Part shown: piece by piece, positions 1-64,000 of the stretch
How positions within the stretch are numbered: position 1 is the first letter of the stretch
Layout of the letters: the number at the start of each line of letters is the position of its first letter
Assembly (NCBI RefSeq): GCF_000372725.1
Contig: NW_005201381.1
Location: 245,953-309,952 of the forward strand
Length of the DNA: 64,000 bases
Origin: Emiliania huxleyi CCMP1516
Lineage: Eukaryota
Reading direction: 5' to 3'
Position numbers and translations under genes: made by a program
Notes under the pieces: model-generated
Seen by the model: the letters and a program-made list of their open reading frames with translations, nothing else
The model's database searches: none
What the model was told of the DNA's origin: nothing

Positions 1-43
1 AACGAGACGGGGTGAGCGAGGAAACATGGGTACAGCCTAACCG
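1..43 (+). mobile_element. 3' end of another family A copy extending off the left edge
   Basis: gagacggggtg...ggaaacatgggtacagcctaaccg matches the 3' ends of the copies near 27032-27077 and 35403-35439. Confidence 0.7.
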
Positions 44-1126
44 GCACGCCGGGAGGAGGCGGTTGCTCCGTCCGCCGCCGGACCGCCCCCTCCACCACCC
101 TCGCCCTGCGGCGCCGCCTAGACCCCTAGTGAGTGAGTGCTCGCCGACCCTCCCCACACTTAGAATCTTAGTCGGCATCGTGTTTAGGGGGTCACAGTCA
201 CAGATAACAAAAGTCGAGCAAACCCAAAAAATCAAATCCGCCAAGGCTGCTTCTGGATTGCTGGATTCGCAAAAACCAGAAGCAGCTCGGCGACGACGGG
301 CGCTCTGTGGCAGACAGAGCAGCGGCCGCCCAGGCGGTCGCTGCTCCGCCCCGTCCGAATCCGTCCGCCCGCGCGTGCTGCTGCCGCCGCCGCCGCCGCT
401 CCACCCGGTGCCCGTGCGTCGTGAGAGTTGCTTTTTGTGTATGTGTATGTCGTATGTGTGTGTGGACTTCTGTCGCACACTTGACTCTTGAGCCGCTATC
501 TATGATAGTAGACCGGTACTCGCGGGTTTGGATGGTAGCGGGGGGCCCCGCCGGAGGCTGGTTACTGATGTGAACCACAGTTTATGTGAACCACAAAATA
601 TTACTCGGGTGGGTTTGGTCCTTCCTCTCTCCCCTTCGCGCGCGTCTTCGAGGCACAGCTCTCGTCGTTGCCACAGCATGTCGTTCCTCGCACCGTGCCC
701 ACGAGACGGCACCAGCTGACCGAGATCGCGCTCCCCGACGGCTGCCGCGTGCCTTACGGGCGGCTTACGGCGCGCTCAAACAAGTGGCGTCGTGGCCTTC
801 TCGCATAATTCAGCGCTGCACAGCGCTGGTGGACGCCGCCTACCCCCCCAGTGGCAAAGAGGCAGACACACACACAAGACTGGCTGCAAAGGATATCCAC
901 CCCTCGTCGTCGCCTCGTGAGCCTGCTGGCGGTGTGCAAGAACAAAGAAAACAAAAGCCGAGTTTTGGCTAGACGAGCGACCTACCTCCAATGGGGCTGT
1001 AGTCTGGGAACGCGTGGATCCGGCCCGCCCCCCGGCGGGTTACGGTTTAGCGCTGACAGTCAGCCCCATGCGCCATGGGCAGTCCTGGATCACGGGGGAT
1101 GACATCCTGCCTACCGGCACGTTGGC

Positions 1127-1543
1127 CTGTACCCATGTTTCCGGAAACCAAAAAGGAAACGAGAGGGTCCCCAGCACTTTTCGTTTCCGGAAATTTCCAC
1201 AGGGAACGCCAGAGGGTGTTTGGAGAGAGAGATTGGTGCTCCATTCTAGGCTCCATTCTGGCAACTCTCGAGTTTCCCTGTGTCTGAGAGCTGGTCTGGG
1301 CCAAAATCTGAGAGAGAGAGAATCTGAGGCGAAACCGAGGAAACCGGCAAAATACCGGGTATTTTCCAGGTATACCCGGGGTTTTCCAGGTACCCGCAAA
1401 ATACCCGGTATTTTGCCGACCGAGCGAGTCGGCTGATTTTGGGCCCAAACCAGCCTCAGACTCGGTCGGCTCAGAGCCCGTGAAATTGACGATTTTCGCG
1501 GAGTTTCCTCGGGAAACTAGAGAGGAAACGAGAGGGTGCTGTA
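1127..1543 (+). mobile_element. Dispersed repeat family A, copy with truncated 3' end
   Basis: Shares long blocks (ccagcacttt..cgtttccgg; tgctccattct; gagtttccctg.gtctgagagctggtc; ggctcagagccc; gagagggtgctgta) with 26645-27069 and 35026-35434. Confidence 0.85.
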
Positions 1544-2624
1544 ACCCTCCCCACACACTAAGTCGGCATCGTGAGAGAGAATTCTTGATACGAAACCACG
1601 ACGACACACACCAGTCGACTCGCATCGGTTGCCTCCATGAACGGCGGAGCTATTCTCGCGCCCACACCACACCTGGCTCCAACGTGGACACGCCCATAGC
1701 TGGGGACACTACTAGGTCACGCATGGCATCACAGAAGTTTTATCTCTGGGCCCCGAAAGGCATCTCTAGCAGTGTCGTTACACATGCCCCCTCCCCTCCT
1801 GGGCGCATGCGCCTCACGTCTCGCCAGAGCATAAGCCCTTGGCGTGTGGCGAGACGAGTTTTTCGCCATCTCAGCGAGCAGCAAGCCGCCCGCCGCAAAC
1901 AGCCGGAGGCCTCGCCGCGGCACTGGCTGCGCCGCGGTCCCGCACCCGTCGACGCAGCTCCCCCCGCGGAAGACCGCGCGTAGCAACGTCTTGACGATCG
2001 AGATGAGCGTGCCTGAAGCTCGCCCACCTACTGCCCCTGAGAGTTGGTTATGAGTGGGCTCGGCTCCCCCCCTTGGGATCGAAGCTTCCACGACCTCACA
2101 CCCAACACCACAGGTGGGATCAGAGAGAGACTCCGCACCGGACACCGCCCGGGCACAGACCCCCTACCCATCGGATCGCACAGGGCCCCCTCGGAGCAGC
2201 CCACACACAATCACGCATCGGCAGATTGAGTGCCTGAGTCAGGCAGACAGCACAGACAAGAGGAGAGAGAGGAGAGAGAGAGAGAGGAGAGGGGAGAGGG
2301 TGAGGGTGTGTGCACACGTGTGGAGAGGGAGGGTGTCTGTGGTGGGCTGTAGTCGTACTACGTGGTTAAAACCACGCGCCCCTCAGGAGCTTAAGGTAGA
2401 GCTGAGCGTCCAAGACGCCTCGGTGCCACCCACCGGCGTGAAGACCATCCGGATCTACCGAGCTCGTCCTCCGGACGGACCCGTCCCCGCGATGGCCCAC
2501 GGTCCTCCGTCGCCTGGTTGAACCCCCTGCCTCCCGGTTGACCCCCCAGATGTCGTAGTCCACCATGAAATAAACTCAAAGTCCACCAGCCACCAGCCTC
2601 CACCTCCACCCGCGAGCCGCCACC

Positions 2625-2892
2625 GCTGCCGCCCGCGACGCCGCCCGCCGCGTCAGATAGCCGCGACGCGCGCATCGAGTCGCGTCGGAGAGCCGCGCCG
2701 CACCAGCAGCAGCATCTGCACCACCAGCAGCAGCAGCAGCACCACCACCACCACCCGAGAGAGAAGCGCACCTGCCCGACGCCGCCCGCCGCGTCAGACG
2801 CTCGCGACGCGCGCGTCGAGCCCAGTCGCACAGCCGCGCCGCGCCAGCAGCAGCATCGGCACCAGCAGCAGCAGCACCACCACCACCAGCAG
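2625..2892. repeat. Two-copy tandem duplication (about 140-150 bp unit) with CAG/CAC triplet tails
   Basis: cgacgccgcccgccgcgtcaga...cgcgacgcgcgc.tcgag...agccgcgccgc.ccagcagcagcatc occurs twice. Confidence 0.7.
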
Positions 2893-3113
2893 CAACAGAG
2901 ACAGTCAGTGCAGGCGCAGAGGCGCTCGCAGAGCGGCGCTCAGCGCCGCGCACGCCACGCTGCGGACCGTCGGACGAGCGCACCGTACGTCGGCGGCGAG
3001 CCGCGTCGCCAGCCGTCTCGCGAGAGAGCGGCGCCGCCGCGTGCGCGCAGCAGCCGCCGCGGCAGAGGCGAGCCGCGGCGACGTCCGCACTAACGGATAA
3101 CGGCCATTGGCGG

Positions 3114-3149
<36 letters not shown>

Positions 3150-3265
3150 GCATCGTGTCAAGAGAACCAAACACAAAAGTCGAAAGGCGCATGCCCCGCG
3201 GCCAAGCTGCTTCTGGCCGGTGCATAAAGTGCTGGATTCGCACGACGCGACGGGTGGCTTCAGGC

Positions 3266-5006
3266 ATGACCACCTTGTTGGTGCAGACCCCGGTCGACCG
3301 CCCTCACCTGCGACTGCTTCTCTTCCCTCACGCCGGTGGCTCTGCCGCCGCGTACGAAGGCTGGCACGACGCGCTCGCGTCGCGCCTCCCCGTGCCGGTC
3401 GAGGTCTGGGCGGTCAGTCCTCCCGGGAGAGGCGCCCGAGCCGGCGAGGCAGCCTTCCCCACGGTGGCGGCGCTCGCCCAGGCGGTCCTCTCCGAGCTGG
3501 TGCGACTTGAGCTCCACCTCGCACCGCTCGCCGTCTTTGGCCACTCCCTCGGCGCCCTCACCGCCTATGAGCTCGCCCGGAGGATGGTAGACGCACGCCT
3601 CCCGCCGCCAGTCTGCCTCTTTGCCTCGGCGCACGAGCCGCCCTCGTGCGGCATGCCCGAGGCGCAGCGCGGGCTCGCCTCCCTCAGCGACGCCGCGCTG
3701 CTCCGCGCCCTCGCGGCCTTCGACTTCGTGCCGGTGGCATCCTTGGAAGCGGACGCCGCCGACGCCGCCGAAGTGGCGGTGATAGCGCCGCTGCTCGCCC
3801 CGCTCCGCGCCGATCTTGCCATGCGCGAAGCGTACCTCGACGCCGTCGCCGCCGGCACCGCACCGCCGCCGCCGCCCTCGCCGACGTTGCCTCTGCCTGT
3901 CTATGCAGTCGGCGGCGCTGCAGACGCCGCCGTGGACGCGGCGTCGCTGCAGCGGTGGGCGGCGCTGGGCAGCGGCGGCGGCGGGTGCACCCAGCTGCCG
4001 GGGGGGCACTTTTACCTGCACAGCCGGCTGGGAGGCCCCTCCCTCGCCCCGCTGCTCGCGCTCGTCGCCTCGAAGATTGCCGTCTGTCTCGCCCCGGTGC
4101 CGGCCTCTGTCCTGTGCGGCCCGCCCCTCGAGGGAGCGGTGGGGGCGGCGGTGGGGGCGGTGGGGGCGGCGGATGCGGCGGAGGGGGCGGCGGAGGGGGC
4201 GGTGGGCGTGGAGGCGCCGCCGGTCGAGTCCCTGTCCCGGGACACGACACGTCCGGGACATGTCCCGTACGTGCACGAGCTGGTGTTGCGCTGGGCCGCC
4301 GCGACGCCAACCGCCGCCGCCATCGTCTCCGAGGTCGGGGGGCGGCTCGAGGCGGTGAGCTACGCGGAGGTGCGCGAGGTGGTGCACGCGCTCGGCGGAT
4401 GGCTCGTCTCGCACGGCGCGGCGCCCCGCGCGACCGTCGCCGCCCTGCTCGAGTAAGCTGGCTGCAGATGCAGAAACAGATCCGACTAGCGCTCCAGACA
4501 GCGCTCGAGGGGACACGTGCTCCGCCTGCGTTCTCGCGATCCGCTGGACGCAACTTGCGCAAGCGCTGCACTCGCCTCCTCCTCTCCTTCCTCCTCCTCC
4601 TGACTGCGGTGGACTCGCAACGCAGGCACCGCGCTGAGTCTCTCCTCGCGCAGCTCGCTGTCGGCGCAGCAGGTGCCTCCGCCGGCTTGCAGACCGAGTC
4701 CCGCCCTCTCCGCACCGCCGCACCGTCACGCAGCGCCACGTTCTTCCGCCACGCAGCGCCACGTTCTTCCGCCAGAGACGCACGCGTCTTGAACCCCACC
4801 CACCCACCCACCCACCCCCGCCCCCCCTCCGGCGCCCGCCCGCCCAGGCGCCGCATTCTTCCCGCTCGAACCCCACCTCGGCCCGCGCTCTCTCGCGCAG
4901 CTGCTGGCGCAAGCCACGCCGGTCGCAAGACTCACCTCCGCCACACACCGCGGCCGGCTGCCCGAGGACGGCACGCCCACTCTCGACTTCGATCGCCCGG
5001 GCTGGC

Positions 5007-5037
<31 letters not shown>

Positions 5038-5402
5038 GCCGCCGCNNNNNNNNNNNNNNNNNNNNNNNNNNNNNNNNNNNNNNNNNNNNNNNNNNNNNNN
5101 NNNNNNNNNNNNNNNNNNNNNNNNNNNNNNNNNNNNNNNNNNNNNNNNNNNNNNNNNNNNNNNNNNNNNNNNNNNNNNNNNNNNNNNNNNNNNNNNNNNN
5201 NNNNNNNNNNNNNNNNNNNNNNNNNNNNNNNNNNNNNNNNNNNNNNNNNNNNNNNNNNNNNNNNNNNNNNNNNNNNNNNNNNNNNNNNNNNNNNNNNNNN
5301 NNNNNNNNNNNNNNNNNNNNNNNNNNNNNNNNNNNNNNNNNNNNNNNNNNNNNNNNNNNNNNNNNNNNNNNNNNCTCTCAGGTCGCACGGCCCCCTGTCT
5401 GA

Positions 5403-5493
<91 letters not shown>

Positions 5494-8400
5494 CACCATC
5501 TCCCACCCACTCCACCCCTGCTCTCGACCGCACCAGGCGGCGCGCCCACTCTGCTTCGGCCAGACGGCCATCATTGTGCCGGACGAGGCGCCGGCCCAGC
5601 CCTCCGATTCCCCGAGATTGAGCCGCGAGATTCCCCGAGATTGCCCGAGGTAGGCGCTGGTCGACCCGCCGCGCCTCGCCTCCCTGCTCGCCGAGGCGCG
5701 CGCCACGCGCATCCTGACGACCCCCTCGCTCCTCGCAACCTTTCTCGAGCTTGGCTGCCCGCCGCCGCCCGCCGCACCACCCGCCGCCGCATCGCCCGCC
5801 GCGCCACCCGCCGCCGCATCGCCCGCCGTGCCTCCCGCCGCCGCATCTCCGCTCGGCTGCTTGCGGCTGTGGACTCTGTGTGGCGAGGTCGCGCCGGCGA
5901 GCCTCGTCGAGCGGCACGCAGCGTCTCTGCCGCACGTGCAGCTCGTCAACGACTACTCCTCCTGGGAGGGGTGCGACGCCGCATACGCAGACCTCCACCC
6001 GGCCGCGCCGGACGCGGCCGCCGGCGCCATAGCGCCCGTCGGACGGCCTCCGGCTGGCGTCGCCATCGCCGTCCTCGACCCGGACTCGCTCGCCCCGGTG
6101 CCGCTGGGTTGCCTGGGCGAGGTGTACGTCCTCACGCCGCAGGCCTCACCCACCCCCCTAGCAAAGAGAACGCTGTCGACCGACCAGCCACTCCAGCCAG
6201 CCACTCCAGCCAGCCACTCCAGCCAGCCACTCCAGCCAGCCACTCCAGCCAGCCACTCCAGCCAGCCACTCCAGCCAGCCACTCCAGCCAGCCACTCCAG
6301 CCAGCCACTCCAGCCAGCCACTCCAGCCAGCCACTCCAGCCAGCCACTCGAGAGGACACGCACTCGGCTGCACTCGGCTGCCTCCAGCCTGTAGCACTCG
6401 CTGTACTCGCAGCCCTCCTGCTCCGAGTACACGGCACGCGGCCGTACTCCCGCCCCGACAATGTGCGAGCCCTCGCCGCAGGCCTTCACTGGCTACGCCG
6501 GCGCCGCCGACCTGACCACCGCGAGACTGCTCCCCGCGCCGCCAGAGCTGTGCGCGCTGCTGCGCGCGTCTCTCGGGCCCAACAGCCTCACCCTCACCCT
6601 CTGCGCCGACCACGCAGCCGAGGTGCGCGCACAGGCCGACCGGGACGCGGCCACCGCCTCCGCCTCAACCGCCGCCTCCGCCACCGCCTCCGCCTCAACC
6701 GCCGCCTCCGCCACCGCCACCGCCTCCGCCGCCACCGCCGCCACCGCCACCGCCTCCGCCGCCTCCGCCTCTGCCTCAACCGCCTCCGCCGAGGCGCCGC
6801 CGTCTCCGCGCGCCGTGCGAGGCGCGGCGGGCGGCGAGGCCGAGCTCCTCCTCTATCGGACGGGCGACCTTGCGCGGCTCCTCCCGTCTGCGGCGGCGGG
6901 CGGCGAGGCGAGCGTGCAGGTGCTCGGCCGACGCCCGCCCGACGGCTCCGTTGAATTAGTGTATGCGTTCATTCATTCACAAGTTCATTCATTGCTTGGC
7001 CGACGTCCGCCCGACGGCTCGCTCTCGTGACGGCCTGTGTGACTCGGCTGCACGACCTCTGGCTCAGGTGCTCGGCCGGCTCGACTCGACCGTCAAGATC
7101 CGCGGGTACAAGGTCGGGCTGCCCTACGTCGAGGCGAGATCCGCCGAGATGCGCCGAGATGCGCCGAGATGCGCCGAAGAGGCGCCGAGAGGCGCCGAGA
7201 GGCGCCGAGAGGCGCTGAGAGGCGCCGAGAGGCGCCGAGAGGCGTCGAGAGGCGCTGAGAGGCGCCGGGCCGACTCACCCTTCCTTCCGCCACACCCCGC
7301 CAGGCGTGCATCTCGGCTCTGGCCGGCGTCGGCCGCTGCGCCGTCGTCGCGCTGCTCGACGAGGCAGACGAGGAACGGTTGTCCCTTCCGCGAGGTGTTT
7401 CTTTTTCGACGTTTTTCTTTTTGGGGGGAGTAGGCGACCGGGCAGCCATCCTCGCTGGTGGCACACGTCTTCCCGGACGCGGCGGCCGCCGCCGCGGCTG
7501 AGTCGGACGAGCCGAGCTGGCTTGCGGCGGTGCGGGAGGCTGCGCGCGCCGAGTTGCCGCCGCACGCGCTGCCGCGCCACTGGTTGATCACTCCGCAGCT
7601 CGGCGGTCCGTGGCCTTCCCCCAACCCCAACCCCAACCCCACCCCACACACACCCACACACCCACACACCCACCCACACACCCACACACCCACACACACC
7701 CACACATCTACACCCACCCATCTACACCCGCCCACCCATCACCCACGCGCAGACAAACCGCCCTGCGCCCCCACCAGGAGTTGAATAGAAGAAAACCTGG
7801 TTGGCTCTGGTGGACGCTATGTAAAGATGGAATACCCTGATCTCGGTGCGCCCCCGTGCGCGCCGCCACCGGNNNNNNNNNNNNNNNNNNNNNNNNNNNN
7901 NNNNNNNNNNNNNNNNNNNNNNNNNNNNNNNNNNNNNNNNNNNNNNNNNNNNNNNNNNNNNNNNNNNNNNNNCCCCCCCCCCTCCCTTTAACCCTTCCTC
8001 CTTTGGCCCCCCCCCCCCCCCACCACCACCACCACCACCCCCATCGCCCACTCTCCCTCCCCAGGCCTCTCGGCCGCCGAGTCCAAGAAGCTCGACCGGC
8101 GGTCGCTACCAAGGCCAAACCTCTCCCTCGCCTCGCTGCGCGCGTCGGCCGCCGCGCCGCCCGCCGCCGCGTCGGCCGACGCCGCCGCGCCGGCGGCCGA
8201 CGGCAGCGCGGTGGACGCACTCGAGGGTGATATGCTCCCCGTGTGGCGCTCGGTGCTCGGCGTGCCCGACGTCGAGGGCGGCGACAACTTCTTCGACCTC
8301 GGCGGCCACTCGCTGCTCGCCGCCCGACTCGTGCGCGAGATACAGGCGAGATCACCCGAGATGCGCCGAGATGCGCCGAGATGCGCCGTTTGGCTCGTGC

Positions 8401-11400
8401 GCGAGCTGCGGGCGAGGTGGTCCGAGCTGGTGCGAGGTGGTCCAAGCTGGTGCGAGATGGCCCGAGGTCCGCCCGAGCCTGAGGCGCGAGTGCGGGGGTG
8501 CAGGCGCGCCTCGCCATCTCGCTGACGGTGCTCGACCTCTTCGACGCGCCGACGCCCGCCGGGCTCGCGCGCGCCGTCCGCGCGAGGGCAGAGGGCGCCA
8601 CCCCGCGTGCCGCGCCGGCCGCCGCTGCGCCTCTGGATGTTGCCTCGCGCGAGCTGGCCGTGGTCGGCATGGCGGGCCGGTACCCAAAGGCGGGCGGCGC
8701 CGGCTCCCCTCGGCTCCCCTCGGCTCCTCTCGGCTCCTCTCGGCTCCTCTCGGCTCCTTTCGGCTACTCTCGGCTCCTCTCGGCTACTCTCGGCTACTCT
8801 CGGCTACTCTCGGCGTGTGCTCCCAAAGGCGGGCGGCGTCGAGGCGCTGTGGAAGATGCTGCGCGACGGCGGCCGCGGGGCTGCCGATCTCGGCGAATCT
8901 CGGCGGGTCTCGGCTCATCTCGGCGAATCTCGGCCGGTAGGCGGTCACGGGCTGACGATGTGGAGCCGCGCGCAGCTCTTCGCCAAGGGAGTGGGCGCGG
9001 ACGTGTTTGCCCACGAGCGGTTCGTGCCCGCCGCGTATTTGGTGGACGGCGCGGAGCGGTTCGACGCGGCGTTTTGGTCGCTCTCGCCACACGAGGCGGC
9101 CATCATGGACCCGCAGCATCGCCTCTTCCTCGAGGTTGCGTGGCAGGTGACACTTCCTAGCCACTTTCTAGCCACTTCCTAGACACTTCCTAGACACTTC
9201 CTACTTCCAGCCTCTTCCTCGAGGTTGCGTGGCAGGCCGTCGAGCACGCGGGGCAATCAACGATGACTAATCAATCACCATTCATCATCATTGTGGCAGG
9301 CCTTCGAGCACGCGGGGTACGCGCCGCTCTCCGGCACGCCGGAGCGGACGGCGGTGGTTGCGGCGCCCGGCATCGACGGCTACATGCACCACCACCTCGA
9401 TGGCGCGCCGCTCAAGGACGCCCTCTCCCCCGGCGACATCTTCCTGGGCGAGGTTGGCTCCGAGAAGGACCGGCGCCGCTAGATGCGCGAGGGGACTTCT
9501 CTCTTCCAGCAGCCGCACACCTCCCTTCCAGCAGCGACCCTGACTCTGGTTGTGCCCCCGCACCGCGCTGCAGGACTACATCGCGACGCGCCTCTCGTAC
9601 GCCCTCGACCTGATGGGCCCCTCCCTCACCGTCAACTCTGCCTGCTCGTCGGGGCTGCTCGCCGTCGCGCACGCCGCCGCGCCCCTCCTCACTGGCGAGG
9701 CAGACCTCGCCCTCGGCGGCGCGTCGGCGCTAACCTTCCCATCGCACGGCTACGTCTTTGAGGAGGGGCTGGTCGCCTCCATCGACGGCAAGGTGCGAGA
9801 CGCCCCCGCCGCCCGAGCGAGAGGCCTCCCCACATCTCCCCACATCTCCCCACATCTCCCCGCCGCCCGAGCGAGAGGCCTCCACCACCACAACGTGCGT
9901 CAGCGGCGCCTCGCCAGGGTACCTCACTGCACCTGTCCACCTGTCCACCTGTACACCTGTGCACCTGTACACCTGTACCTGTGCCTGTCGCCCCCCCCCC
10001 CCCCCTTCCCCTTCCCCCTTCCCCCCACCCCCCACCCCCCTCCTCCGGCCTGGCACGCCTGACGCACCCCTCGCGCGTGCGTGGGAAAAGGTGCGCCCCT
10101 TCGACGCGGCGGCGCACGGGACCGTCTTCGGCGACGCCGTCGGCGCCGTCGTCCTCAAGCGTGCCGCCGACGCCGACGCCGCCGCCGACGCCCCTCTCGC
10201 GAGGCTGCTCGGCTACGCGGTCACCAACGACGGCGCCCGCAAGGCGGGCTCTCTCGTCCTCCTAGAACCCTTCTCGGACCCTTCTCGGAGCCGTCTCGGA
10301 ACCCTCTAGGCTGGCTACGCTGCCCCGGGGGTGGCCGGCCAGCGCGCGGCGGTCAGCGGCGCGCTCGGCGTGGCAGGAGTCGCGGCGTCGTCGCTCTCGT
10401 ACGTCGAGTGCCACGCGACTGGCACGCTCATCGGCGATGGCATCGAGGCGCGCGCGCTCACTGACGCGCTCGCCGCCTCGGATGCCGGCGCCGCCGCCGC
10501 CGCGTCGCGCGGCACCTTCATCTCGCTCGGCTCAATCAAGGGCAACCTCGGCCACGCCAACGCGGCTGCGGGCGTCACGGGGCTGCACAAGGCGTTGCTC
10601 TGCCTCTCACGCGCGGAGCTCGTCCCGACCGCCCACTTCGCCAAGCTCAACAGGAACGTCCACCTCGCCGGCACTCCGCTCGCCGTGCACCAGGCCGGGG
10701 CTGTGCCGTGGGCGAGGCACACCTTCTCGGAACTTTCTCGGAACCCTCTCGGAACCTCCTCTAGGCCGGGGCTGTGCCGTGGGCGAGGCCGACAGGCGTG
10801 CCGGGAGCGGCCAGCGAGGCGGCGCGCCGCTGCGGCGTCTCCTCCTTCGGCATCGGGGGCACCAACGTGCACATGATCCTCGAGGAGCCGCCCCGCGCCG
10901 CGGGCAAGCCCGCCGCATCCGCCGCCGCCGCTGCCGCCGCCGCATCCGCCGCCGCCGCCGCCGCCGCCCCGACGCGCCGTGCCGTGCACATGCTCTGCGT
11001 CTCGGCAAAGTCGGGCGCCGCGGCGCGACGCGCCGCGGAGGCGCTCGCGGCGGCCCTCGAAGGCGAGGGGGCGCCGCCACTCGAGCACGTTGCGGCCCAG
11101 CTGCTCGGCGGCCGGGAGCTCTTCTCCAAGCGCGTCGCCGTCTCCGCCGCCACGCGCGCCGAGGCCGTCGCGGCGCTGCGCGCCGCCGCCGCCGCCCCGG
11201 CCCCCGCCCCCGCCCCAGCGTCGCCATCGCCGAGCAAGAGCAGCAGCATGGTCGACCTCGAGTCGGCGGGCGGCGGCGGCGGCGGGGCAAGACGCCGGGG
11301 CAAGACGCCGCCGGTGGTGCTCCTCTTCCCCGGCCAGGGCTCGCAGTGCCCGCGCATGGGAGAGGGGATCTACCGCTCCGAGCCCGCCTACCGGCGGCAC

Positions 11401-14400
11401 GTCGACCGGATGTGCGCCACGCTGCGCCCCCTCCTCGGCTTCGACTTGCGCGAGCGGCTCTTCCCCGCCGCCGGCGCCGAGGACGCCGACGGCTTCCGCG
11501 CCGCTTTCGACGCGCCGACGGTGACGCAACCCGCCATCTTCGTGACGGAGCTCGCGCTGGGCCGCACGCTCGTCGAGGAGTACGGCCTCGCGCCCGCCGC
11601 CCTCGCCGGCCACTCGATCGGCGAGTTCGTCGCGGCGACGCTCGCCGGGGTCCTCCCCGAGGAGGACGCGCTCGCCCTCATCGCCACGCGCGCGCGACTG
11701 TCCGAGGAGGCGCAGCCGGGCGGCATGCTCGCGGTGGCGCTGAGCGCCGCGCGCGCGGCCGAGGTTGCGGCGATGCCGTCGCACCGCGGCAAGGTGTGGC
11801 TGGCCGTGCGCAACAGCGGCGGCCGGACCGTCCTCGCCGGCGACGACGACGCGCTGCTCGCAGTTCAGGCGCCGCTCGACTCGGGCGTCTCACTCCTCAA
11901 CTATGAGATCGCTCACCACCAGCGCACCACCACAGGCGCTGCTCGACTCGGAGGGCGTCCGCTCGCGCCGGCTGCCGCTGCCTCGCGCCTACCACACGCC
12001 CCTGATGGAGTCGGTCGCTGACGGCCTCGCCGCTGTCCTGGCGCGCGTGCGGCTCGCGCCACCAAAGCTGCCGTTAGCGTGCAACGGCGGCGGCGGCTGG
12101 ATGGAGGCCGCCACCGCCACCGACCCGTCGTACTGGGCGGGGCACGTGTCGCGCGCGGTGCGGTGGGACGCAAACATGGACCTGCTCGCGGCGCTCGCCA
12201 AGGAGGCCGGAGGAGACGGCTTGCTCGCGGTTGAGGTTGGGTCGGGCTCATCCCTCGCGCCGCTGCTCGCCGAGTGCACCGCCGACGGCGCGAGCGCCCT
12301 CTCGGTCCTCTCGACGCTGCGCCACCCTCGCGAGGACTGGGCCGGCGGCGCCGCCGACGAGCGCGTGTTTGCCGACGCGCTGTGTGGTTTGTGGGAGGCG
12401 CGCGCGCCGCTCACGCTGCGGCGCGCGCGGCACGGCTCGCGGCGGTACGCCGCGGCGAGGCTGCCGGGCTACGCGTTTGAGCCGGCCGTGCACTGGCTCA
12501 AGCCCGAGCGCTCGATGTACGTCCGGCCGACGGCGGAGGAGGTGAGCGCCGCGCAGGCGGCGCTCCTCGCCGCCGCCGCGCCGCCCTCCAAGTTTCCGCT
12601 CGACCCCGCCGGCCTGCCGGCGCTGCAGCCGCTGCGCCGCGCGTCGCCAGGCTCGCGGTGGGTGTCCGCTTACTGCCTCGCCTTCGCGGGCGGCTCGACG
12701 GCGGCGTTCGCGGAGCTCGCCGCCGGCGCGCCCGAGTGGATGGAGGTGGTTGGCGTCGAGACGCCCGGCAAGGGCGCGCTCGCCGACCACACGTGGCCGG
12801 GCGAGGTGGCGCCCGCCGGGATGCAGGCCGGCGCCGCGGCCGAGGCGGAGGCCGAGATGATCGAAGAGCTCGCCGCGCGCATCGCGGCGGACGCGGCGGG
12901 CTCGGCGATCGTCCTCGTCGGCTGGTCGATGGGAGGGATGCTGGCTGCGGAGGTCGCGCTCCACCTGCAGGCGGCGGGCTCGCCGCCGCACCTACTACAC
13001 GTCGCCGGCCGCATGGCGCCCGGCTCCTTCGTCGCCGCTTCGGAGGCTGACCTCGACTCGTACTCACTCGCCTCGCCCGAGGTGCGCGCGTCGGCCGCGT
13101 ACCGCGAGTGGCTCCTGCCGACGCTGCTTGCCGATTTGCGCGCCGACGGGCGCGCGGAGCGGAGAGTCGCCGATGCGCTCCGCCGCGCCACCGGCGGCGG
13201 CAGCGGCGCGGCGCTCGATTGCGCGCTGCAGATCTGCTGCGGCGACTCGGACGCGTCGTTCCCGCCCTCCGCCGCGGGCGGCTGGCTGTCGCTGACGTCG
13301 GGGAAGCGCAGCGTGCACACCCTGGCGGGCGGGCACGACATCCTCACCAGCGGATCCGCGGAGCTGATGCAGTTGCTGCTGCGGCGCCTGCTGCCGCAGG
13401 CGCCGCTCTACGCAGTGCGGTGGGACCGACTGCCCTCGCGCGCCGGCGAGAGCGAGGCTGCCGCCGAGGCGGACTCGGACGACGAGGCTCTCCACGCGGC
13501 CCACGGGGAGCGAGCTCCGCCGGCGTCACCGACGCCGCCGTCGCCGCCGGCAGCTGCGCCGCCGCCGGCCGCTGCCCCGCCGCCTCGCGCTGCGCCGCCG
13601 CCCACCAAACCCGCCGTGCCGCCCGCCGCGCCGCCCCGGCTGCTTCGGCTCGGCGCGGACGAGGTCGGGCTGCGGCCGCGCGACGCGGCGGCGCTGCGCA
13701 CGACCCTCGGCTTGCTCGTGTACATCGAGCCACAGGAGGCGCCGGCGGCGCAGCGCGCCCAGTGCGCCGCCCTGCTGCGCCTGCTCCTCGCGGCCGCCGC
13801 CGCCGGCGGCGGGCGGGTCGTCCTCGTCTGCAGCGCAGACACGCGCTCGGCGCTGGCGGCCGGCGCGTCCAAGGCGGCGCCGCTCGAGATGCCCGAGCTG
13901 TCGGTGCAGCGCCTCTTTCTCCCCGCCGACGCCGACCTGCTCGGCGCCGACCGGTCGGTCGGCTCGCGGCTCGGCGCCATTCGGCCGCTGCTCGACGGCT
14001 GGGTGCGGTGGATCGCCGCCTCGTCCGCCGCGCGGCGGGAGGAGTGCGACTTGCTCCTCGACGCGGCGGGCGGGCCGCCGCGCGCGCCCCGCCTCGCCTC
14101 GCTGCCTCCGCCTCCTCCCGCCGACGTGCCCGCTCTCGACCCCGCCGCGTCCTACCTGGTCACCGGCGGCTCGGGCGGGCTGGGCGGCGCGCTGGTGGAG
14201 TGGCTGCTCGACGCGCAGGGCGTGCCGCCCGCGCACGTCGTGCTGCTCTCGCGCCGCGGCGCGCCGCACCCGCGCGGCGTCACGTCGCTCGCTGCCGACC
14301 TCGGCGATGCCGACTCGCTGCGCGGGTGCGCCGGCCTCGCGGCGCTCGGGGCGGCGCTGCCGCGGCTCGGCGGCCTCTTCCACCTCGCGGGCGTGCTCGA

Positions 14401-15352
14401 CGACGGCCTCATCTCGAACCTCGACGAGGCGCGGATCGGCTCCGTGGTGGCGCCAAAGGCGGGCGTGCTGCCGCTGCTGCGGCAGCTCGCCCGCGCCTCC
14501 GCTTCGCCGCCATGGGTGATGCTCTCCTCCTCCACGTCGTCGCTGCTGGGCTACGCGGGCCAAGCAAACTACTGCGCCGCCAACGCCATCTTTGACCACG
14601 CCGCGGCCTTCGGCCTGCCGCCGCCGCCCGCCGAGCTCGGCTCGCCGCCGCGCGTCCTCACCGTCAACTTTGGCCCGTGGGGCGAGGTCGGGATGGCGCG
14701 CGAGGGCACAAAGGCGCACGCGCTGTCGGTGGCGAGTGGCGAGACGCCGATGGCGACAGGCGCCGCCATCGCCTGCATAGCGCACGCCGTCCGCGCCGTC
14801 GGGGCGGGCGCCGCATCGCCGCCCGCCGCCTCGCCGCCCGCTGCCTCGGCGGCCTTGAGCTCGGCATCTCCTCTCGCTGCCTCGGGACCCTCCTCGCCGG
14901 CGCCGGCGCCGCACCCGGAGCAGGCGGAGCCCAACCTGCAGTTTTGCATCGCCGACGTGTCTTGGTGGCGATCTCCGTGGCCCGACCACCCGCTAGTGCA
15001 AGGGGTCGTCCGCCGCTCGCCGGCGGCGGTGCCGTCGGCCGCAGTCGTCGCCAGCGGCGGCGGCGCCGCCGAGGAGGGCGGCGCGGAGGCGGGCGGCGTG
15101 CTTGCGCCGGAGCTGGACGCCGAGGCGAAGGCCGCCAACGGGCGCGCGCGCGCCGAGGCGTGGATGCGCGGGCGGCTCAACGAGTGGGAGCTGGAGACGC
15201 GGCTCGCAGAGCTGGGCCTCGACTCGCTCGACCTGGTGCAGCTGCGCAACGCCTTCAACAAGCACTTCCGCACCGAGGTGCCCCTCTCGGTCTTCTCGAA
15301 CGCCAACCAGACCCTCGCCGCGCTGCTCGGCCGCGTGGGGGAGCTCATCTGA
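3266..15352 (+). CDS. Spliced hybrid NRPS-PKS, TE-A-T-KS-AT-TE-KR-ACP (BurA-like), interrupted by two assembly gaps
   Basis: Motifs appear in order across exons. TE1: FPHAGGS, GHSLG, GGHFY. A: LVNDYSSWE, GEVYV, LYRTGDLAR, GRLDSTVKIRGYKV. T: DNFFDLGGHSLL. KS: VVGMAGRYP, MDPQHRLFLE, NSACSSG, ECHATGT, KGNLGH, GVSSFGIGGTNVH. AT: LFPGQGSQ, GHSIGE, RAYH. TE2: AFAGGS, GWSMGG, GGHD. KR: VTGGSGGLG, AGVLDD, GQANYCAAN. ACP: LGLDSL. Stop TGA at 15350-15352. Confidence 0.93.
6183..6348. repeat. Intronic tandem repeat of ccagccact/ccagccagccact units
   Basis: Directly visible array inside an A-domain intron. Confidence 0.9.
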
Positions 15353-15451
15353 ACACGGAGCCTCATCGTGAGTGTAGTACTGGGCGTGAGTGTAGTATCG
15401 GGCGTGAGTGCTCGCCATGTGCGTTTGTTGTAAGGAAGCTGCGTGAAAACC

Positions 15452-15547
15452 CCGACCTGGTCAGGTCGTTAAACTGACTCAAGGAGTAGCACATCTCAGA
15501 CTCTCCACCGACCTGGTCAGGTCGTTAAACTGACCCTAGGAGTAGCA
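15452..15547. repeat. Two 40-bp direct repeats, each with an internal palindrome, downstream of the NRPS-PKS stop
   Basis: ccgacctggtcaggtcgttaaactgac.c.aggagtagca at 15452-15491 and 15508-15547. Confidence 0.8.
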
Positions 15548-16372
15548 ATTCACCCCCCCCCCCCCCCCCGCCCCGCCCCGCCCGCCCGTGCTCGTGCGAT
15601 CTCTAGAGCACGGTGTCCCTCCTAGCACGGACGAGGGAGTACTCAGCCTGCTGTTGCTCAGGGTAAAATTCTTTCCCGTGAAAGGTCAGCTACAGCTTGC
15701 TTGCAGAGCATGCTGTCTGGTATACGGCTCTAGCCCCAGGGCCCCAGCCTACTGCCTACTCCGCGTGAACTCTCGAGGGATCTCGAGTTGCGGAGAGAGC
15801 GCTGCTCGTTATTGAGAAGAAAAGACGTCCGATGGCGCTGTCGCTGGTCTGTGACTGTGTACTGTGCGGCCGCTACGCGCTAGCCTCTCGCTCTGAGGAG
15901 GGCGTCCATAGAGACACCTGACCTCACATGAGTCATGACCCCACACACGGTCCTGTCCGGCCTCGCGGTCGGCGAGATTGCTAGAGGCGGAGCAAGCCTG
16001 CTCTATAGTCTCACATGTTACTTCCTGTCGTCTGTTGTGTTGTTGTGCCCTTGTTTGTGTCCTACTCCTTTGGCACCTTGGAGTGCTGGGGGGGGCGACA
16101 GGGAGGATGTGGCCTTGAGTTATGTGTACGCCAACTCAGGGTGTGTGGCAGCCACGCTGGCTGAGTGTCTTGTGAGCTTGTTTGTGTCTGTGTCGCTCGT
16201 GCGTGTCGTCATCATCTGTCCCGCGTCCACCCATACCGCGCTGGTGTCCAGTCCGAGCCTGACTGTTCTTCACCTTTCTACCTATGTAAATAGGGAGGTG
16301 ATGATGAGTCAGGCCGCGCGGCGGGCGGTTAGACGTTACTGTGCGAATCGATTGTTACTGTTCGGGAGGCTG

Positions 16373-16900
16373 CTAGGGGGCCGCGGAGCGTGTCTCATTG
16401 CGGCAGGCGACGCAGAAAGGGAGGAAGGCGCCCGGCTCCTGCACGTGGAAGCGGAACCCCCCCGCCGGGTCCGACACGAGCACCTCGCCTCGAAGCGTCC
16501 GGCGTGGATCGCTCGGCCGCGGGCCGTGCGCTCCACGTCTGCGCGCGACGGGAGAAGCAGGCAAAGCCGCGCAGCGCGGCGGGCGAGCTTCGCCGCCTTG
16601 AGACACGTCGGTGACTGTGCTGCGCGGAGATGCGCCTCGACCCTCGTCCTGCGGTGAGGTACGAGGTAAGGTAAGGTTAGGTGAACTTCTCCACACACAC
16701 GAGGTGGTGGGGCAAGGGGGGGCGACCCTCGCGTCTCCACGTCTAACGACAGGAGCCCCACGGCAGAAAAGGGTTGGCTGGAGGCGGTCGCTAGACTGAG
16801 ATGAGACCGCCAGTGGAGTTGGGGGTCCACCGAGCACCGCGCTGCGAGCCTGTCGTGTCCCTTGTCAGGACCTAAGACCGAGACCGAGACCGTTGGGTAG
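16373..16900 (-). CDS. Possible small spliced gene of unknown function (5' end unclear)
   Basis: A GC-AG intron at 16649-16810, homologous to introns of two other genes, joins PQLHW|TRVEAHL in frame. No recognisable domain. Confidence 0.3.
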
Positions 16901-17208
16901 CGAGGATTGGTGTGACGCGATCCACGCACCACGCAGCTCGCAGGCGACCTACCTAACTAACCTGTGAGTGAGAGGTTGAGGTCGAGCCCTGGCCCAGGGG
17001 ATGGGGGCATTCACAGCCTTGTTCTTGAGAAGAATTCTAGAATACAAGCCTCTCTCACAGCACACTGGCACAACAAGGGCGCGGGCAGGCGCGGACACAG
17101 GTACACAGAAGAAATACCTCGGCGGTCGGCGCTGTGCTTGGCCGACCACCGAGGAGTGTGCGGCAAGCAGCATCTTTTGCCGAGGGGAGTCGAGGAGAGA
17201 GCAGCACG

Positions 17209-18024
17209 ATGGCCGACGGTGATCCCAGCGACCCGCCGAGCGAGGCCCTGTGCGCCGACTGGGCGCGGCGCGGAGAGTGCAGCAGCAACCCTGCATACAT
17301 GCTCGCATCCTGCAGCAGCGCGTGCGAGGCCGTCGTGCAGGCGCCGCCAGAGACGGGCGGCGTGGCTGTGCTCCTGTCCCCGCTTCTGTCGCTTCTCGCG
17401 GCCGCAACGGCGGTGGTACTGCTCGGAGTCGCGTGGGTGTGGATGAACCGCCACCAGCGGAGGCAGGACGCGGCTGCTGCGCGCTCGAGCGAAGTCGGCC
17501 TCGCGATAGCGCCCGAGACGGGGCAGCTCGCGAGGGCGCATGCGGCGGCCGAGGAGGCAAAGGCGATCTCCGCGAGCCGGGCGGCGTGGATGAATGCGCG
17601 GTTCGGCGCCGGTGCGAGGCGGCGGCCCGCGGCGGCGAGCGCCGGCCGAGGCAGCGGTGCCGGCGCCGGGGAGAGGGCAGATGCGGCTCCCGCAGTGCGA
17701 GCGGGGAGGAGAGGCGGCGGCAGTGGCGCCGCTGGCTGTGATGTCTGGAGCGTGGACGAGGCCGAGGAGGCCGAGGAGGCCGAGGAGGCCGAGGAGGCCG
17801 AGGAGGCGGACGGCGACGGCGACGGCGACGGCGAGGCTGCCGCGGCTAGCGGGGCAGCCGACGGCGGTGAACGCGCGGAGGAGAGGCAGCGCTTCTCAGC
17901 GGTCCAGCGGAGCTGGATGGCGCGTGCGCGCGGCGCGGCGAGACGTGGCCACACTCCGCCTCCTTCGCCGCCGCGCATGTTTACGCCGCCGGCCGGGTCT
18001 GATGCCGCGGCCGCCAGCCCCTAG
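17209..18024 (+). CDS. ShK-domain membrane protein
   Basis: CADWARRGECSSNPAYMLASCSSAC (ShK pattern), then a hydrophobic helix (LLSLLAAATAVVLLGVAWVWM) and an acidic EEA repeat. Confidence 0.75.
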   Translation: MADGDPSDPPSEALCADWARRGECSSNPAYMLASCSSACEAVVQAPPETGGVAVLLSPLLSLLAAATAVVLLGVAWVWMNRHQRRQDAAAARSSEVGLAIAPETGQLARAHAAAEEAKAISASRAAWMNARFGAGARRRPAAASAGRGSGAGAGERADAAPAVRAGRRGGGSGAAGCDVWSVDEAEEAEEAEEAEEAEEADGDGDGDGEAAAASGAADGGERAEERQRFSAVQRSWMARARGAARRGHTPPPSPPRMFTPPAGSDAAAASP

Positions 18025-18266
18025 ATGCGGGACTACGGACCCGTGTACTATCCTTCCTCTCGAGAGAACACGTACTCGGCTGTCTAGCAGCTGTATTCCC
18101 TCTCTTCGCAGCCCTTTGACTCTGCTCTCTCGATTCACGGCTCGAGGCGGCCTTTTCGCCTGCAGCTCACGACCTGACCGCTGCTGGTGTGCTCGCGACG
18201 CAGGCCGCCAACCCGAAGCCGCGCAGAGGAAGAATCGCGGCCGATCGGCCGCCTTGGCCCACGGCG

Positions 18267-20250
18267 ATGGCGTCGTCGTCGTCGTCGTCGTCGTCTTCGG
18301 CGGCGGCGGGGCGGGGCGGGCAGGGGGCGGCGGGGTGAAGCGCAGTGTGGCACACCGGAACCTTCTCGGAACATTCTCGGAACCTTCTCGGAGCATTCCT
18401 GTAGGTGGAGCGCGGTGTGGCACAACGGCGGCGGCGAGAGCAGCGCCGCGCTGCGGCGGCTTGCGCGCGGGGAGGGGTCGCTGCTGGTAGTCGCCGTGGA
18501 GGGGGTGGAGGCTGGCTCGCTCAGTCTGGTCCGAAGCTGCTGGCCGGACGGCGACCTTCTAGGAACCTTCTAGGAACCTTCTAGGAACCTTCTAGGTCCG
18601 ACACTGCTGGCCGGACGGCGACGTCGTAGCGGCGCTGCAGTCCCCCGGGGTGGTGCCGTTGCGGATGGGCGTGGGCGAGCCGGAGGCGCTTTGTTTTCCC
18701 CTGCCCCCCCCCCTCTTTCGTTCTCTCTCTCTTCTCTCTCTCTCCTCTCTCTCTTCTCTCCCTTTTCTCTCCCTCCCCCCCCCCTCCCCCCCCTTCCTCT
18801 CCCTCTCTCCCTCTCTTCTCCCCTCCCCTCTCGATCTCTCGATCTCTCGATCTCTCGACCCCCGAACCCCCCCTGCCCCCCTTCTCTCTTTCCCTCTGCC
18901 TGGCGGCGGACCCCTGATGAGATGACGCGAGATTGACCCGAGATTCGCCGGGGTCGTAGGCGGCGTTCTGGCTGGCGGCGCTCGGCGCAGCGCACGTGAC
19001 ACCGCTCATCGCGCTTCTGTGGGGCGAGCGGGAGGTGCGATCGTGTGTGTGCGGGAGTTGGTTTTGGGGGGGCGAGGGGCAAGTTGCTCACCCGCGCGCC
19101 GGGCCTCGCACTCTGAATGCCGTGCCAGCTCCTGCCTGTCGAAGTGTGGAGTCGCGAGAGTCGCTTGGGCCTTGCCCCACCACCGTTGTGTGTGTGGACA
19201 CGTTGACCTCACCTGACCTTAGGTGGTGTTGCTGCCACGCGCCATGCCGAAGGGGCGGGCGCACGCGTCGATCCCGTCCACCGTGGCGGCGCGCCTTGTC
19301 GCGTCGGCCGGCACTGCGGCCGCCGACCCGTTCTCGCCGCGGCGGGCGGCGCGGCTGCTGCGGCGATACGACGATGCGGAGGCGAGCGGTTTCCCGCGGC
19401 CGTCGCTCGAGATGCCACGGGCAGAGCCGGCACGCGACGGCAGCGGTGGCGGCGGCGGCGAGGGCGGGAGCGAGGGCGGAGGCGGCGCCGGGGATGCGGG
19501 TCTGATGGCGCTGCAGGACGCCGAGTATGCGCTCGCGCTTGAGGCTGACCAGAGGGCGGAGGCGGAGGCGGCGGCGGAGGCGGCGGAGGCGGCGGCGGCG
19601 GAGGCGGCGGAGGAGCGACGAGCGGTGAGGCGGGCGGAGGCGGGCGCGCGCGGCGCGGCGCTTGGCACGGAGCCGGTTGCGGGGCCGGGCGTGACGAGCC
19701 TGCAGGCGGTGCTGGCGGACGGGCGGCGTGTGGCGCGCCGCTTCGCGCTCGAGGCGCCGCGGCGAGATTGTCGCGCACTTGTTGTCCTCACCAGCGACGT
19801 TTCCGCGACACCTCCTAGCGCCTTCCTGGGCATGGCGCGACGTTTCCGCGACACCTCCTAGCGCCTTCCTTAGGCGCCGCTGCGCGACGTGTTTGATTGG
19901 GTGGGTGCATTGGGCGACGGGACGGACTTCGAGCTCGTGTCGAGCTTCCCGCGCCGCACTTTCGCCGCCGCGGCGGCGGACGAGACCCTCGCGTCGCTCG
20001 GCGCACAGCCTAGACTCTACCCCACCTAGCACACGCGACACACCCAGGCCGCATCACCCCCCTCCTCCGTGTTGATGCACTGCGCCTTTGCGTGCGGACC
20101 TCACGGCTCACGCCTCTCTTTCTGATGCTCGTCTGCCGCCTTGCCTGTTTAGGCCTCGGAGGGCAGACGCTGTACCAACGCCTCGACGAGGAGGGCGATG
20201 GGTCGGGGAGCGACGCTGCCGCGGGAGGCGAGCCGGGCGGAACGGGCTGA
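18267..20250 (+). CDS. Spliced UBX-domain protein (FAF2/UAS-UBX-like)
   Basis: Coiled coil LQDAEYALALEADQ. UBX-like segment LQAVLADGRRVARRF|LRDVFDWV...FELVSSFPRRTF carries the FPR motif. Several repeat-filled introns. Confidence 0.75.
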
Positions 20251-21414
20251 GGGTGGCTTGCGGCTGCGCGGGTGGGAGGAAGGGTGCGACGAGGAGTCGG
20301 GAGCGTCCGCCGGAAAAGTGTATGACGACAGTGCCGGGAAGAGCCGCGGGCGAGTCCGAGTGTTGTGTTTCGGTGTGCGTGTCTTGTCTCTTGCGTTGGG
20401 TCTCGCTCTCGGCGTCAATGTGCTGCTGTGCGTGGTAGATGTAGAGCCGTGCGCATTGGCACGCTGCCAGAAAATAACTCGCGCTATCCGTCCTATAGCG
20501 AGAGAGAGAGAGACCGAGCCGCATAAAAAATAAAATAGAGCCTCGAGGGGCGTCGAGGGAGCCCTCGTGTGGCTCGTGGACTGTTCTTGCTTCTTCACCT
20601 TCCTACCTATGTATGTTTTTATGGTGATGCTGCCACGATGCACAATGTGCTGCGTCGAAGCACCGGCCCTGAGTCCGAGTGAGTTTGATGTCCCTCATTC
20701 AGTAGTGCAACTGAGAGCTGCAAAAGGGGATGAAACAGCCCTTGGGGTGCTTGTATAGCCCTTGGCGCTTGGGTGCTGCCGCACAGCACCTTGTGCAGTG
20801 GCAATTTTCTGGCACTAGTGAGTTTGATGTCCTCATCAATAGGGTGCAACTGACAGCCAGCAAAAGGGGACGAAACAGCTGATCAACTGACTCTCGATGA
20901 GAGGGTCACGGCTCGGGACGGCTCGGTCGGGGCCCTCGGGACCGCTCGAGACCGCTCGGGACCGCTCTCGGACATTGGTCATTGCTGCTCCTCCGCCCCC
21001 CTGGCGCGACGTGAGTCCCTCTACACCGCTTGTGACTGTGCATGCATTCCAGGACGGTGTCAGAGACGCTTACTTAGACACCATTGGCTTGTGGGAGGAG
21101 TAGTTTCTTTCTTGTATTGACCAACATCCGGGATCGAGGTGGCCCCACCCAAGGGCCGCCCATCAAAGGGACTGCGACAGAAGACGCCCAATCTTGCTGC
21201 GCAAGAAAAGCGGCAGATGTCGGCACGCCGAAATAAAAGGCTCCGCATGAGCACAATGGAGGAAATTTAAGTTTCCACTTAAGTTTCCACAGTAGCACTA
21301 GGCTCTAGGCACCACGCTGTCGTCAAACCCTGGAGGGAGGATCGCTAGTGGCCCCCTCACGAAAAAAACTCTTGTTCGTTTGCCCGGTTTTGCGCCGGCG
21401 GCCGGCTCGCGGTA

Positions 21415-21902
21415 ATGAGCGGAGACACGCTAACCACCAGTTACCAGGACGCCGAGGAGGCGTTGAGCCGCGCAAAGCTCACGGCCGAGCGCACGGAGCG
21501 TGTCGGCGCCCACGTCCTCGGCACGCTCGGTGACCAGCGGCAGCAGCTCCTCGGCGCTGCGGACGGTGCGGCAGCTTGAGCCTTGCTGCGGCCAGCCAGC
21601 CACGGCTCCACTCCCACACCCCTCGACCTGTCCACCCCTCCACCACCCCAGGCCTCGAGGCCGCGGACCACGAGCTGGGCCGCACGAAGCAGACCATCAG
21701 CGACCTCTTTGCGCGGCTGGCGCGGCGTAGGCGCGTGGCGCTCCTCCCTCCCTCATCGCTCTCGCAGCTCTTAAATTCCACCACCACCGGTGACCCGCGC
21801 CCCTGTAGGCGCTGCCTCATCGGCACCGCCGCCGTGCTCGCCCTCATCGCCGCGGTCCTCCTCTATTGGAAGCTGCGCAATGCCTTTGGCGGAGGCGGCT
21901 AG
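21415..21902 (+). CDS. Short Qb-type (Vti1-like) SNARE with C-terminal TM helix, two introns
   Basis: AERTERVGAHVLGTLGDQRQQLL...ADHELGRTKQTI heptad motif, then LIGTAAVLALIAAVLLYWK. Confidence 0.7.
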
Positions 21903-23208
21903 CGGCGCCATCCTCGCCTTGGCCGGTCCCGGCTCTGCGGCTGTTTCTGAGAGAGGTGTGATTGTCTTTCGTCCAAGCCACAGTCTCACTTTGTCTCAAG
22001 ATTGGCGCAAACCAACGCGCAACGGCACAGGCACCTCTTATCGTAAAAGAGAGACGTGTGTGTGTTTTGTGGTGTGATGCTCTGAAGGATTGAGACACAT
22101 TGAGAGAGACACCTCTGAGACACCCTCGGCGAAGGTCACCTTGCTCCGTGAGAGACTGTCACACTCCTCTCACATCACTCAAAACTCTCAAAAAGCATGT
22201 GCACAAAAGCGCCACTGCGCTGTTGCCGAGTCTGAGCGGATTCCGCGCGCCTTTTCCCCTGCACCTCCCCCCTCTCACTAACGGTCACTAGAGACACACT
22301 ACGCCACGGTAGTTACGGCTAACAGTTTACTGTGGGCTCTCCATCTGATGACTGGGCTGGGTCTTTAGGCATTGTGGGGTTGGCAGTCCCATCGACCCTC
22401 ATGAGACCTCCTGCGGTCTCTGAGGTGGACACCACAGTGGGTGTGGGAGAGTGGGACCACAGTCAGGATACACTCGAAGGCTGGGTAAGCAGTAGAGCTA
22501 GAGGTCGATACTCGACGCGTCCCACATGGTCTGTGTCGCTGTCGGGACGCTGTCGACAGGACGTCGAGCGACACCGGGGCAGTGCCACCCAGGAGTGGTC
22601 GGGCGGTCTTCCGTCATGAGAGAGCCACCATGTGATCCGTATGATGATTCCTGACAACCGCCTGCCCCTCAGTCAACTTTCGTCACAGTTCCCGCTCTGA
22701 GAGGAGCTGCGGGTCAGCTCGACAGCTGGAGCTGTATCGCCGGCGTGCGGCGGCCTGCCTCCGGAGGTGCCTCTGAGGCGGACATTTTTTGGTCACCGTG
22801 AGAGAACGCGTTCGAATTTTACACTCCGGAACTTCAACTCCACACGCGCACCGGTCAGGGCTACAATAGTGCCAGTGACGAGGCGGAGGCGCGAGTGAGT
22901 CGGAAGGCCGCGACCGTGATTTGTTCCCTTCATTTCCTACAATCGCTGTGAGCTCCCAGCCACGTACTTCCTCGCTTTCACCGCGTTTGGTGTACTTTGG
23001 CAAAGTCTTCTTTGGTCTTTGCTCTATTTGCACTTTTGCAAACTTGTGAAATTCCTTCAGTGAAACGGGGGCGGCCGAAAAACTGTAACAACGTAGGAAT
23101 TCCTAATACTGTTTCATGATCATGTGAAGTTCTCTCTCTCAGTTCTTTTTTTTTAGCAATACCAAACAACTCTAACACTCACACGTAATTTGGGGCCTGG
23201 AGCCCTGT

Positions 23209-23780
23209 TCACGCGCGCGCGAGACGTGCAGACAGGGTTGCCAGGTGAGAGCGAATGGCGCGGTTCACGCCTCGCACAACAGAGAGAGAGATGCGCTCTG
23301 CATGGTGGGACATAAAAGAGAGCGAGTACTTGGGCGAGTAGGCCGTGCGGTCAACGCTGCCGCGCGCGACTTTGCGCGCGAGGCGGCGCAGCTTGAGAAC
23401 GGCGGTGGGCGAGAAGCCGCCGCCGAACGTCTCGTGGAGCAGCAGGTTGAAGTTGTTGCGCTTGACAAAGATAAATGACGTGTGAGTGTTAGATTTGTTT
23501 GGTATTGCTAAAAATCTCTCTCTCACAAAGATCGCGTCGTGGTAGAAACCGCGATGCGCCTTGACGTAGCCGTGGCCGGTCTTGTGGGAGAAGGGTTGGC
23601 TGGGCTGCCCGCGCGCCTTGCAGCCCATGTTCAGGCGGCGGGCCTTCTCCTCGGTGTTGCCGAAGGCGTAGGAGTGGCCGACGGAGGCGGGCGTGCCGCC
23701 ACTCGAGGCGTTGCCAACGCCCGTCGAGGAGGTCTTGAGGAGGGGCGTCCAGAGCTTGATCTCATTTACTTCATCGCTCA
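23209..23780 (-). mobile_element. Degenerate C-terminal fragment of a non-LTR retrotransposon (restriction-like endonuclease type, CRE-like)
   Basis: LLHETFGGGFSP...RISLSVVRG resembles the ETFGG...RLSxxxQRG C-terminus of such elements. No RT domain is visible. Confidence 0.45.
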
Positions 23781-23989
23781 TGAATTCACATGTGAAAGTG
23801 AAAGTTTGAAATTTCACTCACGAACCGCCTGTCAGCAGCGAGGCTTGTGCACCATAGCACAATTGCCGAATTGGCCAGGCCATAGCCCACAGATTCCTAC
23901 CACAGCCCTCTCTAGACACTCTCGCAGACCGGCACGCGGCCAGAGCGGTTCGTGATCTGTCGCCCCGCTCCCGACTCCTGGGGCCGCGC

Positions 23990-25085
23990 TCACTCTTTGC
24001 TCAGCTGGTTGGCGCACCGGTCAAAGCTCGTCTCGAGCTCGCCGTACTTCGCGACCCACGGGTGTGCGGGTGCGGAGATCTTGAGCTGGGAGGTGTACCG
24101 CCCGATCACCTCCGCCGGCTTCTGCAGCTGGTTGAGGCAGACCACCAGGTTGATGAGCGAGGTCGTGTCGTTCGGCGACTGCGACAGCGCCTCCTGCAGC
24201 AGCCTCTCGGCCTCGTCAAAGCGGCCCATGTGCATGTTGCACGAGGCCATCGCGTTGAGCAGCATGAGCGACATGTGGTACTTCTCGCCCAGCTCCTGGA
24301 ACTCGTACAGCGCATCCTGCGCCGTCTCGCCTCCCGACTCGCACAGGCTCGTCCACGCGTGCGAGAGCCTATGGGGAGCTTCCTAGAATGTTCCCTAAAA
24401 GGTTCGAGGTCAAGGGGGTCGTACACGTGTGCGAGAGCTTTGTCAGCGTGTCGTCGTCGTACTGCTCCTGCATCGACTTGACCTGCGGGGCGGGGCGGGG
24501 CGGGGGGGGGGGTCGGTGGCCCGGCGGGGTCACTGGGCGGAGGGGTAAGGGCGGGTCAAGGACGGGGGAGGGGGTCGAACGGCATGTGGCCTCTTTGGCG
24601 CAGGGCGCGGAGGAGGGCGGCGAGGCGGGGCGGGCAGCGCGCGCCAGCTTGCGCGCGAGGTCGGGGCGGTCCATTTGTAGGTAGATCTGGACGACGAGGG
24701 CCATCACGTCGATCTGCGTGGACTGGTGTGAAATCTTGAGCGCCTCCTTGTGGTCCCTCTCGTGCAGGAACACCGTCGCCGCCACGAGGATCAACTGCCA
24801 GTTGTCCTGCGCGGTCGCGTCCGTCAGCCACTCCTTGAGCTGCGCTACCACCGCCTCCTTGGAGACGCCCGATAGGTACGACGCGAGCATCTTGACCGCC
24901 TGCAGCGCGACCGGCGCCTGCGCCCCCACCTCGTCCATCACCACCCGGTGCTGCCCCTGCTCGATGAGCGCGCGGTACATGAAAAAGTCGCGCTCGGTGC
25001 TCGCGCCGAGGCTCATCGCCTCGCTGACCGCCTGCTGGTAGTTGCCCAGGTAGAGCGCGTTCCGCAACCCGTACAGGTCGCCCAT
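23990..25085 (-). CDS. COPE: Coatomer subunit epsilon, spliced
   Basis: MGDLYGLRNALYLGNYQQAV, VQIYLQMDRPDLA, MQEQYDDDTLTKL, EAERLLQEAL, PAHPWV. Confidence 0.92.
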
Positions 25086-26644
25086 CGCGGCGGAACTCTT
25101 GCGCAAAAAAAATTTCTCCTCACCTGCCTATAAAAATCGTAGATTTGCTCCGGACGAGACTGCCCGTGCCGCGGAGCAGCCGATATGCACACGAAGGCCG
25201 AGAAAGGCTAGGAGTACTTAACGAGTTCCGCGACCTACGCAGTCAAACCTGGGGGGAAACTGACCGCATGATGGCGGACTTCCGAAACCTCGGTCCTCGC
25301 TGAGCTCCTCTGACCGTTCTCGCTCCCCATCGAGCTCTTCACATTTTTGTGCCCGCTCTTAAGGCACAACAACGGGCACCTCCCTATGTGTCAGAGCGCG
25401 CACGAGTGGGTGAGTGTGCGAGCAATATCGAAAGATGGTGGAGGCCAGGATCGCACCACGGAAGCTCAATTTCCTCGCAATATAGAGAGTTGTGTTTGTC
25501 CTCAGATTGGACCAACAAAACGACAGTACTACTCTTCAGTGCGCGGGCCCACAATGCGACAAAACCGAAACGGTTGGTCTTCAAAGAAGTCCGTTACGCA
25601 CAAGCATGCGCGACTTGCACTCTTTCGTGCCGCTCGCTCGCCGGTGCGCGGCGCATGGCCTCCCGCGCGGCTCGCGCTCACTCGGCCTGCCTCCGCCTCA
25701 CGGCTGGCTGAGCATGCCATGGGTCCGCCTGGTGCGGCGCTGCTCGCTCGCTGCGCTGCACAAAGCTGCGAGAAGCAGGGTGGCCTCCTGAGCTTGAGCA
25801 TGGCGCAGCGCGGCTGCTGGTGCTCGAGGGCGGCCGTGCAGTGGCGTGAGGGCCTGATTGGTGGTGACCTCGTGCTGCATCAGCGTGCGCAGCATGCTCC
25901 CTCACCCGGTGCTGAGACATGCTGGTGGGCGACTGGCGCCAGCTTCTCAGTGCTGTCCCTGGCGTTGTGCAGCATGTCGCAATACTCCTGCTGCGCTGAC
26001 CGGCGCGCGGGGCGCGTCGTGCCGCGAGAGGAGCGAGAGGCTCGAGGCGCGCGGCTGTCGGTCAACCCTGCGGCGCATGCGCGCCGCCAAGGCTGCTCGA
26101 CAGGCGACTGGCATTGTGGCGACGCGGTCGCCGTTACTCCAACTTTGCTTTGCCGATCAAAAGCGCCGGTCCTTTCCTTTTTAGCCGCCGAAATTTAGCT
26201 TGCTGTTTTTTTTTCTTTATAGGCGTCTGCAACTTCCAAGCTGCGTATTCTTGTATTATCGTCGAGTAGTACAGGTACTTCGTGGGGGCAGGGTGTATTC
26301 TCGTAACATGTGCGTATTCTCGTATCACTGGCTCCGAGTAGAAAAAAGAAAGAAAATAGCTCCGAGTAGAGGGGGCGTTCTGCTGCTAGGGGAAACCTGG
26401 AGCGCGGAGCTAACCCTCGGAGACCCGTGTTTACTTTAAGGCCCTTGCCCTGCGAATGCGCACCCCCCCTAGCTAGGGGTCAGGGCTCTCTAGCCCGTAG
26501 CCCGATCCCGATCATCCGGCCCGCTGGGTGCGCTTCTGAGCTCCCCGGCCCTGGATGTGAGGCTGCCGACTGCACTCCAAGTGCTCCAAGTGCTCCAAAG
26601 AGCACAAAACCGAAGAGAATCTCTCTCAAAACCGAAACATTGGC

Positions 26645-27069
26645 CTGTATATACTTTTCCGGCAAACAAAAAGGAAAACAGAGGGCCCCCAGCACTTTGC
26701 GTTTCCGGGAATTTCCAGGGAAAACAGAGGGTGTTTGGTGCTCCATTCTGGAAACTCGCGAGTTTCCCTGAGTCTGAGAGCTGGTCTGGGGCAAAATCTG
26801 AGGCAAAATCGAGGAAACCGGCAACATCCCGGGCTTTTTCCAGGTATACCCGGGTTTTTCCGCAGGTATACCCGCAAAATACCCGGCATTTTGCCGATTT
26901 GGCTGATTTTGGGCCCAAACGAAACGGCAAACCAGCCTCAGACTCGGCTCAGAGCCCGGAAAATTTGATGGTTTCCCCGGGAAAATAGAGAGGGAAAGAG
27001 AGGGTGCTGTAGAGAAAAAACGAAAGGAAAAGAGACGGGGTGCGAGACCGAGAGGAAAAGTATATACAG
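26645..27069 (+). mobile_element. Family A non-autonomous element with 16-bp inverted repeats
   Basis: ctgtatatacttttcc (26645-26660) and ggaaaagtatatacag (27054-27069); the interior is homologous to the other copies. Confidence 0.85.
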
Positions 27070-27330
27070 CCTAACCGCCGAAACACGACGAAAACGGGCG
27101 CGGGGCGCCCCGGGCGGGAGCGGCTGCTACATATAATATAGTCGCCGACCACACCCACACAGAAGCCTGCACAAAGACCGCAGGGCGGGGACTTGCTCCT
27201 TTTTACCCATCTCCCAGTAGAGCGAGGTGTGGTCCGTGTTATTTATTTATTTAGGCTATACCTGAAGTATAGTAGTGTGTAGGGATGTGCGATGGCATAT
27301 CGTACCCTTCGCACAGATCACAGCCGTGCG

Positions 27331-27927
27331 CTATCGCTTCCCGTACAGCTTGATGTCCATCACGAGGTCGGGCTGGTATGGCCGGTTCGCGTTGCAGTAG
27401 ATGTTTTTGAAGCGCTGGAACGCGCCCTCACCCATGTCGCCCGGCCGCACCTCCCGCGGAGGGATGGGCCCAAAGCCGCCGCCGCACTCTTGGTACTGCA
27501 GCCCCGGCAGCGGGCGAGCGAGTCCCTCGTACGCGAGAGAGGAGGGGATGATGGCGCGCCGGACGCCGCCTGGCAACATCGGCGGCACGCCGCCGCCGCC
27601 CGCGACCGCCTGCTCGAGGCCCGGGATGGTCGAGCCGTCGCCAAGCGCCCACGCATACGGCTGCTGCCTCTCGGCTGTCGAATCGATCTTGGCGCCGTAC
27701 CTCGCACCCGTCGTAGACATGACGTAATCGATCACGACGCGGCACGGCGCCTGCGGCGCCGTGCCGCTGCCGACCTTTGCGTCCGCCCACTGCAGACCAT
27801 TCGACGACGTGGAGAACTCGAGCGCCGGCGTTGCCGCCACCGCCGCTGGAGTTGGCCGCATCGCAGGGCGGGCCGCGAGAGATGCCGCGAGCAGAAGCCG
27901 GCGGCCGAAGACCGACGCGGCGTGCAT
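27331..27927 (-). CDS. FKBP-type peptidyl-prolyl isomerase, probably plastid/thylakoid type
   Basis: SNGLQWADAKVGSG, VVIDY, IPGLEQAV, MLPGGVRRAIIPSSLAY, DLVMDIKL. N-terminal RR plus hydrophobic stretch. Confidence 0.88.
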   Translation of the reverse strand: MHAASVFGRRLLLAASLAARPAMRPTPAAVAATPALEFSTSSNGLQWADAKVGSGTAPQAPCRVVIDYVMSTTGARYGAKIDSTAERQQPYAWALGDGSTIPGLEQAVAGGGGVPPMLPGGVRRAIIPSSLAYEGLARPLPGLQYQECGGGFGPIPPREVRPGDMGEGAFQRFKNIYCNANRPYQPDLVMDIKLYGKR

Positions 27928-29619
27928 GTGAGATCAGTGAAGCCAGTCCAGTCGCACCTCCGGAAGTCCTCTAACATCACAACATGGAATTCCTACAGAC
28001 ACTAATGCTTTGGTCTTCACAACGCGCCTTGGTCCTCGGCTCCTCGCTCTGGTAAGGCTCACCAGAGCGACAGGGAATTCGACAGGAGGGCTAAAATCCG
28101 GAATATAGAGTAATAAGAGTCGACAAGAGGGTGCTCTCTCTATCTAGGCCGCGAAGACACCACACACGGTCTCCCTACTCATGCGCGGCTACTCGCTTAG
28201 TTGGTGTGGGTAAACGAAAGTACCGACCGTACTATCAGAGAAAAAGCCGGAAAAGACGCCGGCGGCAGTCCACGACGAGCCAGCCAGCTGCCGGCTCGCA
28301 CGGCAGCCTCTTCCTCTCGACCAGCCTCGGTCCGAAAAGCGGAAAAGCGGATCGCGCAGTCCGTTGTGGCTCGAAACGCGATGCCTCCGCTGGGAGACAC
28401 GGATGGCGCCGGCAGGAGACCTACCTATCCCCAGGGCCGCAGGGAACAGGGGAAAATGTATTTCAGACTCTTTATGCCTGTAGTGCCAGTGGCAGTGCGC
28501 GCCAGTTACAACCCAAGGGAGGGAGGGCAGGGAGCTTTGTGGTGCAGTGGGTTGCGGGCATTAAGAAAACAGGAGTCGGCGGCGCTTCGCGAACTGGCAC
28601 AGAAGGTTCGAGACGGCACGGATCTTGTGCTCCTATGCGCGGGAAGGGTTGAGTCCTGTCACGGCGATCTGCTGAAGAAGGGGATCCTGGCCGAAGCGGC
28701 GCAGCTCGAGGCCACCTCCAGCAAGAGGAAGCCGCGCTCTGATAAGGGCAAGCCGAGGGGTCCTCGGGGGCCCAGGGCTAACTCGGTGGAAACGGCGGCC
28801 CGCATGGGGTGCTGGCGACCTTCTACCTCCGGCACGCCTATGGACGGGACAGCCCGGGGCTGCATGAAGAGGACGGGGTGCTCTCCGCGAATGGGGGGGT
28901 GCTGTGTGCGGGGTGCGGAGAGGAGGCGCCCGGGCTCGGGGCGCGGGACGGGGAGGGGGATGGCGGAGAGGGGGGGGGGCGTGGGCGAGGAGGGGGAGGG
29001 GGGCGGTGGGGAGCGGGGGAGGAAGAGGGGGTGGGATCCGACAGAGGAGGAGGCGGTGGGGGTGGAGGGTGGGGAGGAGGGGGGCGTGGTTGGGGAGATG
29101 GGGGATCGGGGGGGGGCGGCCGGCGGTGCCTCCGCGGGGGGAAGAAGCGGGGTGTGCACAGCAAAGGGGGGCGGCGATTCAAAACGCTGAAGGGAAGGGA
29201 GGGCTGAGTGAGTCTGGCAACGCACACGTGTCGTAACGTCCACAAGTTGCTATGAAAATTCTACCGCCCGGCCAAGACCGCCCGCCCCCCTCCCCCCCCC
29301 CCTTTCCTCTCTGCCTCCTCCTCCACACAACGGAAGCACACACAGCACCACACGACCCCCGATGCTCTGATACAGGTGAAAGGCGGCGCTGTCTCTCAAG
29401 ATGGAAGCAGGAAGCTTCCATCCCGGCGGTGGTTCGAATCCACATGAGCCGAAGGTGAGGGGGAAGGTTTGCCTGAGATCTGAAGCTCACCCATTGAGGA
29501 AGTGAGGAGTTGCTCGGCTCACCCCGATCATGCCGAACAAGCTCCTCTTGTAGCTCGATCGGTCACACCGCCATCGCCGTCGGGGAGAGGGGGGACGACA
29601 CTGCTTCGGCAAGCGTGCA

Positions 29620-29728
29620 CCTCGATCCTGTACCGTGTTTGTTATGACGCCCCCCCAATGAACACATCAGTGAGGGAGGGCGAGACGATCGAGGGGTCCC
29701 GTACCATGCGGAATCGACCCTATCCAGT
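29620..29728 (+). repeat. Dispersed repeat family C (about 110 bp)
   Basis: cagtgagggagggcgagacgatcgaggggtcccgtaccatgcggaatcgaccct also occurs inverted at about 42150-42258 and 51152-51265, and partially at 43237-43273. Confidence 0.85.
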
Positions 29729-29740
29729 GCTCAAGTGCTC

Positions 29741-30207
29741 AAACAGGATTCCGCGGCACGCCGCCGTTTCTAGGCCTTTCCACAGCCCTCATCCACCCGA
29801 CGCCGTGGTTTCTTAGCTCCGGCCGGCACTCAAGCCAGAGCCGGCCCGATCGAAGGATTTTAGGCTCAAGGTACGAGATGCGGTCCGCGAGGCCGAGGCG
29901 CGAGGGCGGTGCCAGAGTCTGCCGCCGAGTTTGCTCTCTGGATGACGGGAAGACGCACACACACGCCTCCATCCACTCCACTCAGTTCAGTCTTCAGACT
30001 CAGAACACCGCAAGACTACTTGCAACTTGGAAAGAAAGTGACAAGTGCGCGCGCCGCAGGCGAAGAGAAAGTTTGAGCTGGGGCTCCCGTTCACACTCGT
30101 GTCTGGACTTTTCTCGGGGCCGCGCCTGCGCCGCGCCGTGGTTTCTTACTTAGATTTTTGCGGAAATCGATAGGTGTGGTTTCTTTCCACGTTTTTTCTG
30201 AATGCGT
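29741..30207 (+). mobile_element. Degenerate copy of the TA-TSD MITE at 61654-62124 with eroded termini
   Basis: Colinear similarity including cctttccacagccctcatcc, ggcactcaagccagagccggcccga, gacaagtgcgcgcgccgcaggcgaagagaaa, gatttttgcggaaatcg. Confidence 0.85.
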
Positions 30208-30337
30208 GCGAGGGAAAAATTCTGAATCAAAGCAAATAAAATTCTTTAAATGAGTGCGCGCTGCCCGTGCCGTGTCGTGCGAGGTAGTCTTTAAATTCTT
30301 TCAAGCAGAGTTGGCCCATTTAGTTCGAGTTGCCGGG

Positions 30338-30733
30338 ATGGCGGCAAGTGCGAGCGACCAGTCTGCCGCCGCGGTTTGCGATGCGGACGGCGTCTGCTGC
30401 ATCGTGCCGCAGGCAACAGATTTGGAGCAGCCGTCGAAGCCAGCGGGAGCTGTCTTGCCGTTGCTTTTCGGCGACGATTATTCGACGACGATCCTCAAGG
30501 ACGACGCTGGGGTCCAGCAAAGCGCCGGAGCGCTCGGTGGCAAGATCGTTGGCCTGTACTTCTCCGCAAGCTGGTGCCCCCCATGCCGCAAGTTCTCGCC
30601 GGAGCTTTCCAAGCTTCGCGCGGCGCACAGCGCCGATTTTGCCGTGGTCTTTGTCAGCTGCGACCGAAGCGAGGCCGAGATGAAGAGCTTTATCGGTCTC
30701 GCCGTGTGTTTGTCAAGCTTCCGCATGAAGTAA
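30338..30733 (+). CDS. Nucleoredoxin/tryparedoxin-like thioredoxin (3' exon uncertain)
   Basis: GKIVGLYFSASWCPPCRKFSPEL...VVFVSCDRSE. Confidence 0.8.
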   Translation: MAASASDQSAAAVCDADGVCCIVPQATDLEQPSKPAGAVLPLLFGDDYSTTILKDDAGVQQSAGALGGKIVGLYFSASWCPPCRKFSPELSKLRAAHSADFAVVFVSCDRSEAEMKSFIGLAVCLSSFRMK

Positions 30734-31307
30734 CGCGCCTCTTCCTTATTTCCAGCGCAGCTGCCACTCAGCACGTGCGCCAACGACGCCTGTGGCGGCT
30801 CTTGCATATCCCGGGAGCGGCTGTGACGAGAAATCCGAAAGGCTGCGTGAAGTCTTGGAAGGCAGGCGGGAATGGCTGCTCCTGGGTGCAGCTTTTGACG
30901 GGTGGTGGCTGCTCCGTGCAGTAGGCGGAGACAGCACCAAAAACTGGGATCATCGGAGGATTTCACTGAGCATCGGATTTCACTGAGCCGCCGTAGCTAA
31001 ACCCGATCCCTCGCCGTGCACACGCCACAAGGACCTCTTGCGCGAGCGGGGCGCAGAGGTGGCCACACCTGGGACCTGGGGGTGCGGCTTGGAAGTGTGG
31101 CGTGTGTGGATTTACAGTATTCGATTACCGATGTAGCGAACCGCGCAGAGTTTCTATCGTTAGTCTATCCGCCACTCCGCCTGTCGCTGTCCGCCACTGA
31201 CAGTGGCGCACTGTGGGGTTCGCGTGTCGGTGTCTGCGAACACTTCACACCCTCCACCCCCCTGAGGACCGTCCCCCTCCCACGCATGCGGCTCGCGGCG
31301 CCGTATA

Positions 31308-33047
31308 TCACGCCGGCACCCTCCCGAGCACGACGTCGTCCTCTGCAAAGTCGAGCTCCTTGTCGAGCCCGCCCTTGGCCACGTACTGCTCGCTGTAATA
31401 CCTACGCGCGGCGCATCTCGGACAAGTCCTGCGCGTGACCTTTGGGGTGCCCCTGGCCGTGTTCCGGCCGAGCACCACGAGATGTCGTCGGCGATGCTAT
31501 GCGCGGGCGAGAAGCCGAGCAGCCGGCTCGCCTTGTAAGGTCAGGTACGGTCAGGTAAGCTTCTCCACACACACAAGGTGGTGGGGCAAGGGCCAGGCAG
31601 CCCTCGCGACTCCACGTCTAGACGACAGGAACCCCGCGGCATTAAAAGTGCAAGGCCCAGTGCGCGTTGGTGAGCCTTGTCCGCCGAGACGTAGAAGGGT
31701 GTGTCGCGGAACGGAAACTTGTACTTGAACCCGTCGGGCTTGTCGAAGCCCGCGGGGTCGTAGTGTGCGATCTCACATTCCTTGCCCGCCGCGCCCGCGC
31801 AGAGCCGGACGAGGTCGTCGTACCTACTCACTCGCGGCTCGGCCTGTGAAGAGACGCCGTCCTCGCTGTGAAGAGCCGGACGAGCGAGTCGCACGTCACG
31901 AGGGAGGGCGTCGCGCAGTTGAACGCCTCGCCGACGGCCGCCTTGGCGTGGAGCAGCAGCGGAGACGGTCGTGACAACCTCGGGACAACCTCGGGACAGC
32001 CTCGGGCAGCCTCGGGCAGCCTCGGGCAGCCTCGGGCAGCCTCGGCCAACCTCGGCCCATTTCGGCCAATCTCGGCCAATCCCAATCTCGGCCAATCTCG
32101 GCCAATCTCGCCGACGGCCACCACCTCGTTCCCGACGGCGGCAGCGACCATGGCGGCGTTGTCGGCGGCGTGCGTCATGGTCACAAGCTGGTCGCCGCCA
32201 TTCGGCACCGGCACCTGCACGGACGTATCTCGAGTCGAAGCACGGCCTCGGCCAGACCTCCGGCTAGATCTCGAGCACCGGCCGTCCGCGGGTGATCCGG
32301 TCAAAGAAGAAGGCCAGGTAGCTCTTGCCCTGCGCGGGGCCGTAGATATACTGCGGCCTGTTCACACGCTGAGCTGTGAAGAGACGCTGTTCACAGCTTG
32401 CCGCGCGCCTCCCTGAGGTTGCGGCCGGAAGTAGGAGAAGGGGAGGCCCATCTCTGCGATCTTCTCCTCGGCCTGCCGCTGGCCCGAGCTCTTGACCGCG
32501 CACTCCTCGCCCACCGCCCCATAGTCGCCTATTCACGCCGTGAGCCGTGAAGCCGCACACGCCGTGGCCCACACCTCCGGCTTGCGCGTGGAGATGTGCC
32601 CTTGTCGGGCGTGTACATGCCCGCAGACGACACGTAGGCGTAGTTGCTCACACCCCAGGCCTTGGCCGCTGTTGCGTACGGGGCGATCGCCTCGGGCGAC
32701 TTGGACCAATTGTCGACCACCGCGCTGAACGACGCGCCTTCCAGCTTGGCGAGGCACGCTGCCGCCTCAGAGAGATCGCCGCCCCATATCACCTTGACGT
32801 CCGACGGCAGCTCTCCGTAGGCACGGTGCGCCTCCTTTGGGTTCGGGCCGTCGCCCTCGTGGAGAATTGTGACGGCATCGCCGCGAGAGACGAGGTGCTG
32901 AGCGAGGTGGAACCCGATCTCGCCGTGGCCGCCGCCCTTGTTTTGGATGACCAGCACGTCCGCCATGGTGACGGGAGCGACGCGCAGAGCGCCACGCGGC
33001 GTCGCCACAACGTGGAAGGAGTTCGCGAAGCCAGGGAAGAGAAGCAT
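31308..33047 (-). CDS. Plastid stem-loop RNA-binding NAD-epimerase-like protein (CSP41a-like), spliced
   Basis: Targeting-like N-terminus, then VLVIQNKGGGHGEIGFHLA, YVSSAGMY, RPQYIYGP, FFFDRITRGRP, FPFRDTPFY and terminal KELDFAEDD. Confidence 0.85.
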
Positions 33048-35025
33048 ATCGCGGTTGGGAGCTGCCTGCCTGGCCTGGACCTGGCGAGGTACTCCCACGC
33101 CTCTCGGGGTTTTAGTCTGGCCGAGCGAGACTGCGTCAGCTGTTTTCACAGCCTTGTTATTGAGAAGAAAATACCTGCTATGGCGCAGGATCACAGCCTT
33201 GTTATTGAGAAGAAAATACGAGCCCTGGAGGCCCTGGGGATGGGGTGAGACTACCCGCGGGCCTAGAAGGCCCGCGCGCAGGGGGGTGGCGGGGTGGGAC
33301 ATTGACAGTCAGCAGGCTGGAAGTACCTCGCCAGGCCTGGACCAAAATCGATTCCGGGGGAGAGTGAGAAAGGAATCCTGCGCAAAAAAGAATTTTACAG
33401 CCCGTGCAAAAAAGATTTTTTCTTGAGCTAGCCCACAAGCCGCAACCCGGCGCGGCGCGCAAAAGCGTCGATGGCGAGGCGCAGCGACGTCGCATTGGTC
33501 GCCTCGCCAAAGGTGACCTGTTCAACGATGCTTCGAAAATCCGTCCCGAGTTTCGACTCGGGGTGCGCAATCGTGGGTGCGGTGCCTCAGTGCGCGGCAT
33601 GGAGCCGAGCGCGCGCCGCACGAGCGAGAACCAGGCGGCATGCGCCGCGGCGAATCCGGCGGAAGGGACTGCGGAGCATTTCGAGTGGAAGTCGCGGTAG
33701 GCTCGCACGGAGCCGAACCCCCTCGCTGTTCGCACCGATGGGCTGAAGCTGTAGTCGTCAGTGAGCAGCGAATAGTTGAGCGAGCACTCCTATTATCGCA
33801 CATCGGTGTGAAGAGACTCTGCTCACGCCGGGAGTCCTTGCGGAGGAGTCGCGCGAGCGCTCCTCCTCGGCCATCTCGCGCTCGAGGACGACCGTCGAGA
33901 CGCGACGGTGGCGAAACAGGGTGCTCAGCCCGGCCAGCTTCGCCTGGGGCGGCCCGCGCACCTGGGGGCGCGTGTGGGCCTGTGAAGAGGTGGGGCGTCG
34001 GCGAAGTGCCTTGGGGGTGGCTGGGGGCGTCTGCGCACGTGATTGTCGAAGAGCTTGAGGATTAGCACGCACGGGTCAGCGGGCCGACAACCAGGCCTCT
34101 TCCGCCGCACTCGGCAGACGCTGCCGCCGAGCCGCTCCAGCAATGGGATCCACTCCTACAGCCGAGGTGTAGCCGAGGTGTAGCCGAATTATGGTCGAGA
34201 TCTAGCCGATATGTGGCCAATGCGCTCCTGCCGGTGGAGCGCCCGGGTCAAAACCTCGATGGTCAGGCTTGGGTCCGGCGCGCCTGTGGGACGTGTCGCG
34301 GACGATGATTGGCTTGTCGGACGAAGAGGAACCGACGGCGAGAGGCAAAGCCGAGGTTGAAGCTCTGGCAGCGGGTAAGGTTGGGGTCGGCCTTGCAGCG
34401 GCTGCCGCTGCCGTGGATGCGCGGCCAGTCGAACGCCTGCTGCAGCTCGCCGGCAGAGGCGGCGCAGCGCAGCCTGGCCTCTAGTTGGAGGGATAGGGAC
34501 GTGGAAGAGGAGCGCCTGCAGCATGAGGCAAGATGGTTTGCATCTCTTGCGTCCTACGGCAAGCGGAATAGGAACGACCTGCGCGACGCGATGATGATGA
34601 CTCGCGTCCCTCGCAACGCGCTGTCATCTTCGGGCCTGCCAGGCTGCGCCGCGCGCGAGGGCCCTGTCGCCAACGCGCTCGTCATGTTCGGCTCGTCATG
34701 TTCGGCTCTCAGCAACCGTGCGTCCCCAAACATCAAACGGAGGGAGGAAACAAAAAACAAGAATTTTAAAATTGCTCTGGACTCTGGCCTTTTCTGGGTC
34801 ACGTAGCCACACCTCCACCAGGCCTCTCAGTCAGTTCACGCCGGAATCGTGAACCGTGAACCGTGAACCAACTAGCCCCCGCCGCCCCGAGTCCGTGAAC
34901 CCCACGAAAAAGATCGAAAATAGTGCCCAAGGTAAGCCGGGGGAACTCGCGTCCCGGAACGCCTGCCCTACCTCGAAACACGGCGGTATCATCAGACATA
35001 CAGCAGCACAGGCAGGAGGCTTGGC

Positions 35026-35434
35026 CTGTACAAGCTTTTCCGGCAAACAAAAAGGAAAACAGAGACTCCAAGTGCTCCAGAGGTTCCCCAGCACTTGCGT
35101 TTCCGGAAATTTCGAGGGAAAACAGAGGGTGTTTTGGTGCTCCATTCTGGAAACTCGCGAGTTTCCCTGAGTCTGAGAGCTGGTCCCAATGGGGCAAAAT
35201 CTGCGGCAAAATTGAGGAAATCGAATTTCCCGGGTTTTCTCCGCAAAATTCCCGGTATTTTGCCGATTTTGCTGATTTTGGCCCCAAAACAGCCTCAGGG
35301 GACTCGGCTCAGAGCCCCCAAAATTGACGATTTCCACGGAGTTTTCCCAGGAAAATAGAGAGGAAAAGAGAGGGTGCTGTAGAGAAAAAAGGAAAGGAAA
35401 AAGAGACGGGGTGCGAGAGGAAAAGCTTGTACAG
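35026..35434 (+). mobile_element. Family A non-autonomous element with 16-bp inverted repeats
   Basis: ctgtacaagcttttcc (35026-35041) and ggaaaagcttgtacag (35419-35434). Confidence 0.85.
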
Positions 35435-36037
35435 CCTAAAGGGCATCCTATATTCTTCTCTCACTCCTCTGTCCGTGCCTTGGTCTTGTCGTTGTTTCGC
35501 ACCCATGTCTGTATGGCAATCGAACCTGCCGTCCCCACTACCTGTAGTTCACTTAAGGGCGTGACGCCCTTAGTTCACTCGTCACCCCTCCGGCGAACTC
35601 CTCTTTTCTTTCGGGAAAGCGGCTCCCGTGGTGTACCTACCTGTGTGTTAGTGCCAGTGCGCGCCAGTCCCGTGCCCAGTGCTCGTGCGAGAGGAGTTGG
35701 TTCTAAAATTCTTTCTGTCTGTCCGGAAGGGAGTCTCTCTCTGCTGGTGTCTGTCTGTCAGTGCGGGCAGCGAGCGTGCAGCTGCAGGCAATCGCGGGCG
35801 CTATTTTGTCGTACTCGTCTTCGGCGAGCGCTCCAAATCTAGACCCCATTGCCTTCAAGGAGGCTGCTCTCGCGCGTCTCAGGAATGTAGCCGTGTCTTT
35901 TGATTCAAACAACTCTCTCTTGATTCAGGGTGCCAGGGCGCGTAAAATCATTTACCTCATTACCTCATCTTCAAGCCGCTGTCCCGCCCGCCCGCTGTGC
36001 TCTCCACGGGATTCAGCAGGGCCTATTTGACATTTCA

Positions 36038-37176
36038 ATGAGCAGCGATTCGTCTACGCCCGCGGCGACTCTCGTCCTCATTGCATCCACCGGTGTCGTC
36101 GCCTTCGCATTCGGCCGCTGGACCGCGCCAGCGACTCACGCGCCATCCATCCCAAGGGTGCCAAGGGCGGCAACGGAAGGAGGCGGGCATCGGCTCAACA
36201 GCCGATGCGTCAACCACTCTCACACTCCTTCTCTGGTCCACAACCTCTCCAAGCTCGAGCGGGTGTGTACCCTCTCAAGGCTGCCCGACACACTCCGGAG
36301 CCGCACCCACCTCTTTGCCATGGTAGCGCCCAACGATCTGCTCGGGCACTGGCTCGCGCACTACGCGGCGCTGGGCATCGACTTTCGGCAGCGGTCGCGC
36401 GTGATCCTGCACACGGGCGGAGTGGGCGCCGAGCAGGCCCGAGCCGCGAGGCAGCTCCTCAGTGAGTACGGCGTGCCGGCAGACCTCGCCGTGAACTGGT
36501 CGTCTGCGCTGAAGATGCGGGCGGCCGAGGCGTATCTGCGCTCGCTCCCTCCGTCCGGCTACCTGGTGTGGGCCGACTCGGACGAGTTCATGCGCTACCC
36601 GTGCGCTCTCGCCGAGGCCAGCCGCAGCGACAAGGTCGCGGTGTTAAGCTCGATGGTCGAGCGCGTCTCGCTGCCGTGGCGGCTGCGCCCGCCCACGCCC
36701 GGACAGCGGCTGAATGCGAGCTACCCGCGGCGCTGCCTCGTAACCGCGTGCCTCATCTCGGAGGCGGGCGTGGGCGTTGCGACCAAGAAGCCCGCGCTGA
36801 TACCGGCCACGAGCCAGACGCGACTGGCGAGAGCGCCTTCCCCTCACTCTGTGACCAACAGCGAGCAATCCGTGTCTAGGTGACGGACCGGCTGGGAAGG
36901 CGGATGCGCCCCACAAGCTCACACCACCTCGCGTGCGTCGACGACGCGACGGGAGAGCTGAAGCACTGCAAGATGGACCTAAAGCTGAAGGCGGTCTTTG
37001 ACCACTTCCGCTTCACCGGCAGCACGATGCGGCTCCTCTCGGAGAAGACGCGCCAAAAGTTCCACGCCGTTCGCAAGTACGAGGCCGAGGCCCTGATGTT
37101 TGCTCGCGACCGCTCCGGCGGGTGGTCGTTCTCCAACGAGAGCATTCGCGCTCTGAGCAGGGTCTGCTGGACGTAA
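36038..37176 (+). CDS. Type II membrane protein, GT2/GT-A-like glycosyltransferase, one intron
   Basis: N-terminal TM helix; WLAHYAALGID and VWADSDEF (DxD-type) motifs; second exon 36880-37176. Confidence 0.55.
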
Positions 37177-37759
37177 GAGGTTTTTTGTCTTTTCAGGGGG
37201 TCCTGCCGGCTCGGGCTGAGGTCAGGGTGACCCACTGCCGGGTGGAAATGTCGGAATAGCCTTCCCGTGGAAGCCAGAAAACGGCTCGCACACCATGTCA
37301 AAGCTCTCGCCAAGCTCTCTCGAATCTCAGTTTTTGCCTTGCGTGAAGAGCAACTTAAGAACTTTTGTCTTCGGTCGGCACATCTAAAGAGCAAAGCACG
37401 CGGCCCTGGCTAGCTGTGGTGTGGCTGGGAAGCCGTGCTAAAGTTGCGTGCCCGCACTAAAGATGCGGGACCCACACTAAATGTACTGCAGCTGCCCGCA
37501 CCTAAATAAAGTGAACTAACTAAATGTGGCGCTAAATTGGAGATAAACAAATCAGAGATAAAACACACTAAATATGTGCTAAATATGTGCTAAATTTGCG
37601 CTAAATTTGCGCTAAAGTCGCACTATATACGCACTCGAACACCGCACTAACTATCACTAAAGTTCATTCACACCAGTTCACACGCACTAAATTTAGACCC
37701 AGGCGCCCTGTGCTGGCAGCGGCCGGCGGCCCGGTTCGCCAGAAACGCACAGCTTGCAC

Positions 37760-38749
37760 ATGGCAGAAGCACACCTACCGCCCGTGACCAACCTACCTCC
37801 CATCCGCTACCCTCCCGACGCGTCCACGGTGCCATGGCTCGAGCAGGGCACGGAAGAGATGGCGGAGGACCGCCTCGTCGACGCCGCCGGGTGTGCAGTC
37901 ATGATGCGATGGGAGACTCCGCTCATGGAGGCCCACGCGGACTTCGTGTGCGCCGAGTCACGTGGGAAGGTCCTGAACGTCGGCCATGGCATGGGCATCG
38001 TTGACGCCGCCATCTCCCGACACAGCCCGCGGCTGCACGTCATCTGTGAGGCTCACCCATCCGTTCAGCGGAGAGCGGCGATGTTTGCCACGCGCTGCAA
38101 GGGCGGCGGCGGCGTGGGCGGCGGCGGCGAGGGCGGCGGCGGCCGCGCTAGCAGCAGCGAGCAGAGGTGCGTTGTCGTGCGAGGGCGGTGGCAGTCCGCC
38201 GACGTGCAGGCGGAGCTCGAGTCGCTCGGTCCCTTCGACGGGGTGTTTTTCGACACGTACGAAGAGACGGTCGAGGACTTTCTCGCCCTGCTGCTGCGGC
38301 TGCTGCGACCGGGGGGGCGCTTCTCATTTTGCAACATGTACCAGCCGCACGACGCGGTGAGGCACGTGGCGTACAGTGCCTACCTGCAGGCGCGGCTCGC
38401 GCCGCTCGGCCTCAGCTGCTGCTTCGAGCGCCTCGAGCTTCGCGTCCCGCCCGAGACGTGGCGCGGGCTCCGACTCAACTACTGGCCGCACGCCAGCTAC
38501 CTCCTCCCCCGCTGCCGCCGCTCCGACCCGGCGGCGACGCCGCCACGCCCGCTAAAGCGGCGCGGCTCTGCGGCGGCGGACGGCCCGCTGCCGCCGACCC
38601 TGGAGCCGCTCGACGGCTTGCTGTGGTCCGCAAAGCATTGGGCGTGCCGCAGTGCCACACGCGACTCGTGCGCCGGCCGAACGGGCGCCGCGCCGACGCT
38701 CGCCCTCGCTTGGGAGAGGTGTGAGGCGTTGTTTTGGGGCGATGGCTGA
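37760..38749 (+). CDS. RMT2/guanidinoacetate methyltransferase-family SAM methyltransferase
   Basis: VMMRWETPLMEAHA, VLNVGHGMGIVD, ICEAHP, GRWQ, FDGVFFDTY. Confidence 0.85.
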   Translation: MAEAHLPPVTNLPPIRYPPDASTVPWLEQGTEEMAEDRLVDAAGCAVMMRWETPLMEAHADFVCAESRGKVLNVGHGMGIVDAAISRHSPRLHVICEAHPSVQRRAAMFATRCKGGGGVGGGGEGGGGRASSSEQRCVVVRGRWQSADVQAELESLGPFDGVFFDTYEETVEDFLALLLRLLRPGGRFSFCNMYQPHDAVRHVAYSAYLQARLAPLGLSCCFERLELRVPPETWRGLRLNYWPHASYLLPRCRRSDPAATPPRPLKRRGSAAADGPLPPTLEPLDGLLWSAKHWACRSATRDSCAGRTGAAPTLALAWERCEALFWGDG

Positions 38750-38927
38750 GGTCCGCCGTGGCCCCGTACACTTCGCCGTGCAACCACGTGTGCAAGGAAA
38801 CTCCGCCCCCGCCCGTCACGACTGTCGACTCACGTAATAACTAACGTATCGTACTTTGAATTTTCTCTACCGTCCTCATTGCTCTTTGTGACGAGATCGA
38901 TGGCGGTTTGTAATATGTAAAGCCGCT

Positions 38928-41934
<3,007 letters not shown>

Positions 41935-43383
41935 GCTCTAGAGGGTTCTTGCACAGCGCAGTGAGGGTTTTTTGCCAGAGCGCTCACACACAGCTGCTGC
42001 AGAGCAGTGGTTGACACCGATACTGTCCAGGCCTAAAGTCTGTGCAGGTTGTCGGGGACACGAAGTCGGAAGAGAAATTCGTGGTTTTTGGTTTTCTAAA
42101 ATCTCTCTCTCTCCGAAGCCGGCGTGAACACTTGTGACTTGAGCAAAAGACTGGAGAGGGTCGATTCCGCATGGTACGGGACCCCTCGATCGTCTCGCCC
42201 TCCCTCACTGGTGTGTTCATGGGGGGGGGTCATAACAAACACGGCGACAGGATCGAGGTGGCGTGAACACAACTAACTGACGGATCCGCTCCTGCCTGAC
42301 AGTGGCACGCGCCGCGGCCGCGGCGCGTGCCACTGTCTTTGTTTGTTTGAAGCTAAAAGTCGAATCAGAGCGGTGTCGGCGTTGTCCCCCGATTTCCTCC
42401 CACGGACCGCCCGTCTGGCACCGGCCGCTCCGGGACGCACGCCGGCGAAGCACCATCGAGCTGCTCCGTACGCGGCCCCGGCATCGCCTCCCCTGGCTTA
42501 GCTAGAATGAGAGATATTGTGCACATGGTCAGTCTCTACAATATACTCACTGACATTTTACCTCCCAGAGCTCGTCCCGGTCCGCCACGGCCATCCTCGG
42601 CCTCCGGAGGGCCCCCGCTGGGCCCCCGGCCGCGGGCGCGGCGCGGTGGGGCGGCGGCGTCACAAATCCGACCACAGAGCACCGGGACGCGGTCGGGCGA
42701 TTCGAGGCCCACTAGGCGTATGCATTGCCTATTCAGGGCTATCACCTGGACCTATCAACAGGCGCCTGCGGCGCCGTGGCCAGGAGCTGCTGTTCACACC
42801 TGCACAAACTTTCATAGTGGGCAGTATCGTTCAAAGGAACGCTGGTCAAAATCTTGACGCTGTTCACGCTTCACAGGTAAGTATAAGCGGAGCAGCTGAG
42901 TAGATACAGCTAATCCTTTGTGTGTTCACACCTGCAAGAGGTGTGAACAATAACGATTTCGGCCTTAGCCGTCGGTATGCCAATAGCGTTCTAGCCAAGT
43001 AGTACGCAGTTGGTTGGATTCCGAGGGTGTCCCATCACAAGTTCGGCTGTCGACAGACAAGAGTGTCCCTTTATAGTGCTTAGTCGACAGCACCCGCCTT
43101 GGCCTCCCTACCGTTAAGAAGCCTTTTACTTACTTACCCCTCTTTCGTTCGCCCGCCACGGTCGGTGAGCTTGCTTGCGCCTTGTTTGTTGCCGATGGCA
43201 GCCCATGTGGCGGACGGCATGCACTGGGGTGTTCATGGGGTCCCGTGCCATGCGGAATCGACCCTATCCCAGTGCTCAGTGCTGAGAAAATCAAAGAATT
43301 TCACAATCGAAGAATTCAAGGGGTTGGGGGGGGGGGGGGGGGCGCATATGTGTTGGAGACGGCACGCGCGTCCACCCACTGCG

Positions 43384-46300
43384 ATGATCGGCCCTCCTCG
43401 GGCACCACGCGTCGTAGCGGCCGTGAGATGGCTCATCATCCCAGCCGCCATTGCCGGCATCGCATTGCTCCGAGCCGGGTGGGTCGGCGAGAGCGCGGCA
43501 AACCTCAGAGAGAGCTCCGCCACGCTGACGATCATTCATCGCCCGCCTGAGCGCTCCTTTCGGATCAAAGGGGAGCCCGTCGCTCGAGACGCACCATGGT
43601 GGGCATCGGAGGACGAGTTCGAAACGGGGGCGGCGATGCACTCAACCACGTGCGCGCCGCCTGCGATCCCGAGTGCACTGGCGTCCATTTCAGGCGCCGC
43701 CCCTTTGTTGGCAGGTGTGCTGCATGTGGAATGTGCTACACCACGTGCTGCTGCGACCTGGCGTGCGTGGCCGCCGGCGACTGCTGCGAGGGTGCCGAGG
43801 ACGCCTGCGCAGGCTCGGCACACTTCAAGCCCTCCTCACCGCCGCCTCCGTCGCCGCTGCCGCCAAAGCCGCTCGCGACGTGCCCAGAGGAGCCACCATT
43901 TCCCGGCGAGTCGTGCTACGTACCCCCCACGGAGCTGTGTGAGTACCCTGGGGTGCGCGTCGACGCCGGCACCAGCAACGAGCTCTTCGACTGCCCCGCC
44001 CGGAGGGGGGAGGGCTGCGTCTTCGACGTCGCGGCGATGTGCGATATGACGACCATACAGTCCATCTTTTACGAGGGTGGCGGCATCTGGATGGTGATGG
44101 TCGGCGAGGTCAAGGGCGCCACCATGTCGTCCTCCCGCTTCAGCCCGCCGCCGCCACCGCAGTTTGAGGCGAACCTCGATGTTCTCTACACGGTGGCGAC
44201 GGCCGAGCTGCCGATGATCGTTGGCCCACCGACAGAGCATTGGTGTGCGGGACTCTGGATATGCGGGACTCTGGAATCACCCTCACCCCTCGCCCCTCAC
44301 CCCTCGCCCCTCTTGACCCTCGCCCTTCTGGCACTTCCTACCCCTCTGGCCCCCCTGGCCCCCCTTGCCCCCCTTGCCCCTTGCCCCATGCGCGTCCCCT
44401 CTCGCCCCTCAGCCCTCGCCCCTCGCCCCTCGCCCCTTAGCCCCTCGCCCCTCGCGCAGGTGCGAAACCCGGAGCTCCAAGATCCGAGCGCTGGTCGGGC
44501 TCGGGCGCGCCTTCTACGCGGAAGCTGCCAGGGTCTCCTTCGAGCTCGACCGCTCCGGGCCCGACGCGGACGACTTGCCGGCCGCCTGCATGACGGATGT
44601 GCCGTACAAAGGGGAGGCGGATATTCTCATCGTGTCCGAGGAGGGCGGCGGCGCTAGCATCCAGCTGCAGGGGCCCGGCCCGGGAGGCGAGCCCTGGCCG
44701 CGGCTACGTCTCCGCACGGTCGACGAGTGGACCCTCGGCACTGTCCTCGCTGTGCAAACGCGCGGATTTGCGATCGACAATGACTTTGTGTTTCTCAGCC
44801 ACGCCGCCACCCTCACCCGTGGCGCATCCTCCCGGGCGGTGGAGGACTACGCGCTCGGGACAAAGTCGGTGCTCATCATGGCGGTTTGTCGCAGCGACGA
44901 TGCCGACTGCAATGCAGCCTTCATAGAGGGCTCGTCGGGCAGCGGCATTGCCAACGCTGGAGGAAGCACCAAGGCGTACCTCGAGGCCGTGATTCAGCAT
45001 GGGGCGAACCCGTTCTTTGAGGCCTCGTCGTGGGGGCAGTTTCAGCTCGTCGCGACAGTGCCGGAGCCGGTCCGGCTTCCAGGCTACTCGTCGGCCGACT
45101 GCCACAGCGCCACGCTCAACAGATACAACTCCAACCAGGCAGACACGGGCACCATCGACTTTCAAGCCGTCGCCGCCGTCCGCGACACCCACGGCATCGA
45201 CGTGGACGATTTTGACTTTTGGGCTGTGGTGTTTCCAGGCTGCGGCTCGCTCGGCTGGACGGGCCTGGGCTGGGTCGGCGTGCCCGGCCTGCTGCTCAAC
45301 CTGCGGTACACGTACGGCTACGATCCGTCCTTTGTCCACGAGCTTGGCGCGCGACATAGAAGAGACGACGAAGGTGGTAGTCGAATCTAGCCGAGGTGAC
45401 TTTGAGGTCCCAGCCGAGGTGCAGCCAAGACGAACGCCGCAGCGCCCGCCGGGAGTCTTTGTCCAACCGCAAGCATACATGCAAGCTTGCTCGTAGGTCA
45501 CAACCTCGGACTCAATCACGGCACCACCTACTCGGGAGGCACTCGGGGCCGCTCCATCGCAGAGTCAGCCTTCGTGGACAATGGCGCGGCCGAGCCCTCG
45601 GGCTACAACGCGTACGGCTCACCGGTGACGCTAATGGGCGGCGGTGGCACGCCGGACTCGGACCTCACCCTCCCCGCCAAGCTCATCAACGGGTGGGTCG
45701 ACGAGAGCTCCATTGTCCTGCTTGAGCCTGGCGGCTGCTCCTCGGCGCCGTGCGGGCCGTACTACCTACAGCCGCTCGACGCGGGGGGAACCTTTGACCC
45801 GTCCGCGCCGGTCGGCGTCCGCGTGGCCTCAGAGGTCGAGGGCCGCTTCTTTTGGGTTGAGCACCGCACGCTCCTCGGGACAGGGTCCGCGGCGTACATT
45901 TGCTCGGCCTCGTACAGCTACACCTACGGCAATGGAGGGCTTGTTCGCAAAACGGTGATGGTCGACACAGCGACAGAGGGGAGCACGAAAGCGCCCGAGA
46001 TCTACCCCATGGACGCCATAGAGCTCGATGTCTCCGCCGACGGCAGCAGTTTCCCACTCTGGGTCGACGTCGGCGTCGTCGACGACCAAGGCTTCCTCCC
46101 CGTCACCTTCTCGTCCTCGGCGCCGGCCCCATCGCCGCCGCTGCCACCGGACCCCCCCAGCGGCTACACGGGCTGCGACGACCCGTGCTGCAAGGTCCTG
46201 GTCATCGGTGACTCTGTTCCCGCCATTCATAGCTACCTATCGGGTGACACGATATTCCGACTTTCGGAGGAGGGCGGCACGTGCTGTACGATGGGCCGCG

Positions 46301-47246
46301 GCACGAGAGGGTCGCAATGCACGTACGTCGGCGTCACCCACGCCTCCTATTTCCTGCAGTACGTGGAGGCCTACGATAATTACTTTGTAATGGCGCACAG
46401 CAACTTTGGGCAAACTTGCTTGGACGGTGTACCTGGCTTCTACGCGCGGTTCACCGTCGAAGCACTCGCCAACATCCCGTGCGCGCGCCAGGATGGAACC
46501 TTCTACGAAGTTGCATCGCCACGACCGCCGATCCCGCCATCCCCGCCGCCGCCGCCACCGTCCCCGTCGCCACCGTCGCCCACTCCGCCCATCCCGCCCT
46601 GGCCTCCACTGCCCGCGGGTGACGAGATGTGCGGTCCATGTCCATGCAGCAGATGCGTCCCTACCCCGTCGTACGGCGACTCGTACGCGACTTACTGCAC
46701 CTTTCCCGTGCGGCAGTGCGCCTCTCCACAGTGTGGATGCGCGCCACCGCGACCACCACCGCCTCCCGCGCCGCCACCACCATCGCCACGGTCGCCGCCC
46801 CCAGTGGCTCTGCCTCCGATGCCGAGCTGCGCCTCTGGCGCAAGCCTGTCAGGCACACGCGGCCAATGTGAGACGTGCTTCCACTCGGACCAGTGCTCCG
46901 GCGACCGCTTCTGCTGTCCCTTCATGAAAAAGTGCATCGCCAGCTCTGCGGATGGCTGCTCCAGCCCGACTGCTCGGTGCGACCCTCGCTGCTACGACTC
47001 GTCGTGCGACGCCACCGGCTGCGATAGCTCTTGTCTAGGCTGCCACCACGTCGGCGACGGCGAGGATTTCACGTGGCTCGAGTGGGCCAACCTCGCCGGC
47101 TCCGCAGGGTTCAATTCGTGGACCCCCACGTGCATCGAAAACCCCTCGCCCATGCCACCGCCACCGCCGCCACAACCGCCATCACCGCTGCCTCGGCCAC
47201 CGCCGGCACCGCCGCCGCCGCCACCACCACCGACACCATCACCACC

Positions 47247-47277
<31 letters not shown>

Positions 47278-47946
47278 CCACCCTCGCCCTCGCCGCCCCC
47301 GTCCCCTTCCCCGTTGCCGCCGCCCTCGCCCTTGCCGCCGCCGCCCCCCTCGCCGCCGCCCCCCTCACCCGTTCCAGCCGTGCCAGTCGGGTCGCCACAG
47401 CGGCCGCCGCCGCCGCCATCGCCCTCGCCATCGCCCGCTCCACTCTCGCCGCCTCCCTCACCGCCACCGCCTCGGCCGCCGCCTCGGTCGCCGCCGAGGC
47501 TCACGGGGGCGTGCAAAGTGACCCTTCGGCAGCGGTTCCCCATGACCTGTGAGGACGCGGACCTCTTATGGCGCTCGCGGGTCATCCTCGCCGCTTGCGC
47601 GAAGCGCATCGTCGCCCCGGACGTATCGACAGAAGCGACATGCGACGTCGACTTTGCCTGCGGATCCCTCATCATGACCGCCGACTACAACACTGTGTCG
47701 GCCAGCGCCGCCGTCAACCTCGCCGCGTCCGTGGGGGCCACAGTCCACGCGGCCGCAGACGCTTCCCTGACCACGGCCGCCCGTCACAGCATCCGTTCGG
47801 CTACTCTAGGCGGCGACCTCGACGTTGCAGGCGGCGTCCAGCTTCTACGGCGCGAACGTGGAGGAGCTGCCCCTGATCACCATCGATGTACTCTCGCCCT
47901 CTCCGCCGCCACCGTCCCCCATTTCGCCCTCGCCGCCGCCCTTTGA
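43384..47946 (+). CDS. Secreted M11 (gametolysin)-like metalloprotease with somatomedin-B-like, Cys-rich and Ser-Pro extensin-like regions
   Basis: Zinc motif HELG|HNLGLNH is split by an intron at about 45347-45497. Met-turn-like PVTLMG. CCCDLACVAAGDCC. SPPP repeats. The 5' structure needs an intron or frameshift. Confidence 0.7.
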
Positions 47947-48389
47947 ACAGGGGCAGGAGTACGTACCCAAGGCGAGATGAGCTGGCGAGCGCGCGCGGGC
48001 GCATCAACGCCCGAGAGAGCGAGGGCTCCCCCTCCCATAGGCGAGCTCGGTTGTGCTCATTGTGTGCGCCGCCATCGCGGGTAGCCGCGACCTCACCTTT
48101 GCCCACACCAATGGGCCCAGCTTTCACTCAACGAAGTGTTGGGTCTCGTATTGTCGATATGAGGTGTGCGGGCCGGGCCGACGGACGTCGCGGTCTCTGC
48201 TGGGTCGTGGGTGTCGCATTTTTCCTCCTCTGCTTTTGGTATTCGTCCGAGAGAAAAACACGTGCAGCCCGCCGGGTTCGTGCAGCGTGGCTGCGCGCAG
48301 GCTGCGCCTCCGGGCCTGCCCCACGGTGCGCACGAGCGCGAGCTGGGAGCTGCGTGGCGGCCCTGCGGGGCGGGGGGAGCGGCAGCGGC

Positions 48390-48765
48390 CAGTGCTCAAA
48401 CTTTACCGGTATGGGAGTTTTTGGCTAATCAAACCCAAGGCTGTACTAATCAAAAAGTGGTGCGGGATAGCAGTTGCCTCACGGAAATCAAAGCGAGTCG
48501 GAGTGCCTTCTTGGTGGCAAAATCGGCAAAATCGGCAAAATACCGGGTATTTGCGGGTATACCTGAAAAAACCCGGGTATACCTGGCTGGGTAATTAATA
48601 CCCGCACTTTTGCATGGTTTCGCCCCCGGGACCACACCGACAGCCGCTACAACTAATCAAAACCCCCGCATACCACTTTCGCATACCACTGTACCATACC
48701 ACTCCAAAACTAATCAAAATCTCACCAAATACCGGTCTCATACCGGTAAAGTTTGAGCACGACTG
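48390..48765. mobile_element. hAT-type MITE
   Basis: 22-bp inverted repeat gtgctcaaactttaccggtatg (48392-48413) and its complement (48739-48760). CAG...CTG termini. 8-bp direct repeat gcagcggc at 48382-48389 and 48766-48773. Confidence 0.85.
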
Positions 48766-49149
48766 GCAGCGGCGGGGAGGCCGGGGAGCGTGCGGCTGCG
48801 GTCGAGGGACGAGAGCTCTGCCAGCCTGCCAGCGGAGGTGCCAGCGGCAGCGCTGCCACCCCTGAGCAGAGCGAGAGCCCTGACCCCTGTGAGCTGTGTG
48901 CCCTGAGCGACCCCCTCAGCCCTCTCGCTCTCGCGCGCCCGGCCTCGGCGCGGCCGTCGGGGCGGGGTGCTCGCGAGGATCTCGGGACGACCCTGGAAGC
49001 TGAGGTTCTTTTGGCATAGAACTAGAACGCGAAAGTCTCCTCACTCTTACGGACTTCCAACAGCCTTACTCTCTTGTCTCTAATCTAATCAACAGGGCGC
49101 TCAGTGGGGTGTGCGAAAACACAAACGATTATGATAATTAGCAGTGTCC

Positions 49150-50730
49150 TCATCCATTGAGCGCGCGCGAGTCGCTGAGGGAGCGCTCAAACGCCTCGAT
49201 CTCCTCGTGCAGATTGTTGAGGTTGCTGCGCGGCTCCCAGGTGTTGTGGTGCGTCGCCCACCTGGGGGGGGGGGAGGAGGGGGGAGGGGGGTCAGACCCG
49301 GCACCCGCGACGCCGCGCCGGCCGCTGCGCACCCCTTCCACTTGATTAGGTACTGAACCTCCCCGTCGTGCGACCGCACACCGAGGATGTCCTCCACCTC
49401 ATACTCGGCGCGCGAAAGCCGCCTCCGCCGCGGCGGTGGCGCGTCGCCATCGCGCTCTCCCTCGCCACCCCGGCCACCCCCCTGGCGCGGCGAGGTGGGC
49501 CCCGAAGCGGAGCTGGCGTCAGACGTCTGGTAGACGGGGGAGACGGCCTCGCGCCACGCCTCTATGCTCTCGCCAAAGTCGTGTCTGTGCTCCACCGTCA
49601 CCAGCCCCGTGGCGGGCCCCCGCGTCCCCGCGCTCCCGCCGCGCCCGCCAGAGCGCCGATCGCGGCCCTTGCGGGCGCGTGGGCCCGCGGACGCCGCCGG
49701 CTGATCGGTCGCTGAAGCGACGCGCCGCCGCGTGCACGCGTATGGGTGCGCGCCCACCCCATCATGCCGCACGCCGACGCTCAGCATGTGCGCGAGCGTC
49801 GGCTGGATATGGCAGATCATCTCGTTCTCCTGTGCCGAGTAGACGCGGCGCGCCTCTCGCGCCTCCTCGCGAGAGAGCTGGTGGGCCGGCGCGACGGGGG
49901 GGGCGGCCGAGGAGCAAGCGCCGCCCGCGTCTGCCGGCGCGCACGCGTCCGCCCTTCCGTCCTCGTCGCCGCCGCCGCCGCTGGCCGCCGCCGCCGCCGC
50001 CGCCGCCAGTGCGTCGGCGCGCTGCAGGTGCGGGTTGGTGTGCTGAAAGTGCTGCGCCTTGTAAAAGCTGGCCGAGGAGGGGTACGTGTAGACGAGAATC
50101 TGCGTCTTGCCCAGCGCGCGGCAGAGCTCCTTGAGGAAGTGCACCGTCAGGCGCGCGAAGCCCTTGCGTGTCATGCGCGGGTGAGTCGCGAGCAGCCGCA
50201 ACATCATTGTCGACGGCGGGCGCAGCGAGAAAGTAGCGGCGGTCACGCAGATGGGCGCGTCCGCCTCTGGGTGCTTGTAGTAGAGCACCACCGTGGTGGA
50301 CTCGACGTGCCGGATCACCTGCTCGCACGTAATGCCGCCCGCGAGCGAGAGGTGGTTCATGTCGCGATAGAGCTTGAGCGCCTCCAGCTCGTCCGCCTCG
50401 CTCTCCGCGACGCGCAATTCGAGCGGTCCCAGCGGGTCAAACATGTCGGCGAGCACGCCGATCGCCTCGCGCGCCTCCGCGTTGCAGCGGTGCGCATCGT
50501 CGTTCAGCCCGCGGAATTTGAGCCCGATGCGCTCGTACGACGATGATGCGGCGCCCCCCGCGGCGAGCGCTGCGCCGCCGTTGCTCGACGATGGCCCCGC
50601 GGGAGCGGCCGGCGCAGGCAGCTCGCCGGACGGATTGCGGCTGCGGTGAGGCCGCGACGCCGCCGCGCTCGCGGACCGCCCATCCTCCAGGCCCATAAGC
50701 GCGCAGAGCGCCGCCTGCGCGCGGAGAGCG
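49150..50730 (-). CDS. GNAT acetyltransferase fused to a C-terminal chromodomain (5' end probably in or beyond the gap)
   Basis: LRLLATHPRMTRKGFARL...SASFYKAQHF (GNAT); EYEVEDIL...QYLIKWKG|WATHHNTWEPRSNL (chromodomain). Confidence 0.8.
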
Positions 50731-52344
50731 GCGAGGCGGAGGGTGGGGTGGGGGGGGGGGGGAGGGAGGGGGGAGGGGGGGGGGGGCCTTACGGGCCCGC
50801 CAAGGGTAAGGCGGGGCGGGTAAAGCCGGGCGGGGCGGGCGGTCGGGGCGGTCTGCGCTTCCACCCCCTTCCCCTTTGAGCTCTGCAAAAAAAAATTATG
50901 GNNNNNNNNNNNNNNNNNNNNNNNNNNNNNNNNNNNNNNNNNNNNNNNNNNNNNNNNNNNNNNNNNNNNNNNNNNNNNNNNNNNNNNNNNNNNNNNNNNN
51001 NTCCCCTACGAGCGGCCTGTATTGCACCATAGGTCGTCGGCTTTGCCGACCGACGGGCGACGTGGACGGGACACAGCGACTCGAAGGGACGTGCGAGCCA
51101 CGTACCCGAACAAGCACTGAGAACGGGGCATTCCACCCGCACTGTTGCACTGGTGGGATAGGGTCGATTCCGCATGGTACGGGACCCCTCGATCGTCTCG
51201 CCCTCCCTCACTGGTGTGTTCATTGGGGGGGTTTATATAACAAACACGGTACAGGATCAAGGTGTACGCTGCTGAAGCAGTGCACCTACATAGTGCGGGA
51301 CCTGGGGCAGCAACCAACAACCTGGATGGGGTGATGGGGACGGGGTGCTGCTCAACCGGCGGCAACCAGCAGCGTTCACAGCAGTGTGCGGAACAGGTGT
51401 TGCAACCTGGTAAAGAACCCGCTCGCTGAGGGAGCAAGCAAGCCCACCCACGCTTATATAGTCACCATTCTTACAGTGGTGTAGCTTGCGCATCGGCTGC
51501 AGCCTCTGCTGGGGCGGAATGCGGAGTGATTCTGAGATCAGGTTAGTCGTTTCCCCTTTGGAGGCAGACATTTCAGAAAGCGAATCCCAGGCCGCATCTC
51601 CCCGCTCGAAGCGGGGAACCCGTCCCGGGCGCCCGCTGGAAGCGGGGGGGCGCCCGCTCGAAGCGGGGGCGCCCGCTCGAAGCGGGGGCGGCGCAGGCTG
51701 CCACCGCTGCCCGGGCGCGCCGAGCGGCGGCGGAGGGCCGCCCAGGCCACCACCAGTGCCTCTCCCACCGGCGGCGCGGCGGCAGTGGCGCCGACCGCCC
51801 CTCCATCAGCGGCGGCGCGAGGCTGTCGTCGGGACGCCGGCAGGTGACGCGCGAATAGGGTGCCACCGGACCGGCCGACGAGCACCCAGCGGAGCCGTCA
51901 TCGTGCATGGCGAGCCGAGCACCGCCGCGTCGCTTCTCGGCGCATTGGAGAGCAGAGGAAGCTGCTGGCGTCGCGGCTGGGATCGGCAGCGGCGCCAGCA
52001 GCTTTCTCGGATCTGAAGCGACTTTGAGCGCCGATCGATCGATCTGAGGGCTGACCGATGGGTGGCGCTGGGAGGAAGACCGCGCCACCCGTCGGCCAGC
52101 CCTCAGCTCCGCGACGGCGACTCGATAGTCGTGGCCGGCGCTCGGCTGCCACTCTAAGCTGTGCCGCCAGGCGCTCCTGGAACCGTGACGTCACTTCTTA
52201 TGGATGCGGCACTAGGGACGCCCAATGTTTTCGTAAATATAGAAGCCACTCTCTCGCGTGTGGAAGCCACGACTGCGTAGTCGTGCTCCCCCGGAGCACG
52301 CCATAGAGCCGCGCCGGTTGTGTACCGGGCGCACCCGCAGCCGT

Positions 52345-52665
52345 ACACACCGTGCTGCCACCTGCCAGTGGGGCGCCGGCGCCGCAGGCGCCCCAAGCGG
52401 CGCGGAGCGCCGCCGCAGGCGGCGGACAGCAGGTGCGCAAAATTAAACGCCATTTTTGGTTCCGCAGTTTTGCCACTAACGTCGAAATCCGGTACAAATC
52501 GAGACTTACGAGAGCCGAGCCCCCCACGAAAACCACAGAGGGGCGCGCGGACAGCGCGCCGCCAGGGGCGCCGCAGGCGCCTCAAGCGGTGCGGAGCGCC
52601 GCCACAGGCGGCGGACAGCAGGTGCGCGAAATTAAACGCCATTTTCGGTTCCGCGGTTTTGGCAC
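52345..52665. repeat. Two-copy tandem duplication of about 180 bp
   Basis: gcggagcgccgcc.caggcggcggacagcaggtgcgc.aaattaaacgccatttt.ggttccgc occurs twice. Confidence 0.85.
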
Positions 52666-53170
52666 TGTCTACCAACTTTGTGGTACAAATCGACTTGCAC
52701 TTGGTCTGAGCCCTGCGCCGCGTTTGAGCCTCCATTCTGAAAGTGTACGTAGAAGGGAAGGCAGCAGGTCCGGCTTGCGAACTCCGCTGTGGCGCCGAGT
52801 AGAGGCCATTTTCCTATTAGAAAAGGCTGTCGAGAGCGCAAAATTTTCTTCGCTGCGCGCCCAACCATGGTGGGCACGCAGCGGGCGCCTGCGGCGCCAA
52901 ATTTTTGAAATGTCTGCCAGTCGCCCAACCTGATCTCAGAATCACTCAACAAAATCAACAGGCCATGAAAGTGACAAAACTGAAAACATGGTATTGCTAA
53001 AAACATCTCTCTCTGAAAGTGCACAAAGTACAAAGAAGAATCTCTACGATCATGCCCGTAAGCACTAAGCGAGAAGGAGGGGAAACGAGTCCCAACAAAT
53101 CGCGCGTTTCTTGTTTTGAGTTGGAAAGCGCCCGCCGCCACGCTGACGCCGCTCGCACACATTTGTGTAT

Positions 53171-54218
53171 ATGCCACCAGCCCCCTTCGCTTGGGTGGAG
53201 CAGCCTCCGCTGCCGGGCTCACCGGCCGCGGAAGCGGGTTTGCAGCAAGGCGACGGGATCGTATCAATCGGGGCGGCGGACTCCGTCGACGCCGTCCCAT
53301 CACAGATCCGGGAGGGGCAGCCTGTGACATTTGTCGTCATCTCACCGGTGGCCACTCCTCTCGCCACTTTTGTCCCTGCCCTCGGACAACACGCAGCATC
53401 CGCTATCCTTTCCGCCGCCGCTCCTGCCCTCTCAGGTCGATTTTGGTTTGATGGAGCTGCGGGTGGTCCCGCGGCGCTTTGACCCTGAGATGCCGCACAG
53501 CCTCCTCGGGTGCACCCTCATCGACACCCCGGACGGCTTCCCCGACCTGAGATTTGGGGCCTCCGCACAAATCGCTTCGGCCGGCAGCGGGCGCGGCAAT
53601 GGCAGGGCGCGAGGCGGCGGCGGCGGCAGGGGTCGAGGCAGCGGCAGCCGAGGCCGCTCAGCGCGAGGCGCTGTCGTCAGTGACACGCTGCAGAGTCGCT
53701 GCCGGAGCCGGGCACTGCTCGTCTCGAGCTGCGCCGGTGTGGCCCTCCTGCCCAACAGCTTCCTCTCTCTCAACTCAAACTCCCGTATGTCTCATATCTC
53801 GCTGCCCACCCCTCGACCCCAATTCTTACCCTTAGCAATTGCCGTCTTGTCGTCGCTGATGCTGCGGTCACCCGTGGTCCTGTCGGATGGGCCAAACGGC
53901 GAGGAGAGACGGGCGACTTTGCCGCTGCTGAGCGCCGACGTGCACTTCCTGCTGCCTGCGGCGTGCCACTATGCCCGAGACGGACGCTTGCTTGGGGCGG
54001 AATTTGTCGGCCGCGTCGATGATCACGACCGAGCCCGAGGTGGTGCGGCGGCGCTGGTGCCCACCCCTCCATTCCAGCGCGCGCTTCTCGGAGCTGCGTG
54101 GCTGCAGCTGGTCGGCTGCCTGCTCGGCGCGATGCTCTCCCTTCCGGCCGCAAGGCTGCCAAGGCTGCACACCGCCGCCGCGTTCTCCTTCCCGCTCGTC
54201 ACGCTGTGCACGTGGTGA
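53171..54218 (+). CDS. PDZ-domain protein (PSMD9/Nas2-like PDZ) with downstream hydrophobic segments, runs into a gap
   Basis: PFAWV...PGSPAAEAGLQQGDGIVSIG...LRVVPRRF...LLGCTL. Confidence 0.6.
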
Positions 54219-54248
54219 GAGAAGCACCGTCTCCTACTCCCCCCCCCA

Positions 54249-54285
<37 letters not shown>

Positions 54286-54385
54286 NNNNNNNNNNNNNNN
54301 NNNNNNNNNNNNNNNNNNNNNNNNNNNNNNNNNNNNNNNNNNNNNNNNNNNNNNNNNNNNNNNNNNNNNNNNNNNNNNNNNNNNN

Positions 54386-55805
54386 GCCACCCTAGTCCCC
54401 GCCACCACCGCGGCCGCCGTTGCCTCCACCGCCTAGGCCCCCGCCGCCCTGGCATCCTCCAACCTAGCCTCCGCCGCCCTGGCCCCCGCCACCGTCGCTG
54501 CCGCCCTCGCCTCCACCACCGTTGCCTCCACCGCCCTCGCCTCCTCCGCCATCGCCGCCGCCGCGGTCGCCGCCGCCATCGGCGCCGCCGTCGCCGCCTC
54601 CGCCACCACCCTCGCCGCCACCGCCGCCGCCATCGCCGCCGCCACCGTCGCCGCCGCCGCCGTCGCCGCCGCCGCCCTCGCCACCGCCATACCCGCCTGG
54701 TAAGGTACCTAAGCCGCCGCCTTCGCCACCGCCCTTTCCGCCGCCACCTTCGCCGCCACCGCCCTCTCCGCCACCCGCACCGCCGCCGCCCTCGCCGCCG
54801 CCACCATCTCCGCCGCCGCCCTCACCGCCACCCGCCCCGCCGCCGCCCTCGCCACCGCCACCGTCGCCGCCACCACCCTCTCCGCCGCCACCCTCCCCGA
54901 AACCCTCCCCTCCTCCACCCTCGCCGCCTCCGCCCTCGCCGCCTCCACCCTCGCCGCCGCCACACCCCCCACCCCCACCCCCACCCTTCCCGCCACCCTC
55001 CCCGCCGCCACCGCCGACGATGGACATCTGCGGCACAGAGCCTTCGGTGTGTGCCGGCACGTTCACGGGCACCGAGCTGAATCTGGTGGATCTGAGGCTG
55101 ACTGGGACCATCCCGCCGGCGCTGGGCAAGCTCTCGCAGCTGCGGAGGCTCGCCCTCCACATCAATGCCCTCTCTGGCACGCTACCGCCGGAGCTCAGCG
55201 GTCTCTCGCAGCTGGAGTACATCAACATATACGACAACAAGATCTCGGGGACCATCCCTTCGGAGCTGGGCGCACTCTCGCAGCTGAAGGAGCTCGGCCT
55301 CGACCACAACGCCCTCTCTGGCTCCGTGCCGAAGGAGCTCAACAAGCTCAACAAGCTGCAGTTGTCAGCCTGCGAGCTGGGCGGCACGAATCACTACGCC
55401 TGCCCCTTTCCCGCTCTGCCAACGGTATGTATCGACTCGGACTACCCTCCACAATGCTCCTACCCGCCGCCATTGCCGCCGCCGTTGCCGCCGGTCCCCC
55501 CGCCGCCGCCGTCGCCGCCGAATAGGCCTTGCCCCGTCTGCCCCTCCGGCGACTTTGGCGACTCTGGTTCGGGCGACGTTGGCGGCATCTTTGGTGGAGC
55601 CCGTCGGGGAGCTCCGATGTGCCCGACCCCCGATGGCGGCGGCGGCGCTGAGACCTTTCCTTTATGGGCGGTGGGCGTGATTTTGGCGGGCGCATTCCTG
55701 GTCTGCTTTTGGGCCGGTTACTTGGTGGCGAAACGCAAGTACAAGACTGGCCGAGTCACCTTGAGGTTTATGAGACCCAGAATCGGCCGCAGAATGCGGA
55801 TTTGA
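54386..55805 (+). CDS. Extensin-like (SPPPP) LRR membrane protein, 5' end in the gap
   Basis: Long SPPPP array; plant-type LRRs (LTGTIPPALGKLSQL, NALSGTLP, NKISGTIPSELGAL); TM helix WAVGVILAGAFLVCFWAGYLV followed by a basic tail. Confidence 0.85.
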
Positions 55806-58716
55806 CGTATGGAGTGGCGTCGAGAGGGGGAGGCGGATCTATCTACGTAGACAGTGGTGAGAGAGAGTCAGCGACACAAAATAGCTGTGTGTCGAAACGA
55901 CGAACGAAACGGCCTGGCGCCCCCGCCACGAGCCGCCAAGCGAACACTGTGCCTGGTGCGGGAGAGGGACGTGGAGAGGGAGGGGGGATCTAAGCAACTC
56001 GCTGGGGCGGGCACACCGAGCCCCCGTCTCCGCCCGCCGCCCCGCCTCCCTCGCTGCGGCCCTCACCTGCCCCGCCTCGCCCCGCCTCTCAGACCCCCCC
56101 ACATGGATTTTACAACCACGGCGAGAGAGCTTCGGTGAACGAGGGGGTGAACCGCGCCATCCCTCGATCGCCGTCCAAAGCTCGCTCGCTTCCGAGCTCT
56201 CGTGCGCGTAGGGCCTTTAGGGAGGGGCCTGAGAACCCCCGCCCCTCCCCCCTTTTCTCCCATTATTTAAAGCTAAACGTCGTCAAAAACAGGGGAAAGG
56301 AGTGTGTGGTGCTAGAGCCGTCTCCCACCCACGGTTTGCCCTCGGGCGAGGTCTGCTGGAGGTCTGCCTCTCCCTAGCTCTCGCGACCGTCGCACAGCCC
56401 CGTCTCGCCCACTCTCGCAGCGACCTTCATGTCACCTCGCGGTCGTCCCACCCTAGCCTTGTTCACTCTCCTGCAGCGCCATCCATCCCCTGTCTCATCG
56501 TTCTCATCGGCCTCGATGCGACGGCGCCGACTCTTCCCTTCCCTTTTGCCCTCGCGCTTCTCTCTCCTCTCGGCGTAACGTCGCTCTCCTCGCGTTGCCT
56601 GGACCCAGCTCCCAGCATGCCGGTGCAAAGCGTGGAAAATCTGAATTCTTTTTTTATGTTATCTCTTTGCAAACCTGCCTGGCTCGCCGGGCGCGCCGCG
56701 CATCCACACCGAGCGCCCCGAGCGCCCGCCCCGCGCCGCCTAACCCGCCCCGCCTCGCCCGCCCCCTCAACCGTTTGCGCGAAGAGAGCCGAAACACCGC
56801 ACGCGCGGGGCCTCTGGCGTGCCGTTCGCGACTCTCGCCGCGGCCGGTGCGGACCGCGCGGTCCCTCGGAGCTGGTGCACGGCAGGCCCTGAGCGCTGAG
56901 GGAGGGTGTAGAGGATGTATAGAGTGTAGAGCGCTGTAGAGCTGTAGAGCTGGAGAGAGCGCTGTAGAGCTGTAGAGCTCTACATCCGCCGCGGGACGAA
57001 GCGCCCAGATAAGCCTCCGTTGTAGAGCGATGTAGAGGCGCTCTACCTGAAATCTCTACAACACTAGTTTCACTCGGATTCACTCCTATGCACCTTCGCG
57101 CTTCGGCGAGGGTACATTGGTGCGTATAACGGAGAGTCACGGAATCGCGCGCCTCCACTAGGAAGGGTTACGCAGTATCCCTGACATCCCCGTGGGGTCC
57201 TGCCACTGAAGGCGGAGGGTTGGGACTCAAACAGCTTGGGTATACTACAGGAGGGAGGGAACCTCGACGTCCTGCAGCCGCCCGCGGCGCCGTAGGTCAA
57301 GGGGTTACCCCCGAGGGCACCACTACCGCCCGTGCCGCCACCATGCCCGCCTCCCCCGCCACCGCCTCCACCCCCGCCGCCGGCGTGGCCGTCACCGCAC
57401 GGATCCTCACGGACCCTGGGGAACCCAACGCCGCCCCGTCGGCGGCTGGAGTACCAGGGGGAGTGGACCGGGGGAGGGGAAGGCAAGCGCCGCGAGGGGG
57501 CGGCGGATCCCGGCGAGCCGGAAGGCCGGGACCGGAGGGCCCCGGGGGGAGGCTGGGAGCTGGATTCAGCTCGTCGAAGGATTCAGCTGTGAGTCGACAT
57601 TCTTAGCTTTTAGCCCCCCTCCGGGACAGAACCCACCCGTACACAGGAGAGATGGGACTGCGCCCCGCCCCTGCCCTGACTGCACAGGATAGCGTGCCCC
57701 GCGCCGATAACGGCGACACATGAGGGACACTGCGCAAGGAGGGGGTGCGAAGGCTTTTTTCTTTGTCTTCTTGGGGGCATCCCATGACAAAAAACGACAA
57801 CGCACCAGGCGATCTGCCTGAGAACGCGAGTTCGAATCGTAGGAGGCACCTAGAGCAACAATTGAGCCCGCTCAGGTGTGAACAAAAAATTAGTGGGGTC
57901 AACCCGCCATTTCGAACCGGGGGCCACTCGATTGCAGAGAGATCCCCAGCCGACGTCGGCTGGATAGATTATGGCTGAACCGGGAGCGTTCAAGCGGCGG
58001 CCCATACCCGTAGCACATTACCGGGGGTATTCACACACACACACCGACGCCCGAAGTGCCAAGAAGGACGTCATCAGCACGAAACCTCGGAAAAAGGCCA
58101 TGGTCGCCGTGAGAACATTCCCCCGAGAAGCTAAAAAAAAAAGCACAACCGACCCTCCCTCCCTGGTTCCCCCCGCCAAATGTCGCCGTCCTCGGGGCAT
58201 GCTATCCTGTATAAGTAGGGCAGGTGGGGGAGGGGGGCAGTCCCTTTGACGTATGTATCTCTGGGTTCTGTCTCTAAGCGTCGGAGGCAAGGGCGAAGCT
58301 AAGAATATTTAATTTTTGTCTTCTTGGGGGAATGTTCTCTCGGCGCCCATGGCCTTCTGAGGTGCCGTCCTTTTTCTTGGCACTTCCGGTGCGCCCCGGC
58401 GGCCTCCTGCACGGCGGCCGCCGGGGCCGGTTTGGACTGTGTTTGTGGCCCGGTGTGTGTCCGTGTGTGTCAAATTCCCCCGGTATGCTAAATAGGTCGC
58501 CCGCCGCCCGGCTCCCTCCTCCCTCCCAGCCTCTTTCGCCGAGTGCTGCCGCCCCGCGAGCGGGAGGCCCCCGGTTCGAAACCTAGTCGACCCTTATAAT
58601 TTCGATCAGCTGTGAGTCGAAGGAGGTGAGAGACGAGCTGACTCGGCCTCTGCGAGTGGAGTCGGGGCATACGAGCCCGCCGTGGGGAGACTCGTCGCGG
58701 CGGCAACCGGACCATC

Positions 58717-58910
58717 ATGTGCATGCACATGCACATGCACATGCCATGCACATGCACATGCACATGCACATGCACATGCACATGACATGACAACAACATG
58801 CACATGCACATGCACATGCTACATGTGCATGCACATTCATGCACAACATGCACATGCGCATGTACATGTTGTGCATGTGTGTTGTTGTTGGTGCATGTCA
58901 TGTGCATGTG
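58717..58910. repeat. (GCACAT)n microsatellite that reverses orientation part-way
   Basis: gcacat units switch to atgtgc and tgttgt units after about 58860. Confidence 0.85.
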
Positions 58911-59227
58911 CGATCGAACTTACATCGAAACGAAATAATAGAGGTAAGTAAAGGTAATAAGGTAGAGCGTAACAACTTCGCCACACACACACAAAACTCG
59001 AGAGGGGACGAGACACGAAAGGTTGCCAGGTAGACGTCGGTGGTGGTGGTGCTGGTCGTGGTGGCTTCATGCTTGAGGCGTAGAGCCACGTACTAGAGGC
59101 TACACGTAGAGGCTTGGACCTTGCGTGTTGGGCTTGGGGTCGCGCTTGGTGGGGTGGTGTTGGCTGTGGAGGCTGGAGCAGTGCAGGTCGGTTGGGCTTG
59201 GGGCATGGGGCAAGGGGGAGCGTCCAG

Positions 59228-59434
59228 AGAGGATATCTCATGTGAAGATACAAAACCGAGTTGCCTGACGGGGGTCGGGGCTCGGGCCCTCGCGCGTCGC
59301 GGGGTACGTGGTAGGACCTGGTCCTGGACGGAGGACGGCGTCCTCCGTTGCTCCGAGCTCCGTCCAGCTGGGTGTGCCGGGCCGTCACGCGTCAGGCAAC
59401 TCGGTTTTGTATATCTTCACATGAGATCTCCTCT
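59228..59434. mobile_element. Small foldback element with inverted repeats of about 43 bp
   Basis: agagga.atctcatgtgaagatacaaaaccgagttgcctgacg (59228-59270) and a near-perfect complement at 59390-59434. Confidence 0.75.
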
Positions 59435-59766
59435 AGCTCTATGGTGCACGGGCCTCCGTTATAATCAACTTTATCGTTTTTAGTGCTGACATGATGTGCT
59501 TAATTTGTCCTACTGTGTATATCCCCTCCAGTCTGCTTCACGCAAGCACCGAGAGGTGCGATGCGACGCCGTCCCGAAAGGCGGAGAGCTCTCGCACCGC
59601 CTTATCTTCGATCCGGCTCTGGACGCGGTAGTTCGCCTCGATGCGGCGACTCGCCTACGGAGACGCGTGCACGACGAGTTCGGGGACAAGTGCGGGACAC
59701 GACTGCGCCGTCTCTCGACGAAGTCGCCGCGTCGATGCGGCGCTCCTTAGCCTCCCGCTCGCGGAC

Positions 59767-61242
59767 CTACAGAAAGAGGGCTCCGCGACGGCTCATGGAG
59801 CGCGCTCTTGGCACGCGCGTTGGCCTCCCGCTCGCTCGGACCGACCACGGCATCCACGGCGGCTGGAGCGTGCGGAGGCTCTCCACGGCGGCGGCGGCGC
59901 GGGCGCGGTCGCGGGTCAGTGCCAGAGCCTCGCGCGCCTCTGCCTGCTTGCTGGGCGACGGCTTGCGAGGCGACGGTTTGCCGGGGGAGGCGGGCGCCTT
60001 TTGGAGCCAGCGCGGCTCGAGGTCGAGGTAGGCTGGCCTCTCCTCCTGCGGACGAGGCGGCGCGGCGACTTCTCTCCCCTCACGGCGCCCGCGCGGCCTC
60101 CTCTCCCCTCGCGGCGACTGCGCGCCGGCGGAGCGCGCTCGGTGTTGCGGGCGCGGCTGCGGGCAGGAAGGGCGCGGGCGGCTGGGGCGCCGGTGCGAGT
60201 GCGGGTGCGGGGCACTCGCGCGCGCGGCAGGGAGGGCGCAGCGGAGTCGCCTCACCTCGAGCAGCACTGCAGGCCGCTCGGGTGCCGTGTAGTGCAGCCT
60301 CCGCGCGGCGCCGCCCGCGGCGGGGTGGGCTGCAGACCGAGCGGTTGCCTTGGTGAGCAGAGCGGCCGCCCCTTCCCCGTGGACGGAGAGAGGGCACTTG
60401 AAGCCGGACGCCCACGGCCTCCAGCCGGGTCGATGGGCGAGGGGCGCGCCGCGCTGCCGCCGCCGCCGCCTCTCGCCCTCCTGCTCGCCCTGCCCCTCCT
60501 CCAGCGGACGCCGACTCTGCCGCGGCTCCGCCTCGGCGGCGGCAGAGGCACCAGCCGCTGCGACCGGAGCCCAGACCAACGGCTCGTGCGGGTCCGCCGG
60601 CAACGCAGCCTGCCGAGAGGAGTACTGCCACCTCGGCTGCCGTAGCGGCGCGGACTGCGCGCTGCGGCGCGGCGCGGGCGCGGGGCGGCGCGCTGCGGAC
60701 GAGGCGCCCCTTCGTCGTAGGAGCGCGGGCCGCAGCCGCAGCGCCGATGCCGCGGTCTGCTTCTCATGCAGCTCCAGCGGCCTCAACTGGAGCTGCCCGA
60801 GGCCGACCGCCGCCTCATTCGCGCCTCTGTCGCCCGCCTCGCCGCCGCCGCCGACGCCGACGCCGGGTCTGCCCGGCGAAGGGGCGGCCTCGGCCTCGTC
60901 GGCACAGGCCCTTGGCGCTGCCGCGCCGACCGACCGCTCGATCCTGTGGCGCAGCGCTGAGAATCGGGAGGAGAGGCCATGCAAGTCGTCGCCGGGAAGC
61001 CTCGGCGCTGCTCTGGGCACGGTCCGCCTCGGGCTCGGTGCTTGGAGGTCCATCGTCTCGCAGAATTGCGGGATCTGGCGAGCCGTGGCGGCGGCGACTG
61101 CGTCGCTCGCGCCGGGCTTGAGACCCCTGTTGGGTCCGTCGAGGAGCGCTGCGTAGCGACGAAGCGGCTTGCGGTCGAGGATTACCGGGCCGGCGCAGCG
61201 GGTGATGGCAGGGTTGGCATACAGGACTACGGCGGCCGGCAT
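59767..61242 (-). CDS. Hypothetical low-complexity protein
   Basis: ATG-initiated 491-aa ORF with no recognisable domain. Long ORFs arise easily at this GC content. Confidence 0.35.
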   Translation of the reverse strand: MPAAVVLYANPAITRCAGPVILDRKPLRRYAALLDGPNRGLKPGASDAVAAATARQIPQFCETMDLQAPSPRRTVPRAAPRLPGDDLHGLSSRFSALRHRIERSVGAAAPRACADEAEAAPSPGRPGVGVGGGGEAGDRGANEAAVGLGQLQLRPLELHEKQTAASALRLRPALLRRRGASSAARRPAPAPRRSAQSAPLRQPRWQYSSRQAALPADPHEPLVWAPVAAAGASAAAEAEPRQSRRPLEEGQGEQEGERRRRRQRGAPLAHRPGWRPWASGFKCPLSVHGEGAAALLTKATARSAAHPAAGGAARRLHYTAPERPAVLLEVRRLRCALPAARASAPHPHSHRRPSRPRPSCPQPRPQHRARSAGAQSPRGERRPRGRREGREVAAPPRPQEERPAYLDLEPRWLQKAPASPGKPSPRKPSPSKQAEAREALALTRDRARAAAAVESLRTLQPPWMPWSVRASGRPTRVPRARSMSRRGALFL

Positions 61243-61364
61243 GACGATGCGTCGGAGGGGAGAGGGAGAGGGAGAGGTGGCAGGCGAAGGGGCAGTGCTG
61301 GTCGAATTGAACTTCGCCGACGAGCGCTCAAAAAAAGAGAATAATCGGGTGGCACGACAACGGC

Positions 61365-61600
61365 TGGAAAACCCCGGTATACCTGGAAAATACCTGGGTA
61401 TCGTGCCGATTTCCTCAATTTTGCCCCAGATTTTGCCCCAGACCAGCTCTCAGACTGAGAGAGAGATTTTTATTTGTTTTTTCAGACTCAGGGAAACTCG
61501 CGAGTTTCCCGAGGGAAACTCGAGAGAAACAGAATGGAGCACCAAACACCCTCTGGTTTCCCTGGAAACTTCCGGAAACGCAAAGTGCTGGGGACCCTAG
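61365..61600 (-). mobile_element. Family A internal fragment, inverted
   Basis: cagaccagctctcagact, cagggaaactcgcgagtttcc, agaatggagcacc and ccggaaacgcaaagtgctggg are reverse complements of family A blocks. Confidence 0.8.
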
Positions 61601-61653
61601 GCTGGTTTCCCTCTGGGTTGCCGGAAACCCTCGGAAAGGCCAACTCCTGTGTA

Positions 61654-62124
61654 CAGTGGGTTGCGGGCATTAAGAAAACAGGATGCCGCGGATCGCCGCC
61701 GTTTCTAATCCTTTCCACAGCCCTCATCCACCCCACGCCGTGGTTTCTTAGCTCCGGCCGGCACTCAAGCCAGAGCCGGCCCGACCGAAGGAAGGAGTTT
61801 TACTCGAGTAGGTGAGAGGAAAGCTGCGGTCCGCGAGGGCGATGCCAGAGTCTGCCGCCGAGTCGGCTCTCTGGATGTGACGGGAAGACGCACACACGCC
61901 TCCATCCACTCCACACAGAACACCGCAGACTTGAAAAGTGACAAGTGCGCGCGCCGCAGGCGAAGAGAAATTTTGAGCTGCAGCTGGGGCTCCCTCCCGT
62001 TCACACTCGTATCTGGCCTTTTCTCGGGGCCGCGCCTGCGGCGCGCCGTGGTTTCTTAGATTTTTGCGGAAATCGGTTGGTAGGGTTTCTTATGCCACGT
62101 TTTCTTAATGCCCGCAACCCACTG
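61654..62124. mobile_element. Tc1/mariner-type MITE (471 bp)
   Basis: Perfect 26-bp TIR cagtgggttgcgggcattaagaaaac (61654-61679 and 62099-62124), with TA on both flanks. Confidence 0.9.
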
Positions 62125-62269
62125 TATGTTGTCCTGTGTACGTACTTTTAGCTTACTGGGAGAAAAGAGAGAGGGGGTTGTGTTCTCTAGGCCCCTCAGG
62201 GCCCTACTGTTTGATACAGTTGTATCTGATTCCTACACGTCGAACCGTGCAGCAGCCTGTGGAAACTCG

Positions 62270-64000
62270 ATGCCAGACCTGCGCGCCGCCGCCGGCAGCG
62301 CGCTCAAGGCGCTCGGCGGGGGCAGCAGCGCGGCGCTCGGCGGCGGCGGCGCGTCGTCGTGGGAGACGTCGCTCGCATCGCTGCCGCGGCTCATCAGCGA
62401 GTCGTCTGCGGCGGAGCTGCGGGCGGCGCAGCCCGCGCTCACGGCGGCGACTCGGCCGGCGCTGCTGTGCGGCCGGCCGGGTGTGGTGGGGGCGGCGTGC
62501 GCGGTGGTGCTCGCGGGCGTGCGGCGCGGCGACGCCGAGGGCGATGCGCTCGCGATCGACCTGCTCCCGCCCGTGCTCGACCAGGCGACGTCCTTTGGCG
62601 GGGCGTCGCCGTTTGCAGACGTGTGCCACTGCTGCGCGCTCGACTGCCTGATGCTGCTGCCTCGCGCGGCCGCCGTGGCGGTGGCGCTGCACCCGGGCCG
62701 CACACTCGCCTCCGCCAACCAGGCCGCGACTCGCCGCCGGCTCGAGACGCTCCTCCTCGTACTGTCGCGCCAGCCCGCCGCGGCGGCGGACCGCCTCCAC
62801 CATGAGCTCGCGGCAGACGCACTTGTCAAGCGGCGCGCGCCGGCGGTGGCCACGGAGCTCGAGTCGCTCCTCACCGACGCGCGCTGCCCCAGCCTCGAGC
62901 TCTGCCGCCACGCATACCTCGCCCTCACCGAGCGGTGCCCCCGCGTCGGCGCACAGCGGCTCGCCAAGCTGCCACATCGCGTCCAGATCGGGCTGCGCAC
63001 CACCGCTGCAGAGCGCTCGGCGCCGCTCGGCCCGCCCCTCCTCCCGCCGCCGCCGCCGCCGCCGCCCGCCGCACAACTCGAGCTCGTGCAGGCGAGATGT
63101 AGCCGAGATGCAGCCGAGATGCAGCCGAGGTGCAGCCGAGGTGCAGCCGAGGTGCAGCCGAGGTGCAGCGGAGGTGCAGCGGAGGTGCAGCCGAGGTGCA
63201 GCCGAGGTGCAGCGGAGGTGCAGCCGAGGTGCAGCCGAGGTGCAGCCGGGGTGCAGCCGAGGTGCAGCCGGGGTGCAGCCGAGGTGTAGCCGAGATACGC
63301 TGGCCGAAGAAGGCCCGAGATGCAGGATTGCACCCCGGCACAGCCGAGACACAGCCGAGATCCAGGCGATTGCCGTGCATCCTTCCCGGAATTTCCCGGA
63401 CCCTTCCCGGACCCTTCCCGGACCCTTCCCGGACCCTTCCCGGACCCTTCCCAGACCCTTCCCGGACCCTTCCCAGACCCCTCCCCCGCAGGCTCTCGCC
63501 CGCGGCTGCGTGGCGCGGCTGCGGCTGCGGCGGCTACGCGCCTTTCTGGACGAGGCGACAGTGGGCGACGCCGTGGCGCTGCTCCCGCGCGGCCATGACG
63601 GCCTCCGCCGAGGCTCCGGGTTGCTGCAGCCTCGCGGGCACGCCGGCACGATTGTGTGGCGCGGACGGACTGACCTCGCGCCCGGCGAGTGGTTTGGAGT
63701 GTGCCTTGCTCTGCCCGCGGGGAGGCACGACGGGGCGCTGCGCGGCCGGCGCTACTTCCGGTGCCCGCCCCGCCACGGGCTCCTGGTACGCGGGTCGGAG
63801 ATCCTGCCGCCGCCGGCGGGCGGCGCGTCCGACCCCCGCCCGCAGGGCCTGTCTCTCGGCCACGGAAGCGGCGGCAAGCCGCCGGTACGCCTTTCGTCAA
63901 AGAGCGGCGCCCCCCTTGACGGCGGCGGCGGCGTCGGCGGGGACGACGACGGGACGCGCCCCCGAGGCAGGTGGGGACGCCCCGCCCTCCCCTTTGGAAG
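62270..64000 (+). CDS. CAP-Gly domain protein with helical N-terminal region, spliced, runs off the window
   Basis: After the intron at about 63092-63491: GEWFGVCLALPAGRHDGALRGRRYFRCPPRHGLLV (CAP-Gly, GKNDG-like). Confidence 0.75.
63095..63480. repeat. Intronic 11-bp tandem repeats (gcagccgaggt)n and (ggacccttccc)n
   Basis: Directly visible arrays inside the CAP-Gly gene intron. Confidence 0.9.

Follow-up and report, generated by a model that had tools for sequence, protein, structure and literature searches.

An intron-rich hybrid NRPS-PKS gene of BurA architecture in Emiliania huxleyi as a candidate haptophyte gonyol synthase

A spliced eight-domain gene

The window that we analyzed, a stretch of 64,000 nucleotides from Emiliania huxleyi CCMP1516, contains on its forward strand a hybrid NRPS-PKS gene for a protein of around 3000 amino acids, whose domains were assigned by Pfam searches of its exons supplemented by alignment, tblastn, and phylogeny. 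The original prediction had described an adenylation domain at 4265..8110, which holds for that domain but not for the gene, because the latter extends from 3266 to 15352 with the following features:

3266..15352, + strand: whole gene, TE-A-T-KS-AT-TE-KR-ACP (Pfam on exons)
3266..4030, + strand: TE-A, N-terminal type II-like thioesterase; GHSLG 3539-3553, GGHF 4001-4012 (PF00975, E 7.6e-24)
4265..5045, + strand: N-terminal part of the adenylation (A) domain; exons to 4452, 4626-4672, and 4848-5045 (PF00501 weak, exon 1)
5046..5374, no strand: assembly gap of 329 N (contigs)
5537..6142, + strand: A-domain core; exons 5537-5587 and 5654-6142 (PF00501, E 6.7e-11, and alignment)
6482..8110, + strand: C-terminal part of the A domain; YRTGD 6854-6868, KIRG 7095-7106, SKKLD (with Lys517) 8082-8096
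8214..8560, + strand: thiolation (T) domain; GGHSL 8301-8315 (tblastn with BurA 814-853, E 3.6e-6)
8650..10900, + strand: ketosynthase (KS); Cys of SACSS 9637, His of HATGT 10412, His of GHANAAAG 10550 (PF00109, PF02801, KS tree)
11320..12400, + strand: acyltransferase (AT); GHSIG 11608-11622, RAYH 11984-11995 (PF00698, E 2e-27)
12670..13360, + strand: TE-B, intramodular thioesterase; GWSMGG 12920-12937, GGHDI 13328-13342 (PF00975, E 2.4e-15)
14147..14700, + strand: ketoreductase (KR); GGSGGLG 14165, VLDDG 14393, YCAAN 14570 (PF08659, E 1.3e-24)
15190..15352, + strand: C-terminal ACP; DSL 15221, stop codon ending at 15352 (PF00550, E 1.4e-8)

The catalytic motifs are complete across the gene, including Ser and His of the intramodular thioesterase and the DSL of the terminal ACP. 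The two exon pieces of the thiolation domain gave no Pfam match when searched alone.

Outside the assembly gap, the gene model comprises 17 introns (11 GC-AG, 5 GT-AG, and 1 GA-AG), and the exons joined by these coordinates form an open reading frame on either side of the gap. Spliced contigs from public sequencing runs contain 11 of the 17 joints, and such contigs of the gene were present in all 8 runs examined; transcription was judged from this splicing and not from depth, and none of the runs is recorded as RNA. Best covered is the intron at 5588-5653 (GC..AG), which had originally been drawn as a splice joining VPDE to ALVD and is seen in contigs of 4/4 runs as well as 4/4 further ones. 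The joints 6134>6474, 7131>7302, and 7361>7432 were found in 4/4 runs, and those at 4452>4626 and 4670>4846 in 3/4. The other 6 joints, including one before Lys517, are predicted placements outside the contigs; among the joints of the model, 6919>7068 and 7602>8065 are putative and based on reading frame and homology. The gene is covered by several contigs, no single one spanning all of it, and the full-length homologues P0136 and P0288 show the identical domain set. As a side observation, the encoded protein contains low-complexity insertions.

An adenylation domain with a rebuilt pocket

The motifs first noticed in this domain (RPL, ILTTPS, and NDYSSWE) are real and lie at 5543-5560 (RPLCFG), 5708-5728 (RILTTPS), and 5948-5980 (NDYSSWEGCDA, with the A5 motif NDYSSWE at 5948-5968). 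Among 941 A domains collected by similarity to BurA-type queries, and thus not a random sample, A5 followed the pattern [NQH]xYGx[TSA]E in 828 and NxYSxxE in 48, while 65 had neither; the 48 are this protein, BurA-type and ATRR-type proteins, and a few fragments that are not part of our trees. A chance occurrence of the motif is very unlikely. As the original prediction had stated, A3 and the A4 region fall into the gap, whose 329 N take in all of A3 and most of A4 from its start. Contigs add 185-218 letters upstream of position 5535, of which we read the 30 that lie downstream of A3. In 3/4 runs, this loose contig end encodes EAVGVMFAWE ahead of AARPL, and the BurA counterpart is EGLNVFLAWECLRPL. 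The A4 loop read in this way, not from the assembly itself but from runs whose organism is the same or nearly identical, is 3 residues shorter than usual as in BurA and lacks the amino-binding Asp that is present in 33/36 canonical controls. Neither of the canonical marks, Asp235 in FDxS and NxYGPTE, was found, so that the pattern that would have refuted the onium-type assignment is absent, and Asp at position 330, which occurs in 42/42 onium-type rows vs. 3/36 canonical controls, is present.

The pocket code of the domain is V-M-W-L-T-C-D-D-A-K, with Leu278, Thr299, Cys301, Asp322, Asp330, and Ala331 read from the core at 5537..6142 and Lys517 retained. An intact aromatic cage, which had been anticipated, is not what the pocket contains: Trp239 is the only one of the three cage residues kept, positions 236 and 299 are Met and Thr, and Asp322 adds a second acidic residue. 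These features largely hold in a survey of 17 members of the surrounding clade, with Met236 in 17/17, Asp322 in 13/17, and Leu, Thr, Met, Ser, or Ile at position 299 in 17/17. Two residues that hardly vary, Phe237 and Trp326, may be stand-ins for the missing cage aromatics, and with smaller side chains at 299 and 331, the pocket would probably be more spacious and not narrower.

Compared to BurA (VFWVFMADVK), 4 of the 10 code positions are identical and 6 differ (F236M, V278L, F299T, M301C, A322D, and V331A), so that the algal code is not that of BurA, which 11/11 rows in the profile group of bacterial BurA carry unchanged or with position 331 as the sole difference. The code VFWL[IV]CLDVK of ATRR-like proteins (Meloidogyne, a “Chryso-” labelled transcriptome, and Perkinsus) agrees at 6/10 positions, the count obtained with ATRR-like P0218, P0296, and P0298. 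With the cage kept only in part, an extra Asp322, and a match to BurA of 4/10, the substrate of this domain is a predicted one.

Kinship with BurA and other onium-type proteins

In the A-domain tree, the algal protein falls together with BurA and dinoflagellate proteins into a 35-row clade (SH-aLRT 99) that is separate from amino-acid A domains and contains no ATRR-like rows, and within it into a 14-row clade (support 100) with 2 Prymnesium proteins. The KS tree places it in a group of 10 rows (support 100) nested in a BurA-type clade of 26 rows (support 98), and the two trees indicate common descent of both domains with BurA. Both trees are quick searches with SH-aLRT support and no bootstrap; the first omits 4 fragments below 300 aa and, for every control protein, its second domain, and the second omits 10 near-duplicate or partial rows as well as P0292 (whose KS is split). 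A-domain profile scores, which are only indicative given the unequal depth of the profiles, follow the same order (bacterial BurA 242 bits, dinoflagellate clade 185, ATRR-like 165, canonical 152). The likeness to fungal ATRR on which the original prediction had drawn thus stands at the level of the family, including the short A4 loop and Asp330, but the nearest characterized enzyme by architecture, trees, and profile score is BurA.

BurA of Burkholderia thailandensis (PMC7496086, PMC9428774; P0126) has the same domain order and shares the shortened A4 loop without Asp235, residues Trp239, Asp330, and Lys517, the NxYSxWE motif, the catalytic Ser of both thioesterases, the DSL of the terminal ACP, and an LDD-type KR motif (VLDD here, TLDD in BurA). 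Identity is 41% over 316 columns for the A domain and 36% over 2359 columns for the C-terminal part of the gene model. In contrast to BurA, the algal gene is eukaryotic and intron-rich, its AT motif is RAYH instead of HPFH, and we detected no neighboring genes for DMSP synthesis or tailoring. P0126 carries S90, S2023, and S2746 as described for BurA (PMC9428774) but Gly at 606; its Asp585 occupies code position 330 and, judging from the spacing to ATRR W270/E304, is probably the residue published as D606, the acidic residue for the sulfonium, whose equivalent here is Asp330.

The BurA-like transcripts of dinoflagellates (PMC5725682, PMC8283056; Scrippsiella P0294) share the architecture and, with their pocket V-M-W-L-x-C-[SD]-D-V-K, also Met236, Leu278, and Cys301, but form their own clade in both trees with an A-domain identity of 34-35%. 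Closest are 2 proteins annotated as “hypothetical protein”, the full-length Prymnesium parvum AB1Y20_015089 (P0288; same clade with support 100, 9/10 code positions) and Prymnesium sp. SGPRY_002309 (P0140; same clade, annotated without the N-terminal thioesterase), with A-domain identities of 53-55%. ATRR of Aspergillus nidulans (10.1101/559534), compared through the residues named in that study and not its full sequence, and ATRR-like proteins also lack Asp235 and have an acidic residue at 330, RPL, and NxYSxxE. However, ATRR is an A-T-R-R protein that reduces its substrate and has a cage of F201, W204, and W270 with E304, whereas the algal protein has Met, Trp, and Thr with Asp, no reductase pair, and KS-AT-TE-KR-ACP after the thiolation domain for extension.

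Other searches were less specific. In the PDB, sequence and fold comparisons both ranked ordinary NRPS A domains highest (for homologue P0141, pLDDT 67.6 overall, ordinary NRPS A-T structures), and since no onium-type domain was recognized among the PDB matches listed, these are simply the nearest solved relatives. An exon 1 query against longer proteins returned 14 bacterial proteins with thioesterases, which were uninformative, while the 120 matches listed for an Eleftheria A-domain query were dominated by multimodule NRPSs and included no named eukaryotes. A biosynthetic gene cluster was discarded as well: The neighboring reading frames (207 filtered or added frames from 462 candidates of at least 70 aa, a set that short exons would escape) gave housekeeping families only.

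A possible route to gonyol and its alternatives

Gonyol is an abundant ocean metabolite formed by lengthening the sulfur osmolyte DMSP, and its single known synthase is Burkholderia BurA, which uses DMSP plus malonyl (PMC7496086); in Gonyaulax, its precursors are DMSP and acetate (PMC7496086). It was found in all tested haptophytes and dinoflagellates but 0/8 diatoms (PMC7221440, PMC8269262), reaches up to 2.5 nM in surface particles (PMC8269262), and can block bacterial release of DMS and methanethiol (PMC7221440). Dinoflagellate BurA-like transcripts have been described since 2014, and in the literature searched we found no haptophyte BurA-like gene, no link between an algal BurA-like gene and gonyol, and no assays of eukaryotic BurA-like enzymes.

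With moderate confidence, we consider the gene to encode a haptophyte gonyol synthase. The architecture, the catalytic motifs, the splicing of the contigs, the missing amino-binding Asp, and the family placement were observed directly, and all reaction steps as well as the presumed substrate and product are carried over from BurA. In this scheme, the A domain would adenylate DMSP, with the sulfonium bound by Asp330 and possibly also the extra Asp322, and load it onto the T domain. The AT would put malonyl on the C-terminal ACP for a single condensation by the KS, the KR would reduce the 3-keto group, and TE-B would take the chain off the downstream ACP to free gonyol, while TE-A would serve in proofreading. 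This reading is favored by the full-length homologue P0288 in Prymnesium parvum, a gonyol-containing species, and by a distribution of gonyol that matches that of the architecture, though the match involves few named genomes. Against it speak the 4/10 pocket match and the clade-wide non-aromatic residues at two of the three cage positions, as well as a homologue in Cymbomonas (P0292), for which we saw no report of gonyol. Moreover, belonging to this family is by itself no proof of an onium substrate, since tryptophan is the reported substrate of an ATRR-type A domain from a diatom (PMC13194791).

The algal pathway becomes open to testing through a transcribed and intact haptophyte gene of BurA type whose homologues occur in an identified gonyol-producing species. 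If the gene encodes a gonyol synthase, the dinoflagellate transcripts would gain a likely function as well. More broadly, we would give even chances to the idea that haptophytes and dinoflagellates share a eukaryotic branch of BurA-type enzymes, marked by a remodelled onium pocket with two Asp and one Trp, and that this branch is the main oceanic source of gonyol or of other chain-extended zwitterions such as carnitine, which is one step from glycine betaine. If true, the gene would serve as a marker of a DMSP sink with an inhibitory effect on the release of DMS by bacteria.

The strongest competitor, though a distinctly less probable one, is an identical single round of extension that starts from a different onium acid or from several. 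With products deduced from the chemistry, glycine betaine would give carnitine, dimethylsulfonioacetate a sulfonium analogue of carnitine, and beta-alanine betaine homocarnitine. The code is indeed nearer to ATRR-like proteins than to BurA, with Leu278 and Cys301 in common, and BurA-A accepts an ammonium analogue at a lower rate (PMC7496086). ATRR selects strictly by size and rejects DMSP (10.1101/559534), so that exchanging a handful of pocket residues can be enough to move from C2 to C3 acids or back. However, trees and profiles place the domain with BurA rather than ATRR, the pocket seems wider and not narrower, the distribution of gonyol fits that of the architecture, and a haptophyte-labelled transcriptome has a separate A-T-R-R type protein (P0296). 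Should the substrate not be DMSP, the conserved new pocket code would mark another zwitterion pathway in major phytoplankton.

It is improbable that the reshaped pocket takes an amine that is only partly methylated or not at all, or else a bulkier acid of cationic or aromatic character, giving an amino-hydroxy acid without a role in sulfur cycling. We know of no such product from these algae. Asp322 in most of the clade, the 2 lost cage aromatics, and PtNRPS1 as a family member reported with a non-onium substrate would fit, but Phe237 and Trp326 may replace the aromatics, and nematode ATRR-like P0218, from a family tied indirectly to glycine betaine (PMC11050029), likewise has no aromatic at 299. 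Compared to these alternatives and to the gonyol synthase that we favor, an ordinary starter domain that activates an alpha-amino acid or a fatty acyl group in a hybrid synthase is very improbable and largely refuted, as is a decayed gene: Ordinary NRPS domains as best PDB matches and the low-complexity insertions could be cited for it, but the domain lacks the Asp235 loop and falls into a supported clade of its own, the fold matches listed include neither FAAL nor acyl-CoA ligase, and the gene has an open frame, intact motifs, and spliced contigs in 8/8 runs.

Structure of the window gene

The adenylation (A) domain at 4265–8110 in the original prediction is one part of a spliced NRPS-PKS gene that runs from an ATG at 3266 to a stop codon ending at 15352. 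Pfam searches on 13 exon pieces identified thioesterase, AMP-binding, ketosynthase, acyltransferase, second thioesterase, ketoreductase and terminal carrier domains (taken singly, 5 pieces matched no Pfam family), and the first carrier domain was detected by tblastn with BurA, the gonyol-forming enzyme of Burkholderia thailandensis, together with a GGHSL motif. Joined by coordinates, the exons form an open frame of 477 codons 5′ and 2477 residues 3′ of the assembly gap, which lies where it had been reported (329 N at 5046–5374).

The gene model contains 17 introns (11 GC-AG, 5 GT-AG and 1 GA-AG), in agreement with the donor figures published for Emiliania huxleyi (56% GC, 40% GT and 4% GA; PMC4028052, cited like all papers here from the accessible parts of its text). 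Spliced contigs from 8 public runs, which we take to be RNA, skip at least 11 of these introns; the other 6 are predicted from frame and homology. Some contigs keep introns of the gene; most introns at 4453–11935 are packed with short tandem repeats, and they often copy flanking exon ends. An Ala/Ser/Thr-rich repeat within an A-domain exon (6636–6793) is bounded by GC and AG, and contigs from three runs end at 6637; it may be an extra in-frame intron or a repeat artefact. The GC content of the window is 66.5%, Ns excluded. Judged by the donor mix and by the grouping of the protein with Prymnesium sequences, the host would be a haptophyte, probably E. huxleyi or a near relative.

A biosynthetic gene cluster around the gene was considered and rejected, as neighbouring frames match coatomer epsilon, FKBP, thioredoxin-like, SNARE, PPR, LRR, chromo, PDZ and one NAD-binding domain, including:

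23993–25127, minus strand, coatomer epsilon match
27334–27933, minus strand, FKBP match
30254–30730, plus strand, thioredoxin-like match
40980–41937, minus strand, PPR match
49104–50900, minus strand, chromo match
54522–55802, plus strand, LRR match

Kinship of the adenylation domain

Protein library searches returned full-length homologues from P. parvum, a Prymnesium metagenome assembly, Scrippsiella, Cymbomonas and several others. In an A-domain tree of 59 rows (quick search, SH-aLRT support), all onium-type rows, comprising BurA-type domains and those resembling the fungal glycine betaine reductase ATRR, separate from 20 canonical amino-acid rows, and the window domain falls outside the latter (SH-aLRT 99). 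In a 35-row clade (99) the window sits together with bacterial BurA and with proteins of dinoflagellates; the three ATRR-like rows and the hybrid protein P0213 fall outside it. A 14-row clade (100) unites the window with both Prymnesium proteins, and a ketosynthase tree (29 rows) is consistent with this picture. Profile scores of the window domain, indicative because the profiles are of unequal depth, are 242 bits for bacterial BurA, 185 for the dinoflagellate clade, 165 for ATRR-like and 152 for canonical domains. The proposed ATRR-type kinship therefore holds as membership of the onium-type group away from canonical domains, but not for ATRR itself, since tree and profile place the window nearer BurA. 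Because the branching order among haptophyte, dinoflagellate and bacterial clades lacks resolution, we claim no transfer donor or direction.

The predicted motifs RPLCFG (5543–5560), RILTTPS (5708–5728) and NDYSSWEGCDA (5948–5980) are all in place. Among 941 A domains, a non-random sample gathered by similarity to BurA-type and ATRR-type queries, the A5 motif reads [NQH]xYGx[TSA]E in 828, NxYSxxE in 48 and neither in 65; those 48 comprise the window, proteins of the BurA and ATRR types and a few fragments without a place in the tree.

P0213 (2449 aa) is a TE-A-T-KS-AT-KR-T hybrid without internal TE, whose A domain (code IFWLVNDDVK) lies outside the BurA clade and close to the ATRR-like rows; it is possibly a glycine-betaine-extending synthase. 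P0296, a 1408-aa ATRR-type A-T-reductase protein from a transcriptome with an organism label beginning "Chryso", hints that both kinds of onium-type enzyme may be present in haptophytes.

Substrate pocket and predicted product

A contig in 3 of 4 runs extends 185–218 letters upstream of 5535, and 30 of these letters translate to EAVGVMFAWE, followed by AARPL of the window; BurA has EGLNVFLAWECLRPL opposite in a gap-free alignment. This A4 loop lacks Asp, which bears out the expected loss of the amino-binding residue: the canonical loop with Asp, three residues longer, occurs in 33/36 controls versus 0/42 onium-type rows. In the exon upstream of 5537, as read from these contigs, Gly directly precedes the Val-Met-Phe of this loop, at a position held by Asn in nearly all relatives.

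The ten pocket positions follow GrsA numbering, and the cited papers likewise name two of them, D235 and K517; as a check on column choice, control A domains yielded the known Ser and Thr codes. The window code is V-M-W-L-T-C-D-D-A-K, its first three residues being read from contigs reaching into the gap, while P0126, recognised as BurA by S90, S2023 and S2746, has VFWVFMADVK.

Pocket codes of related proteins
Prymnesium parvum P0288: VMWLTCDDVK
Scrippsiella P0294: VMWLLCSDVK
ATRR-like P0218, P0296 and P0298: VFWL[IV]CLDVK

An acidic residue occupies position 330 in all 42 onium-type rows versus 3 of 36 controls. Residue 606 of P0126 differs from the published D606 and position 330 is held by D585, which is probably the same residue because the 34–35 residue spacing also separates ATRR W270 and E304. 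The sequences do not support an intact aromatic cage of the anticipated kind: among 17 close relatives, position 236 is always Met and 299 never aromatic. Asp is found at 322 in 13 of them, and Phe237 (16/17) and Trp326 (17/17) might compensate for the lost cage aromatics. The BurA paper's supplement itself voices doubt about its model of the A4 loop (PMC7496086). The window gene represents the BurA type in a lineage new to it and has a pocket that is both conserved and distinct.

BurA activates DMSP (KM 0.15 mM), is inactive on amino acids and the neutral thioether, and produces gonyol in E. coli (PMC7496086); product release from its terminal ACP is the task of the internal TE, and its N-terminal TE is dispensable (PMC9428774). 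Given this chemistry, the presence in the window protein of each part needed for one extension and one reduction, and BurA-like transcripts common across dinoflagellates (PMC5725682, PMC8283056), the protein probably turns DMSP and malonyl into gonyol, as judged by homology for both substrate and product. Extension of another onium acid, such as glycine betaine to carnitine, appears rather unlikely; in its favour, the window code is closer to ATRR-like codes, and ATRR accepts glycine betaine and refuses DMSP (10.1101/559534). We keep a non-onium substrate as an improbable rival because a diatom ATRR homologue reportedly reduces tryptophan (PMC13194791); nematode ATRR function is supported indirectly (PMC11050029). 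The complete set of catalytic motifs was found. It is highly improbable that the domain is a conventional starter activating an amino acid or fatty acid, or that the gene is dead.

Precedents and further BurA-like genes

Our literature searches found no description of a haptophyte BurA-like gene and no link of algal BurA-like genes to gonyol, though subscription papers, theses and supplements beyond their reach may contain such a link; judged by listing, none of the literature naming BurA together with gonyol concerned algal genes. The accessible parts of PMC13490583, PMC9359912 and PMC8611851 mention no algal enzyme, the last reporting gonyol in Diplonema, and those of an algal PKS gene survey give no NRPS for E. 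huxleyi and two C-bearing PKSs without A domains (PMC4661987). Genome-based searches for gonyol producers had been suggested in the 2020 BurA paper (PMC7496086).

A plasmid search recovered a BurA-like gene with the BurA pocket code in Eleftheria terrae (NZ_CP106953.1, 10477–24246), adjoining a SET methyltransferase, TauD dioxygenase, aminotransferase, aldehyde dehydrogenase and large thioester-reductase protein; this locus is a bur-like DMSP/gonyol cluster outside Burkholderia. The green alga Cymbomonas tetramitiformis encodes a full-length BurA-like protein (P0292) with the code VMWLYCSDVK.

Follow-up and report, generated by a model that had tools for sequence, protein, structure and literature searches.

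A likely part-time introner in Emiliania huxleyi with the anatomy of a retroposon 3' end

The window, which is the whole 64,000-nt stretch of Emiliania huxleyi CCMP1516 DNA analyzed here, contains three stretches of similar sequence in loci that appear unrelated. The first-pass annotation had read all three as introns and had attributed them to an introner, that is, an intron-generating element carrying its own branch-point-like motif. Does this family indeed make introns and, if so, what supplies their splice sites? We assessed both questions by a combination of sequence comparison, RNA contigs and metagenome loci.

Three homologous copies in the window

Comparison by blastn within the window bore out the claim of shared sequence for the three copies, termed A, B and C, with 85.6% identity over 104 nt for A/C (E 2e-27), 77.2% over 136 nt for B/C (E 1e-21) and 81.6% over 76 nt for A/B (E 7e-14). 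The core motif at a 2-nt spacing was matched twice in the window against 0.00 matches expected from shuffles, and no fourth copy was found in the window by nhmmer. Similar sequence lies in introns of unrelated genes, namely those of C and B in the window and those of nine or more metagenome loci. The three copies differ in how well they are supported as introns: C is confirmed by RNA, B is probable from an in-frame join, and the proposal for A has no RNA joint behind it.

Copy C (31532..31675, minus strand) is a GC-AG phase-0 intron of 144 nt, composed only of the element and its target duplication. C is a real intron, removed exactly from RNA; contigs of all three RNA runs, from three studies, skip precisely these 144 nt, with seven ambiguous letters at the joint. 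The copy was kept in run X3, the kind of which is not on record and which is unspliced throughout, and the site is filled in the window, in metagenome locus L051 and in X3. The heptamer ACAAGGC, previously noted at both junctions, is present at 31680-31674 and at 31536-31530 on the minus strand. Its 5' copy, ACAAG|GC (31674..31680), supplies the GC donor, which doubles as microhomology with the element, and its 3' copy (31530..31536) supplies the AG acceptor. The exact splicing of C is likely explained by insertion-duplicated bases having supplied both splice sites, and the splice sites come from the duplicated target rather than being carried by the element. The diverged (ACCTT)n tail of C (31537..31559, minus strand) contains two CTGAC motifs, with the A at -20 and -10, and is predicted to serve as branch point and pyrimidine tract. 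As a whole, C folds no better than shuffles (z -1.0). The host gene (31309..33047, minus strand) encodes a NAD-binding epimerase-like protein in eight exons defined by RNA joints, with a weak Pfam match to NAD_binding_10 (E 2e-4), and we take it to be CSP41-like. Its other introns show junction repeats of 2-7 bp.

Copy B (19035..19222, plus strand) is a probable GT-AG phase-0 intron of 188 nt, supported by the in-frame GT..AG join, by a stop that immediately precedes the reading frame downstream, and by a UBX match further along the gene. It probably represents a whole intron derived from the element along its full length; its first 50 nt align with locus L114 and resemble the second copy in L062. 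B belongs to an older variant that has a G-rich 5' part in place of the CA tract. The sequence AG|GTG occurs at its donor (19033..19037) and again at its acceptor (19221..19225), which may reflect a 5-bp target duplication or microhomology, a repeat length within the range of other introns of the CSP41 gene. The diverged tail (19203..19220) holds TTGAC, CTCAC and CTGAC. The host gene (17209..20250, plus strand) encodes a protein with a ShK-like N-terminus (Pfam ShK, E 3e-5) and a C-terminal UBX domain (E 1e-4) downstream of B.

Copy A (16653..16765, minus strand) is 5'-truncated and young, being 99% identical to the reference copy. The element covers only this part of the intron proposed at 16649-16810, and the corresponding joint was absent in both RNA runs searched; A lacks RNA cover, which is no proof against splicing. 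No clear target duplication was found at A, and the surrounding region (15970-17120) is a nest of high-depth repeats. The donor proposed at position 16810 falls inside a different repeat. As for the supposed exon at 16390-16639, contigs of three runs match it and then continue with other sequence, which marks it as a duplicate of another locus.

Anatomy of the element and its parent ORF

The family is carried by at least 120 metagenome loci, mostly from two assemblies, in a sample drawn by an exact 26-base pattern. Adding up contig depth across the element gives thousands of times the single-copy depth, a value that is not a copy number. The copies share their 3' end, with an (ACCTT)n tail that resembles C-rich telomere repeats, and their 5' ends fall anywhere along the 120-nt unit. 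Target duplications measure 7-15 bp, and repeats of at least 7 bp were found in 20 of the 53 copies with both flanks, compared to 1.3% of shuffled pairings. Terminal inverted repeats were absent from all 11 copies tested (local alignment scores of 6-10, 3-5 bases), and partial tandem copies occur in four loci (L008, L028, L062 and L082). An Rfam search over 16000-32500 gave no match to a pol III head derived from tRNA, 7SL or 5S and no hammerhead match in the window copies, its one weak chance match lying outside them. The motif was absent from the viral contigs and prokaryote genomes searched. In anatomy the element corresponds to the 3' end of a retroposon and not to a MITE-type introner.

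On its 5' side the element runs into a CA tract and then into a protein ORF. The longest copies continue into this multi-copy, purine-rich ORF, which gives the copies the look of fragments from the 3' UTR of a non-LTR retroelement. The ORF spans at least 789 aa, is 69% purine and has its stop directly before the CA tract; its cluster has 72 members, one of them a named E. huxleyi protein. Loci L047, L077 and L113 have the upstream sequence in common and differ in their 3' flanks, and the copy in L077, 393 nt long and flanked by an 8-bp duplication, is cut off within the ORF. The part of the parent ORF covered, its C-terminal ~870 aa, contains no reverse transcriptase or endonuclease and ends in an acidic tract and a weak SET-like domain; no longer parent protein was found, which is weak evidence. 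HMMER searches with the ORF recovered only near-identical fragments and distant SET-like proteins, an Atlas search returned SET clusters at 0.87, which is a lead only, and the ORF region had no relative in viral contigs. From its sequence features, the parent is likely a non-LTR retrotransposon.

Genomic setting and the origin of new introns

We classified 111 copies by their flanks, using coding calls from a small self-trained model. Only 21 adjoin AG|G and a coding exon, leaving 90 that do not, and all seven further copies found by HMM in flanks lack coding DNA downstream. The expectation that copies would be predominantly intronic and next to acceptors thus failed for the family at large, the exception being the older variant, termed 'GGC', for which 14 of 20 copies adjoin AG|G and a coding exon compared to 7 of 91 others (p 1e-8). 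The expected sense orientation near coding DNA was confirmed, with 25 sense copies and 3 antisense relative to the coding DNA downstream (p 3e-5). Random orientation or a mostly intergenic distribution had been named as the mark of an ordinary repeat; the copies are indeed mostly non-intronic and scattered between genes, but those with coding DNA downstream are biased to the sense strand. The proposed branch-point-like motif also stood, CTRAC being present in the tails of 8 of the 21 acceptor-adjacent copies and 3 of the 90 others, an enrichment confounded with age and subfamily. The proposal of an intron-generating element therefore holds for at least some copies, and not for a family that is mainly intronic.

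Eleven whole-intron candidates, with element boundaries at or next to the splice sites, were picked by hand among the classified copies; donors were chosen as the nearest AG|G, with frame and Pfam checks. Nine of the eleven are phase 0, and in four the open frame is backed up by RNA or by Pfam continuity. Across element-only introns, the Pfam M3 peptidase match continues from 124 to 127 in L029, DAO_C continues from 101 to 103 in L083, and NeuB is continuous within two positions in L035, an intron with no YTNAY in its last 45 nt. The host genes are those of oligopeptidase A in L029, G3P dehydrogenase in L083 and a permease in L099. In seven candidates the junction repeats are just 4-5 bp, within the 2-7 bp of the other introns in the CSP41 gene. 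For none of the introns did an empty site, orthologous or allelic, come to light, the comparison among sampled loci having yielded only a self-match, so that the case for intron gain rests on duplications and composition. Folding of 12 introns predicted pairing of the AC-rich part near the donor with the GU repeat by the acceptor in eight, the GU motif being fixed by the search pattern used for sampling.

We consider it probable that the family represents the terminal 3' part of what is likely a non-LTR retrotransposon, inserting at sites of many kinds, and that sense exonic copies inserted at AG|G(C/T/A) likely become introns, as the CSP41 copy appears to have done. The element would then likely be a part-time introner, drawing both splice sites from the duplicated AG|G and its branch point from the tail. 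Mobilization would occur by target-primed reverse transcription. Where AG|G-N is part of the duplicated target, its left copy would become the donor (GC, GT or GA) and its right copy the AG acceptor; with both sites drawn from the duplicated AG|G, splicing would restore the original mRNA at any length of duplication or insert. The tail may act as branch point (YTNAY) and pyrimidine tract, drifting towards CTGAC under selection, and the 5' CA-rich part may pair with the GUGUGUGUG motif, bridging the intron. Selection would purge antisense or unspliceable exonic insertions and retain those forming introns, which would explain why older copies lie mostly at acceptors.

Alternatively, an ordinary retroposon might have joined existing introns or acceptors, with the old intron deleted later and no new intron position created. 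Copies L048 and L068 inserted at a pre-existing acceptor AG|G, downstream of an older intron; L046, L061, L086, L089 and L102 lie inside longer introns; and both the 90 non-intronic copies and the lack of an empty site among the loci compared fit this account. However, four copies (C, L029, L099 and L012) start at the donor or a few bases from it, and both of their junctions are spanned by a repeat of 7-12 bp that derives from the exon. The L029 intron (70 nt, 12-bp repeat, GA donor) is in addition identical to the young reference over the aligned part, so that there was no time to lose an older intron cleanly. We regard this explanation as unlikely.

Another reading takes the 'GGC' variant to be a dedicated, unit-length SINE-like introner that arose from the 3' UTR and targets AG|G in genes, for example by mobilization of spliced intron RNA, in place of a product of selective filtering. 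In copies of this variant, AG|G lies no more than 20 nt from the tail in 19 of 20 cases compared to 25 of 91 others; they also reach the 5' end of the unit in 15 of 17 cases compared to 17 of 43 (p 0.001), and share diagnostic changes. They differ by 7.5% from their own majority compared to 2.8%, and in the tree they form long basal branches of one lineage, not separated with support. Young copies (L029, L099 and L012) form introns too, and the 5' ends vary inside the CA tract, as for a truncation hot spot; we regard such a dedicated unit as distinctly unlikely. A MITE-type or other DNA-transposon introner, as in Micromonas or Aureococcus, is very improbable: about 82% of classified introners are TIR DNA transposons (PMC12130899) and target duplications do exist, but the anatomy already largely refutes it, given the lack of inverted repeats in all 11 copies, the variable 7-15-bp duplications, the 5' truncation with fixed 3' end and simple-repeat tail, and the strong bias to a single orientation.

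Relation to known systems and implications

The 3' ends of LINEs and SINEs show frequent 5' truncation, a common 3' end, variable target duplications and 5' microhomology. Those with simple-repeat tails thus share their truncation, duplication and microhomology features with the E. huxleyi family, the partial tandems of which also recall the pseudo-LTR tandems of Penelope-like Naiad/Chlamys elements (PMC8557442). In contrast to both groups, the E. huxleyi ORF has a weakly SET-like end and an acidic tract, and the copies in the window gave no RNA family match. Zebrafish (AC)m-(GT)n bridged introns (Lin et al., PMC4691745) resemble the family in the predicted AC/GU pairing, whereas here a single mobile 3' UTR brings both tracts ready-made, with no more than 9 nt of GU, and the pairing is a prediction. 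Polarella glacialis introner-like classes 14, 12 and 13 (Roy et al., bioRxiv 10.1101/2020.10.14.339549) likewise derive both splice sites from an AGGH duplication and show GC and GA donors with a strong phase-0 bias; they differ in having a fixed 4-5-nt duplication and in being described as classes of transposon with a set structure, in contrast to the 7-15-bp duplications, asymmetric ends and repeat tail described here.

Non-LTR introners, which are similarly repeated introns derived from retrotransposons, occupy 14 rows of a recent family table and make up 5% of classified families (Gozashti et al. 2025, PMC12130899), among them Pavlovales CCMP2436 fam1, Strongylocentrotus fam1 I-Jockey and Symbiodinium CCMP2456 fam3. 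In Strongylocentrotus, a 5-bp duplication provides the two splice sites; the Pavlovales family is also from a haptophyte and about 160 nt long, but brings its own acceptor and uses GT. Unlike these non-LTR introners, the E. huxleyi introns arose by truncation of one 3' UTR to 70-190 nt, with duplications that vary in length. Most copies of the family form no intron, GC predominates among the donors, and the copies show a gradation of age from intergenic to intronic. Three E. huxleyi introner families are classed as unknown or LTR (PMC12130899), and those of a 2022 table have average lengths of 37-70 nt with 82% in genes; compared by class and average length, the present family is not among the E. 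huxleyi entries of the 2022 and 2025 tables. Donors in curated E. huxleyi genes are 56% GC, 40% GT and 4% GA, whereas the gene models assign GT to 82% of donors (PMC4028052). The present family also suggests that annotation-based introner surveys undercount E. huxleyi. A wider proposal, which we hold to be doubtful, is that an active element with a ready-made intron body in its 3' UTR (branch/pyrimidine tail and CA-GU bridge) keeps making GC-AG introns in this bloom-forming coccolithophore, has spawned an AG|G-targeting unit-length subfamily and, with sister families, accounts for a sizeable part of its unusual GC-donor introns, missed so far as gene models mis-call GC donors.

Published non-LTR introners have mostly been classed by homology (PMC12130899). 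The present family displays each step in sequence, with a parent ORF, a truncation series, variable duplications, intron and non-intron copies of differing age, and one product that is spliced exactly. Since the alga is in culture, with RNA data and many strains available, it becomes testable whether chance retro-insertion and a permissive donor (GC, GT or GA) are enough for steady intron gain without a specialized introner, and whether new introns evolve better branch points afterwards.

Homology and intron status of the window copies

The first-pass annotation proposed that three stretches of the window, A (16649-16810, minus strand), B (19035-19222, plus strand) and C (31532-31675, minus strand), are homologous introns; the element copy in A covers only 16653-16765. 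Within this eukaryotic, GC-rich DNA, homology was confirmed by blastn, with 85.6% identity between A and C over 104 nt, 77.2% between B and C over 136 nt, and 81.6% between A and B over 76 nt (E about 1e-14 to 1e-27). The core motif has two matches in the window versus 0.00 expected from shuffles; in B the spacer is 3 nt long. A family HMM found no copies beyond these three in the whole window.

Intron status was upheld by RNA for C alone. Exactly 144 nt are skipped at C in contigs of the RNA runs X10, X11 and X13 (three studies); the sequence is retained in a further run, X3, which is unspliced throughout. The ACAAGGC repeat reported at both C junctions is present, and the same seven letters fit either side of the RNA joint. 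C is a genuine GC-AG intron in phase 0, containing only the element and the junction repeat. B is probably an intron, judging from frame and sequence: a GT..AG join keeps the frame of its host gene, which ends in a UBX domain, and a stop lies directly before the downstream frame. Its first 50 nt align with the family copy at metagenome locus L114, so that B too is element-derived along its entire length. The claim was not sustained for A, a candidate unsupported by RNA joints: none was found in two RNA runs, and the proposed donor lies inside a different repeat, within a nest of four or more high-depth repeats (15970-17120). The adjoining 250-nt segment (16390-16639) duplicates another, transcribed locus, which has a different continuation in three runs.

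Anatomy, placement and age of the family

An exact 26-base pattern search of metagenomes returned at least 120 loci, and no match in the viral or prokaryote collections searched. Together with the window this gave 124 matches; four duplicates were removed (C being counted under L051) and nine copies with less than 110 nt of 3' flank were excluded, leaving 111 for classification. The self-trained model used to call coding DNA scored 6-10 on coding controls and below -3 on intergenic ones.

All copies have a common 3' end with an (ACCTT)n tail, and their 5' ends are scattered along the 120-nt unit or within the (CA)n tract that precedes it. Direct repeats of 7-15 bp flank 20 of the 53 copies with both flanks, versus 1.3% of shuffled pairings, and terminal inverted repeats were absent in all 11 copies tested. 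Three copies, which differ in their 3' flanks, extend 5' past the CA tract into common sequence. In locus L047 this sequence is an ORF (1612-3981, minus strand; 69% purine) that is 789 aa or longer and has its stop immediately before the tract. The ORF is multi-copy and lies 3'-terminally in a mobile element; its cluster has 72 members, among them one named protein of E. huxleyi. This membership, and GC donors that fit the species, make it likely that the window belongs to the E. huxleyi lineage. In the Atlas, the clusters nearest to the ORF, at 0.87, are SET proteins of haptophytes and giant viruses, which is no more than a lead. A 393-nt copy in L077 has its 5' truncation within the ORF and is flanked by an 8-bp duplication. 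Such anatomy is typical of target-primed retrotransposition, as in LINEs, the probable mode of insertion. A LINE or a Penelope-like element is the candidate parent; in the C-terminal ~870 aa examined, no reverse transcriptase or other enzyme domain was seen beyond a weak SET-like domain, which with an acidic tract ends the ORF, and searches for a longer relative found none. Partial tandem copies occur in L008, L028, L062 and L082.

The family is mostly non-genic, yet strongly oriented where genic. Downstream coding DNA is in sense in 25 of the 111 copies, antisense in 3 and absent in 83 (p 3e-5), which bears out the proposed sense orientation among copies with coding DNA downstream. The expectation that copies would be predominantly intronic failed, since 21/111 have both sense coding DNA and an AG|G no more than 20 nt from the tail. 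The proposed adjacency to acceptors holds for an older variant whose core motif is preceded by GGC (14/20) but not for the rest (7/91; p 1e-8); AG|G lies within 8 nt in 17/20 and 15/91, respectively (background 19/111). Among 62 near-full-length copies, the GGC variant diverges by 7.5% from its own majority versus 2.8% for the remainder, and the genic versus non-genic split tracks copy age. The tree shows a single lineage, with GGC copies as long, weakly supported basal branches. An HMM search of the flanks, a sample independent of the 26-base pattern bias, added seven copies, all with non-coding DNA downstream; the flanks themselves are mostly intergenic.

Proposed intron gain, and intron lengthening

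In the proposed mechanism, a target containing AG|G-N would be duplicated, the left copy's G-N becoming the donor and the right copy's AG the acceptor. Because both sites would derive from the duplication, the mRNA would be restored whatever the insert or duplication length. Curated E. huxleyi genes use GC (56%), GT (40%) and GA (4%) donors, according to PMC4028052; with all three accepted, the range of usable targets would be broader. Eleven hand-picked candidates, in which the whole putative intron is element plus junction repeat, span 70-188 nt, with nine GC, one GT and one GA donor, phase 0 in nine, and repeats of 4-12 bp. Other introns of the CSP41-like gene hosting C carry 2-7-bp junction repeats, so repeats of 4-5 bp are uninformative. 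Support past the open frame exists for four. RNA backs C, and in L029, L083 and L035 the Pfam domain positions run on across the join, from 124 to 127 in L029, from 101 to 103 in L083 and to within 2 positions in L035 (33 fragments scanned). L012 has weak Pfam matches on both sides of the join, and the other six have the open frame only. No element-free site was seen in the loci and RNA contigs compared.

Other copies were inserted at a pre-existing acceptor (L048, L068; probably L079, L080) or just 5' of one (L046, L061, L086, L089, L102), thereby lengthening old introns. Acceptor insertion in L048 (287-459) and L068 (1441-1641) duplicates AG|G, leaving an internal AG|GT or AG|GC, a putative ready-made recursive (zero-length exon) splice site. 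A third repeat of ~120 nt forms the 5' part of element-carrying introns in L048 (1-290), L061 (900-1050) and L079 (1860-2060), which appear to be stacked repeats.

The tail unit is pyrimidine-rich and resembles YTNAY. The suggestion that the element carries a branch-point-like CTGAC/CTAAC stands in part: CTRAC occurs in 8/21 acceptor-adjacent tails but in 3/90 others, and the L035 tail has no branch-point-like motif. Among changed tail units, CCTGACC occurs in 8/44 next to acceptors versus 0/28 elsewhere. These comparisons, confounded by age, suggest that tails drift towards a better branch point. The GUGUGUGUG motif is predicted to pair with the first 45 nt in 8/12 introns (P at least 0.86, 20 C), a pairing absent in B, L012 and both 70-nt introns; C overall folds no better than shuffled sequence (z -1.0). 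The predicted pairing recalls the AC/GT-bridged introns of zebrafish (PMC4691745).

Neighbouring repeats and known introners

A second repeat, with core GTGAAGAGAC, occurs at 31822-31892, 32352-32419, 33808 and 41242, the first two being 71- and 68-nt introns of the CSP41-like gene, and has eight matches across 200 kb of loci. The 68-nt intron carries a junction repeat of 7 letters and stands out by its high contig depth. This second repeat is possibly another introner family, near in length to the 70-nt families among the five from E. huxleyi (averages 37-70 nt) in the accessible part of PMC9860276. Many introns are made of short degenerate tandem units with duplicated exon ends (18345-18404, 18555-18599, 10250-10310, 10718-10765, 31980-32110), the units being GAACCTTCTCG-like and CCTCGGGCAG-like; they probably belong to the E. 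huxleyi intron families of ~37 nt or arose by tandem duplication. Three further dispersed repeat families of 120-480 nt occupy intergenic DNA: the first at 1113-1543, 26631-27074, 35021-35439 and 61364-61644, the second at 29599-29736, 42137-42260 and 51156-51282, and the third at 29741-30205 and 61676-62111. Element copies are inserted into some of these repeats (L010, L041, L053). A large putative polyketide-synthase-like gene (~8500-15352, plus strand) shows KS, AT, thioesterase-like, KR and ACP motifs in translation.

According to PMC12130899, non-LTR introners make up 5% of classified families (14 table rows, one Pavlovales haptophyte), and three E. huxleyi families are classed as unknown or LTR. 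The core motif is absent from its 14 supplement files, whose examined rows hold no introner sequences, so that overlap is possible. Recruitment of both splice sites from an AGGH duplication is described in a preprint by Roy et al. No publication on the present family was found in searches of the non-subscription literature outside RepBase. The proposal of an intron-generating element thus stands for some copies, C being exactly spliced, but not for most, which are non-genic; the repeat family is genuine, and we consider it likely that it acts as a part-time, retro-derived introner.
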